NCBI GenBank assembly: GCA_964016885.1
Contig: OZ024742.1
Coordinates: 13,144,001 to 13,208,000 of the forward strand
Source of the DNA: Eledone cirrhosa
Taxonomy: Eukaryota
DNA length: 64,000 nt
Direction: 5' to 3'
This document shows, piece by piece, positions 1 to 64,000 of this stretch. Positions within the stretch are counted from its first letter, which is position 1. Every line of letters begins with the position of its first letter. The notes under the pieces are model-generated. The model was not told the DNA's origin and ran no database searches. It was given only the letters and a program-made list of their open reading frames with translations. The position numbers and the translations under genes were made by a program.

Positions 1-1860
1 AGAAGCACCCTACATAAAACTTTCCCTACGACAGAAAGCAATGATATACCTCTGTAGTTCCCACAATCGTTCCTGTTACCCTTTCCCTTGTACAAGTCCA
101 CCATTACTGCATCTCTCCAGTCCTCAGGTACGGATTCATTAGCCCATATCCTGCCAAACAAAGAATGAAGATGTTGCAGGAGTCTCTCAAAACCATATTG
201 TAGGAGCTCAGCATGTATGCTATCCATACCTGGAGATCTTCCACTGTTCAGCTTCGAAATAGCCACTGCAACCTCCACAAGCGTCGAAGGTTCTGCAAGA
301 GCTACTTTCACAGGACTTTCTGGAATGAGATTCAGGAAATCTTCACTGACGACAGACGGCTGATTCAAAAGATCATCAAAGTGCTCTCGCCACCTTCGTA
401 GAATTCCTTGTGAGTCACGAAGAAGTTCTTTGCCATCCCTGCTGCGAAGCGGTGTCATCAGAGAAGAAGACGGTCCATAAACCTCACGCAAGAGACTGTA
501 CAACAGCTTTGTGTTATTGGAATCAGACGCAGTTTGTATCTCACCAGCCTTCTCACTCCACTACTGATCCTTCATCTGAGAAAGACTCCGCCTAACACGT
601 GATTTTACATCCCTGAGTTCCTCATGCAACGTATTCCTCTCCTGTGGTTTTGCCGTCAAGTAGCGTTACAGAGCACGCCTCTTATCAGCCAACAAGTCTT
701 CTATATGTACATCATTCTCATTAAACCAGTCCTGATGTTTCCTCTGCGCCAATCCCAGAACACGCCTGCCTACATCATAAACCGACTTTTTAAGGGTCGG
801 CCAATCCTCACCAACATCTGCAGCCTGCATCTCTTCTTCCAATGTCCTATTCACATGTTTATCCTTAAGACGAGCAGCATTCAATCTTTTGGGCAGGGTA
901 ACACCAGGAACCCGGATTTTACGTTTAGTGATTAGTTTCAGTTTTGCGCGTACCAGGCGGTGGTCCGTCCAGCACTCAGTTCCACGAAGAACACGAACAC
1001 ACTGCACATCCTGTCTGTCACGCATCCTGACTAGGACGTAGTCCAAAAGATGCCATTCCTTAGATGCAGGATGCATCCATGTGGTCTTGAATTTGTTCTT
1101 TTGTTGGAACATGGTGTTGGTAACACACAGATCCAGCTCCTCACACATCTGCAGCAGGAGCATACCATTGCTGTTACACTTTCCCAGCCCATGCCTTCCG
1201 ATTACATTCCATGTGTTAAAATCCCTACCCACTCTAGCATTAAAGTCACCAAGCACGATGACTTTGTCTGCCTGAGGGATATTTCTTAAAACACCTTTCA
1301 AGGCATGGTAAAAGGACACCTTTTCCTCATCGACAGAACTCATAGTTGGAGCATACACACTCACCAGGGTAGCATATCTTCCCTTGTCCAGCGGAACTCT
1401 CATGGACATAAGACGCTCACTAATCCCTACTGGGAATTCTTCTAATTTGTTCACAAGCACAGTCTTAACAGCAAATCCTACCCCAGCCTCTCTTCTGGTT
1501 CCTTCATCTCTTCCTTTCCAGAAGAATGTATATTCTCCACAAAATTCCGTAAGATGACCATCTCCAGCTAGCCTCGTCTCAGATAAAGCCACGATGTCAA
1601 GATCGTAACGTCGAAGCTCCTTTGCAAAAAGATCGGTCCTTCGTTCAGGACGCCCCAAGGAATCCCTGTCAAGCAGCGTCCGTACGTTCCAGCAGCCAAG
1701 ACTAAATGCCTTGTTTGGCTCTATTACAATGGCACGATGACGAGCGGGCCCAGGCTGTGATAACCTGGGTCCCCTGCCCTTATTGCCAATGATCTTTTTT
1801 GTTCCAGAACCTAAATTGCCAATTATCTCTTTTATATTGTTCTGAACATCATTGAATTGG
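1..1860 (-). mobile_element. RTE-clade (BovB-like) LINE, inactivated; APE endonuclease plus start of RT, running off the window edge
   Basis: ORF 666..1901 has APE motifs (GCWNVRTL, ALSETR, GVGF, SVYAPT, LGDFNARVG, LDYVLV, TDH). The same frame continues through in-frame stops (MKDQ*WSEKAGEIQ...EVYGP). Bases ~1-135 read VPEDWRDAVMVDLYKGKGNRNDCGNYRGISLLSVVGK, the start of RT. Confidence 0.93.
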
Positions 1861-1920
1861 AAAAAAAAAAAAAAAAAAAAAAGTAATAATAATAGTAACA
1901 ATAATAATAATAATAATAAT

Positions 1921-2224
1921 AGTACACTATCAACAATTATTAATGCACTCGTGCAATGCCTGTGCGTGACAAATATTTTTAAAGTGAGGAAAGACTGTGC
2001 ACTGAGCCAATCCCACTCTCTGAGCGACAGTAGCTATAACCCGAAAAGAAGAAAAGATCAACATCATCGGTAACTACTGAGCCGCAGGTTTTATGTCGGA
2101 GTTAACCCAGTTTCCTGAGATGCCTTCTCCTAGAAGAATGCCCTGACAAGGGCTAGGGGTTCTTCACTCCCAGTGGTTTAACTGCGCGATCGGGCATCCA
2201 GCCCTATTATTTCTGTCCCCACGC
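1921..2224 (-). mobile_element. Short RTE-leader-derived element, divergent relative of the 6322-6880 element, ending in (ATT)n
   Basis: Contains the RTE 5'-leader-type motif CCTAGCCCTTGTCAGGGC...CTAGGAGAAGG. It is collinear with 6532-6735 (shared ATGATGTTGA, GAGAGTGGGA, GCACAGGCATTGC, AATAATTGT). Confidence 0.7.
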
Positions 2225-2313
2225 AAAAAAAATAAATAAATAAATACATACATACATACATACATACATACATACATACATACATACATACATACATACA
2301 TACATACATACAT

Positions 2314-5014
2314 AAGTTAGAGAGACGATTTGGAGATACAAAATTTAAAACTTTGAACTCCAAATTACACCAGTTGAAACAACAACTCACAGCTACAACA
2401 GAAAGACTAAAATATAAGGCAACAGCACATAAACAACAAGTGCTAAATAGATTGTTTGCCAGAGATCCTAAATCAGTTTATCGCAGCTTCGGTGGCAAAA
2501 GCTCAATTCCTGTAAATGACACCCCTTCAAAAGAACAGGTTCAGAGCTACTGGAGATCTGTATGGGAAACGGATGACGGATTCAACAGACAAACTAATTG
2601 GCTAAAAGAACTGGAACAGGACTACTGCCAACATGTCCAGACAAAACAATATGACATAGATGGGTCAATACTGGAAACAGCTCTGCAGAAAATGTCGAAT
2701 AGGAAATCGCCAGGCCCAGACCTCATTACAGGATACTGGTTGAAGAATTTCACTTTCTATCGGCAAGATCTCATACGGCTGTTTACAGAAAACATTAAAG
2801 GCACACAAGAACTGCCCAGATGGTTATCAACTGCCACTACTCTCCTCATTCCCAAAAATAGCCAAACCACCCTTGCTAAAAATTACCGCCCAATAGCCTG
2901 CCAAAACATCATGTATAAATTATATACTGGGTGCCTTAACCTGTTCTTACAGGATCACTGTGCTACCAACAACATCATAACACCTGAGCAAGCTGGTGGA
3001 AAGAGGGAGGTGTGGGGTTGCATAGATCACCTACTAACTAACAAAATGATTCAGGAAAAAACAACAAAGAATCGCAGAAACATGACTGTGGGATGGCTGG
3101 ACTATCAAAAAGCATTTGATAGTGTGCCTCATGGGTGGATTATTAAGGCTTTACAGTTAGCCAAAGTCCCACAACCATTGGTAGCTGCTGTTGAACGCCT
3201 GACCAAGAACTGGTACACCAATTTGATCCTTAGAGGTGAGAAGGAGCAAGTTAAGACTGATAAGATACATTACCAGAAGGGCATCTTTCAGGGTGATAGC
3301 TTGTCAGTGCTACTCTTCGTTCTCTCACTGAATCCACTATCTTACCTACTCAGGAAACAAGGTGGACAAAGAAGTGGGTCCAGAAGTATCTCCCATCTTT
3401 TCTTTGTTGATGACCTGAAGTTGTATGGGCCAAATATCAATGACATCAAGAAACAATTGGACCTCATTACACAATTTTCAACCGACATCAAAATGAAATT
3501 TGGTGAGTCAAGTGTGCATATTTGGCAGTAAAACGTGGAAGAGCTGTGCCCTCCTCTAGAAATCTAGAGATGAACGGCCTGACAATACAACCTCTACAGT
3601 CAGGTGACAACTACAGATATCTTGGACAGGATGAGAATGTCAGATATGATGGACCCATAAATAAGGAGAGAACCAGAACTGAATACCTCAGAAGAGTAAA
3701 GAAAATATGGTCATCAGAACTGTCAGCGTACAACAAATACATTGCCCACAATACTTATGCTGTGCCGATTCAAACGCCAACATTTGGCCTGCTGAACTGG
3801 TCATTGCAAGAACTAAGTGAGATGGATGTTAGAACTCGCAAACTTCTCAGTGTTACTGGGAACTTTAACACCAATGGTGATGTGGATAGGCTATACTTCT
3901 CACGCAAGGAAGGTGGCCGGGGTCTAAAATCAATATTAACAACATATGAGACCCGGATAGTAACACTGAAGTAACACCTTCAACAGAGGAAAAAGGTTGG
4001 CAACCATCTTGCCCAGGTTTATGAGCATGAAAAAAAAAATATCATTAGAATAGCGACTGATCTGGAGGAGAGATATGGAATAAAGCCTGATATAAATCTC
4101 TCATCCAGAGAAATCGGAAGATTCTAATCAATGTTCAAACAAGATAAAAGAATTGACCAATTTACAGAAAAAGTTGTGCATGGATACTTAAGACGTAAAA
4201 CACAGACCATAGAGGGGATAAACTACTCAAAAAACCTGGCATGGAGTTCCGACAAGTTTATGACATCACACCTTGAGGGATATCTCTATGCAATACAGGA
4301 ACAAGAACTCCCTACCAAATATCTGCTGCACAAAAGAGGAGGGCCAGCAGCTGACAATAAATGTAGGCTATGTAAAACAAAGATCGAGGATGTAAGCCAC
4401 ATTGTTGCCAGCTGCGAAAGAATGTCATCTCGCTACTACCTCCCCATGAGACACGATGGGATAGCTAGAACCATCTGGAACGCACTTCGGAAAACAAAAT
4501 TAACAACAAACGAGGAAGAATATATTGAGACAGATGGCACTAAGGAATACTGGTGGAACCTGAAAATAAAAACTGCCACCAAATTAAAGCACAACCGGCC
4601 TGATATTGTTGTTTGGGACCACACATTGAAAACGTGTTCTGTTGTGGAGATCAGCTGCCCACTTGTGGTAAACGTTGTCAGAAAAATACAGGAGAAGGAG
4701 GACATCTACGGACCATTGTTGAGGAGTTTACAAATCCAGTATCCAAGATACACCTCTAGCTTCATACCCATCATTATTGGTGCTACGGGTTATATACCAA
4801 CCCGCTTGGACCAAAGTATGACTGAACTTGGATTTGCGGACAAAAAGCGCAACTCCCTAATTCATAGTCTACAAATGGCTGCGATAGCTGGCACCTTCAA
4901 AATTTTAAAACATGCTTGCGATTCAAGGGATGACAATTTGTTTTCTTTTACAACCTTGCCACCAGGAAGGTGGCCGGTCAAAAAAAATGTACTTGAAATT
5001 AAGAGAAAGAGATA
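2314..5014 (+). mobile_element. R4/Dong-clade non-LTR retrotransposon, lineage A, copy 1 (5'-truncated, frameshifted)
   Basis: ORFs 2353..3531, 3522..3974 and 4131..5015 carry KSPGPD, NYRPIAC, DYQKAFDSVPH, GIFQGDSLS, FVDDLK, EGGRGL, CCHC knuckle CRLC..HIVASC, RHD and REL motif RPDIVVWD..VEISCP. Preceded by (CATA)n and followed by ACATACAT. Confidence 0.93.
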
Positions 5015-5092
5015 ACATACATATCAGAATGAAAGGTTGGAAACTCTCAAATTAGACAAATTTTGATATATTATTGTTATTTACTATCATTA

Positions 5093-5217
5093 CGATCTGA
5101 GTTCAAATCCCGCCGAGGTTGACTTTGCCTTTCATCCTTACGGGGTCGATAAAATAAAGTACCAGTAATACACTGGGATAATTGCTGGCCTTGTGCCAAA
5201 CGTAGAAACAATTATTA
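5093..5217 (+). mobile_element. tRNA-derived SINE, 5'-truncated (family S1)
   Basis: B-box GAGTTCAAATCC, core GACTTTGCCTTTCATCCTTACGGGGTCGATAAAATAAAGTACCAG and 3' end GGCCTTGTGCCAAA..TAGAAAC. About ten related copies occur in the window. From memory the core resembles the Meta-SINE domain (unverified). Confidence 0.85.
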
Positions 5218-5221
5218 TCAT

Positions 5222-5495
5222 GGCTGTTGTTGTTGTTACTGTTGCTACTGTCATTGCTGTTGCTGCTGTCGTTGGTGTTGTTGCTGTCATTGTTGTTGTT
5301 GTTGTTGTTGTTGCTGTCATTACTGTCATTGCTGTTGTTGTTGTTGTTGCTGTCATTACTGTCATTGATGTTGTTGTTGTTGCTGTTGTTGCTGTTGTTG
5401 TTGTTGCTATTGTTGCTGTTGTTACTGTTGTTGCTCTTGTTGCTGTCATTGCTGTTGTTGTTGTTGTTGTTGTTACTGTTGTTGCTGTTGTTGCT
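5222..5495. repeat. Degenerate (GTT)n/(GCTGTT)n microsatellite
   Basis: Seen directly; it produces the poly-V/L/T ORFs. Confidence 0.95.
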
Positions 5496-5882
5496 TTTTT
5501 GTCTGTTTGTGTTGTTATCAATCCAAAAGAATTATTAGTAAATTTCCTTCCTCCTTTCGTAAGAGTTCAGCATAAAAAGCCACCATTTTGTTTAGTCTTA
5601 TATTTCTTTATCCTGCAACATATTAATGGCCTCCTATATACATTTATAAGTTTTCTCTCTTATTTCTTTACCATTTTCATAGTAATCAACCTTAATTTGA
5701 AATACGTGTTCTTATTTACTACTAAGTGTGATGCTTTGTTCTATGTCGAACATGGCTTCTGTTGTGTCGCATATTTTTATTGTTTTCGGAGCGTGACTGT
5801 ATTTTGGAATGTTTTTGTTTTCTTTCCTTTTCCTATATAAATTAATGTTTCGCGGAAGTTAGACAATTCTTCTTATTATCCA

Positions 5883-5967
<85 letters not shown>

Positions 5968-6164
5968 TTCTATTCGTAAATATACAGCAAACTTAATGAT
6001 TATTAACATACATATATTCATATAAACATACATACATACATACATTTATACATATATACATACATACATTTATACATACATACATACATACATACATACA
6101 TACATACATACAAGCATACATGCATACATACATGCATGCATACATACATGCGTACATACATACA

Positions 6165-6241
6165 CGGTGACTGCCAACTCGTTTTCGTGTACGGCCACTA
6201 CTTTATATCCATGTAGGAGAACCCCTACCGATGCGCTGAAC
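6165..6241 (-). mobile_element. 3' fragment of the bipartite RTE-derived element with (TGTA)n tail
   Basis: Matches 6322-6398 (GCCAACTCGTTTTCG..GGCCACTACTTTATATCCATGTAGGAGAA..CCTACCGATGCGCTGAAC). Flanked by (CATA)n-like tracts. Confidence 0.85.
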
Positions 6242-6321
6242 ATGCAATCATATAGACATACATGCATACACACATACATACGTGCATACATACATACATG
6301 AATACACACATACATACATAC

Positions 6322-6880
6322 ATGGTGGCTGCCAACTCGTTTTCGAGTATGGCCACTACTTTATATCCATGTAGGAGAACTCCTACCGATGCGCTGAACG
6401 AATGTGACTTTAGTCCAGCCAACGACTTGAAAACTCTGGTACAAACACTACACTTGTGACAATTATTGACACATAGTGCTAGGCCCATGGTACCATGTGA
6501 CGACAAGTGCAGAGAGATCTCCAGATACAAAGCAATGCCTGTGCCGTGAAGCTTTTATAGTGAGCAAAGGCACTGCACAAAGCCAGTCCCACTCTCTTAA
6601 CCAAGATGATATTTACCAAAAGGAAGAACAAGTCAACATCATTGGATACCATCAGGGTTGCAGGTGTTATATCAGAGTTTTCCTTCTCCTAGAATTCTGC
6701 CTTGACAAAGGCTAAGGGGTCATCTCTCCTGGTGATTTTGGATGGCCATTGACTCTTAAGAGCTCCTTTGCCCTTTGACAGGTTTTGTTTTTAGTCCTGC
6801 AGGATGTCCAAAGTCACCCTCCTCACCAAGAAACCTTAGTGGGGTTGCCAGTTTAGTCGCCAACGACCCGACCATGGGAC
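6322..6880 (-). mobile_element. Bipartite non-autonomous RTE derivative (~560 bp): 5' leader fused to 3' end, (TGTA)n tail
   Basis: 5' part has TAGCCTTTGTCAAGGC..CTAGGAGAAGGAAAACTCTGA. 3' part encodes a C2H2-like remnant CSVCTRVFKSLAGLKSH, as seen at RTE ORF C-termini, then hairpin CTCG-AAAA-CGAG and CACCA(TGTA)n. Confidence 0.8.
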
Positions 6881-6951
6881 ATACATACATACATACATAC
6901 ATACATACATACATACATACATACATACATACATACATACATACATACATA

Positions 6952-7489
6952 CATGGTGGCTGTCAACTCGTTTTCGAGTACGGCCACTACTTTATATCCA
7001 TGTAGGAGAACCCCTACCGATGCGCTGCACGAGTGTGACGTTTTAGTCCAGCCAGCGACTTGAAAACTCTGGTACAAACACTACATTTGTGACAATTATT
7101 GATACATAGTGCTGGGCTCATGGTACCATGTGACGACAAGTGCAGAGAGATCTCCAGATATAAAGCAATGCCTGTGCCGTGAAGCTTTTATAGTGAGCAA
7201 AGGCACTGCACAAAGTCAGTCCCACTCTCTTAACCAAGATGATATTTACCAAAAAAGAAGAACAAGTCAACATCATTGGATACCATCAGGGTTGCAGGTG
7301 TTATATCTCATGGTCGGGTCGTTGGCAACTAAACTGGCAACCCCACCAAGGTTTCTTGGTGAGGAGGGTGACTTTGGACATCCTGCAGGACCAAAAACAA
7401 AACCTGTCAAAGAGTCAATGGCCATCCAAAATCACCGGGAGAGATGACCCCTTAGCCTTTGTCAAAGCAGAATTCTAGGGGAAGGAAAA
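6952..7489 (-). mobile_element. Second copy of the bipartite RTE derivative with an inverted 5' segment
   Basis: 6952-7307 matches ~6322-6673 in the same orientation. 7309-7489 is the reverse complement of ~6678-6876. Confidence 0.85.
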
Positions 7490-7571
7490 AAACATACATA
7501 CATACATACATACATACATACATACATACATACATACATACATACATACATACATACATACATACATACAT

Positions 7572-8600
7572 AGGAAAAAGGTTGGCAACCATCTTGCCCA
7601 GGTTTATGACCATGAAAAAAGAAATATCATTAGAATAGCGACTGATCTGTAGGAGAGATATGGAATAAAGCCTGATATAAATCTCTCACCCAGAGAAATC
7701 GGAAGATCCTATTCAATGTTCAAACAAGATAAAAAAATTGACCAATTTACAGAAAAAGTTGTGCATGGATACTTGAGGTGTAAAACACAGACCATAGAGG
7801 GGATAAACCACTCAAAAAGCCTGGCATGGAGTTCCGACAAGTTTATGACATCACACCTTGAGGGATATCTCTATGCAATACAGGAACAAGAACTCCCTAC
7901 CAAATATCTGCTGCACAAAAGAGGCGGGCCAGCAGCTGACAATAAATGTAGGCTATGTAAAACAAAGATCGAGGATGTAAGCCACATTGTTGCCAGCTGC
8001 GAAAGAATGTCATCTCGCTACTACCTCCCCATGAGACACGATGGGATAGCTAGAACCATCTGGAACGCACTTCGGAAAACAAAATTAACAACAAACGAGG
8101 AAGAATATATTGAGACAGATGGCACTAAGGAATACTGGTGGAACCTGAAAATAAAAACTGCCACCAAATTAAAGCACAACCGGCCTGATATTGTAGTTTG
8201 GGACCACACATTGAAAACGTGTTCTGTTGTGGAGATCAGCTGCCCACTTGTGGTAAACGTTGTCAGAAAAATACAGGAGAAGGAGGACATCTACGGACCA
8301 TTGATGAGGAGTTTACAAATCCAGTATCCAAGATACACCTTTAGCTTCATACCCATCATTATTGGTGCTACGGGTTATATACCAACCCGCTTGGACCAAA
8401 GTATGACTGAACTTGGATTTGCGGACAAAAAGCGCAGCTCCCTAATTCATAGTCTACAAATGGCTGCGATAGCTGGCACCTTCAAATTTGCAAAACATTC
8501 TTGCGATTCAAGGGATGACAATTTCTTTTCTTTTACAACCTTGCCACCAGGAAGGTGGCCGGTCAAAAAAATATGCTCGAAATTAAGAGAAAGAGAAAAC
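7572..8600 (+). mobile_element. R4/Dong-clade lineage A, copy 2 (3' ~1 kb)
   Basis: Near-identical to 3987-5014 (ORF 7716..8762, CCHC + REL). (CATA)n lies directly upstream and ATACATACATAC directly downstream. Confidence 0.93.
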
Positions 8601-9496
8601 ATACATACATACATATATACATATAACACAGTCAACGCGATCAGTCGCATATTTTGGCGTGGGAGACTATTTATTAAATTTAAGATGAATACTATCTCCG
8701 GCAGTAATGCCACAATTACAGTTATGTTGAATAACTGGTTTTCTTCTAACTGTATCTTCTAAGAAACCTTTTATTCGAATTCGTAGAGATATTCGACTAA
8801 ATACATAATTCATTTTACAAGGATTTGCTACAAACAGCATGGCTGAACACAACATCAACAAAATTAAGGAGGTATCGAAAGGTAAACAAACTTTATTCAG
8901 TTGTAGCTACAAAAGAAACCGAAATTATAAATCACATTTCTCTTGGACTTGCGAACTTAATGATGATTTATTTAATTGTTATAAAATGGCAAAAAACAAT
9001 CCCTCCATTGGCTATATGAATAAAATGAAGCTACACTGGGACGAAATGCACCTAGAGCTAAATTACGCCAACAAGCGCCAACAAGCGACGTTTGTTGAAC
9101 GTAAAAATGAGATAAATATTATTAATTATAAGTCCCCCACAACACATGGGATCAACAACACGTGCTACAGGTCGCCATGCTACTAGACTTCCTAGCAGCT
9201 AGGTTGAACAGCGCCTTGAAACAACTATGCCTGTAAGAAACTTGACACCGCCTGTACCATCTAAGTCTACCCTCGAATGCTGGGAAAACACTATCGATAA
9301 TAATAATAATGGAAGAAATTTGACACCACGTGTACCATCCGAGTCTACCTCAACTGTTGTGGAAAATACTATCGATAATGATAATAATCAAAAGTATAAA
9401 CAATTGAAAATTTCCCTCAACGAAATCTTCCAGAGAGAAATGAATTGATGTATAAATATCTCTCTTGCTGAACGTATTAAAACGACACCCTTGCCA

Positions 9497-9613
9497 TTCT
9501 GAGTTCAAATTCCGCCGAGGTTAACTTTGCCTTTCATCCTTACGGGGTCGATAAAATAAAGTACCAGTAATGCACTGGGTAATTGCTGGCCTTGTGCCAA
9601 AAGTAGAAACAAA
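9497..9613 (+). mobile_element. SINE family S1, 5'-truncated, nested in R4 lineage B
   Basis: Same B-box, core and 3' end as 5093-5217. Confidence 0.85.
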
Positions 9614-11159
9614 TATTTAATAAAAAACAAATAATGAATTATTACGTGTTATTGGCGAAATAGGGGATGAATATTTACGACGGATATTTACAACATTTTG
9701 GCAAATCAACGCCTGTTTATATGCCTTAGCAACGACAGTGAAGCATTATCTTGGTGATAGCAGAGATATTAACAGAGAGTACCCTTGAGACTATGATAGG
9801 AAAACTCCAAGATAAGAAAACACCAGGAAGAGACTTGATTGTCGGCTACTGGTACAAAAAACTGAAATTCTATCGGAGGTATCTTACTGACCTCTACCAA
9901 CAAGTTCTTAAGGGAGATACACTTATACCAGAATGGTTGAAATTAGCACAAACATTACTGGTCCCCAAGAACAAAGACACCCACTTGGCAAAAAACTACC
10001 GACCCATTGCATGCCACAACCTGATGTATAAGATGTATACAGCCTGCCTGAACCTATTCCTCCAAGATCACTGTGAAAATAATAACATCATCACAGATGA
10101 ACAAGCAGCTGGAAAGAAAGGGGTTTGGAGATGTATTGAACAACTCCTAATCAACAAAACTGCGATGTCGGACGTGCGAGAACTTAGGAGGAATATGGCT
10201 ACAGTCTGGCTGGACTACAGGAAAGCTTTCGATTCTGTTCCCCACTCTTGGATGATAGAGGCCCTCCAACTTGCTAAAGTCCCAGACATTATTGTCAGAG
10301 CAATAGAGAAGCTATCTTCTTCTTGGGCTACCATCCTAAGGTTAAAGACAGAGAGGGAGGACTCTATTTTCACTGATAAAATAAAATATCACAGGAGTAT
10401 ATTTCTGGGAGACAGTCTCTCTATGATATTGTTCATCTTGTCATTAAACCCCTTGTCCTTTCTGCTCAAGAAATGTGAGGGATACATCATTGGCTCACAG
10501 GAGGACAGAAATACGAACCTAACTCATAATTTCTTGGTGGACAATCTGAAACTATGCCAAGATCATGGATGGGATGAAGAAAATCTTGACCTGGTTACAA
10601 CGTTCTCAAAGGATATCGGAATGGAGTTTGGCCAAGATAAATGCTCATACATGACTCTAAAGCGGGGAAAACAAAAACCCAATCTAGCAACATTGTCATC
10701 AATGGCCTAACTGTTTCGCCAATAATCTGATGATGACTGCTACAGATACCTGGGGATAGATGAGAACATATCCTATAATGGTATCTGTAATAAGGAACGC
10801 GTAACCAGGGAATACTACACCCGATTAAGAAAGATTCGGTCATCGGAACTCTCTGCGCAAAACAAAACAGTGGCTCACAATGTGTTTGCTGTGCCTGTCC
10901 TAACACCAACGTTTGGAATACTCAATTCGACGATAGACGAAATCCGAGCCGTTGATGTTGGAACTCGAAAAATAGTAAACAACACCGGAAACTTCCACAT
11001 CAACAGTGACATAGACCGCCTTTACTTGAAACATAAGCAGGGAGGCAGAGGCCTAACATCAGTCCAGACAGCATTTGAATGTCCCATCATATCCCTCCGA
11101 CAACTTCTACGAACCTCGAAGCGTAGGAGCCTGTCTCTCGAGCAAGTCTATCTGCATGA

Positions 11160-12549
11160 TTCAATTTAATTCAATATATTTGGCAGAAATTAAAAGATAG
11201 ATGCTTAAGATGCCATGTAAGGAGGGAAGGGGGGCAAAATTTACACAATCGGAAACACAGTGGTCCAACACCGGTCCAATTTCGCCTTCAATTGTTGCGT
11301 GGTTGACGCGTTGACTACTTCTTCTGGAAGCCGATTCCAGGGTCCAGAGATGCGGATCGAGAAAGCAGCTTTCCGTCTATTTAGGCGAAAGCAGCGGTGA
11401 AACAGCTTTTTGTCATGTCCAGGTAGACCCCTTTCAAGTGCCGGAGTGAAGAGGAGATCTTGAGGGAGATCGTAATGGCCATTGAAGAGATTGTAAGCCA
11501 AGATGAGATCGCCTCTTAGCCGTCGACGCTCCAAGGAGAAGAGGTTCAGCTTCTGCAGCCGGCTTTCGTAAGGCAGCTCATGAAGACCCTGTACCATTCG
11601 AGTCGCTAATCGTTGAACTCTCTCAAAGTGATGGATATGCCGGATGAGATATGGGTTTAATGCTTGGATGCCATATTCTAGGTGCGGTCTCACGAGGGCG
11701 ACATAGAGAGGCCTGAAAATTTCTGGAGTAAGTTTGGCAAAGGAGCGTCAAGAAAAAGAGAGCTCCTTGCCTTGTTTGCGGCTTGAATGCAATGTTTTGG
11801 TTTGACGGACGAGTCGACCAGCAGACCAAGATCTTTAGTATCCTCAACCTCCTTCAAAGGAGCAGTGCCACCGTTGAAGGTAAGAGCTGAGTTATAAGGT
11901 GTACCCACTTCCATATGGCAACACTTATCGACATTGAGGGCTAAATCCCAGTCAATGGACCAACTCCAGGCGCGCTGGAGGCTGGACTTGAGATTGTCGA
12001 TCTCGCTCCTACGGGCTACCATGTTCACAACATCTTTTCACCATGTTTCCACCAATCACGTCCGGCATGTCGTTGATGTATAGAAGGAAGAGAATTGGGC
12101 CCAACACAGAGCCCTGGGGAACGCCGCTGCCTACACCCACCCCCGATGACAGACTACCATTGATCCGAACTCTGCAAGTACGACCCTCAAGGAATGATCC
12201 AATCCACTTTATAATCGAATCATGGAGACCATAGTTGCTGAGCTTATGCAGGAGCAGGCGGTGGTTGACAGAGTCAAAGGCTTTTGCGAAGCCGAGAAAG
12301 ATAATATCGGCCGCATCTCCATCGTCTATTATTCTCCTCACCCATTCTTCCATCACGAGTAGGTTTGTAAGACAGGAACGTTTCGGGATGAAACCGTGTT
12401 GAGATGGAGAGATGGCAGTGAAAGTAGCAAGATGAGCCATAATTGCCCGCTTAATTAGAGATTCCAAGGCTTTACAGACGATTGAGGTGAGGCTCACGGG
12501 TCTTTGTCGCCTTTTTTTAAGATAGGGCAAATTATAGCTGAAACAGCTA
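11160..12549 (-). mobile_element. CR1-clade LINE, 5'-truncated, nested in R4 lineage B
   Basis: CPILKKGDK..RPVSLTSIVCK, QHGF..RSCLTNL, KAFDSVNH, SGVPQGSVLGP, RPHLEY..ERVQRLATR, LERRRLRGDLI, WNRLP. TTGAA-like tail at 11160-11174. The host frame is split between QVYLH (left) and ETDKIMRVGKELLERY (right), with ATGA on both sides. Confidence 0.92.
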
Positions 12550-13855
12550 AGATGAAACAGATAAGATCATGAGAGTTGGGAAGGAACTCCTCGAGAGATA
12601 TTCCCTGTGTGATAACCAAACACTCACACCCAGAGAAGTCGCTCAGCAGTATCGCAGTGAGTCCATGGATGAAAAACTGCATGCTTATCAGCAAAAAATC
12701 ATGCATTGATACGTTGACAGGAAGCTCCAGAGTGAGAGTAATATAGATAAGGAAAGTAGTCTATCTTGGACCAACAACCGCTATATTTGCTCCCACTTTG
12801 AAGGATACGCTTTTGCAATCCAAGAACAAGAGATTAACACGAAATACCTGATTCACAAAAGAGATAGGGATGCAGGCAAAACACCTAGATGTGATAACAA
12901 GTACAGACTCTGCAGAACTAACATCGAGGATATCACCCATGTCATAAGCAGCTGTCGAAAAATGTCATCGCGGTACTATCTACCTATGAGGCATGATGTA
13001 GTGGCCAAAACACTGTCCAATGCAGTCCGGAAAAAAGATAGCCCCGATAATAAACACATTAAAAGCTACAGCAATGTGGAAGACATCCACGTACATAATA
13101 TGAAAGAGTACTGGTGGAATGTTCCAGTAAAAACGCCAATAAAATGCAGGCATAACGGACCAGATATTATGATATGGGACAGGTAGAAGAAAGCATGCAC
13201 AGTAGTGGAAGTTAGCTGCCCAGCAGATGCCAATATAATATCAAAGATTAGCGAAAAGGAGAATATTTATGCAGAACTGATGAGAAATCTGCAGATACTC
13301 CACCCTGATTACACCTTCAGATTTAGGCCTGTGATTATTGGGGCACTGGGGTATGTTAGTAACTGCCTCAATAAAAATCTTGAGAAGCTAGGCTTCACAG
13401 GAACAGAAAGAACACAACTAGTTAGGAAATTACAAGTACAATCCATTAATGGAACAGTAAAAATATGTAAAACATTCCAAACATTATGCATCTAATAACT
13501 GCATATACACATGTACAGATACTAAGCATATACACATGCACACATACAACTCAAAACATCCACATCCACACATACAATAACATCCATATCTACACATGCA
13601 TACATATCTACCTAGTTGATGTTGTGTAAATTTTAATGTGAGAGTCTTGTGTCTGTTAGAAACCGACTCTCTCTCTATTGGGAACAAATTTGTGAAATTA
13701 TAAAACAAGAAGAACATACATACATACATACATACATACATACATACATACACACATACATACAGTTATACAGACATTCACACATACATCAATACATACA
13801 TACATACATACATACATACATACAATCATACATACATACATACATACATACATAC

Positions 13856-14250
13856 CACATTGAAAACGTGTTCTGTTGTGGAGATCAGCTGCCCACTTGA
13901 TGTAAACGTTGTCAGAAAAATACAGGAGAAGGAGGACATCTACGGACCATTGATGAGGAGCTTACAAATCCAGTATCCAAGATACACCTTTAGCTTCATA
14001 CCCATCATTATTGGTGCTACGGGTTATATACCAACCCGCTTGGACCAAAGTATGACCGAACTTGGATTTGCGGACAAAAAGCGCAGCTCCCTAATTCATA
14101 GTCTACAAATGGCTGCGATAGCTGGCACCTTCAAAATATGCAAAACATTCTTGCGATTCAAGGGATGACAATTTCTTTTCTTTTACAACCTTGCCACCAG
14201 GAAGGTGGCCGGTCAAAAAAATATACTCGAAATTAAGAGAAAGAGAAAAC
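13856..14250 (+). mobile_element. R4/Dong-clade lineage A, copy 3 (3' ~400 bp)
   Basis: Near-identical to ~8206-8600, with intact C-terminus GTFKICKTFLRFKG*. Embedded in (CATA)n on both sides. Confidence 0.92.
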
Positions 14251-14618
14251 ATACATACATACATACATACAATCATACATACATACATACATACATACAT
14301 ACATACATACATACATACAATCATACATACATACAAACATACATACATACATACATACATACATACATACATACATACATACATACATACATACATACAT
14401 ACACACATGCTTATAGAAGGAGAGTAGATACTCCTCAAACTATAGCCACCTGTCTATTTATGAAGTTCGATCTCTGAAGACCATTGATTGATTATTTAGT
14501 TATTATATTACATCACTATCACTAATGACATGCAATGGTATAAATCTCTTACTGCACATTTGTAGTTGTCATCAATATCGATTATTGTATATACAGTATC
14601 GATAAATGGACAGATAAT

Positions 14619-17600
14619 GTGGTGGTTATGTGGTGGTGGTGGTGGTGTTGGTGGTGGTGGTGGTGGTGGCGGTGGTGGTGGCGGTGGTGGTGGTGGTGTG
14701 CTGTGGTGGTGGTGGTGGTGGTGGTGGTGTTGGTGGTGGTGGTGGTGGTGGCGGTGGTGGTGGTGTGCTGTGGTGGTGGTGGTAGTTGTGGTGGTGGTGG
14801 TGTGGTGGTGGTGGTGGTGGTGGTGGTGTGCTGTGGTGGTGGTGGTGGTGGTGGTGGTGGTGTGCTGTGGTGGTGGTGGTTGTGGTGGTGGTGGTTGTGG
14901 TGGTGGTGGTGTGGTGGTGTTGAGGTGATGGTGGTATTGGTGTTGGTGGTGGTGGTGGTGGTGGTATTGGTGGTGGTGGTGGTTGTGGTATGGTGGCGGT
15001 GATGGTGGTGTTGGTGGTGGTGTTGTTGTGTGATGGTGATGGTGGTGGTGGCGGTGGTGGTGTGGGGGTTGTGGTGGTGTTGGTGGTAGTGGTGATGGTA
15101 ATGGTGGTGTGGTGGTGTGGTCGTGGTGGTGGTGGTGGTAGTGTGGTGGTGGTGGTGGTGTGGTAGTGGTGGTGATGGTGATGGTGGTGTGGTGGTGTGG
15201 TGGCGGATGTTGTGGTGGTGGTGTGGTGGTGGTGATGGTGCTGGTAGTGTGGGGGTGTGGTGGTGTGGTAGTATGGTGGTGGTGGTGGTGGTGGTGGTGG
15301 TGGTAGTGGTAGTGGTGGTGGTGGTTGTGGTGAGGTGGTGGTGGTGGTGTTGGTGGTGGTGGTTGTGGTGTGGTGGTGGTGGCGGTGGTGGTGGTGGTGT
15401 GCTGTAGTGGTGGTGGTGGTGGTGGTGGTGGTTGTGGTGGTGGTGGTGCGGTGGTGGTGGTGGTGAGGTGGTGGTGATGGTAATGGTGGTGTGGTGGTGT
15501 GGTCGTGGTGGTGGTGGTGGTGGTGTGGTGGTGGTGGTGGTGTGGTAGTGGTGGTGATGGTGATAGTGGTGTGGTGGTGTGGTGGCGGATGTTGTGGTGG
15601 TGGTGTGATGGTGGTGGTGGTGTGCTGGTGGTGATGGTGCTGGTAGTGTGGTGGTGTGGTGTTGTGGTAGTATGGTGGTGGTGGTGGTGGTGGTGGTGGA
15701 GGTGGTGGTAGTGGTGGTGGTGGTTGTGGTGAGGTGGTGGTGGTGGTGTTGGTGGTGGTAGTGGTGGTGGTTGTGGTGTGGTGGTGGTGTTGGTGTGGTG
15801 GTGTGGTGGTGTAGTGGTGGTGGTTGCGGTGGTGGTGGTGGTGGTGGTGGTGGTGGTGTTGGTGTGGTGGTGCGGTGGTGTGGTGGTGGTGTGGTGGTGG
15901 TGGTGGTGGCGTTGTTGGTGTGGTGGTGGTGGTGGGTGTGGTGTTGTGGTTGTGGTGGCGATGTTGTTGGTGGTGTTGCTGTGGTGGCGTGGTGTTGGTG
16001 GTGGTGGTGGTGTTGGTGCTGGTGGTGGTGGTGGTGGTGGTGGTGGTGTGGTGTTGGTGGTGGTGGTGTGGTGGTGGTAGTGGTGGTGGTGGTGGTGTTG
16101 TTGGTGATGGTGGTGGTGGTTGTGGTGTGGTGGTGGTGGTGGTGTGGTGGTCGCGGTGGTGGTTGTGGTGAGATGGTGGTGGTGGTGGTGGTGGCAGTGG
16201 TGGTGGTGGTTGTGGTGTGGTGGTGGTGGTGGCGATGTTATTGGTGGTGGTGGTGTGTTGGTGTGGTTGTGTGGTGGTGGTGGTGGTGGTGGTGGTGGTG
16301 ATGGTTGTGGTGTGGTGTTGGTGGTGGTGTTGGTGTTGGTGGTGGTGGTGGTTGTGGTGTAGTGGTGGTGTTGGTGGTGCTGGTGGTGGTGGTTGTGGTG
16401 TGGTGGTGGTGGTGGTGGTGGTGGTGGTGGTGGGAGTGGTGGTGTTTGTGGTGGTGTGGTGTTGGTAGTGGTGTTGGAGGTGTTGGTGTGGTGGTTTCTT
16501 GTGGTGTCGTGGTGGTGGTGGTGTGGTGGTGTTGAGGTGATGGTGGTATTGGTGTTGGTGGTGGTGGTGGTGGTGGTATTGATGGTGGTGGTGATTGTGG
16601 TATGGTGGCGGTAATGGTGGTGTTGGTGGTGGTGTTGTTGTGTGATGGTGATGGTGGTGGTGGCGGTGGTGGTGTGGGGGTTGTGGTGGTGGTGGTGGTA
16701 GTGGTGGTGGTGGTGGTGGTGGTGGTGGTGGTGGTGGTGGTGGTGGTGATGGTGGTGGTGGTGGTGGTAGTTGTGGTGGTGGTGTGGTGTTGCGGTGCTG
16801 TGGTGGTGGTGGTGGTTGTGGTGTGGTGGTGGTGGTGTGGTGGCGGCGGTGGTTTGGTGGTGGTGTGGTGGTGGTGGTGGTGGTTATGCTGGTGGTGCGG
16901 GGCTGTGGTGGTGCTGGTGGTTGCGGTCGTGGTGGTGGCGGTGGTGTTGTTGTTGGCGGTGGTGGTGGTCATGTGGTGGTGGTGGTGGTGTGGTGGTGGT
17001 GTGCTGTAGTGGTGATGGTGCTGGTAGTGTGGTGGTGTGGTGTTGTGGTAGTATGGTGGTGGTGGTGGTGGTGGTGGTGGTGGTGGTGGTGGTGGTAGTG
17101 GTGGTGGTGGTTGTGGTGAGGTGGTGGTGGTGGTGTTGGTGGTGGTAGTGGTGGTGGTTGTGGTGTGGTGGTGGTGTTGGTGTGGTGGTGTGGTGGTGTA
17201 GTGGTGGTGGTTGCGGTGGTGGGGGTGGTGGTGGTGGTGGTGGTTTGGTGTGATGGTGCGGTGGTGTTGTGGTGGTGTGGTGGTGGTGGTGGTGGCGTTG
17301 TTGGTGTGGTGGTGGTGGTGGGTGTGGTGTTGTGGTTGTGGTGGCGATGTTGTTGGTGGTGTTGCTGTGGTGGCGTGGTGTTGGTGGTGGTGGTGGTGTT
17401 GGTGGTGGTGGTGGTGGTGGTGGTGGTGGTGGTGGTGGTGGTGGTGTGGTGTTGGTGGTGGTAGTGGTGGTGGTGGTGGTGGTGGTGGTGGTGGTGGTGG
17501 TGGTGGTGGTGGTGGTGATAGTGGTGGTGGTGGTGGTGTTGTTGGTGATGGTGGTGGTGGTTGTGGTGTGGTGGTGGTGGTGGTGTGGTGGTCGCGGTGG

Positions 17601-20255
17601 TGGTTGTGGTGAGATGGTGGTGGTGGTGGTGGTGGTGGTGATGGTGGTGGTGGTGGTGGTGGTAGTTGTGGTGGTGGTGGTTTTGTGGTGGTGGTGGTGG
17701 TGTTGCCGGTGGTGGTGTGGTGGTGGTGTTGGTGGTGGTGGGTGTGGTGTGGTGGTGTGGTGGTGTGGTGGTGGTGGTGGTGGTGGTGGTAGTGGTGGTG
17801 GTGGTGGTGGTGTGGTGTTGGTGGTGTGGTGGTGGTGGTGGTAGTGGTGGTGGTGGTGGTGTTGTTGGTGATGGTGGTGGTGGTTGTGGTGTGGTGGTGG
17901 TGGTGGTGTGGTGGTCGCGGTGGTGGTTGTGGTGAGATGGTGGTGGTGGTGGTGGTGGTGGTGATGGTGGTGGTGGTGGTGGTGGTGGTGGTGGTAGTTG
18001 TGGTGGTGGTGGTTTTGTGGTGGTGGTGGTGGTGTTGCCGGTGGTGGTGTGGTGGTGGTGTTGGTGGTGGTGGGTGTGGTGTGGTGGTGTGGTGGTGTGG
18101 TGGTGGTTGTGGTGGTGGTGGTGGTGGTAGTGGTGGTTGTGGTATGGTGGTAGTGGTGGTGTTGGTGGTGGTGGTGGTGGTGGTGTGGTGGTGGTGGTGT
18201 GGTGGTGCTGGTGGTGCTGGTGGTGCTGGTGCTGGTGGTGTGTGGTGGTGGTTGTGATCTGGTTGTCGTTGCGGTGGTGGTGGTGGTGTGGTGGTGTTGG
18301 TGGTGGTGGTGGTGGTGGTGGTGTGGTGGTGGTGGTGGTTGTGGTGAGATGGTGGTGTTGGTGGTGGTGGTGGTGGTGGTTGTGGTGTGGTGGTGGTGTG
18401 GCGGTGGTGGTGGTCGTCGTGGTGGTGGTGTTGTTGGTGGTGGTGGTCGTGGTGTGGTGGTGGTGGTGTTGGTGGTGGTGTGTTGTTGGTGCTGGTGCTG
18501 GTGTGGTGGTGGTAGTGGTGGTGGTGGTGGTGGTGGAGGTGGTGGTGGTGGTGGTGGTGTGGTGGTGTTGGTGGTGGTAGTGTTGGTGTGGTGGTGGTGG
18601 TTGTGGTGAGATGGTGGTGTTTGTGGTGGTGTTGGTGGTGGTTGTTGTGTGGTGATGGTGGTGGTGTTGGTGGTGGTTGTGGTGTGGTGGTGGTGTGGTG
18701 GGGGTGGGGTGGTCGTGGTGGTAGTGTTGTTGGTGGTGGTGGTCGTGGTGTGGTGGTGTTGGTCGTGGTGGTGGTGTTGTTGGTGGTGGTGGTCGTGGTG
18801 TGGTGGTGGTAGCGGTGGTGGTGGTGGTGGTTGTGTTGGTGGAGGTGGTGGTGTGGTGTTGGTGGTGGTGGTGTGGTGGTGGTAGTGGTGGTGGTGGTGG
18901 TGTTGTTGTTGTTGGTGGTGGTGGTTGTGGTGTGGTGGTGGTGGTGGTGGTGGTGTGGTGGTCGCGGTGGTGGTTGTGGTGAGATGGTGGTGATGGTGGT
19001 GGTAGTGGTGGTGGTGGTTGTGGTGTGGTGGTGGTGGTGGCGATGTTATTGGTAGTGGTGGTGTGTTGGTGTGGCTGTGTGGTGGTGGTGGTGGTGGTGG
19101 TGGTGATGGTTGTGGTGTGGTGTTGGTGGTGGTGTTGGTGTTGGTGGTGGTGGTGGTTGTGGTGTAGTGGTGGTGTTGGTGGTGGTGGTGGTGGTGGTGG
19201 TTGTTGTGTGGTGGTGGTGGTGGTGTTGGTGGTGGGAGTGGTGGTGTTTGTGGTGGTGTGGTGGTGGTGGTGGTGGAGGTGTTGGTGTGGTGGTGTGGTG
19301 GTGGTTGTGGTGTCGTGGTGGTGGCGGTGTTGGTGGTGGTGGTGGTGTTGTTGTGTTGTCGTGTGGTGATGTGGTGGTGGTGGTGGTGGTGTCGGTGATG
19401 GTTGTGGTGTGGTGGTGGTGGTGTTGGTGGTGGTGGTTGTTGTGGTGTAGTGGTGGTGGTGGTAGGGGTGATGGTGGTGGTGGTGGTGGTGGTAGGGGTG
19501 ATGGTGGTGGTGGTGTTGGTGATGGTTGTGGTGTGGTGGTGGTGGTGTTGGTGGTGGTGTTTGTTGTGGTGTGGTGGTGGTGGTGGTGGTAGGGGTGATG
19601 GTGGTGGTGGTGGTGGTAGGGGTGATGGTGGTGGTGGTGGTGGTGGTGCTGGTGGTGGTGGTGGTGTGGTGGTGGTGGTTGTGGTGGTGGTGGTGGTGGT
19701 GTGGTGGTGGTGGTGGTGGTGCTTTTGGTGTTGGTGGTGGTGGTGGTAGTTGTGGTGTGGTGGTGGTGGTGGTGTGGTGGTGTTGGTGGTGGTGGTGGTG
19801 GTGGTGTGGTGGTGGTGGTTGTGGTGAGATGGTGGTGTTGGTGGTGGTGTTGGTGGTGGTTTGTGGTGTGGTGGTGGTGTGGCGGTGGTGCTGGTTGTCG
19901 TGGTGGTGGTGTTGTTGGTGTTGGTGGTCGTGGTGTGGTGGTGGTGGTGGTGTTGGTGGTAGTGGTGTGGTGTTGGTGGTGGTGCTGGTGTGGTGGTGGT
20001 AGTGGTGGTGGTGGTGGTGTTGGAGGTGGTGGTGGTGGTGGTGGTGGTGGTGGTTGTGGTGTGATGGTGGTGGTGGTGTGGTGGTGTTGAGGTGATGGTG
20101 GTATTGGTGTTGGTGGTTGTGGCGGTGGTGGTGTGGTGGTGGTGGTGGTGGTGGTGTGGTGGTGATGGTGGTGGTGGTGTTACTGGTGGTGGTGGTGTTA
20201 CTGGTGGTGGTGGTGGTGGTGTTACTGGTGGTCTGGGGGTGGTGGTGGTGGTGTC
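14619..20255. repeat. ~5.6-kb degenerate (GGT)n/(GTGGT) satellite
   Basis: Seen directly, with recurring variant blocks such as GGTCGCGGTGGTGGTTGTGGTGAGATGG. It is the source of the poly-V/W/G and poly-T/P/H ORFs. Confidence 0.97.
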
Positions 20256-20384
20256 TGCGGTGAGGTTGGAGGGAGGTGGTGTGGAGTATTTTATAAGTTT
20301 CACTTCGTTAACTCTTTCAAATCATGACTGCATCAATATGTCTCGCAAGTTGTCAATAAAACGATGTCTAATGAGTGGAAAGGT

Positions 20385-20605
20385 GAGAGACTGGTTTAAA
20401 ACAATGAGAGACCGAGAGGAAAGAGAGAGACAAAAGAGAGGAAGAAAAGGTGAGAAAGGGGAGATAGAAGGGGAGAGAGGGAGAGAAAAGGAGAGAGAGC
20501 GACGGGAAGAAAAGGAGAGAGAGACGAGGAGAAAGGTAGAGAGAGAGGGTGATAAATGGAGAGAGAGGGTGAGATAGAGGAAGTGGAGAGAGAAGGAGAA
20601 ACATG
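20385..20605. repeat. GA-rich low-complexity tract
   Basis: Polypurine run on the + strand. Confidence 0.85.
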
Positions 20606-20671
20606 GAAGTGTGAGTGGGATGGGGGCAAAAGTGGAACATTAAAAGAACTAAAGAGATATTAATTAATAAA

Positions 20672-21515
20672 GGTTTCTGTCATAGACACAAGGTCAGATA
20701 TTTGGGAGGTATTAATTAGTTAATTAAATTAACACTAATATTTGAATAACACCTTATTCTATTGACCCCGTAAGAAAGGTAAAGTTATTCTCGGTAAGAT
20801 GTGAACTCATAAAGGGACGTAGCTAAATGTCACAAGTCATTTTGTTCTACATCAATCTGTCACAACTTTTTAAATAATGACATTCTTAAAACATAATATC
20901 AATTATAAAAACAACAATAATAATTATTGTTTCTACTTTTCGCACAAGGCTAGCAATCACCCCAGTGTATTACTGGTACTTTATTTTAAAGACCCCCGTA
21001 AGGATGAAAGGCAAAGTTAACCTCGGCGGGATTTGAACTCAGATCATAAAGGGCCGTAACCCTCTGCTGCAAAGCATGGTGTCCGACCCTCTACCGATAC
21101 TGCCAAAATGACATTCTTAAAACATATGATCTGAGTTCAAATCCCGCCGAGGTTAGCTTTGCCTTTCATCCTTACGGGGTCGATAAAATAAAGTACCAGT
21201 CATAAGCTGGGGTCGATCTAATCGACTTTCCCCTCCCCTAAAATTGCTGGTCTTGTGCCTAAATAAGAAACTATTCTTAAAACATAATATCAATTATAAA
21301 AACAATACAATAATAATAATATTGGTTTCTGATTTAGGTACAAGGGTAGCAATTTTGGAGAAGGTGAAATTCGATTAAATCGACCCTAGTACATTACTGG
21401 TACTTTACTTTATCGACCTTGTAAAGATGAAAAGCTAAACTAACCACGGTAGGGTGTGAACTCAGAACGTAAAGGGCCATAGCGAAATGCCACAAGTTTT
21501 TTTTTTCGACAACAA
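20672..21515. mobile_element. Cluster of four S1 SINEs: 20672-20850 (-, old), 20929-21106 (-, near full-length), 21127-21272 (+), 21323-21515 (-)
   Basis: The S1 core is present in each copy. The 20929-21106 copy has A-box-like TGGCAGTATCGG and B-box GAGTTCAAATCC. The + copy is flanked by the 14-bp duplication ATTCTTAAAACATA (21113-21126 and 21273-21286). Confidence 0.85.
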
Positions 21516-21965
21516 TCTAAATATTGACATTTAAAAAAAAATATCAATTATAACAACAGCAACAATAACAACGAGAAGAAGAAGAACAACAATGATAATA
21601 ATAATAACAAAGATAATAACGATGATAAAAACAATAATTGTACGAAGGAGAAGATTCTATGAAATGTGGATGTTGTATGAGATCGTTGAATAGCTGGTTG
21701 GAATTTAGATGAAAGTTAGAGAAATAATAAAGAACGATGAGATGTATGTTGTAGGTTGAATAGTAATGGAGAGAGGCTCAGTCTAATGGATGTTTCACGT
21801 GACAAGAGTACATAGAGCTTGATATAAACAGCTTTCTCTATAAACCTTCCTTTCATATTTGTATTTACATCATGTAGGAAGATCATTTATAAAACAAAAT
21901 ATCTTTTAAAGCAAAACAGTCTGAGGAACTGATAAGGAATTCTACACACACATAGATAGATAGAC

Positions 21966-22012
<47 letters not shown>

Positions 22013-22022
22013 TTGATAGATA

Positions 22023-22100
<78 letters not shown>

Positions 22101-22104
<4 letters not shown>

Positions 22105-22210
22105 CTTTATTTGCCACAGGGGCGTACAAAAATGGGACATTATAAGACGTGACGGCGGGGATTTTACATAAAAATCATATAACTTTAACATTAATAAATG
22201 ACAATAAACT
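22101..22210 (-). mobile_element. Very short 3'-end fragment of a Tx1-like LINE in a (GA)n/(GATA)n tract
   Basis: Minus strand ends GCCCCTGTGGCAAATAAAGAAAT, matching the 3' end GCCCCTGTGGCTAATAAAGAAAC of the Tx1-like element at 56517. Confidence 0.65.
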
Positions 22211-22249
22211 ATAGAGATAGATAGAGAGATAGATAGAGAGAGAGAGAGA

Positions 22250-22280
<31 letters not shown>

Positions 22281-22483
22281 GGATTAAGATAGATAGCTAG
22301 ATAGAGAGAGAGAGAGGGAGAGAGAGAGAGAGATTAAGATAAATAGGTAATATATTTCAAAGGCGTTATATTAAAACGATAACTGTGTTTAATAAGGATT
22401 TGTCATATTTCCAGCATCCAACATTTTACTAATATTCCTTTCAACCAATGCAAGGAACTGAAGAATCCCGCCACTGTTACCAT

Positions 22484-22695
22484 GGTTTCTGATTTAGGTA
22501 CCAGACCAACAAATTTGGTGGGGGGAAGTCGAATAGATCAACCCCGGGGCGTTACTGGTACTTTATTTTATTGACCCCGTAAGGATGAAAGGCAAACCTA
22601 GCCTCGGTGTAGTTTGAACTCAGAATGTAAAGAGCCGTAATTCAATGCCGCACAGCATGTTGTCCGACGCTCTACCGATTACTGACAATCAGCTA
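22484..22695 (-). mobile_element. SINE family S1, near full-length
   Basis: S1 core, B-box GAGTTCAAA and degenerate head. Confidence 0.82.
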
Positions 22696-22713
22696 TCCCT
22701 AAAAAGTTAACTT

Positions 22714-22789
22714 TGGCCGCTATGTGGAATCGAACACCACATCACTCCGATACTGGCTAGACGCTTTAAACCATTAGACCACAGCTGAC
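22714..22789 (-). pseudogene. Degenerate tRNA-like sequence (AGT at the anticodon position, Thr-like), or a SINE head
   Basis: GTCAGCTGTGGTCTAATGGTTTAAAGCGTCTAGCCAGTATCGGAGTGATGTGGTGTTCGATTCCACATAGCGGCCA has an A-box (TGGTCTAATGG), a B-box (GTTCGATTCC), T-stem TGTGG/CCACA and a CCA end. D and anticodon stems pair poorly. Confidence 0.55.
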
Positions 22790-22821
22790 ACTCTTAAAAT
22801 TACAATTAGACTTAGTTATTT

Positions 22822-23004
22822 GGATTGGCAGTATCGGTAGAGAGTCGGACACCATGCTTTGCAGCATAGAGTTACCGCCCTTTACAATCTAAGTTTAAAT
22901 CTCGCCGAGGTTAACTTTGCCTTTCATCCTTACGGGGTCGATAAAATAAAGTACCAGTAATACACTGAGATAATAGCTGGCCTTGTGCCAAAAGTAGAAA
23001 CAAT
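22822..23004 (+). mobile_element. SINE family S1, near full-length
   Basis: Head TGGCAGTATCGGTAGAG, mutated B-box, S1 core and GGCCTTGTGCCAAAAGTAGAAAC end. Confidence 0.85.
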
Positions 23005-23102
23005 ATCATAACAATATGGTCCTCCAAAAATATAACAATATATATATGTGTGCGTGTGTGTGTGGATATATGTATTTATGTATATATATATATGTGCATG
23101 TG

Positions 23103-23133
<31 letters not shown>

Positions 23134-23163
23134 ATACATATATACATATATACCAATATTTCA

Positions 23164-23199
<36 letters not shown>

Positions 23200-23410
23200 C
23201 TGATGGTAGCTAAGATGCTTCCATAGGCGGTATGCAGGTTGAGCACTCTATGTTCTAACAGAGCAGAGTGTGATATAATATAAAACGAAAAATCAGTGAT
23301 GCATCTGAACTCAATTTATTGTGTTACAATTGTTTCGCCGGCAGACAGTTCGAGACACGATCATTGTGTGGATCTGTCTGATTCTATATCTATATATATA
23401 TAGAAATATT

Positions 23411-23700
23411 TTCTATATATATAAAGTTGTAGTTCCTGTCTGTTTGTTTGTTTGATTGTTCACGAACTCCTCCTACGGTTTTGGAGATAAAACCCCATAA
23501 CCACATATATTCTGAAACTACATTGCCCAGGGTACTTGGATAAGTATATTTCATTTTAATCAAAGGGTTCCCCGGGGGCACAAACCCCCGCTGAAAATGT
23601 TTTCCTTTCGATTTATATGAAATTTAAACCATAGGTAAATGACAAGATATGATGCCTATTCAGAAAATTACAGAATTTGAATTCGAAGTGTTACAATTTA
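23411..23700 (+). mobile_element. Possible non-autonomous Helitron-type 5' end
   Basis: Starts TCTATATATATAAAG followed by a short CTGT/TTGT microsatellite, a layout common in non-autonomous Helitrons. No convincing 3' hairpin/CTAG was found. Confidence 0.35.
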
Positions 23701-23719
23701 CCTCGTTTTCACTGACACA

Positions 23720-24085
23720 TGTTTCATTTTCCCTTCGCTGACTTTGTGCTAATAGCTTGATCTGATCAATTTCTATATCAGTTAGTAACTTTTTTTAAAC
23801 AATATATTGGCTAGTTTGTTACTGTCAATATAGCCTCTGTTCCCGGGATGTTTCTTTTTCCAGTTGATATATGTCTGTTCTGTATTCGATGTATTTGATG
23901 GGTAGTACATGGCAGTGTAGAAAGCCTCAAGGACTTCTTTATTATCTTCCCTTGACCATTTTTCTCTCTTTTTCTTTGGATTTCATGGAGGGCCAACATT
24001 AGGAGTATTCCGGTTATGGGAGGTCTCCAGCTCCGAAGTGATGGGAAGGTTTGAAGCATTAGCTGATTTTTCGACCCCAGTCTGG
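23720..24085 (-). mobile_element. R4/Dong-clade lineage D, N-terminal fragment
   Basis: Minus strand translates KWSREDNKEVLEAFYTAMYYPSN..YINWKKKHPGNRGYIDSNKLAN../KLLTDIEIDQIK. This is homologous to NWTKELNRTVMQCY..IWNEI..DEQKLAGQ..ISELELEEL of the 24195 ORF. Confidence 0.7.
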
Positions 24086-27000
24086 TTATTATTATTATTA
24101 TTATTATTATTGTTGTTATTCCTTGAATCTCAGTCATTGATGTTGGTTAACTGGAAAGTCCATTGGATTGAATATCAAGCCACTACCTGCAGCCTCAGAT
24201 ATTCAGGACGTATCGGAGGGTTCTTGCTGTTCCAAGCAAGCATGCCTTTTGAAGCGTTCCAAAAAGCGTGAAGGGGCCGATTTTCTTTAACCATCCCTGG
24301 AAACTTTTGGAGATAGTCCCCAGTGCGCCTATGACAATCGGGATCACTTTGACTTCATGGCAGTTCCAGATCCTTTTCACCTCCCACTTTAGGTCCTGGT
24401 ATCGGTTAATTTTCTCCCTCTCCTTCTCTTGCACTCTCGTGTCGAACGGGCAGGCCACATCCACAATCAGACACGATCTTTTTTCTTTGTCCACAACCAC
24501 CAGGTCAGGTCTATTGTGTTCCAGTTTTTTGTCCGTCTGTATCCTAAAATCCCACAGCACCTTCACCTGATTGTTCTCCATCACCGCCTCTGGCCTATGC
24601 TCATACCATTTCTCAGAATGTGGTAAATTGTTTACTTTGCACAGGTGCCAGTGGATCACCCTGCCCATCACATCGTGTCTCCAGCCCTTATAGTGGGTCT
24701 GGGCTAGGTGTTTACACTCGGACACAATGTGAGCCACAGTCTCCTCTCTCTCTCCACAGATCCTGCACAGTGGGCTAGCCTCCTCCTTGTAAATGTGATG
24801 CTTCAACCACTTCGTTTTGAGGGCCTGCTCCTGCGCAGCCATTAGCATTCCTTCTGTAGCCTTTTTGAGGTCTCCTCTTCTCAACCAGTTCCATGTCTGT
24901 GGATCTCTAAATTCAGTTTTCTCAAAGAAGGTACTATGAAGGGATTTTCCCTTAAGGCTGCTCTTCCTCCTTGATGTTATTTCCTCCTTGGACATCCCCT
25001 GGCCTACTGTCCCCTCCTTCAGTACAGTTCTGAGCATTGGCTCCTTACTATAGGTCACGTATTTGTATAGGTTGTTTTTCTCCATCTGAACACAGTCCTC
25101 TATGCTGATAAGACCTCTTCCACCCTCAGATCTCCTTAGGTAGAGTCTATCGACATCACTCCTCTTGTGGAACATGTTGTAGATAGTCAATAGCTTCCTA
25201 GTCTTCCTATCCATTTCTTTTTGTTCAGCAACATTCCATCTCAGAATTCCCGCACTGTACCTAATAATAGACACAGCTCGGGAATTTACTGCGCTTATGG
25301 CATTTCTGCTGTTCAGATGTGACTTCAATACGCTCCTTACTCTCCGAATGTATTCAGTTCTTAACAATTCCTTCATTTTTTTGTTCTTTATGCCATCAGC
25401 CTCCAGAACGCCCAAATACTTGTATCCTTCCTCAGAGTCAATTTCCTTTATCATCTCACCTGTTGGTATCTGGATCCCGTTACTTCTGCTCAACCTACCC
25501 CTCTTCATCACAATGACTCCACATTTACCAATACCAAACTGCATACATATATCACTGCTGAAAATACGGAGAGTGTCAACAAGCACATCCAACTCCTTCT
25601 CACTTTTCCCGAAGAGCTTAAGATCGTCCATGAAGAGGAGGTGATTGATGGTAAGCTCTCCCCTTCCCAACTTGTATCCTGCTCTCACTTTTCGCAGCAT
25701 AATGGTCAAGGGCATCAGGGCAAGGACAAACAACAGAGGGGACAGGCTATCTCCCTGGAAGATACCTCTCTTGATCTTCACGCTTCCCAAGGATACTCCA
25801 GTTGATGTCAACTCTGTCTCCCAGGACCCCATACTCCTGCCTAGCAACTGTCTGATGTTATCTGCCACCTTGAAGATCTCCAGGCTTTTGGTGATCCAGG
25901 AATGGGGCACCATGTCAAATGCCTTTCTGTAGTCTATCCATCCCATGGCAAGATCAGTGTGTCTCCTCCTGCAATTCCCCATTACCATCTTATCAATAAG
26001 CAACTGGTCCTTTGTACCACGTGACTTCTTTCGGCATCCTTTCTGTTCGTCCGGTAACAAGTTGTTTGTGTGGAGGTGATGGTAGATTTCCTCAGACACA
26101 ATGCTCGTCAACAGTTTCCACATTACGGACAGACATGTGATAGGTCTATAGTTGGTAACATCATTACCCTTGATTCGGTCTTTCATTATCAGAACTGTGG
26201 TACCTTTTGTCAACCACTCTGGCACCTCACCCGACACCAAGCAGTCATTGAACATGGCCGTCAGCTTCGGGTGGAGGGATGTTAAATGTTTAATCCAATA
26301 CCCCTGCACACCATCTGGGCCTGGTGATTTCCAGTTGGTTAGTTTTTTGGCCTGCCCCTTAAGAGTTTCAACTGTGATACTCAACTCAGTTTGTTGTTGT
26401 GCCTGCTCACCGATCTCCCTCTGTACTGTCTCAATCCACCCTGCCTGGGCATTGTGTCTAACATCCTGCTCCCATATTCCTCTCCAGAATGTTTTAGTTT
26501 GCTCCGCCCCAGGGATCAAGTCGTTGCCTCTTTCTTTCCCCTCAAGCTGTCCAAACAGCATCTTCTGGTTGTTGTCGAACATGCGATTCTGTTTATACTG
26601 ACTGACTCTGTTCTCGTATCGCCTGATTTTTGCACTCTTTGCTACAATGCGTTGCTTCAGTTCCTCTATGATAATATTTAGCTTTTTACTCCTAGTTTTG
26701 TATTTTATTTCCAGTCTATTTTTAGTGCCTATGTTTTTTAGTGTCCCATTCAGTAGTGACTCAAGCTTTCCTATGTCATTTCTCATTTCCCCGATTTGCC
26801 CACTCAGTCGCTTCTTCCACCACGGCTCTGCTCTTTCTTGTCTGTTGTTTCCTCTCGCTTTTATACCAAGTAGTTTCCTCACCGTATTTGCTGTTGCTTT
26901 AAGGATATTGTTGCACTGGTGAAGGCTCCTCGCCTCAAGGTATGGGATGACTTTGTTTACCTTAGCTGTTGTTTCTTTTAACTTTTTCCTGTCTACAAAT

Positions 27001-27750
27001 CTTAGGTTCATAGGTCTCCCACTATCATTGTTCAATTCATCTACCACTAAATTTAGGATGTCAACCGAATCTTGTCCTAGCCCGTCAGCATTCATCTCCT
27101 CAGTGGCCGTATCTCTGTTCCAGGTATTATTTATCTCAGTATTCAGATCATTGTCTGCTTCGGGTGGTTCCTCCGTTCTCAGGACCTCTTCACCTTCATT
27201 TCCCACTGGCTCGCTTGTCTGGCATACTACACCCGCCATCTCCAAGCCATTCTCTCTGCTCAGTTCCTCCAGTTCCAGCTCGCTTATCCATCCATTAGTT
27301 CTTATTACCCGAGCCTGCCCGGCCAATTTTTGTTCATCTAATTTAAATAAACCAATCTCGTTCCAGATGTTATGCATCCGTCTCCTGTAGCCCCTCTCCT
27401 TGGGGTTACTTTTCAGGTAACATTGCATAACAGTTCTATTCAATTCTTTCGTCCAGTTGGTTCTGGCCCCTTTCCTTCTTCTCCTTCCTCCAACATCAGC
27501 AGTATTTGGTTGACAGTCAGGTTCCTGCTGCTGAGCCAGGGGGCACCTGTTGGGTGAGAGTCTGTCACATGACGTTCTAGACTCCATTTCACCGTTATTC
27601 GAACTGTTTATGTTCGATATTTAAACACTCTTATCGAGGATTGGCAAATGTATGGTTACATATCCATCTGTGGATCCGCCATTCCACTTGGCCCTTGTGT
27701 GGCATTATCACCACGCTGTATACGAACACACATAAACAAACAAACACACA
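24086..27750 (-). mobile_element. R4/Dong-clade lineage C, apparently full-length, ending in (AAT)n; 5' boundary uncertain
   Basis: Single intact ORF, 74-nt 3' UTR beginning GGCTGCAGGTAGTGGCTTG, then (AAT)n at 24086-24120. Confidence 0.9.
24195..27587 (-). CDS. Intact 1130-aa R4/Dong-type polyprotein: N-terminal domain, reverse transcriptase, CCHC knuckle, restriction-like endonuclease
   Basis: ATG start and no internal stops. Motifs WKSPGPDG, NYRPITCL, EQKGC, DYRKAFDMVPH, GIFQGDSLSP, LFMDDLK, YKYLG, EGGRGL, CRICGEREETVAHIVSEC, RHD, RPDLVVVD..IVDVACP..EK..RY. Confidence 0.95.
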   Translation of the reverse strand: MESRTSCDRLSPNRCPLAQQQEPDCQPNTADVGGRRRRKGARTNWTKELNRTVMQCYLKSNPKERGYRRRMHNIWNEIGLFKLDEQKLAGQARVIRTNGWISELELEELSRENGLEMAGVVCQTSEPVGNEGEEVLRTEEPPEADNDLNTEINNTWNRDTATEEMNADGLGQDSVDILNLVVDELNNDSGRPMNLRFVDRKKLKETTAKVNKVIPYLEARSLHQCNNILKATANTVRKLLGIKARGNNRQERAEPWWKKRLSGQIGEMRNDIGKLESLLNGTLKNIGTKNRLEIKYKTRSKKLNIIIEELKQRIVAKSAKIRRYENRVSQYKQNRMFDNNQKMLFGQLEGKERGNDLIPGAEQTKTFWRGIWEQDVRHNAQAGWIETVQREIGEQAQQQTELSITVETLKGQAKKLTNWKSPGPDGVQGYWIKHLTSLHPKLTAMFNDCLVSGEVPEWLTKGTTVLIMKDRIKGNDVTNYRPITCLSVMWKLLTSIVSEEIYHHLHTNNLLPDEQKGCRKKSRGTKDQLLIDKMVMGNCRRRHTDLAMGWIDYRKAFDMVPHSWITKSLEIFKVADNIRQLLGRSMGSWETELTSTGVSLGSVKIKRGIFQGDSLSPLLFVLALMPLTIMLRKVRAGYKLGRGELTINHLLFMDDLKLFGKSEKELDVLVDTLRIFSSDICMQFGIGKCGVIVMKRGRLSRSNGIQIPTGEMIKEIDSEEGYKYLGVLEADGIKNKKMKELLRTEYIRRVRSVLKSHLNSRNAISAVNSRAVSIIRYSAGILRWNVAEQKEMDRKTRKLLTIYNMFHKRSDVDRLYLRRSEGGRGLISIEDCVQMEKNNLYKYVTYSKEPMLRTVLKEGTVGQGMSKEEITSRRKSSLKGKSLHSTFFEKTEFRDPQTWNWLRRGDLKKATEGMLMAAQEQALKTKWLKHHIYKEEASPLCRICGEREETVAHIVSECKHLAQTHYKGWRHDVMGRVIHWHLCKVNNLPHSEKWYEHRPEAVMENNQVKVLWDFRIQTDKKLEHNRPDLVVVDKEKRSCLIVDVACPFDTRVQEKEREKINRYQDLKWEVKRIWNCHEVKVIPIVIGALGTISKSFQGWLKKIGPFTLFGTLQKACLLGTARTLRYVLNI

Positions 27751-28656
27751 GGCAGAAAGGGCCCCAAAAATGAATAAGCATAAGTTTCATTGTAATGTAG
27801 TGTTCGAATGTCTGACTTAGTTTTTGTTTTTTAAGTTTTAGTTTTTCCCCCCTCTTCTCTGTCCGTCCGCCTGCTTCTCTCTTCATTCTTATTTTCTTTA
27901 CGTTTTGGGGTTTTTTTTTGTTTGTTTTTGTTTTTGTTTTTCTCTGTTTGTTTTTCTCGTTTTTTTGTTGTTGTTGCTGTGCTGCTTTGGTTTTGTTGTT
28001 TGTTTTTTCTTTTTTCTTTTGAGTCTATCTATATATTTTGATGCCTTCCTCTTTTTTAGCAGTAGGGATTCTATAATGTGGTGGCAGCAGCCAGCTAAAA
28101 GAAGAAGTGGGAGACTGGCGGCGGTAGCGATACTGAGACAGTGGTGGTGGTGATGTCGATACCGAGGCAGTGGTGGCGGTGATGTGACCGTATTACTGTA
28201 GTGATGGTGCTGTAGCGGTGGTAGCAGTGAAGGAGTGAAGGGGTGGTGGCGGCGGTGATGGGATAATGGTTGTAATGATGGCCGTAGTGAGCGGTGGTGG
28301 TTTAGTGTACACAGGTGATGGGGTGGGTGGTGTATCTAGTTTCTGGTGTTGGTGAGTTTGGCTGTTCTATATAGTGTAGACAGAGGAGGAGGGGGGGGGG
28401 GTCTTCTTCCATTTATAGCCATTTTCTTTTTTGGATATACAGTGTACAATACAAAGTTGAATATTTGAATATTTGAGCCTTATAACAATATATTTTGGGT
28501 CCGAATTTTTTGGGGCTCAAGCCGGGTGCTTTACGTAGCATTTGTACTAAGAGTTGTTATTTCACAAATGGTTTAAATATGTTAAAAATTCAAAACTTAC
28601 GGGAGCGATTTCATGACCTCCGTCACCTCGTGCGTCTTCTTCCCTTCTTCTTCTTC

Positions 28657-28694
<38 letters not shown>

Positions 28695-28906
28695 GGCGAC
28701 CTACGTAGTAAATCGTATCATCGTGAGCTCCGCAAAGGTGTTATTTTCAGTTGTTTAAAATTGCCATTCATGGACATTTTTTATTGTTAACTGTATATAA
28801 GTGCACATACATTGTTATCTGAAAAGGACACCCAAAAAGATTGGGGCCTTGAGCCCAAAATTTAAACTTTTATAATTATCAAACAAATATTTTTCTTTGA
28901 AAAATC

Positions 28907-30914
28907 ATGGATGACTCAGAGTCACTCCTTCCTCGCAAACTAACACCTCACACCGACACCACCATTGTAAATATTACTACGTTTGCCAACACTAAAAATA
29001 TAAGCAGTAGCAATATTTTAAATTTGTCTCAGGCAGACATTCATTTCCCGCCATTACCAATGACTACAGGTGTTAAAGCCGCCGCCACCACCACCACCGC
29101 GACAACCACCACCCCCACCACCACCGCGACAACCACCGCGACAACCACCACCCCCACCACCACCGCGACAACAGAAACAAAAGAAAAAATAAATTAACTC
29201 GTGATATCGAAATGGATTCACCAAAATGAACTCTTCCACACCGAACACCACTGACGCCACCACCACCACAACTGAAACTAAAATTAACAATAACAAAAAT
29301 AACGATAACAACAACAGCAACAATGAAATTAAGAAAACCACCCTGAGTTTTGCCAGAGTAGCAAAACAGTGCGAAGCATTTCAGGTAACTCAGGAGAAAT
29401 TAGAAGAAGCCAAAAAAATGGTAAAGAAAGATGGGTACAGGATCAGCCCCCCTCTCCCCCCATACCCACACCACCACCACCACCTAATAAAATGGAGCAT
29501 CGGCGCCTATGCACCGTGTCTTATCGAACAATTAATAGAAAATCGCGCCGAGTGGAACGGGCATCCGAGTCCCAAATCCAAAAAGCTTTGGGACATGTGT
29601 GGGCAAAAGAAACACACATCAGACGTGGGCAAAAATATGGAACCGTGGACGTGTTCTTTGAAACACCAGAGGAGGCTAGAGAACACTCCATGGCCCCATT
29701 AAGAAGTGACGACTTCACACTCGTCCCAAGCTATTGTGGCCAGAGACTCGTAAAGATCAGGGTGACCCACTTTCCACCGGCCATCGAAATTCCCTGGCTA
29801 ATAGCTGCCGTCCTCGCCGGCATCGAGATCAACACCAAGATAATCGAAATAGCGAAAGAAAAGCAGGAGAACTGGTCCGGATCAGGGATGGAACTCCTGA
29901 TCCAAGCGGACCAAAAAAGCATTGAGGAGATCCCAGAGGTAATAGACCTCACTGACGGCAGCCACCTCACCGTAATCGTCGAGGGCAGAAGGCCTAGGTG
30001 TGTCGTTTGTGGTGAATGCACCCACCGAAGGACTTTCTTCCCTCAGGCTAAAAGTTTGAGGCCACCTCTCTTACCCACCCCAGTGACTCAACCATCAACA
30101 CCACCAGCAGCAGAGATGGCAGCAACAACTGTAGCAGCAACAACAGAAGCAACTGTAACAGCAACAACCCCAGCAACAGTAGCAAAACCAACACCACTCC
30201 ACCCAACGCGCTAGAACTAGCACCAGCGCCTACACCATCCACCACGCCACAACCAAAACTAACGGCTGTGGAGGATTTTCCACTCCCCGGCCTATCACAA
30301 CTGGAGACAGATTGTGACGATGAGGAGTGGGAAACGGTATCAGGAAAAAAGAAAAAAAGAAACCAAAAAAGAAAAATTCTCTTCCCTCCCCCTCCAAAAA
30401 CAAAATACAGAGGGAAACAAATAAACTGTCAAAAAAAATAGTTAGGACAGATATGCCACCATCCACACCAGCATCACCAACCCCATCACCACAAACACCA
30501 ACACCATCACCATCATTAACACCAAAACCACCATCACCAACAACACAAAAGACACCAAAAAGCGAAACAGAAACAAACGCACAACAAACGCAAACAAAAC
30601 AAAACAACCAAAACGATACACACTACACAGCATTAAATTTTAACAACAACCAATTATTACACTACATCCAACACAACATCAGCATCACAGAAAAAGACTA
30701 CACAACAACCCAAAAGTTCACACCACCTCCACACATACAGATCACTCGCATCACACAGAAAACGTACACGACACTAAAACAAAAATTCCCCAAAGACATC
30801 GGAGACTTCCAACAAACACTCTCCAGGAGGATTTATAAGGACATCTTTCCGGAGGAGGCCACAAGCAGTGAAAAGGATGGAGAAACCATCCTTCCTCAAC
30901 GAGAAGTAAGGTAA
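28907..30914 (+). pseudogene. Tx1-like ORF1 (nucleic-acid-binding), frameshifted
   Basis: Fragments 28907..29197, 29226.., 29369..30214 and 30327..30914. SFARVA motif, RRM-like segment (GTVDVFFETPEEA..VKIRVTHFPP) and degenerate zinc knuckle EGRRPRCVVCGECTH. Confidence 0.72.
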
Positions 30915-30948
30915 GTGGTCTTTCCCATCTTTTCCACTCCATTTCAAC

Positions 30949-33867
30949 ATGACCTCACTCAGAATAGGCAGCATAAATGCGCGTGGCTTGGGGTCGTCAT
31001 GGAAGCAGGGCCACCTGCTCAACGACCTCACGTCGCTAAACATAGATGTAGTGGCCATCAGCGAGACCAGAATCTCCGAAGCACGGGCCTTCGCACCGAT
31101 CTTCGGCGGCTACGATGTGTACGCATCTCCCAGCCGTCCGGGATCGGGGGGAGGAGTTGCTGTGCTTTTTCGGAGAGGTTTGATCTCGCCATACGGGCCA
31201 TCTTCCTGGACCCAGAAGGAAAGTTGGTGGTGCTAGTCGTGACCAGCGGAGATGGGAAAGCTTTCAGGCTAGTGGCCGTCTATGCCCCGACAGGAGCAGA
31301 GCGGCCTGATTTCTTCCGGCGTCTGGAGACCTTTCTTGGAACGTCCCGCTCTTTAGTGTTAGTGGGCGACTGGAACGGGATCTTAGATGCACGCTGGGAC
31401 TGTGTGGGATCAGCGGATAGGGAGGAGGGTGCAAAAGCCTCACCAACCTGCTCAGGCGTTTTGAACTGTCTGACAGGTACCGATTGGATTTCCCGAATGT
31501 GCCAATCTGGACTTGGACAAATCGCATAGGGTCATCCAAATCATATCTAGATAGAGTATTTTGTAGGGAAATAGATAGGTCTAGCATAGGCTGTCCACAA
31601 TTCAAGATAGTCAGCTACACGGACCACAAATTCGTGATCTGTGTGCTTGACTTAGATAGGCTTCATAGACGAGGACCCGGCTACTGGAAGCTAAACGCGT
31701 CCTTACCAGCGCGCAAGGCATACAGAGACCGGATTAGCGAACTAGTTAAGCGGGCGTTGACGGGGGCCATCGTCAACAACAAGTGGTGGTTTGCTCTGAA
31801 AAGAGCAATTAGAATAGAGTCCATTAGGTTTAGTAAGGCTTTAGCAATAGAGAAAAATAGAGCAGAGGGAGAATTAGTTAGAAAATTAGACGAGGCGCTT
31901 AGCAAAGGCATCGCGACCGACGTACTTGCGGCGAAATTGGCCCTTGACCAATTCTTCAATGCAAAGCACGAAGGCTGCGTTATCAGAGCTAGGGTGCGTG
32001 CTCTCAGACACGAGGGGACGAAAGCCGTTCAATGGGCCCGAGTGGCGGAGGCGCGTCGTGCCAACAAAGCCACGATCCGGTCTTTGGTGGACCACGACGG
32101 GCGCATGCTACTCGATCCCGGGCATATGTGTGAAGCTTTTCAGCGACACTTAGCACAGCGGTTCGGGGGGCAGCGGCGGGCCGGATCGAGGGATGGACTT
32201 TAGTGTCTACCTCGACGGACTGCCGCGGATCTCGTCCACTGAAGCGGAGTATTGCGAATAGCCGATAACAGCCGCTGAAGTACGGGAGGCAATGACTGGC
32301 TGCACAAGGGGTAAATCGCCTGGTTTGGATGGTCTGCCCTATGAACTTTACGTACAGATGCCAGACTTGTTCGGAGGCCTCTTGGCGGACGTCTACTGCA
32401 ACTGGCAACAGAACGGGAGAATTCCCAGCTCTGTGAGCCGAGGAGCTGTGGCGTTGCTGAGAAAGGATCCGAACAAAGGGGATTACATAGATAATTTCAG
32501 GCCCATAACTCTTCTAAACACAGAGTTCAAGATTTTGGCCAAGGTGCTAGCAAAGAGGTTGGCGCTTGTCGTTGGTGGTCTGGTAGGAGAGGCGCAGACG
32601 TGCGCCATTCCCGACAGATCCATCCACGACAACCTCCACCTCATGCGATACATCGTAGAGAGAGTAGCTAGGGAACCTGGCACGGGTGGGTCCTTGATCA
32701 ATTTAGATCAGTCGAAAGCTTTCGATAGTTACGACGGTCAGGCGGTAGTAGATGACGGACGCGATGTACGCGTTAGCCACCTCCGCTCGACCTTTCAGGG
32801 ATAGCTTCCTCTCCGCCCATTTCTGGGTGAGAGAAGCCACCCTGCTCGTCACCTCGTCCCAGTTTTTGTCCGTCTGGAGGTCCGGACCGAACCAGACCCC
32901 TAGCAATTTAACCGGTCTGTCCGTCCAGCGCCCGACGACGCTGTTGGACGGCATGGACCTGCCTCTCCAGGTGCCGAGCTGCAGGCCCACCGACTTTTCC
33001 TGGTTGATCATTGCTCCTGTGACCGCTTCGTATTCTCTTAGTGTAGTTCCGATCGCCTCGATGTGTTTGGTGTTCGACACCACTACGGACACATCTTTCC
33101 CCAGCTCGTCTCCTTGACGGAGCTGCAGTCCTGGGTCAAGCGAAGACCGAGAGGGAGCACTTGGAGACTGGAATGTCTTCAGGCGCTCACAGCCCTCGAC
33201 CAATCGGGCAATGTGATCGGTGGAAACTCCACCTTGGCGTTCTATAGAGGATTAGTGGAGGGGGAGAGCGACGACGTACTTGGAGAAACTCTAGGCGTCG
33301 ACGAAAATCAACTAGCCAATCTCTTCGGAAGGACATTCGGGCCGGGGCCTATGGACAACTTCCAGAAATCCCTGGCCTGGCAGTGCTACCGAGGAGCTTT
33401 GCCAGTTCGGGATAAACTCTACAGACATGGAGGTGCCGTCAGCCGGGCATGTCCGAGATTCGCGCAGGGCGACGAAACCGTCCTGCACGCACTCGTCCAG
33501 TGTCCGAGCATTGCTGACTTGTGGGTTTATGTCGAACACCTGCTGTCACGTGTAGAACGGATCCAGCTATCAGCTGAGTCCATCGTGAGGATTGCCCCGC
33601 CCTCTTCCTTTAGCCGGGAAGGGCAGGCAGTTTTTATTTGTCTGGTGGCCATGACGAAAGAGATAGTATGGTGGACACGTTTGAAAGGGCTGAAGACGAG
33701 CACTTACCTCTTCGGTGATGCTCTGATTAACTTTTTTCCAATTTCATTTGAAAAGGAAAATCAGGGTAGAGAGGGAAGTGCTCTCATCCCAGCTTTTTGT
33801 TGAAAGATGGGTGAGAGAGGCAATAATGGCCCGAGTGAATGGGCCTACTCTGAGTATATGTCTGTAA
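30949..33867 (+). pseudogene. Tx1-like ORF2 (APE + RT + C-terminal CCHC), frameshifted, RT core deleted and inverted
   Basis: MTSLRIGSINARGL, AISETR, AVYAPT, GDWN, YLDRVF, TDH, GYWKLN, KSPGLDGLP, NFRPITLLN, DQSKAFD, then an inverted block, then CPRF..ETVLHALVQCP. Confidence 0.9.
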
Positions 33868-34129
33868 ATTGAAGGTGGAAAACTGGGAGAGGGTCACCGT
33901 GGCTTTTTTTAATGGGCTTTCTCCACGATGGCCCTCGGAAGTCTCCCCCTATTGGGGAATTTTTTCATTGTTCTATTATTACATCCTCTGGTTTTTGGGG
34001 TTTTTTACACGCAGAAATGCCCTTTTGTACCGTCCTGTATTGTCCTGTACTGTCCTTAATGTCTACTTTGTGTAAACCCTTGTGGTTAATAAAGAAAGCA
34101 TTATTATTATTTTTATTATTATTATTATT

Positions 34130-34262
34130 TTTATATTTTTATATTTTCATTGTTAAACGGGTCTTGCCATTGTGCACTTTTACTCGACCCTATTGTAAAC
34201 CCCTACTGTCCCTGTCTTTGTATTGTCCCCTACATGTCGGCTCTTGTGGATAATAAATGAAA
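34130..34262 (+). mobile_element. Second Tx1-like 3'-UTR fragment in tandem within the same (ATT)n tract
   Basis: TGTCC-rich UTR ending TCTTGTGGATAATAAATGAA followed by (ATT)n; the terminal motif matches 34078-34099. Confidence 0.65.
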
Positions 34263-34443
34263 TTATTATTATTATTATTTGCTGTTTTTATCTTGTTTCA
34301 GTTTTGTCTGTTCTAAAGACTAAATCCGATTATCGCAATCTCGTTTGGAGTCACATCATTTCAAATATTCTTATTCAGAAAAGTTTCATATTTTTCTCCT
34401 TATCTCTTTGTTTTAAACTGACTTAACACACAACATATTCTAA

Positions 34444-34444
<1 letters not shown>

Positions 34445-34495
<51 letters not shown>

Positions 34496-34645
34496 CTATC
34501 TCCAATTCTTATTTCTTTCTTTTGTTCTCTCTGTCTCTCTCTTCTCTCTCTCTCTTCTCTCTCTCTCTTCTCTCTCTTAAACTATCTCCAATTCTTATTT
34601 TTTCTTTTGTTCTCTCTCTCTTCTCTTCTCTCTCTATCTCCCTTG

Positions 34646-34676
<31 letters not shown>

Positions 34677-34860
34677 TCTCCCTCTCTCTCTCTATCTCTT
34701 CTCTCTATCTCTTCTCTCTATCTCGCTCTCTTGCTCTCTCTCTCTCTCTTAAACTATCTCCAATTATCATTTTTTCGTTCTCTCTCTATCTCTCTCTCGC
34801 TCTCTCTTTTCTCTCTCTCTCCCTCTCTCCCTCTATCTCTCTCTCTCTCTCTTTTTCTCT
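34445..34860. repeat. (CT)n tract with three copies of TTAAACTATCTCCAATT
   Basis: Motif at ~34491, ~34577 and ~34749. Confidence 0.9.
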
Positions 34861-35345
34861 CACTATTTACTCTTTTCTTTTTTATATTTTACACTACCAC
34901 TTTTGTTTTATATCCATACTTCACTTATTTTTCTCTTTTCTCTCTCTTTCTCATCCAGTGACCCTCTTTCTGATCTGAATTATTACTTTTACTCCCCTTT
35001 TATAAAGAATTTACATGTATTTCGTTCGGACACAAGAACAATCCATGCCAGAGAATCATATCAAGCACAGACATCTAATTAAGTCAATCATTTTTATGCC
35101 ATTGACTCTGTAAAGATGGTAAGCAGAGTGTAATGTGATGAATATGAAGAACACGAAGCTGGTGTAATGAAAATTAGTCTAACACGATAATGATTCGGTC
35201 ATCATCATAACTTAAAGGTGAACACCAATACAGATATATAATAAGGTCAATTAAAACGGGAATAATACAATTATTGTAGCGATATATCTGTCGCCTAAAC
35301 AGCTGAAGGTAATAATGGCAAAAATCATTTTTATATGTGTGCAAT

Positions 35346-36557
35346 GAACAGGCGATATAGAACAGAAGATATAGAACAGGCGATATAGAACAGACGATAT
35401 AGAACAGATGATATAGAACAGGCGATATAGAACAGACGATATACAACAGATGATATAGAACAGACGATATAGAACAGATGATATAGAACAGGCGATATAC
35501 AACAGATGATATACAACAGGCGATATACAACAGATGATATAGAACAGGCGATATAGAACAGGCGATATAGAACATACGATATAGAACAGACGATATAGAA
35601 CAGGCGATATAGAACAGACGATATAGAACAGATGATATAGAACAGGCGATATAGAACAGACGATATAGAACAGACGATATAGAACAGATGATATAGAACA
35701 GATGATATAGAACAGATGATATAGAACAAACGATATAGAACAGATGATATAGAACAGACGATATAGAACAGACGATATAGAACATATGATATACAACAGA
35801 CGATATAGAACAGATGATATAGAACAGACGATATAGAACAGGCGATATAGAACAGATATTGAACAGACGATATAGAACAGATGATATAGAACAGACGATA
35901 TAGAACAGACGATATAGAACAGATGATATAGAACAGATGATATAGAACAGATATAGAACAGACGATATAGAACAGACGATATGGAACAGATGATATAGAA
36001 CAGATGATATAGAAAAGATGATATAGAACAGACGATATAGAACAGACGATATGGAACAGATGATATAGAAAAGATGATATAGAACAGACGATATAGAACA
36101 GACGATATAGACCAGACGATATAGAACATATGATATAGAACAGATGATATAGAACATACGATATGGAACAGACGATATGGAACACACGATATACAACAGA
36201 CAATTTACAATAGATGATATAGAACATATGATATACAACAGACGATATAGAACAGACGATATAGAACAGACGATATAGAACAGACGATATATAACAGACG
36301 ATATACAACAGATGATATACAACAGACGATATACAACAGACGATATAGGACAGATGATATAGAACAGACGATATAGAACAGATGATATAGAACAGATGAT
36401 ATAGAACATACGATATAGAACAGACGATATAGAACAGATGATATAGAACAGACGATATACAACAGACGATATAGAACAGACGATATACAACAGACGATAT
36501 ACAACAGACCATATACAACAGACCATATACAACAGACGATATAGAACAGACGATAGA
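35346..36557. repeat. 14-bp minisatellite AGAACAGAYGATAT (~86 units)
   Basis: Seen directly; it is the source of the minus-strand ISSVLYRLFYIVCS ORFs. Confidence 0.97.
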
Positions 36558-36984
36558 ATGTGCAACTTGTTCAGATGATATAATTGCCTTCGAAAACATT
36601 GATAGAAAACATTGATTAGAAAGCAACGGTAGAAGAAATATTTTGGGCGGATAAATGAGGGAAGATTCGTACTGTCAATAACGAACTTGTAATGTATGTT
36701 AGTTAAAAACCTATGGATGTATCCATGAACATTTGGAAGTCCATAAAAACTGAAGATCAAATACTAGAAGATTCCTAGCTCAACTGGGACGTTTAAATTC
36801 TAGGTTCAGATGGAAGATACTTGACTTTTAGCGTATGTATATATGAACCTGCAACTCCTGGTAGAGTACTAGGGCTGCTGCAGTGACATACATCATGTTG
36901 GGGGCATTTGAAACTAGGTGGAGACGATTATTTTGTTAGGAAGGTTTGAGTAATAGAGAGAAAGTTAGAATGAGGGATAGATGA

Positions 36985-37146
36985 AGAATCTACCCCAGTA
37001 TTTGTCTGGTACTGCTTCCCTCGACTTCTATATGATGAAAAGTAAAATTGACCTCGGTGAGCTTTGAACTCATGGCTCAGAGACACAGAACTAATACCAC
37101 AAGACATTCTATCTGACGTTCTAACGACTCTAACTATTAGCCGCCT
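36985..37146 (-). mobile_element. Old, diverged S1-type SINE
   Basis: Degenerate core (GATGAAAAGTAAAATTGACCTCGG..TTTGAACTC) and head ending GCCGCC on +. Confidence 0.6.
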
Positions 37147-37256
37147 GTTTTCGTCTATATTTTTATATTTATTTAAACAATTTACTTCACCGCAGTTACA
37201 AATTGATATATATATTAACATATATTTTTTAAATTCTCAAAATAAAGTAAATATTT

Positions 37257-37539
37257 ATATGTGGTGGTTGAAAAGTTCGTAGGTTGGCTATGAAGGAGGG
37301 ATGATAGAGCTGTGAAATCTTGCATGCATTAATTTCATTTGGTCATTCGATGAGAGTATCTTGGTCAACCTATGAAGGAGTGGTGTTAGAGCTGTGAAAT
37401 CTTGCATGCATTAATTTCAACTCTTCGTATTAATAACCGTATTGTTTCTTTCCAGGGACTATGTTGAAAAATGAACCTCATTTGATCATTCCATGAGAGT
37501 ATCTTGGTCAGCCAATAACATTTCAGCCGACCCTCGTAT
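37257..37539 (+). mobile_element. Internally deleted mariner-type DNA transposon (MITE-like)
   Basis: Right end reads TACGAGGGTCGGCTGAAA on the minus strand, with a degenerate match at the left end (TATGTGGTGGTTGAAAAGTTC) and TA flanks. It retains GGGACTATGTTGAAAAATGA, i.e. (G)DYVEK*, a mariner transposase C-terminus. An internal ~50-bp duplication lies at 37288/37370. Confidence 0.7.
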
Positions 37540-37957
37540 ATGGTGTCTGGATCTATCCGAATCTGTTCGTTTTAAGGTCTCCAGAGCAAACTAAATATAA
37601 AACTAGTAAAAGTGTTAAGTTTTCTAGTAAGAGGATTCAATTTGAAACCATATAAGCGATTACACTCTTAGTATCTGAAGAAAAAGTGATTAGAAAGACT
37701 AAAGTATTTTATGTCACGAGATTATGTTAATTTGAGGAATATAAATGATTGACAAATATATGAAACATCAACTTTTCAATAATAAACTACTATACTTGAT
37801 GTCTAACATAGTGGTGGGGGATCAGACATGGTTTGGTAGCGTGCAGGATAAAATGTCATTGCAGTATTTCAGACTTGCCAACCTCTGGACCCTCAAACGG
37901 GGAGTACCATGAACAAAGAAGAGAGAAATTGGACAAAATGGAATGATTTTACATAAT

Positions 37958-38254
37958 GATTTCTAGTATAGGCACAAGGCCAGTAAGTTTTTTGAGGGGG
38001 TCGATTAAATCGACCCCAGTACATTACTGGTTCTTTATTTTATCGACCCTGTAAGGATGAAAGGCAAATTTAACCTCAGCGGGATTTGAACTCGTGATTT
38101 TACATAATTGTTTCTACTTTTGGCACAAGGCCAGCAATTATTTCAGTGTATTACTGGTACTTTATTTTATCGACCCCGTAAGGATGAAAGGCAAAGTTAA
38201 CCTCGTCAAAGCATGACGTCCGACCCTCTACCGATAGTGCCAATCCACCGCCCT
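37958..38254 (-). mobile_element. Two tandem S1 SINEs (37958-38093 and 38109-38254)
   Basis: Two S1 cores, separated and flanked by ATTTTACATAAT three times. The second copy lacks the B-box region. Confidence 0.85.
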
Positions 38255-38874
38255 ATTTTACATAATGAAAGCTATACCTATTTTCACAAGAGAAGACATC
38301 TCTCACCCACCCGAAAGTTGGTGAAAGATCTCGCCGTCGGACGGAGAGAGTTGATAGATTCTGGTATTTGCTCTGGCACTTTACATTCTGAGATTAAATC
38401 AGGCCAAGGGATCGATAAAATAACAGTTATTCAAATTATCCGCTGGCTACTTCTAATTGCCAGAATTTTGTGTATATTGTAAATAAAAAAAAAGCTTGAT
38501 AATGTCGACCTAACAACTTCCATCTCAACTCTGCAATTAAAATAGCTTCCTTTAATTTAATTACCGGCTACAAACCTAATAATCCTGACAGCTATCTCCT
38601 TTAATACAAACAACTGCTCCCTTGCTTCCTCTTCTTAAGACGGCATTACGGTTTGTTTTCATAATCTCTCTCGCGAAATTAATCTAGAAGTTTGGAAAGC
38701 TACAAACATGGAAAGTTTTCAGATATATTCGTCTGACCAAAAGATAGTAATTATCATAAGACCGTTGCTTTTCATTTAATACGAATATTATCGTACCGTA
38801 TTTGCGGTTTCGATACTACTGCTCTCCAGCTTGGACAAGAAACTAGAGAATTATTTTTAATTATCTCTTTATGA

Positions 38875-38991
38875 AGGCATGTGTCTGAGTGGTTAGGGAA
38901 TTGGATTCACAATCGTGAGGTTGTGAGTTCGATTCCTGGACCGGGTGATGCGTTATGTTCTTGAGCAAGACACTTTATTTCACGTTGCTCC
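38875..38991 (+). mobile_element. 5' part of a second tRNA-derived SINE family (S2)
   Basis: A-box-like TGTCTGAGTGG, B-box GAGTTCGATTCC, then TTATGTTCTTGAGCAAGACACTTTATTTCACGTTGCTCC. Confidence 0.7.
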
Positions 38992-39644
38992 TTCTACCTG
39001 GAGTTGCGACCGATAGGTAGTACTAGCAACTGGAAAGACCAACGGAAACATTGTTTCCTTGGTCCGATTTGACGAAAGTCGATCGATCCTTCTATGAACG
39101 AAGTCTCATGAGATATTCATCCCGTATCAAATTATAGATACTGCCTTGTTACTCTCAGCCTGCAATATGCAGTGAACCAGTGGGTTTCCTACAGGAAATC
39201 AGTAAGAAACGATACCATTTTTCGACAGTTATGATATCAAGTAGAAATATATGTATCTCAAGAGAAATAAATGTAGTTTTCGTGGACTAGCGCTTCGTTT
39301 GTTCTAGGTCTTCTGCAGCTGAAATTCTTCAAGAAGATTTATTATTTCCACATATAACACAATTAGAGACCCAATATATTCCAATCTAAGCCTATATCAG
39401 TTTATGGTTATTCCTAGAGAATACCAATAGAAAACTTTCTATCGATCTCTACATGTAACACAGAGAAATTCTGCTTTCTTGATGCAGGGCTTAACATCAT
39501 TAAAGATGACAATAACTGCTTGTCTACGACAGAACTGTTCGGAGGGAATGTTATGCTGTCGGGTATCTCACATACTTCTCACGGGGCAGTGTAGTTGAGG
39601 GGGGAGGGCAAGGGAAGATATAACGCGAGAGCTAGAGACTGAAC

Positions 39645-40672
39645 GAGAGATAGTGAGAAAAAGAAAGACAATGAGATAGGGAGAAAGTGAGACAGAGAAA
39701 GAGGGGGGAGTGAGATAGAGAAAGATAGGGGGGAAGAAAGGGAGACAACGAAAGAGAGAGAGAGGGGAGAAAGTGAGATAGAGAAAGAGAGAGAGAAAGG
39801 GAGAAAGTGAGACAGAGAAAGAGAGAGAGGGGGGAGAAAGTGAGACAGCGGTTAGGAGAGGGAGAGGGAGGAAGAGAGACAGAGAAAGAGAGAGGGGGAA
39901 GTGAGACAGAGAGAGAGAGGGAGAGGGAGAAAGTGAGACAGAGAAAAAGAGAGGAGGGAGAAAGTGAGACAGAGAAAGAGAGAGGGAGAGAGAGAAAGAG
40001 AGAGAGGAAGAGGGAGAATGTGAGACAGAGAAAGAGAGAGGGAGATGGAGAAAGTGAGACAGAGAAGAGAGAGAGAGAAAGTGAGACAGAGAAAGAGAGA
40101 GATAGGGAGAAAGTGAGACAGAGAAAGAGAGAGAGAGGGAGAAAGTGAGACAGAGAAAGAGAGAGAAAGAGTGAAAGTGAGACAGAGAAAGAGAGAGGGA
40201 GAGGGAGAAAGTGAGACAGAGAAAGAGATAGGGAGAGGGAGAAAGTGAGACAGAGAAAGAGAGAGAGGGAGAAAGTGGGACAGAGAAAGAGAGAGAAAGA
40301 GTGAAAGTGAGACAAAGAAAGAGAGAGGGAGAGGGAGAAAGTGAAACAGAGAAAGAAAGAGGGAGAGGGAGAAAGTGAGACAGAGAAAGAGAGAGTAGGG
40401 AGAAAGTGAGACAGAGAAAATGAGAGAGTGGAGAGAAAGTGAGACAGAGAAAGAGAGAGAGGGAGAGGGAGAAAGTGAGACAAAGAAAGAGAAAGAGAGT
40501 GAAAGTGAGACAGAAAAAGAGAGAGGGTGAGGGATAAAGTGAGACTGAGAAAGAGAGAGGCAGAGGAAGAACGTGAGACAGAGATGAGAGACAGAAAGTG
40601 AGACAGAGAAAGAGAGGGGGAGAGGGAAAAAGCGAGACAGAGAAGAGAGAGAGAAAGTGAGACAGAGAAAGA
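39645..40672. repeat. GA-rich minisatellite with anchor AAAGTGAGACAGAGAAA (variable ~27-35-bp units)
   Basis: The anchor recurs about 30 times; seen directly. Confidence 0.93.
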
Positions 40673-40675
40673 CAG

Positions 40676-43600
40676 TGGTTGTCGGTTGTTGGTTGTTGTT
40701 GGTAGTTGTTGTTGGTTGTTGTTGGTTGTTGTTAGTTGTTGTTGTTGATTGTTGCTGTTGGTTGTTGTTGGTTGTTGTTGGTTGTTGTTGTTGGTTGTTG
40801 TTGGTTGTTGTTGGTTGTTGTTGGTTGTTGTTGTTGGTTGTTGTTGGTTGTTGTTGTGGTTGTTGTTGTTGGTTGCTGGTGTTGGTTGTTGTTGTTGGTT
40901 GTTGTTGGTTGTTATTGTTGTTGTTGGTTATTATTGTGGTTGTTGGTTGTTGTTGTTGGTTGTTGTTGTGGTTGTTGTTGGTTGTTGTTGGTTGTTGTGT
41001 TTATTGTTGGTTGTTGTTGGTTGTTGTTGTTTTTGTTCTTGTTGGTTGTTGTTGTTGGTTATTGTTGTTGGTTGTTGTTGGTTGTTGTTGGTTGTTGTTG
41101 CATGTTGTTGTGGTTGTTGGTAGGTTGTTGTTGGTTGTTGTTGGTTGTTGTTGGTTGTTGTTGGTTGTTGTTGGTTATTGCTGTTGTTGTTGTTGGTTGT
41201 TGTTGGTTGTTGTTGTTGGTTGTTATTGGTTGTTGTTGTGGTTGTTGTTGGTGGTTGCTGGTGTTGGTTGTTGTTGTACGTTGTTGTTGTTGGTTGTTGT
41301 TGGTTGTTATTGTTGTTGTTGGTTATTATTGTGGTTATTGCTGGTTGTTGTTGTTGACTGTTGTTGTTGTTGGTTATTGTTGTTTTTTGTTGGCTGTTGT
41401 TATTGGTTGCTGTTGGTTATTGTGGTAGGTTGTTGTTGTTGGTTGTTGTTGTTTTTGGTGGTTGTTGTTGTTGTTGATTGTTGTTGTTTGTTGTTGCATG
41501 TTGTTGTGGTTGTTGGTTGTTGTTGGTTGTAGTTGGTTGTTGTTGGTTGTTGTTGGTTGTTGTTCTTATTGTTGTGTTGTTTGTGTTGTTGTTTTTGGTT
41601 GTTGGTGTTGGTTGTTGTTGTTGGTTGTTTTTGTGGTTGTTGTTGGTAGGTTATTGTTGGGTGTTGTTGGTAGTTGTTGGTTGTTGTTGGTTGTTGTTGT
41701 TGGTTGTTGTTGGTTGTTGTTGTTGGTTGTTGTTGGTTGTTGTTGGTGGTGGGTGTTGTTGTTGTTTTTGTTGGTTGTTGTTGTTGGTTGTTGTTGTGTG
41801 GTCGTTGTTGTTGTTTTTGTTGGTGGTGGTGGTCGTTGTTGGTTGTTGATGGTTGTTGTTGGTAGGTTGTTGTTGGATGTTGTTGGTTGTTGTTGGTTGT
41901 TGTTGGTTGTTGTTGGTAGTTGTTGTTGGTTGATGTTGTTGGTTGTTGTTGGTGGTTGTTGTTGTGGTTGTTGTTGGTTGTTGGTTGTTGTTGGTTCTTG
42001 TTGGTTCTTGTTATTTTTGGTTGTTGTTGTTGTTGTTGGTTGTTGATGGTTGTTGTTGTTGGTTGTTGTTGTTGGTTTTTGTTGTTGGTTGTTGCTAGTT
42101 GTTGATGTTGTTGGTTGTTGTTGTTGGTTGTTGTTGGTTGTTGTTGGTTGGTTGTTGTTGTTTTTGTTGATGGTTGTTGGTTGTTGGTGTTGGTTGTTGT
42201 TGGTTGTTGTTGTGGTTGTTGTTGGTAGGTTGTTGTTGGTTGTTGTTGGTTGTTGTTGTTATTGCTGCTGTTGTTGTTGTTGTTGGTTGTTGTTATTGGT
42301 TGTTGTTGGTTGGTCGTTGTTGTTGTTGGTGGTGGTTGTTGGTTGTTGTGGTTATTGTTGGCTGTTGTTGGTTGTTGATATTGGTTGTTGTTGTTGGTTG
42401 TTGTTGTAGTTTTTGTCGGTAGGTTGTTGTTGGTTGTTGTTGTAGCTTGTTGTTGTGGGTTTTTGTTTTTGGTTGTCGTAGGTTGTTGCTGATTGTTGTT
42501 GGTAGGTTGTGGTTGGTTGTTGTTGTTTTTGTTGTAGGTTGCTGTTGTTGGTTGCTGCTGTAGGTTGCTGTTGTAGGTTGCTGCTGTTGTTGGTTGTTGT
42601 TGTTGTTGGTTGTTGTTGTTGTTGGTTGTTGTTGTTGGTTGTTGTTGGTTGTTGTTGTTGGTTGTTGTTATTGGTTGTTGTTGGTTGTTGTTGTTTGTTG
42701 TTGTTATTGGTTGTTGTTGGTTGTTGCTGTTGTTGGTAGGTTGTTGTTGGTTGTTGTTGGTTGTTGTTGGTTGTTGTTGTTGGTTGTTGTTATTGGTTGT
42801 TGTTGTTGGTTGTTGTTGCTTGTTGTTGCTTGTTGTTGGTTGTTGTTGGTTGTTGTTGTGGTTGTTGTTAGTTGTTGTTGGTTGTTGTTGTTGGTTGTTG
42901 TTGTTGTTGTTGGTTGTTGTTGTTGTTGGTTGTTGTTGTTGTTGTTGGTTGTTGTTGTTGTAGGTGTTGTTGTTGGTTGTTGTTGTTGTTGGTTGTTGCT
43001 GTTGTTTGTTATTGTTGGTTGTTGTTGGTTGTTGTTGTGGTTGTTGTTGTAGGTTGTTGGTGTTGGTTGTTTTTGGTTGCTGTTGTGGTTGTTGTTGGTT
43101 GTTGGTTGTCGTTTGTTGTTGTTGGTTGTTGTTGGTTGTTGTTGTTGGTTGTTGTTATTGGTTGTTGGTGGTTGTCGTTGTTGGTTGTTGTTGTTGTTTG
43201 TTGTTGTTATTGGTTATGGTTGGTTGTTGCTGTTGTTGGTAGGTTGTTGTTTGTTATTGTTGGTTGTTGTGGGTTGTTGTTGTGGTTGTTATTGGTTGTT
43301 TTTGGTTCTTGTTGTTTCTTGTTGCTGGTGTTGGTTGTTGTTGTTGTTGGTTGTTGTTGCTTGTTGTTGTCGGTTGTTGTTGTTGGTTGTTGTTGTTGGA
43401 TGTTGGTGTTGGTTGTTTTTGGTTGTTGTTGTTGTTGTTGGTTGTTTTTGGTTCTTGTTGGTTCTCGTTGTTGTTGTTGGTTGTTGTTGTTGGTTGTTGC
43501 TGGTTGGTTGGTTGTTGTTCTTATTGGTTGTTGGTGGTTGTCGTTGTTGGTTGTTGTTGTGGTTTGTTGTTGTTGTTGGTTGTTGTTGGTTGTTGCTGTT

Positions 43601-46600
43601 GTTGGTAGGTTGTTTTTGGTTGTTGTTGGTTGTCTTTGGTTTTTGTTGTTGGTTGTTGTTGGTTGTTGTTGGTGGTTGTTTTTGGTTGGGTGTTGTTGTT
43701 GTTGGTTGTTGTTGTTGTTGGTTGTTGCTGTTGTTGGTTGTTGTTGTTGATGTTGGTTGTTGTTGTTGGTTGTTGTTGTTGGTTGTTGTTGATGTTGGTT
43801 GTTGTTGTTGGTTGTTGTTCTGGTTGGTTGTTGTTGTTGGTTGTTGTTGTTGTTGGTTGTTGCTGTTGTTGGTTGTTGTTGTTGATGTTGGTTGTTGTTG
43901 TTGGTTGTTGTTGTTGTTGGTTGTTGTTGTTGGTTGTTGTTGTTGTTGGTTGTTGCTGTTGTTTGTTATTGTTGGTTGTTGTTGCTTGTTGTTGCTTATT
44001 GTTGCTTGTTGTTGGTTGTTGTTGGTTGTTGTTGTTGGTTGTTGTTGTTGGTTGTTGTTGGTTATTGTTGTTGTTGGTGGTTTTTGTTTGTTATAGTTGT
44101 TGTTGTTGTTGTTGTTGGTTGTTGTTGTTGTTGCTGTTGATTGTTATTGTTGGTTGTTGTTGGTTGTTGTTGTTTTTGTTCTTGTTGGTTGTTGTTGTTG
44201 GTTATTGTTGTTGGTTGTTGTTGGTTGTTGTTGGTTGTTGTTGCATGTTGTTGTGGTTGTTGGTAGGTTGTTGTTGGTTGTTGTTGGTTGTTGTTGGTTG
44301 TTGTTGGTTGTTGTTGGTTATTGCTGTTGTTGTTGTTGGTTGTTGTTGGTTGTTGTTGTTGGTTGTTATTGGTTGTTGTTGTGGTTGTTGTTGGTGGTTG
44401 CTGGTGTTGGTTGTTGTTGTACGTTGTTGTTGTTGGTTGTTGTTGGTTGTTATTGTTGTTGTTGGTTATTATTGTGGTTATTGCTGGTTGTTGTTGTTGA
44501 CTGTTGTTGTTGTTGGTTATTGTTGTTTTTTGTTGGCTGTTGTTATTGGTTGCTGTTGGTTATTGTGGTAGGTTGTTGTTGTTGGTTGTTGTTGTTTTTG
44601 GTGGTTGTTGTTGTTGTTGATTGTTGTTGTTTGTTGTTGCATGTTGTTGTGGTTGTTGGTTGTTGTTGGTTGTAGTTGGTTGTTGTTGGTTGTTGTTGGT
44701 TGTTGTTCTTATTGTTGTGTTGTTTGTGTTGTTGTTTTTGGTTGTTGGTGTTGGTTGTTGTTGTTGGTTGTTTTTGTGGTTGTTGTTGGTAGGTTATTGT
44801 TGGGTGTTGTTGGTAGTTGTTGGTTGTTGTTGGTTGTTGTTGTTGGTTGTTGTTGGTTGTTGTTGTTGGTTGTTGTTGGTTGTTGTTGGTGGTGGGTGTT
44901 GTTGTTGTTTTTGTTGGTTGTTGTTGTTGGTTGTTGTTGTGTGGTCGTTGTTGTTGTTTTTGTTGGTGGTGGTGGTCGTTGTTGGTTGTTGATGGTTGTT
45001 GTTGGTAGGTTGTTGTTGGATGTTGTTGGTTGTTGTTGGTTGTTGTTGTTGGTTGTTGTTGGTAGTTGTTGTTGGTTGATGTTGTTGGTTGTTGTTGGTG
45101 GTTGTTGTTGTGGTTGTTGTTGGTTGTTGGTTGTTGTTGGTTCTTGTTGGTTCTTGTTATTTTTGGTTGTTGTTGTTGTTGTTGGTTGTTGATGGTTGTT
45201 GTTGTTGGTTGTTGTTGTTGGTTTTTGTTGTTGGTTGTTGCTAGTTGTTGATGTTGTTGGTTGTTGTTGTTGGTTGTTGTTGGTTGTTGTTGGTTGGTTG
45301 TTGTTGTTTTTGTTGATGGTTGTTGGTTGTTGGTGTTGGTTGTTGTTGGTTGTTGTTGTGGTTGTTGTTGGTAGGTTGTTGTTGGTTGTTGTTGGTTGTT
45401 GTTGTTATTGCTGCTGTTGTTGTTGTTGTTGGTTGTTGTTATTGGTTGTTGTTGGTTGGTCGTTGTTGTTGTTGGTGGTGGTTGTTGGTTGTTGTGGTTA
45501 TTGTTGGCTGTTGTTGGTTGTTGATATTGGTTGTTGTTGTTGGTTGTTGTTGTAGTTTTTGTCGGTAGGTTGTTGTTGGTTGTTGTTGTAGCTTGTTGTT
45601 GTGGGTTTTTGTTTTTGGTTGTCGTAGGTTGTTGCTGATTGTTGTTGGTAGGTTGTGGTTGGTTGTTGTTGTTTTTGTTGTAGGTTGCTGTTGTTGGTTG
45701 CTGCTGTAGGTTGCTGTTGTAGGTTGCTGCTGTTGTTGGTTGTTGTTGTTGTTGGTTGTTGTTGTTGTTGGTTGTTGTTGTTGGTTGTTGTTGGTTGTTG
45801 TTGTTGGTTGTTGTTATTGGTTGTTGTTGGTTGTTGTTGTTTGTTGTTGTTATTGGTTGTTGTTGGTTGTTGCTGTTGTTGGTAGGTTGTTGTTGGTTGT
45901 TGTTGGTTGTTGTTGGTTGTTGTTGTTGGTTGTTGTTATTGGTTGTTGTTGTTGGTTGTTGTTGCTTGTTGTTGCTTGTTGTTGGTTGTTGTTGGTTGTT
46001 GTTGTGGTTGTTGTTAGTTGTTGTTGGTTGTTGTTGTTGGTTGTTGTTGTTGTTGTTGGTTGTTGTTGTTGTTGGTTGTTGTTGTTGTTGTTGGTTGTTG
46101 TTGTTGTAGGTGTTGTTGTTGGTTGTTGTTGTTGTTGGTTGTTGCTGTTGTTTGTTATTGTTGGTTGTTGTTGGTTGTTGTTGTGGTTGTTGTTGTAGGT
46201 TGTTGGTGTTGGTTGTTTTTGGTTGCTGTTGTGGTTGTTGTTGGTTGTTGGTTGTCGTTTGTTGTTGTTGGTTGTTGTTGGTTGTTGTTGTTGGTTGTTG
46301 TTATTGGTTGTTGGTGGTTGTCGTTGTTGGTTGTTGTTGTTGTTTGTTGTTGTTATTGGTTATGGTTGGTTGTTGCTGTTGTTGGTAGGTTGTTGTTTGT
46401 TATTGTTGGTTGTTGTGGGTTGTTGTTGTGGTTGTTATTGGTTGTTTTTGGTTCTTGTTGTTTCTTGTTGCTGGTGTTGGTTGTTGTTGTTGTTGGTTGT
46501 TGTTGCTTGTTGTTGTCGGTTGTTGTTGTTGGTTGTTGTTGTTGGATGTTGGTGTTGGTTGTTTTTGGTTGTTGTTGTTGTTGTTGGTTGTTTTTGGTTC

Positions 46601-49600
46601 TTGTTGGTTCTCGTTGTTGTTGTTGGTTGTTGTTGTTGGTTGTTGCTGGTTGGTTGGTTGTTGTTCTTATTGGTTGTTGGTGGTTGTCGTTGTTGGTTGT
46701 TGTTGTGGTTTGTTGTTGTTGTTGGTTGTTGTTGGTTGTTGCTGTTGTTGGTAGGTTGTTTTTGGTTGTTGTTGGTTGTCTTTGGTTTTTGTTGTTGGTT
46801 GTTGTTGGTTGTTGTTGGTGGTTGTTTTTGGTTGGGTGTTGTTGTTGTTGGTTGTTGTTGTTGTTGGTTGTTGCTGTTGTTGGTTGTTGTTGTTGATGTT
46901 GGTTGTTGTTGTTGGTTGTTGTTGTTGGTTGTTGTTGATGTTGGTTGTTGTTGTTGGTTGTTGTTCTGGTTGGTTGTTGTTGTTGGTTGTTGTTGTTGTT
47001 GGTTGTTGCTGTTGTTGGTTGTTGTTGTTGTTGTTGATGTTGGTTGTTGTTGTTGGTTGTTGTTGTTGTTGGTTGTTGTTGTTGGTTGTTGTTGTTGTTG
47101 GTTGTTGCTGTTGTTTGTTATTGTTGGTTGTTGTTGCTTGTTGTTGCTTATTGTTGCTTGTTGTTGGTTGTTGTTGGTTGTTGTTGTTGGTTGTTGTTGT
47201 TGGTTGTTGTTGGTTATTGTTGTTGTTGTTGGTGGTTTTTGTTTGTTATAGTTGTTGTTGTTGTTGTTGTTGGTTGTTGTTGTTGTTGGTTGTTGCTGTT
47301 GTTTGTTATTGTTGGTTGTTGTTGGTTGTTGTTTTGGTTGTTGTTGGTTGTTGTTGGTTGTTGTTGTTGGTTGTTGTTGATGTTGGTTGTTGTTGTTGGT
47401 TGTTGTTCTGGTTGGTTGTTGTTGTTGGTTGTTGTTGTTGTTGTTGGTTGTTGCTGTTGTTGGTTGTTGTTGTTGATGTTGGTTGTTGTTGTTGGTTGTT
47501 GTTGTTGGTGGTTGTTGTTGTTGGTTGTTGTTGTTGTTGTTGTTGCTGTTGATTGTTATTGTTGGTTGTTGTTGGTTGTTGTTGTGGTTGTTGTTGTAGG
47601 TTGTTGGTGTTGGTTGTTTTTGGTTGTTGTTGTGGTTGTTGGTAGGTTGTTGGTTGTTGTTGGTTGTTGTTGGTTGTTGTTGGTTGTTGTTGGTTATTGC
47701 TGTTGTTGTTGTTGTTGTTGGTTGTTGTTGGTTGTTGTTGTTGTTGGTTGTTATTGGTTGTTGTTGTGGTTGTTGTTGTTGGTTGCTGGTGTTGGTTGTT
47801 GTTGTACGTTGTTGTTGTTGGTTGTTGTTGGTTGTTATTGTTGTTGCTGGTTATTATTGTGGTTATTGCTTGTTGTTGTTGTTGACTGTTGGTTGTTGTT
47901 GGTTGTTGTTGGTTATTGCTGTTGTTGTTGTTGTTGTTGTTGGTTGTTGTTGGTTGTTGTTGTTGTTGGTTGTTATTGGTTGTTGTTGTGGTTGTTGTTG
48001 TTGGTTGCTGGTGTTGGTTGTTGTTGTACGTTGTTGTTGTTGGTTGTTGTTGGTTGTTATTGTTGTTGTTGGTTATTATTGTGGTTATTGCTTCTTGTTG
48101 TTGTTGACTGTTGTTGTTGTTGGTTGTTGTTGTTTTTGGTGGTCGTTGTTGTTGTTGATTGTTGTTGTTTGTTGTTGCATGTTGTTGTGGTTGTTGGTAG
48201 GTTGTTGTTGGTTGTTGTTGGTTGTAGTTGGTTGTTGTTGGTTTTTGTTAGTTGTTGTTGTTGGTTGTTGTTGGTTGTTGTTCTTATTGTTGTGTTGTTT
48301 GTGTTGTTGTTTTTGGTTGTTGGTGTTGGTTGTTGTTGTTGGTTGTTTTTGTGGTTGTTGTTTGTAGGTTATTGTTGGGTGTTGTTGGTTCTTGTTGGTT
48401 GTTGTTGGTTGTTGTTGGTTGTTGTTGGTTGTTGTTGTTGGTTGTTGGTGGTTGTTGTTGGTGGTGGGTGTTGTTGTTGTTTTTGTTGGTTGTTGTTGTT
48501 GGTTGTTGTTGGTTGGTCGTTGTTGTTGTTTTTGTTGGTGGTGGTGGTCGTTGTTGGTTGTTGATGGTTGTTGTTGGTAGGTTGTTGTTGGATGTTGTTG
48601 GTTCTTGTTGGTTGTTGCTATTGGTTGTTGTTGGTGGTTGTTGTTGGTTGATGTTGTTGGTTGTTGTTGGTGGTTGTTGTTGTGGTTGTTGTTGGTTGTT
48701 GTTGGTTCTTGTTGGTTCTTGTTGTTATTTTTGGTTGTTGTTGTTGGTTGTTGATGGTTGTTGTTGTTGTTGTTGGTTGTTGTTGTTCGTTGTTGTTGGG
48801 GGTGGTTGGTTGTTGTTGTTGTTGATTGTTGTTGGTGTTGTTGTTGGTTGTTTGTTGTTGTTGGTTGTTGTTGTTGTTGGGTGTTGTTGCTTGTTGTTGC
48901 TTGTTGGTGTGGTTGTTGTCGGTAGGTTGTTGTTGGTTGTTGTTTGCTGTTGTGTTGGTTGTTGTTGTAGGTTGTTGTAGGTTGTTGTTGTTGTTTGTTG
49001 TTGTTGGTTGTTGTTGGTTGTTGTTGTGGTTGTTTTTGTTGGTTGTTGGTGTTGGTTGTTTTTTGGTTGTTGTTGTGGTTGCTGTTGGTGGTTTGGGGTT
49101 CTTGTTGGTTCATGTTATTGTTGTTAGTTGTTGTTGGTTGGTTGTTGTTGTTTTTGTTGGTGGTTGTTGGTTGTTGTTGTTGGTTGTTGTTGTTGATTGT
49201 TGTTGTGGTTCTTTATGGTAGGTTGTTGTTGGTTGTTGTTGGTTGTTGTTGTTGGTTGTTGTTATTGGTTGTTGGTTGTTCTTGCTTGTTGTTGCTTGTT
49301 GTTGCTTGTTGTTGGTTGTTGTTGTGGTTGTTGTTAGTTGTTGTTGGTTGTTGTTGTTGGTTGTTGTTGTTGTTGTTGTTGGTTGTTGTTGTTGTTGGTT
49401 GTTGTTGTTGGTGGTGGTTGTTGTTGTTGTTGTTGGTTGTTGTTGTTGTTGGTTGTTGTTGTTGTTGGTGGTTGTTGTTGTTGTAGGTGTTGTTGTTGGT
49501 TGTTGTTGTTGGTTGTCGTTTGTTGTTGTTGTGGTTGTTGTTGTAGGTTGTTGGTGTTGGTTGTTTTTGGTTGTTGTTGTGGTTGTTTTGGTTGTTTTTG

Positions 49601-52600
49601 GTTCTTGTTGTTGGTTGTTGTTGTTGTTGGTTGTTGTTGTTGGTTGTTGTTGGTTGTTGTTGTTGGTTATTGTTGGTTGTTGTTGTTGGTTGTTGTTGTT
49701 GGATGTTGGTGTTGGTTGTTGTTTGTTGTTGTGGTTGTTGTTGGTTGTTTTTGGTTCTTGTTGGTTGTTGTTGTTGTTGTTGGTTGTTGTTGTTGTTGTT
49801 GGTTGTTCTTGTTGGTTGTTGCTGGTTGGTTGGTTGTTGCTGGTTGGTTGGTTGTTGTTCTTATTGGTTGTTGGTGGTTGTCGTTGTTGGTTGTTGTTGT
49901 GGTTTGTTGTTGTTGTTGTTGGTTGTTGTTGGTTGTTGCTGTTGTTGGTAGGTTGTTCTTGGTTGTTGTTGCTTGTCTTTGGTTTTTGTTGTTGGTTGTT
50001 TTTGTTGTTGTTTGTTGTTGGTTGTTGTTGGTGGTTGTTTTTGGTTGGGTGTTGTTGTTGTTGGGTGTTGTTGCTTGTTGTTGTGGTTGTTGTTGGTAGG
50101 TTGTTGTTGGTTGTCGTTTGTTGTTGTTGGTTGTTGTTGGTTGTTGTTGTTGGTTGTTGTTATTGGTTGTTGGTGGTTGTCGTTGTTGGCTGTTGTTGTT
50201 GTTAGTTGTTGTTATTGGTTGTTGTTGGTTGTTGCTGTTGTTGGTAAGTTGTTGTTGGTTGTTGTTGTTGGTTGTTGTTATTGGTTGTTGTTGTTGGTTG
50301 TTGTTGCTTGTTGTTGCTTATTGTTGCTTGTTGTTGGTTGTTGTTGGATCTTGTTGTTGGTTGTTGTTGGTTATTGTTGTTGTTGTTGGTGGTTTTTGTT
50401 TGTTATAGTTGTTGTTGTTGTTGTTGTTGGTTGTTGTTGTTTTTGTTGGTGGTTGTTGGTTGTTGTTGTTGATTGTTGTTGTTGGTTGTTGTTGTTTGTT
50501 GTTGTTGTTGGTTGTTGTTGGTTGTTGCTGTTGTTGGTAGCTTGTTGTTGGTAGCTTGTTGTTGGTTGTTGGTTGTTGGTTGTTGCTGTTGGTTGTTGTT
50601 GTTGGTTGTTGTTGTTGGTTGTTGTTTGTTATTGTTCGTTGTTGTGAGTTGTTGTTGGTTGTTGTTGGTTGTTGTTGTTATTGTTGGTTGTTGTTGTTTG
50701 TTGTTGTTGTTGTTGGTTGTTGTTGTTGGTTGTATTTACTGGTTGTTTTGGTTGTTGTTGTTTGTTATTGGTTGTTGTTGGTTGTTTTTGTTGTTGGTTG
50801 TTGTTGGTTGTTGTTGTTGGTTGTTTTTGGTTGGTTGTTGGTGTTGTTGTTGGTTGTTGTTGTTGCTTGTTGTTGGATTGTTGTGGTTGTTGTTGTTGGT
50901 TGTTATTGGTTGTTGTTGGTTGGTTGGTTGTTGTTGTTATTGGTTGTTGGTGGTTGTCGTTGTTGGTTGTTGTTGTTTGTTGTTGTTGTTGGTTGTTGCT
51001 GTTGTTGGTAGTTTGTTGTTGGTTGTTGTTGGTTGTTGTTGTTGGTTGTTGTTGTTGGTTGTTTTTTGTTGTTGTTCGTTGTTGTGAGTTGGTGTTGGTT
51101 GTTGTTGTTGTTGTTGGTTTTTGTTGGTTGTTGTTGGTTGTTGTGTGGTTGTTGTTGGTTGTTGTTGGTTGTTGTTGTTGGTTGTTGTTGTTGATGTTGT
51201 TGTTGGTTGTTGTTGGTTGTTGTTGTTGTTGGTGGTTGTTGTTGTTGTAGGTGTTGTTGTTGGTTGTTGTTGTTGTTGGTTGTTGCTGTTGTTTGTTATT
51301 GTTGGTTGTTGTTGGTTGTTGATGTGGTTGTTGTTGTAGGTTGTTGGTGTTGGTTGTTTTTGGTTGTTGTGCTTGTTGTTGGTTGTTTTGGGTTCTTATT
51401 GTTTCTTGTTGTTGTTGTTGGTTGTTGTTGTTGTTGGTTGTTGTTGCTTGTTGTTGTTGGTTGTTGTTGTTGTTGGTTGTTGTTGTTGGTTGTTGTTGGT
51501 TGTTGTTGTTGGTTGTTGTTGTTGGATGTTGGTGTTGGTTGTTTTTGTTGGTGGCTGTTGGTTGTGTTTGTTGGTTGTTGTTGTTGGTTCTCGTTGTTGT
51601 TGTTGGTTGTTGTTGTTGTTGGTTGTTGTTGTTCGTTGTTGCTGGTTGGTTGGTTGTTGTTGTTATTTATTGTTGGTGTTTGTCGTGGTTGGTTGTTGTT
51701 GTTGTTTGTTGTTGTTGTTGGTTGTTGTTGGTTGTTGCTGTTGTTGGTAGGTTGTTTTTGGTTGTTTTTGGTTGTCATTGGTTTTTGTTGTTGGTTGTTC
51801 TTGTTGTTGGTTGTTGTTGGTTGTTGTTGTTGGTTGTTTTTGGTTGGTTGTTGTTGTTGGGTGTTGTTGCTTGTTTATGTTTGTTGTTGGTAGGTTGTTG
51901 TTGGTTGTCGTTTGTTGTTGTTGGTTGTTGTTGGTTGTTGTGTTGGTTGTTGTTGTTTGTTGTTGTGGTTGTTGTTGGTTGTTTTTGGTTCTTGTTGGTT
52001 CTTGTTGTTGTTGTTGGTTGTTGTTGGTTGTTGTTTCTTGTTGTTGTTGGTTGTTGTTGTTGGTTGTTGTTGTTGTTGGTTGTTGTTGTCGGTTGTTGTT
52101 GGTTGTTGTGTTGGTTGTTGTTCTTGGTTGTTGGTTGGTTGGTTGTGGATGTTGTTGTTGGTTGTTGTTGTTGGTTGTTGTTGGTTGTTGTTGTGGTAGT
52201 TGTTGTTGGTTGTTGGTGTTGGTTGTTTTTGGTTGTTGTTGTGGTTGTTGTTGGTGGTTTTTGGTTCTTGTTGGTTCATGTTGTTGTTGTTGGTTGTTGT
52301 TGTTGTTGGTTGTTGCTGTTAGTTGTTGTTGGTTGTTGTTGTTGGTTGTTGTTGTTGGTTGTTGTTGTTGTTTGTTGTTGGTTATTGTTGTTGTTGTTGG
52401 TGGTTTTTGTTTGTTATAGTTGTTGTTGTTGTTGCTGGTTGTTGTTGTTGGTTGTTGTTGTGGATTGTTGTTGGTTGTTGTTGTTGTTGGTTGTTGTTGG
52501 TTGTTGCTGGTTGTTGTTGGTTGTTGTTGGTGTTGGTTGTTGTTGTTGTTGTAGGTTGTTGTTTTCGGTGTTGTTGGGTGTTGTTTGTTGTTGTTGTTGT

Positions 52601-54786
52601 TGATTGTTGTTGTTGTTGTTGGTTGTTGTTGGTTGTAGTTCTTGGTTGTTGTTATTGGTTGTTGTTGTTGGTTGTTGTTGGTGGTGGTTGTTGTTGGTTG
52701 TTGTTGTTGTTGTTGGTTCCTTTTGGTTGGTTGTTGTTGTTGTTGGGTTTTGTTGCTTGTTGTTGCTTGTTGTTGGGGTTGTTCTTGGTTGTTGTTGTTG
52801 CTTGTTGTTGTTGGTTGTTGTTGTTGGTTGTTGTTGTTGTTGGTTGTTGTTGTCGGTTGTTGTTGGTTGTTGTGTTGGTTGTTGTTGTTGGTTGCTGGTT
52901 GGTTGTTGTTGTGGGTTGTTGCTGTGGGTTGTTGTTGGTTGTTGTTGTTGGTTGTTGTTGGTTGTTGTTGTGGTAGTTGTTGTTTGTTGTTGGTGTTGGT
53001 TGTTTTTGGTTGTTGTTTTGGTTGTTGTTGGTGGTTTTTGGTTCTTGTTTGTTCATGTTGTTGTTGTTGGTTGTTTTTGTTGTTGGTTGGTTGGTTCTGG
53101 TTGTTGTTGTTGTTTGTTGTTGTTGGTTGTTGTTGGTTGTTGTTGTGGTAGTTGTTGTTGGTTGTTGGTGTTGGTTGTTTTTGGTTGTTGTTGTGGTTGT
53201 TGTTGGTGGTTTTTGGTTCTTGTTGGTTGGTTGTTGTTGTTTTTGTTGGTGGTTGTTGGTTGTTGTTGTTGGTTGTTGTTGTTGGTTGTTGTTGTTTGTT
53301 GTTGTTGTTGGTTGTTTTTGGTTGTTGCTATTGTTGGTAGCTTGTTGTTGGTTGTTGTTGTTGGTTGTTGTTGTTGGTTGTTGCTGTTGGTTGTTGTTTG
53401 TTGTTGTTCGTTGTTGTGAGTTGGTGTTGGTTGTTGTTGTTGTTGGCTGTTGTTGGTTGTTGTTGGTTGTTGTTTGTTGTTGTTGGTTGTTGTTGTTATT
53501 GTTGGTTGTTGTTGTTGTTGTTGGTTGTTGGTTGTTGTTGGTTGTTGTTGGTTGTTGTTGGTTGTTCTTGTGATTGTTTTTGTTTGTTGTTGGTTGTTGT
53601 TGCTTGTTGTTGTTATTGTTGGTTGTTGTTGTTTGTTATTGTTGTTGTTGTTGGTTGTTGTTGTTGTTGGTTGTTTTTACTGGTTGTTTTGGTTGTTGTT
53701 GTTTGTTATTGTTTGTTGTTGGTTGTTTTTGTTGTTGGTTGTTGTTGGTTGTTGTTGTTGGTTGTTTTTGGTTGGTTGTTGGTGTTGTTGTTGGTTGTTG
53801 TTGTTGTTGTTGGGTGTTGTTGCTTGTTGTCGTTGTGGTTGTCTTTGTTGGTTGCTGTTGTTGTTTGTTTTTGTTGCTGGTTGTTGTTGGTTGTTGCTGT
53901 TGTTGGTAGGTTGTTGTTGGTTGTTGTCGGTTGTTGTTGGTTGTTTTTGTTGTTGCTTGTTTTTGGTTGGTTATTGTTATTCTTGTTGGGTGTTGTTGCT
54001 TGTTGTTACTTGTTGTTGTGGTTGTTGTTGGTAGGTTGTTGTTGGCTGTTGGTTGTTGTGTTGGTTGTTGTTGTGGGTTGTTGTTGGTTGTTGTTGTTGT
54101 TTGTTGTTGTTGGTTGTTGTTGGTTGTTGTTGTGGTTGTTGTTGGTTGTTTTTGGTTCTTGTTGGTTCTTGTTGTTGTTGTTGGTTGTTGTTGTTGTTGT
54201 TGGTTGTTGTTGCTTGTTGTTGTTGGTTGTTGTTGTTGTTGTTGTTGGTTGTTGTTGGTTTTTGTTGTTGGTTGTTGTTGTTGGTTGTTGGTTGGTTGGT
54301 TGTGGTTGTTTTATGTTGGTTGTTGGTCTGGGTTGTTTTTGGTTGTTGTTGTGGTTGTTTTTGGTTGTTTTTGGTTCTTGTTGGTTGTTGTTGTTGTTGT
54401 TGGTTGTCTTTGTTGTTGGTTGTTGTTGTTGGTTGTTGTTGTTGTTGGTTGTTTTGGGTTCTTGTTGGTTCTTGTTGTTTTTGTTGGTTGTTGTTGTTGT
54501 TGGTTGCTGCTGTTGTTGGATGTTGTTGGTTGGTTCGTTGTTGTTGTTATTGGTTGTTGCTTGTTGTCGTTGTTGGTTGTTGTTGTTTTTATTGTTGTTG
54601 TTGGTCGTTGTTGCTTCTTGTTTTTGGTTGTTGTTGTTGTTGGTTGTTGTTGTTGTTGGTCTTGTTGTTCGTTGTAGTTAGTTGTTGTTGGTGTCGTTTG
54701 TTGTTGTTGGTTGTTGTGTATTGTTATTGGTTGTTATTGGTTGTTGTCATTAGTTACGTGTTCTTGTTGGTGGTGGTTGTTGTTGG
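40676..54786. repeat. ~14-kb degenerate (GTT)n/(GTTG) satellite with a ~3.15-kb higher-order period
   Basis: Identical or near-identical spurious ORFs are offset by 3143-3152 bp (e.g. 41145/44288, 42050/45196, 42872/46018). Confidence 0.97.
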
Positions 54787-54946
54787 ATCTAAGAAAAGAA
54801 AACCTAAACAATATAGTTAGGAATGTCTTTTAGTCTTTGTTCTCTTTTGAAAAGACCATAATTAATAAGATTGTTGCATGAAAGCTGGGTACAATAGAAA
54901 TATTGAGATAAACTGAGACACACAAAGGACTGATACAGAGACACGC

Positions 54947-55080
<134 letters not shown>

Positions 55081-55188
55081 GTGTGTGTGTGTTTGTGTGC
55101 ATATATATATGTATACATATGTATAGGTGTATTTTTATGTATAGATATGTATATGTGTGTCTATGTATGTATGTATGTGTATACAATA

Positions 55189-55273
<85 letters not shown>

Positions 55274-55312
55274 TAGCGAGGTTTTTTTATATGAAATCGT
55301 GTGTCGAAACAG

Positions 55313-55774
55313 ATATTGTTATACTTGGGGAGGGTCATATTTGCGTAATATTGCCAGAATTAATAACAGCACACACTCATTGTTTGGTTGGTTTTCGCTT
55401 CTCGCTGTCTTTTATATCTGCGATCTAACTTACTCGGTCCTCAATGTTGCCATTGACTGACCGACGGTCAAAAATAATACAGATACAATATAGACACAAA
55501 CACATATATATAGTTTACATAATTTACATAAATCTTTCGTAGCACCTCTGCAACATCGTCAGTGGTGTTATATTTTTTCCTCCTGTTGTGTTGTATGTCT
55601 ACGCCATTTTTTTATTATTATTTTTGACCGTCGGTCAGTCAATGGCAACATTGAGGACCGAGTAAGTTAGATCGCAGATATAAAAGACAGCGAGAAGGGA
55701 AAACCAACCAAACAGTGAGTGTGTTCTGTTATTAATTCTGGCAATATTACACAAATATGACCCTCCCCAAGTAT

Positions 55775-55782
<8 letters not shown>
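55313..55782. repeat. ~167-bp inverted repeat (55313-55479 / 55616-55782) between (TA)n tracts; Penelope-like pLTR pair or MITE
   Basis: Arms are near-perfect reverse complements. The spacer holds a hammerhead-like core on the minus strand. Confidence 0.85.
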
Positions 55783-55806
<24 letters not shown>

Positions 55807-55895
55807 TAGTAATAATAATTAATTTGAAGACTAAAATCCAAAGAGCGCTCGATAAGGATAAATATATATAAAAAATATGAGAACCTTAGAGCAAG

Positions 55896-56401
55896 TATTT
55901 ATTAAAATAACAAATTAAAGTTTAAGCAAAGAATCGCTGCTTTTACCCTTAACTGGATCTCCTGAAACTAACAAAGTCAATCTGTACACGCAGAAGTGGA
56001 TATTTCAAAAAACGACATACGTGATTTTGTCTTTGCGTGCAATTGTTCTCCACGCTCCACATATGACGTATTATCTTCGTTTTTTCCGTTCATTGCCAGA
56101 GAACATCTCTATGAACCACCTAAGAGAACATTAGTCTACGACCTCTTTTATACCATAATCGTGGTTCTGTCTTTGCGTGTAATTGTTTTTCACCGCTCCT
56201 ATTAATGACGTATTATATTCGTTTTTTCCCGTTCTTTGCCAGGGAACGTTTCCACGAACCAATGTATCGTCTTCCTGTCTTCAACGTTTTTTTTAAATAT
56301 TCACTTCTGCGTTCACAGATTGATTTTGTTAGTTTCAGAAGATCCCGTTAAGGATGAAAGCAGCGATTCTTTGCTTAAACTTTAATCTGTTATTTTAATA
56401 A

Positions 56402-56405
<4 letters not shown>
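55896..56405. repeat. ~120-bp inverted repeat with an internal ~90-bp direct repeat
   Basis: 55896-56013 versus ~56285-56405. Direct repeat at 56029-56118 / 56169-56261. Each arm ends in AATAAA pointing outward. Confidence 0.82.
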
Positions 56406-56435
<30 letters not shown>

Positions 56436-56516
56436 TTGTATGTATATACAATATATATATTTACATTTATATACTGAGAAGTCTTGAGGTAAATCTATAG
56501 ATAGATAGATAGATAT

Positions 56517-59500
56517 GTTTCTTTATTAGCCACAGGGGCACAAAAGAAGGGGACAAATACAAAGGGGGAAGTTTACATACGATAAAAACGTGTAAAATGT
56601 TATCACAAATGCAATTTAAAAAGTTGGTCGATTTTCCCCAATAGGGAGAGACAGTTTATATGGGTAACACATACCCCCGAAAAAATGTGCAACCCTCATC
56701 TCCAGGAGTACGAAGAGTTTGTACTCCTTTCCTCTCCTCCTCCTTTCCTTCAACCTACAGGCTGATATAGAGAGAAGGTTCATTCACTCGGGCCATTCTC
56801 GCCACTTTCACCCACCTTTCATAAAACTTGCTGGGTGACAGCACCTCTCTCTCCATCCTGATTCTTCTTCCAAAGTGGTATTTGAAAAAAAGAATCAGTT
56901 GTTGGCCGGAGAGAAAGGTGTCTGACCTCAGCCCTTTCAACCTTGTCCACCATACAACCTCTTTCGCCATAGCTATCACACAAAGGAAAACCGCCTCTCT
57001 TTCGTTTTTGAAGGAGGGTGGCGGTTTGATCATGACAATGGACTCGGTGGTCAACCGGATTGGTCCCACCCGCGACAATTGTCGTTCTACATAGCCCCAC
57101 AGGTCAGTGACGCCCGGGCAGTGTATGAATGCGTGCGCGACGGTTTCTTCGTCTCGCACGCACCTCAGACAGATCTTTTTTGCAGGGTCCCTGCCCGGGC
57201 GCCCATGTCTGTAGAGCTTGTCTCGAACTGGTAGAGCTCCTCGGTAGCACTGCCAGTCCAGGGACTTTTGGAAGTTGTCCATCGGTCCCGGGCCAAACGT
57301 CCTACCGAACAGACTGGCCAGTTCATCTTCCTATACGCCTAGAGTTTCACCGAGCGCGTCGTCGCACTTGCTGCGGACCAACCCTCTAGAGAATGACGAA
57401 GTGGAGTCTCCACTGATCGCCGGGTCCGCCTGCCAGAGGGCTGTGAGCGCCTGAGCACATTCGATGTGCCAGTCGCCCATTTTCCTAGGTCTTTGCTTGA
57501 CCCAGGACTGCAGCTCGGTCAGCGAGACGAGTCGTGGGAAAGCTCGCCTCACGAACGGGGCCCACACCGGTTGTCCGGTGAGGAATACGTAGAGATGCCG
57601 CAGCCTGAGCGCGTGTTTGCGCATCGTCAACCACGGCATCCCCAGCCCTCCGTTAGAAGGGTGTTGGCAGCAGATGGATCACCAAAGGAGCCCGCCTCTT
57701 CCAAAGGAATCGGAAGAGCGCGCGCTCCATTTTGGCGAGCGTTTTGGCTGGACAAGGCACGACGGTCAAGCGGTAGTAGATGGCGGACGCTATAAAAGTG
57801 TTCGCCACCTCCGCTCGACCTTTCAAGGATAGTTTGCACTCGGCCCACTTCTGGGGGAGTGTAAACACCTTGGCCGTCACTTCGTTCCAGTTCTTCTCCA
57901 CCTGGAGGTCCGGAACAAACCAGACCCCGAGCAGCTTTACCGATCCTTCCGTCCAGCGTCCGACGACGCCATCGGAAGGCATCGGTTTGCCTCTCCACGA
58001 TCTGAGTTGCAAACCGATGGACTTGTCCCGGTTCAGCTTCGCTCCTGTGAAACTTTCGTATTCCTTCAGTAAGGTGCCGACTTCCTCGATTTGCGAGGCG
58101 CTCGACACCATTACTGTCACGTCGTCGGCGTAGGCCGACGCCGCTTTCCGCAGTCCCGGTTCCAGAGGGATGCCCTGCAATAGCTCCAACTTCCGCAGCA
58201 GTGGCTCGAGAGTCAGTACGTACAGAAGGGATCGCGTGATATAGATCGCGTGATATGTCGAATGGATCGCGTGATATGGAACGGCTCCGAGAGGTAGCCG
58301 TTCACCTTGACCCTTGAGCAGATGTTGTTGTTGTGCATTGCAGCAATCCAGCCCTTGAACATGTGTCCGAAGCCTGCCGCCTCGAGCACCGCATCCAGGT
58401 AACGATGGTCAACCCTATCGAACGCCTTAGACTGATCCAAGTTGATCAGGGCCCCACCGAAGCCGGGTTTACACCCTACCATCTCTATGATGTATCGCAT
58501 GAGGTGGAGGTTGTCGTGTATGGACCTGGTCGGGATTGCGCATGTCTGTGCTTCTCCCACCAGGTTCTCGGCGACAAGCGCCAGCCTCTTTGCCAACACC
58601 TTGGCCAAAATCTGTAACTCAGTGTTTAGCAGAGTTATGGGCCGGAAGTTGCCTATATCATCCCCCTTATTCTTGTCCTTCCTGACTAGTGTGACTACGC
58701 CCCGGTCACAGAACTGGGAATTCTCCCGTTCTGTTGCCAGTTGCAGTAGACCGCTTCGAGGAGACCGGAGAATAAGTCCGGCATTGCTACGTAAAATTCG
58801 TAGGGTAGACCGTCGAGACCTGGAGATTTGTGTTTGCCGCATTGGCTCAACGCGTCTCCTATCTCACCAGCTGAAATCGGCTTTTCGCATAATTTCGCCT
58901 CGCTGTCCGAGAGACGCGGTAGGCCGTCGAGGTATGGACCGAAATCCATAGCCCCTCCCGGCGCACCGCCCTGCCCGAACAGTTGAGCAAAATGCCGCTG
59001 AAAGGCCGCACACATCTGCTTCGGCTCACGTATCACGCGTCCGTTTTGGTCCTTCAAAGACCGAATCGTGGACTTGTTGCCACTTTTGCCTCCGTCACTC
59101 GGGCCCAGCTAACAGCTTTGGCTCCTTCGTTTCCCAGAGCACGTATTTTGCTTCTGACAACGCAGCCCTCATGCTTTGCGTCGAAGAACTGGTCCAAGGC
59201 CGTTCTCGTTGCTAGCACGCTGGCTACGTTGCCACTTCTAATTGCCTCTTCTACTTTATCTACCACTTCTTTCTCGGTTCTATTTCTATCTAACGCTAAT
59301 TCTTTACTAAAAACTAACGAGTCTAAAATAACTGCCCTCTTGAGAGAGTAGCACCATCTGTTGTTGACAATGGCCCCTGTCAAGTGCTGTTTAACTAAAG
59401 TGCTAATCCGTCTACTGTAGGCTTTGCATGTCGGTAACGACAAGTTCAGCGTCCAGTAGCCGGGTCCTTGTCTATGGGTTCTATCAAGGTTGACCATGCA

Positions 59501-59544
59501 GGTCACTAGTTTGTGATCTGAATAGGCAACCATGAACATTTGTG

Positions 59545-59546
<2 letters not shown>
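56517..59546 (-). mobile_element. Tx1/L1-like LINE, second subfamily, 5'-truncated, between (GATA)n tracts
   Basis: SDH, GPGYWTLN, KSPGLDGLP, NFRPITLLN, DQSKAFDRVDH, AYADDVT, KLLGVWF, CLRC..ETVAHAFIHCP. 3' end TGTGGCTAATAAAGAAAC. (GATA)n at ~56498-56515 and ~59545-59616. Confidence 0.92.
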
Positions 59547-59616
<70 letters not shown>

Positions 59617-59617
<1 letters not shown>

Positions 59618-59792
59618 TGAATGACCATGGGTTTTTCCACCTAGACAGTTTTCCCCCACGCCGAGTCATAAATCTGGACAAGGTGTATTTGTGGAAGACC
59701 AGTAATCTCCCATATATACCAGTCCCTCATCTCCACGCCACCGATATTGTCCAGTGGAAAGGCAATGGCCAATACAGCTTGGCGCCTGTGAC
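59617..59792. mobile_element. Probable SINE fragment; ~50 bp of it is repeated at 60143-60190
   Basis: GATATTGTCCAGTGGAAAG..ATACAGCTTGGCGCC occurs twice. The SINE identity is from recollection only. Confidence 0.4.
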
Positions 59793-59957
59793 GTGACAAC
59801 ATACATATATATACAATGTATGATCTAGCTGTCGAAACGGCCGTAGCTCAGCCGTCGGAGTCCTGACTCTTTTCCTATATATATACATAACAATTGTTAA
59901 TACCTGAAATAAAGCCCCTTGTTATGCAGCCAACCATGTTACTCTTCATTCTTTCAC

Positions 59958-60099
<142 letters not shown>

Positions 60100-60523
60100 A
60101 TATATACACTATGTATGTTATATATATATATAATCTATACATGATATTGTCCAGTGGAAAGTCAATAGCCGATACAGCTTGGCGCCAGTGATGGAATTGG
60201 CTATTTGCTGGATGTTCTCCATGGTGTCTGTCTGAAGTTCCTAAGTATTTTCCTATTGGGGTATCTTTACTACTATATTAATATCAACTATATAGCTGGA
60301 GTCCATAGTTAGGGTTATAGACTTCTCTATTAGGTGTTCTTTCAATCTCCTGTCCCACCATACCTTCCAGACTATACTGTTTCTATCACTGGCAGGAACG
60401 TTCTTAAATGTGTAATTTCTGTTGATCAGGACTTTCATGGGAATTCCTGGCTTTTCTGATATCTTAAATTATTAAATTATTAGGTTATTAAGTATAAAAT
60501 GTCCGATTTCCTTAAACACTAAA

Positions 60524-60732
60524 CTCCTGGAGAGTTCTTGGTCTTATTGTGCAGGTACATCATTAGATTCTCAAAGTTTGAAAGTCACTATCTCTAATAT
60601 TTCTCCTGGAGAGTTCTTGGTTTATTGTGCAGATACATCATTAGATTCTCAAAGTTTGAAAGTCACTATCTCTAATATTTCTCCTGGAGAGTTCTTGGTC
60701 TTACTGTGCAGGTACATCATTAGATTCTCAAA
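60524..60732. repeat. 78-79-bp tandem repeat, ~2.6 copies
   Basis: CTCCTGGAGAGTTCTTGG begins at 60524, 60603 and 60681. Confidence 0.93.
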
Positions 60733-60816
60733 TCATGTTCTCATTTGTGAATGTCTTTTCAATGGTTTATTTCAGATAAACTTTTGTTAACCGATGTCAA
60801 CAATTCATGTTTTTAA

Positions 60817-61032
60817 CCGTTCAGCATTTAAACCGGCCATATCCGGCCAGAACTCGCTCACCTATTTCTGTTCAAACCAGCTGTAACCAGTCACTCATAC
60901 TGATGTTAAGGTATTGTTCTCGAAATAAATAGCATCAAAATCTGGTAGATTCGATATTATGTGAGATAATTATGTAAGATAAAACCTTTACCATGAAAAT
61001 ACAATAGTAGATATAATGTAAATGCTAATGGG
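60817..61032. mobile_element. piggyBac-type MITE
   Basis: TTAA on both sides (60813-60816 and 61033-61036). Imperfect TIRs CCGTTCAGCATTTA / TAAATGCTAATGGG (11/14). Confidence 0.72.
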
Positions 61033-61301
61033 TTAAATATAAGATTCGTCTTAGAACTAATGCAAGACTCCAACTGCCAGCTCCCACTTCCTGGGAAAAT
61101 GTGTTGTCATCATAGAAACCGACGTAGGCCCATTCCATTTCCAGTAGCCTGTCAATTAATTTATTCATATCTTAAATTCTCGGGTAAATATTTGCACATG
61201 AAGAATTTTACATGAAACTAATGTAAGAGTCATTTGCCTCTCTAAATCCTCAAATATCTCTAAAGAAGGTATCATCTGCAAATGCAAGCAATAAATATAA
61301 A

Positions 61302-61401
<100 letters not shown>

Positions 61402-61494
61402 ATAAGAAAGGAGAAGAGAGAAAAAAAATCTGATACTCTTTATATATATATATATATATATTTTTTTTTTTTATAACTATATATATACACACAC

Positions 61495-61525
<31 letters not shown>

Positions 61526-62000
61526 GCACAGACACACACATATATATATATATGTATATATCAATGCATTCCTATCCATAATTCCCATAAATCAGACGGT
61601 AAGTAGCTATGTACCAATCCACTTCCTTTGAGACCAATACCGACATCTTCCTACGTAGCTCTCCCACAAAATAAACTCATGTGGTAATTATATGCTACTA
61701 AAACATGTTGATTGGAACAACACATCTAGAATCCGGTGGAAACTAAGGTTGAGAAAGAATTCTAATTTATCTGTCTTAAAGTGAGGTTTCTTTGGAACAT
61801 TTATATTTGGGGTGGTGCATCTAAGAGGATCTGTAATGAATTTGTCTTGATGCCCAGGCGGTTTAATTAGGAAATATTAGTAATAATGTATCAAGGTTGT
61901 CTGCAGTTTAACGGAAGCCGCCATTGCATACGGAATGTTTTTTCTATGAAAGCAAAGCAAATAAATAAATACGCATACATACATACACACACACACATAC

Positions 62001-64000
62001 ACACCAACATTATCACTATAACCAACATTATGATCATCACCAACACTATCACCATCACCAACACTATCACCATCACCAACACTATCACCATCACCAACAC
62101 TATCACCATCACCAACACTATCATCATCACCAACATTATCCCCATCACCAGCACTATCCCCATCACCAACACTATCACCATCACCAACACTATCACCATC
62201 ACCAACATTATCCCCATCACCAACACTCTCACCATCACGAACACTATCACCATCACCAACACTATCACCATCACCAACGCTATCACCATCACCAACACTA
62301 TCACCATCACCAACACTATCACCATCACCAACACTATCACCATCACCAACACTATCACCATCACCAACGCTATCACCATCACCAACACTATCACCATCAC
62401 CAACACTATCACCATCACCAACACTATCACCATCACCAACACTATCCCCATCACCAACACTATCACCATCACGAACGCTATCATCATCACCAACATTATC
62501 CCCATCACCAACACTATCACCATCACCAACGCTATCACCATCACCAACACTATCACCATCACCAACACTATCACCATCACCAACACTATCACCATCACCA
62601 ACGCTATCACCATCACCAACACTATCACCATCACCAACACTATCACCATCACCAACACTATCACCATCACCAACACTATCCCCATCACCAACACTATCAC
62701 CATCACGAACGCTATCATCATCACCAACATTATCCCCATCACCAACACTATCACCATCACCAACGCTATCACCATCACCAACACTATCACCATCACCAAC
62801 ACTATCACCATCACCAACACTATCACCATCACCAACACTATCACCATCACCAACATTATCCCCATCACCAACATTATCCCCATCACCAACACTATCACCA
62901 TCACCAACACTATCACCATCACCAACATTATCCCCATCACCAACATTATCCCCATCACCAACACTATCACCATCACCAACATTATCCCCATCACCAACAT
63001 TATCCCCATCACCAACACTATCACCATCACCAACACTATCACCATCACCAACACTATCACCATCACCAACATTATCCCCATCACCAACATTATCCCCATC
63101 ACCAACACTATCACCATCACCAACATTATCCCCATCACCAACACTATCACCATCACCAACACTATCACCATCACCAACATTATCCCCATCACCAACACTA
63201 TCACCATCACCAACACTATCACCATCACCAACACTATCACCATCACCAACACTATCACCATCACCAACACTATCACCATCACCAACACTATCACCATCAC
63301 CAACATTATCCCCATCACCAGCACTATCCCCATCACCAACACTATCAACATCACCAACACTATCACCATCACCAACACTATCACCATCACCAACACTATC
63401 CCCATCACCAACACTATCACCATCACCAACACTATCACCATCACCAACACTATCACCATCACCAACACTATCACCATCACCAACACTATCACTATCACCA
63501 ACACTATCACCATCACCAACACTATCCCCATCACCAACACTATCACCATCACCAACACTATCACCATCACCAACACTATCACTATCACGAACACTATCAC
63601 CATCACCAACACTATCACCATCACCAACACTATCACCATCACCAACACTATCACCATCACCAGCGCTATCCCCATCACCAACACTATCACCATCACCAAC
63701 ACTATCACCATCACCAACACTATCACCATCACCAACACTATCACCATCACCAACACTATCACCATCACCGACACTATCACCATCACCAACGCTATCACCA
63801 TCACCAACACTATCACCATCACCAGCGCTATCCCCATCACCAACACTATCACCATCACCAACACTATCACCATCACCAACACTATCACCATCACCAACAC
63901 TATCACCATCACCAACACTATCACCATCACCAACGCTATCACCATCACCAACACTATCACCATCACCAACACTATCACCATCACCAACACTATCACCATC
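62001..64000. repeat. 18-bp minisatellite CACCAACACTATCACCAT, running off the window edge
   Basis: About 110 in-register units; source of the (MVIVLV)n ORF. Confidence 0.98.

Follow-up and report, generated by a model that had tools for sequence, protein, structure and literature searches.

Our analyses revealed that the leaders of RTE retrotransposons end, on their 3' side, in a conserved, probably pseudoknotted RNA domain. It combines a hairpin module with a long bulged stem and a further hairpin, the loop of which is able to pair downstream. The preliminary description had proposed such an RNA from two copies in a 64,000-nucleotide stretch of Eledone cirrhosa DNA (contig OZ024742.1; hereafter the window), and covariation and pair counts now bear this out. 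The conserved sequence itself was known; to it the present analysis adds a fold supported by covariation. In addition, full-length non-autonomous copies start with a ~60-nt fold that matches most features of flavivirus class-1a exoribonuclease-resistant RNAs (xrRNAs).

RTE elements in the window

The domain occurs in the window in three RTE copies, whose parts are as follows.

1-1852, minus strand: RTE ORF encoding APE endonuclease followed by RT; extends beyond the window and is interrupted by stops in this copy
1853-2230, minus strand: proximal 5' leader of an autonomous RTE LINE of family A (copy 1), including an (ATT)n/poly-T spacer before the ATG
2117-2153, minus strand: module 1 of copy 1, formed by hairpin GCCCT-TGTC-AGGGC together with the CTAGGAGAAGG element; a match to the conserved RTE 5'-UTR (Ceph-domain 3' half)
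2020-2087, minus strand: long bulged stem of copy 1 with internal GAC/GTC-type stem-loop; examined by swap test and pair counts, and holds three of the four significant G-test pairs
1959-2017, minus strand: 3' hairpin AGTGGGA/CTCACT of copy 1; its GTGC loop and a GCAC farther downstream probably form an H-type pseudoknot
6325-6881, minus strand: copy 2, a 5'-truncated bipartite non-autonomous RTE of family B, with leader modules, last ORF codons and 3' tail
6538-6712, minus strand: structured domain of copy 2 (hairpin 6712-6699, long stem 6663-6599, 3' hairpin 6593-6559, GCAC 6544-6541)
6867-6881, minus strand: remnant of the xrRNA-like head of copy 2 (end of P1, conserved U, PK2 3' strand), recognised against full-length copies
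6336-6347, minus strand, and also 6967-6978 in copy 3: RTE 3'-tail hairpin CTCGAAAACGAG before (TATG)n
6951-7307, minus strand: 3' part of copy 3, family B (long stem, 3' hairpin, tail); model match E 1e-19
7306-7489, plus strand: inverted 5' part of copy 3; the xrRNA-like head is absent here too

Copies 1 and 2 had both been taken for RTE 5' leaders. This holds for copy 1, which belongs to a protein-coding RTE LINE: its ORF matches Pfam Exo_endo_phos (APE) with an E of 3.5e-12, the RT in the ORF fragment within the window giving no Pfam score. The same ORF start follows the leader in 19 of 30 genome copies of family A, and the RTE tail motif lies downstream in 13 of 20 longer loci. It does not hold for copy 2, which has no downstream ORF; this element of ~555 nt ends in the RTE tail and (TATG)n and, by comparison with full-length copies, lacks ~50 nt of the xrRNA-like head. 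Copy 3, missed in the preliminary description, is 95.5% identical to copy 2, and the inversion of its 5' part is probably of the twin-priming type. Family B has the leader and the tail hairpin in common with family A and retains C-terminal zinc-finger codons. Judging by their sequence, copies 2 and 3 are short non-autonomous RTE derivatives consisting of leader and tail, with the ORF deleted.

Covariation supports the fold of the leader domain

All stems previously named in copies 1 and 2 were found on the minus strand at the positions given for them. Specifically, hairpin 1 spans 2153-2140 in copy 1 and 6712-6699 in copy 2, the long-stem arms begin at 2079 and 6653, and the 3' hairpins occupy 2017-1983 and 6593-6559. 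The GTGC loop lies at 2002-1999 in copy 1 and 6578-6575 in copy 2, and the GCAC that can pair with it at 1965-1962 and 6544-6541, respectively. Identity between copies 1 and 2 is 68% over 229 columns. RNAfold recovered hairpin 1, the long stem and the 3' hairpin from copy 1, and the long stem alone from copy 2. Stability was not above that of shuffled sequences (z of -0.46 for copy 1 and +0.82 for copy 2); thus, support for the fold comes from covariation and not from energy.

The earlier observation that pairing is kept while sequence diverges extends to five subfamilies in this genome and to RTE leaders on metagenome contigs, down to ~40% identity. In a swap test of cognate against swapped arms in 17 sequences or families of <80% identity, the long-stem arms gave -13.1 kcal/mol when cognate and -6.5 kcal/mol when swapped (permutation p<1e-4), and the inner helix, the GAC/GTC stem and the 3' inner stem gave p values of 1e-4 to 4e-3; these values are inflated by relatedness, since one of three negative controls reached p 0.0045, though its effect was far smaller. 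A sequence-only alignment (A1) had 85.3% of cells paired compared to 77.4% when shuffled (0/500), and a covariation score of 0.307 compared to 0.08-0.13 with slid partners. Covariation at single pairs depended on the alignment: 4 of 26 pairs were significant in a tree-aware G-test on a model-fitted alignment, whereas none reached E<0.05 in an all-against-all G-test on the sequence-only alignment, from which RNAalifold found the 3' hairpin alone. Both RNAalifold and the all-pairs G-test missed the long stem because its variable arms are out of register. Overall, the long stem is strongly supported, and hairpin 1 has a different 5-bp stem in each of five subfamilies, every one of them fully paired.

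The pseudoknot between the GTGC loop of the 3' hairpin and the downstream strand is moderately supported. Its pairs were counted by motif, as the loop is misaligned by two columns in the five rows from this genome. The central pair is C-G in 14, T-A in 8, T-G in 2 and broken in 1 (n=25), one of the T-G cases (L180) being really a C-G that was mis-picked. T-A is found in L207 independently of its occurrence in this genome. In the swap test the core of the pseudoknot gave p 0.012, and a wider window was not significant (p 0.13). A further pairing suggested earlier, between the TGTC loop and GAYA, was not supported: it can form in three of five subfamilies, relying on G-U pairs and without any compensatory change, and is disrupted in the remaining two. 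Blocks of the domain such as AGAGAGTG and CTCACT are invariant, both being also part of the search pattern. The domain includes invariant unpaired residues.

Distribution of the domain and comparison with known RNAs

Sequence similarity indicates that the domain is common to RTE elements across animals. Families B, D, E and F of this genome have the RTE tail at their end and no ORF, and L207/L214, on a metagenome contig, are similar bipartite elements. According to the accessible text of Kojima 2018 (PMC5786205), marsupial WALLSI1/MAR4 retain the same stretch, Ceph-SINEs retain module 1 only and WALLSI the downstream domain only; thus, neither part is universally required. That text already presents the sequence as a conserved RTE 5'-UTR domain and speculates that transcription regulators bind there. 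Module 1 and the long-stem/3'-hairpin region match the Kojima set (Ceph-domain 3' half, WALLSI1/1A, MAR4_MD, RTE-1_MD, RTE-3_PM, RTE-1/2_NV and RTE-2_CTe) by eye, module 1 having been compared in this way with the sequences of the supplement, and the bipartite RTE-derived SINEs described there have the same leader-plus-tail design as the elements studied here. For the domain, the accessible part of that paper treats sequence similarity and contains no secondary structure, covariation or pseudoknot, and our search found no paper with a published structure.

The domain had no Rfam match in the window (E<=5), in a full-length copy, L033 (E<=10), or in 20 metagenomic loci (E<=2); a scan of seven more loci found nothing on the leader domain. 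The earlier failure to fit a canonical HDV fold was reproduced, a descriptor of the nested double pseudoknot (P1-P2-P3-P1.1-P4, with the catalytic C) giving 0 matches in five stretches of this genome. The same descriptor matched 5 of 11 metagenomic leaders and is permissive, as shuffles gave 0-1 matches. Twister and hammerhead ribozymes were ruled out in this genome's leaders by eye and with Rfam.

Possible roles of the leader domain

We propose that the domain at the 3' end of RTE leaders may serve as a cis handle, required by the RTE protein complex for RNA uptake and copying, a proposal that we consider evenly poised. The complex would recognise the folded domain and then take up and copy the RNA that carries it. 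Compensatory pairing changes are present in subfamilies that encode no protein; as such elements have nothing to translate, selection probably acted on their RNA during mobilisation, and retention of the domain in protein-less families is therefore read as that of a likely cis handle for copying. This retention would favour a recognition role over an IRES-like role. The compensatory changes could also date from coding ancestors of each non-autonomous family, a caveat to this reading. In coding elements the same fold lies immediately upstream of the first ORF, where it may also aid the start of translation. Two known systems bear comparison. RTE-1_MD gene-writer templates carry their payload between cognate UTRs, with the protein supplied in trans. 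The R2 5'-RNA, described in the accessible text of PMC12222951 as a pseudoknot bound by R2 protein, is likewise a pseudoknotted RNA of a mobile element; it comes from another clade with an RLE enzyme, and the likeness is one of description.

The main rival to the cis handle is a role in starting translation. In HCV-type IRESs, a pseudoknot lies immediately upstream of the start codon. In an IRES-like domain, the pseudoknot would position ribosomes at the first ORF of RNA that has no cap; retention of the domain in non-autonomous elements would be due to descent or serve ribosome docking. RNAs made by a ribozyme or exonuclease lack a cap, and reporter output from an RTE leader was raised by a twister ribozyme. 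An ATG starts 4 nt past the 3' strand of the pseudoknot in 16 of 42 metagenomic loci, several of them from one clade; a conserved short ORF could be located in 13 of these 16, and the ATG is in frame with it in 8. However, the other 26 loci have ATC, ACG, ACA, ACT or AAC at this spot, the phase to the short ORF is 0, 1 or 2 in 12, 8 and 4 loci, the ATG of family A lies ~110 nt away, beyond a microsatellite of variable length, and families D, E and F reach a stop within 2-15 codons. The domain thus resembles an HCV-type IRES in having a pseudoknot near a start codon but differs in having no Rfam IRES match and no conserved AUG, and in being kept in non-coding elements. We regard an IRES-like function as rather unlikely.

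Conservation could instead operate on the DNA, through an internal Pol II promoter or transcription factor sites, as Kojima 2018 speculated. Invariant blocks such as AGAGAGTG and CTCACT would suit such sites, with the proviso that both belong to the search pattern, and internal promoters also produce uniform 5' ends. The sequence of the long-stem arms, however, varies freely while complementarity is kept, and the domain sits 200-400 nt inside the elements, which makes this account improbable. We give still less weight to a self-cleaving ribozyme of a new type, which appears highly improbable. Ribozymes are frequent in RTE leaders, and the domain combines a pseudoknot with its invariant unpaired residues. 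Nevertheless, the ribozyme role raised in the preliminary description was not borne out: besides the negative HDV search there was no Rfam ribozyme match, HDV-like folds in L193, L199 and L209 are separate upstream modules, and the domain does not set the 5' end, as full-length copies retain 200-400 nt upstream of it. Unlike the HDV-like and twister ribozymes at the 5' ends of elements, the leader domain is a separate downstream module.

An xrRNA-like head at the 5' end of non-autonomous copies

The head fold, with 12,627 pattern matches in the genome, could not be seen in the preliminary description, the two short copies in the window being truncated. In 90 heads, the three-way junction P1/P2/P3, which is also obtained as the minimum-energy fold, is 89-99% paired, and P2 shows double, compensatory changes at three of its four pairs between subfamilies. 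Elsewhere the head is nearly invariant, so pairing outside P2 gives no covariation signal. PK1 comprises 2 bp, G-C in 83/90 and U-A in 20/20, and is invariant, showing no covariation. A single C lies between P2 and P3 (J2/3) in 84/90, and the bases of the U-A-U triple are present in 87/90 (U), 88/90 (A) and 89/90 (U). PK2, between L3 and the strand after P1, has 4 bp that are 90-98% paired, with no subfamily-level covariation. For a putative ring-closing reverse A-U pair, the U after P1 is found in 90/90 and one L3 A is invariant; the adjoining base is A in families C, D and E and T in family B. The head thus shares with flavivirus subclass 1a xrRNAs (RF01415; ZIKV xrRNA1, MVEV xrRNA2) the three-way junction, 2-bp PK1, J2/3 C, U-A-U triple bases, 4-bp PK2 and a downstream hairpin. 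It differs in that its L3 is ~2 bases longer than that of ZIKV (by our own numbering) and in that the viral RNAs lie in a 3' UTR, whereas the head, a predicted xrRNA, is the 5' end of a genomic retroelement. Among copies, the shared sequence stops 3-4 nt 5' of the PK1 G. Xrn1 is reported to halt on xrRNAs about 4 nt upstream of PK1, independently of protein; the 5' boundary of the element is near this reported halt site.

The head is predicted to set the 5' end of the non-autonomous copies. In families B, C, D and E, a 5'-3' exoribonuclease would trim the RNA out of host Pol II transcripts and would stall at the head, which would do the job of the HDV-like or twister ribozymes of other RTEs. 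The ribozyme literature (Ruminski 2011, as cited by Kojima 2018; PMC8501958) places the latter at the 5' end of RTE, R2 and Ingi elements, a position like that of the head, where they release the element from its co-transcript. None was found in this genome's leaders, and the route proposed here is exonuclease stalling rather than self-cleavage. A Pol III-transcribed, tRNA-derived SINE head was also rejected: five loci contained no tRNA and four elements no A or B box, with 3 mismatches allowed in the B box, and three of the four elements contain internal T-runs.

Alternatively, the resemblance could be due to chance or be a fossil, for example of a viral subgenomic RNA end captured in the past or of a Pol II start site, with no block to an exonuclease. 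The RF01415 (Flavivirus_SLIV) score of the head, 25.0 bits, is far under the 54.5-bit gathering cut-off, and in a second scan three heads in one of seven loci matched at 22.8-23.5 bits and the other six loci not at all. The near-invariance outside P2 and the longer L3 also fit this account. The head is absent from autonomous family A and from 211 kb of metagenomic loci, and no coding element was found with any of 30 position-ordered heads. An xrRNA-like pattern gave two matches in viral contigs, neither of which pairs or has an Rfam match, and the pattern of a variant from other animals had 0 matches in this genome. Against a chance or fossil origin stand the joint presence of PK1, the triple bases, the J2/3 C, P1-P3 and PK2, the compensatory changes in P2, the position of the 5' boundary, and the lack of a tRNA or A/B box. 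On balance we judge a chance or fossil resemblance to fall somewhat short of an even prospect.

Implications for RTE biology

Taken jointly, these considerations lead to a model that could equally prove right or wrong. An animal retroelement family of >12,000 copies would start with a working flavivirus-type xrRNA, possibly captured from a flavivirus, and host 5'-3' decay would trim its RNA from Pol II transcripts, as with sfRNA. The downstream fold would be a pan-animal domain that lets uncapped RTE RNAs be translated or copied.

The literature leaves open why RTEs, unlike most LINEs, keep part of the 5' UTR in their non-autonomous derivatives, a question that a covariation-backed structure makes testable helix by helix. 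The same stretch is present in RTE-1_MD, whose UTRs serve in RNA-only gene-writing templates. The abstract of a 2021 review closes with the expectation that xrRNAs occur in cellular RNAs. If the proposal for the head is true, the exact 5' end of a high-copy retroelement would carry a class-1a fold, a case of a cellular xrRNA, and exonuclease stalling would be a third way to set the 5' end of a retrotransposon, besides promoters and ribozymes.

RTE copies in the window and their families

The preliminary description had set two divergent leader copies side by side; their structured stretches are 68% identical, and a third copy lies in the window besides.

Features of the window
2230–1853, minus strand: copy 1, leader of an autonomous RTE LINE (family A)
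6881–6325, minus strand: copy 2, family B
7307–6951, minus strand: copy 3, family B, 5′ part inverted
2236–5015, 7568–8762 and 9742–10710, plus strand, and 24195–27620, minus strand: other non-LTR elements, RT and zf-RVT by Pfam
14500–20300, 40000–55000 and 61900–64000: long strand-skewed low-complexity arrays, many spurious ORFs

The inverted part of copy 3, at 7306–7489 (+), adjoins 6951–7307 (−), the pattern expected from twin priming. The RTE copies are nested, at TATG repeats, among the other non-LTR elements, which we take to be of the restriction-like endonuclease type and which include an open 1141-codon frame.

The 3.0-Gb Eledone cirrhosa genome contains at least 1,816 candidates of copy 1's family. 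Because the same APE-endonuclease ORF lies downstream in 19 of its 30 best copies, and 13 of 20 longer family A loci have the tail motif with TATG or TA repeats after it, copy 1 is a genuine LINE leader. The family of copy 2 (∼600 nt, at least 3,762 candidates) has leader and tail in common with that of copy 1 and retains the ORF's final zinc-finger codons, with no coding capacity. A bipartite leader-plus-tail design is known for RTE elements from the accessible text of Kojima 2018 (PMC5786205), and the present elements are provisionally assigned to RTE by this design and leader similarity rather than by an RT tree. Searching the loci by profile yielded 204 distinct near-full cores, which fell into five clusters of 50, 45, 40, 34, and 28 (named A, B, E, D, and F), with 7 left over; a further non-coding relative, whose core is of A type, is named family C. 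Five family A copies (L002, L003, L012, L017, and L022) have in common a repeat-rich stretch of several hundred bases upstream, with variable starts, as if an external promoter drove transcription of a master copy whose RNA then went untrimmed; copy 1 is without this sequence.

A conserved RNA domain in RTE leaders

The domain consists of module 1 (hairpin 1), a long bulged stem, and a 3′ hairpin whose GTGC loop can form a pseudoknot with downstream GCAC. All of the proposed stems are present in their proposed places, and an Rfam search of the region returned no match. Upon single-sequence folding, neither copy exceeded shuffles in stability. Metagenome contigs scanned by pattern yielded 56 loci, 40 of which pass an independent filter applied to the 105 nt upstream and 21 of which have an APE match downstream; 22 metagenomic loci and five sequences of the E. 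cirrhosa genome formed the deep alignment.

Swapping long-stem arms among 17 families halved the pairing energy (cognate −13.1 versus swapped −6.5 kcal/mol, p<1e-4); one of three negative controls also gave p 0.0045, the energies there differing by only 1.4 kcal/mol. With the structure drawn from the same sequences, 85% of cells were paired, double changes occurred at 15 of 31 pairs, and the covariation score was reached by none of 500 shuffles, slid registers giving about one-third of it. The claim that pairing is conserved while sequence changes holds for the long stem, for which support is strong; the tree-aware G-test found no pair at E<0.05 in the raw alignment and 4 of 26 pairs significant in the model-fitted one (25 of 42 matches). 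Hairpin 1 is represented by five different stems, each paired.

Support for the proposed GTGC/GCAC pseudoknot is moderate. Its central pair is C-G in 14 sequences, T-A in 8, T-G in 2, and broken in 1 (25 of 26 sequences), as scored outside the fitted model with the loop side fixed by the search pattern and the downstream side free. The T-A pair arises in two separate lineages and, by eye, in RTE-1_MD. The loop (for example, window 2002–1997) often reads as its own complement (GTGCAC in family A, TGCGCA in most families), so that kissing dimers are a further option; the pseudoknot is favored because the downstream strand changes in match with the loop. The other suggested pairing, of the TGTC loop with GAYA, was unsupported.

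By eye, module 1 matches the Ceph-domain's 3′ half, and the long stem and 3′ hairpin match RTE leaders of other animals, presumably sea anemone, annelid, lamprey, coelacanth, turtle, alligator, and opossum from their Repbase name suffixes. The RTE-leader domain is real, and it is conserved among animals. The sequence is already known, and the secondary structure seems to be undescribed: the accessible text of Kojima 2018 (PMC5786205) gives none for the conserved leader sequence, and a literature search found no description of the fold, which Kojima Supplementary Fig. S4, Ruminski 2011, Gogolevsky 2008, or patents might describe.

In family B (copy 3, window 7169–7014, minus strand), a frame of ∼50 codons begins at an AUU directly after the pseudoknot and ends with LINE zinc-finger codons and a natural stop. 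Families D, E, and F have a stop within 15 codons, so the family B frame may be due to chance.

Role of the domain

Because the domain is kept in four protein-less families here, in a bipartite element of the metagenomic loci L207/L214, and in marsupial WALLSI/MAR4, the simplest reading of its retention is that it would act at the RNA level in mobilization of RTE elements. The main rival is a role in translation start: in 16 of 42 metagenomic loci an ATG begins 4 nt past the pseudoknot strand, and of the 13 that could be scored, 8 have it in the frame of a conserved short ORF, but the codon at this position is not conserved among loci and the family A ATG lies ∼110 nt from the domain. Roles in mobilization and translation are not mutually exclusive. 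Self-cleavage, also considered in the preliminary description, is unlikely; none of five stretches of this genome matched an HDV descriptor, in agreement with the failure to fit one there, and the HDV-like folds of other RTEs are separate modules 350–450 nt further upstream.

Plausible folds of this kind, undetected by Rfam, lie ∼350–450 nt upstream of the domain in L193, L199, and L209. In other animals' RTEs (L172, L188, L193, L210, L211, and others), a conserved short ORF with a QVLWRW motif follows the domain by 20–330 nt. In-frame stops recur between it and the endonuclease frame, which suggests a non-canonical start of the main ORF.

An xrRNA-like head on non-autonomous copies

When the query used to find family B did not include the head, 21 of 30 copies were ∼50 nt longer, all starting at one place, 5′ of which the sequence was unrelated or microsatellite.

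Head features
L033:1447–1512: head, flavivirus class-1a xrRNA-like fold, forming the exact 5′ terminus in families B, C, D, and E (non-autonomous)
Window 6867–6881, minus strand: head remnant, copy 2 of family B

Rfam Flavivirus_SLIV matches the head weakly (25 bits against a cut-off of 54.5, E 0.057) and three more heads at ∼23 bits, missing those of six other loci. Therefore, the defining features of subclass 1a, as given in accessible parts of PMC8374639, PMC8571300, PMC7603331, and PMC12081666, were checked one by one. Full-length heads made up 90 of 122 matches, a share inflated by two head-containing queries; in these 90, stems P1, P2, and P3, the PK1 G-C pair, the J2/3 C, the triple bases, and a 4-bp PK2 each occur in 89–100% of copies. 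A hairpin downstream of PK2 was seen, not counted. P2 shows compensatory variation; the rest is nearly invariant and hence uninformative on pairing. A descriptor written after the head had been seen matched 51 times in 1.54 Mb, with heads accounting for 49 of these, and had no match in shuffled sequence; genome-wide, there were 12,627 exact head-pattern matches versus 0 for the reversed control. At L060, near 1470 and 2097, one copy has its head duplicated in inverted orientation.

In 76 heads, the positions upstream of the PK1 G share T, A, and T (72, 62, and 70) and then give way to flank. TTAT stands at the boundary in 17 of 76 (versus 0.3 at other offsets), and TA-rich targets blur the boundary by 1–2 nt. 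Class 1 xrRNAs are described as stopping Xrn1 at a point that lies four nucleotides upstream of PK1. Uniform 5′ ends would also result from an internal promoter; no tRNA or Pol III signature was found at the head. Coding family A and family F are without the head, and none of 30 heads had an ORF within 1.5 kb downstream. A literature search, mostly of article listings together with parts of PMC12397905 and PMC12222951, found no report of an xrRNA in an animal genome or a retroelement. The odds that the xrRNA-like head is functional appear about even; it lies mostly outside the window and is a more surprising result than the domain.
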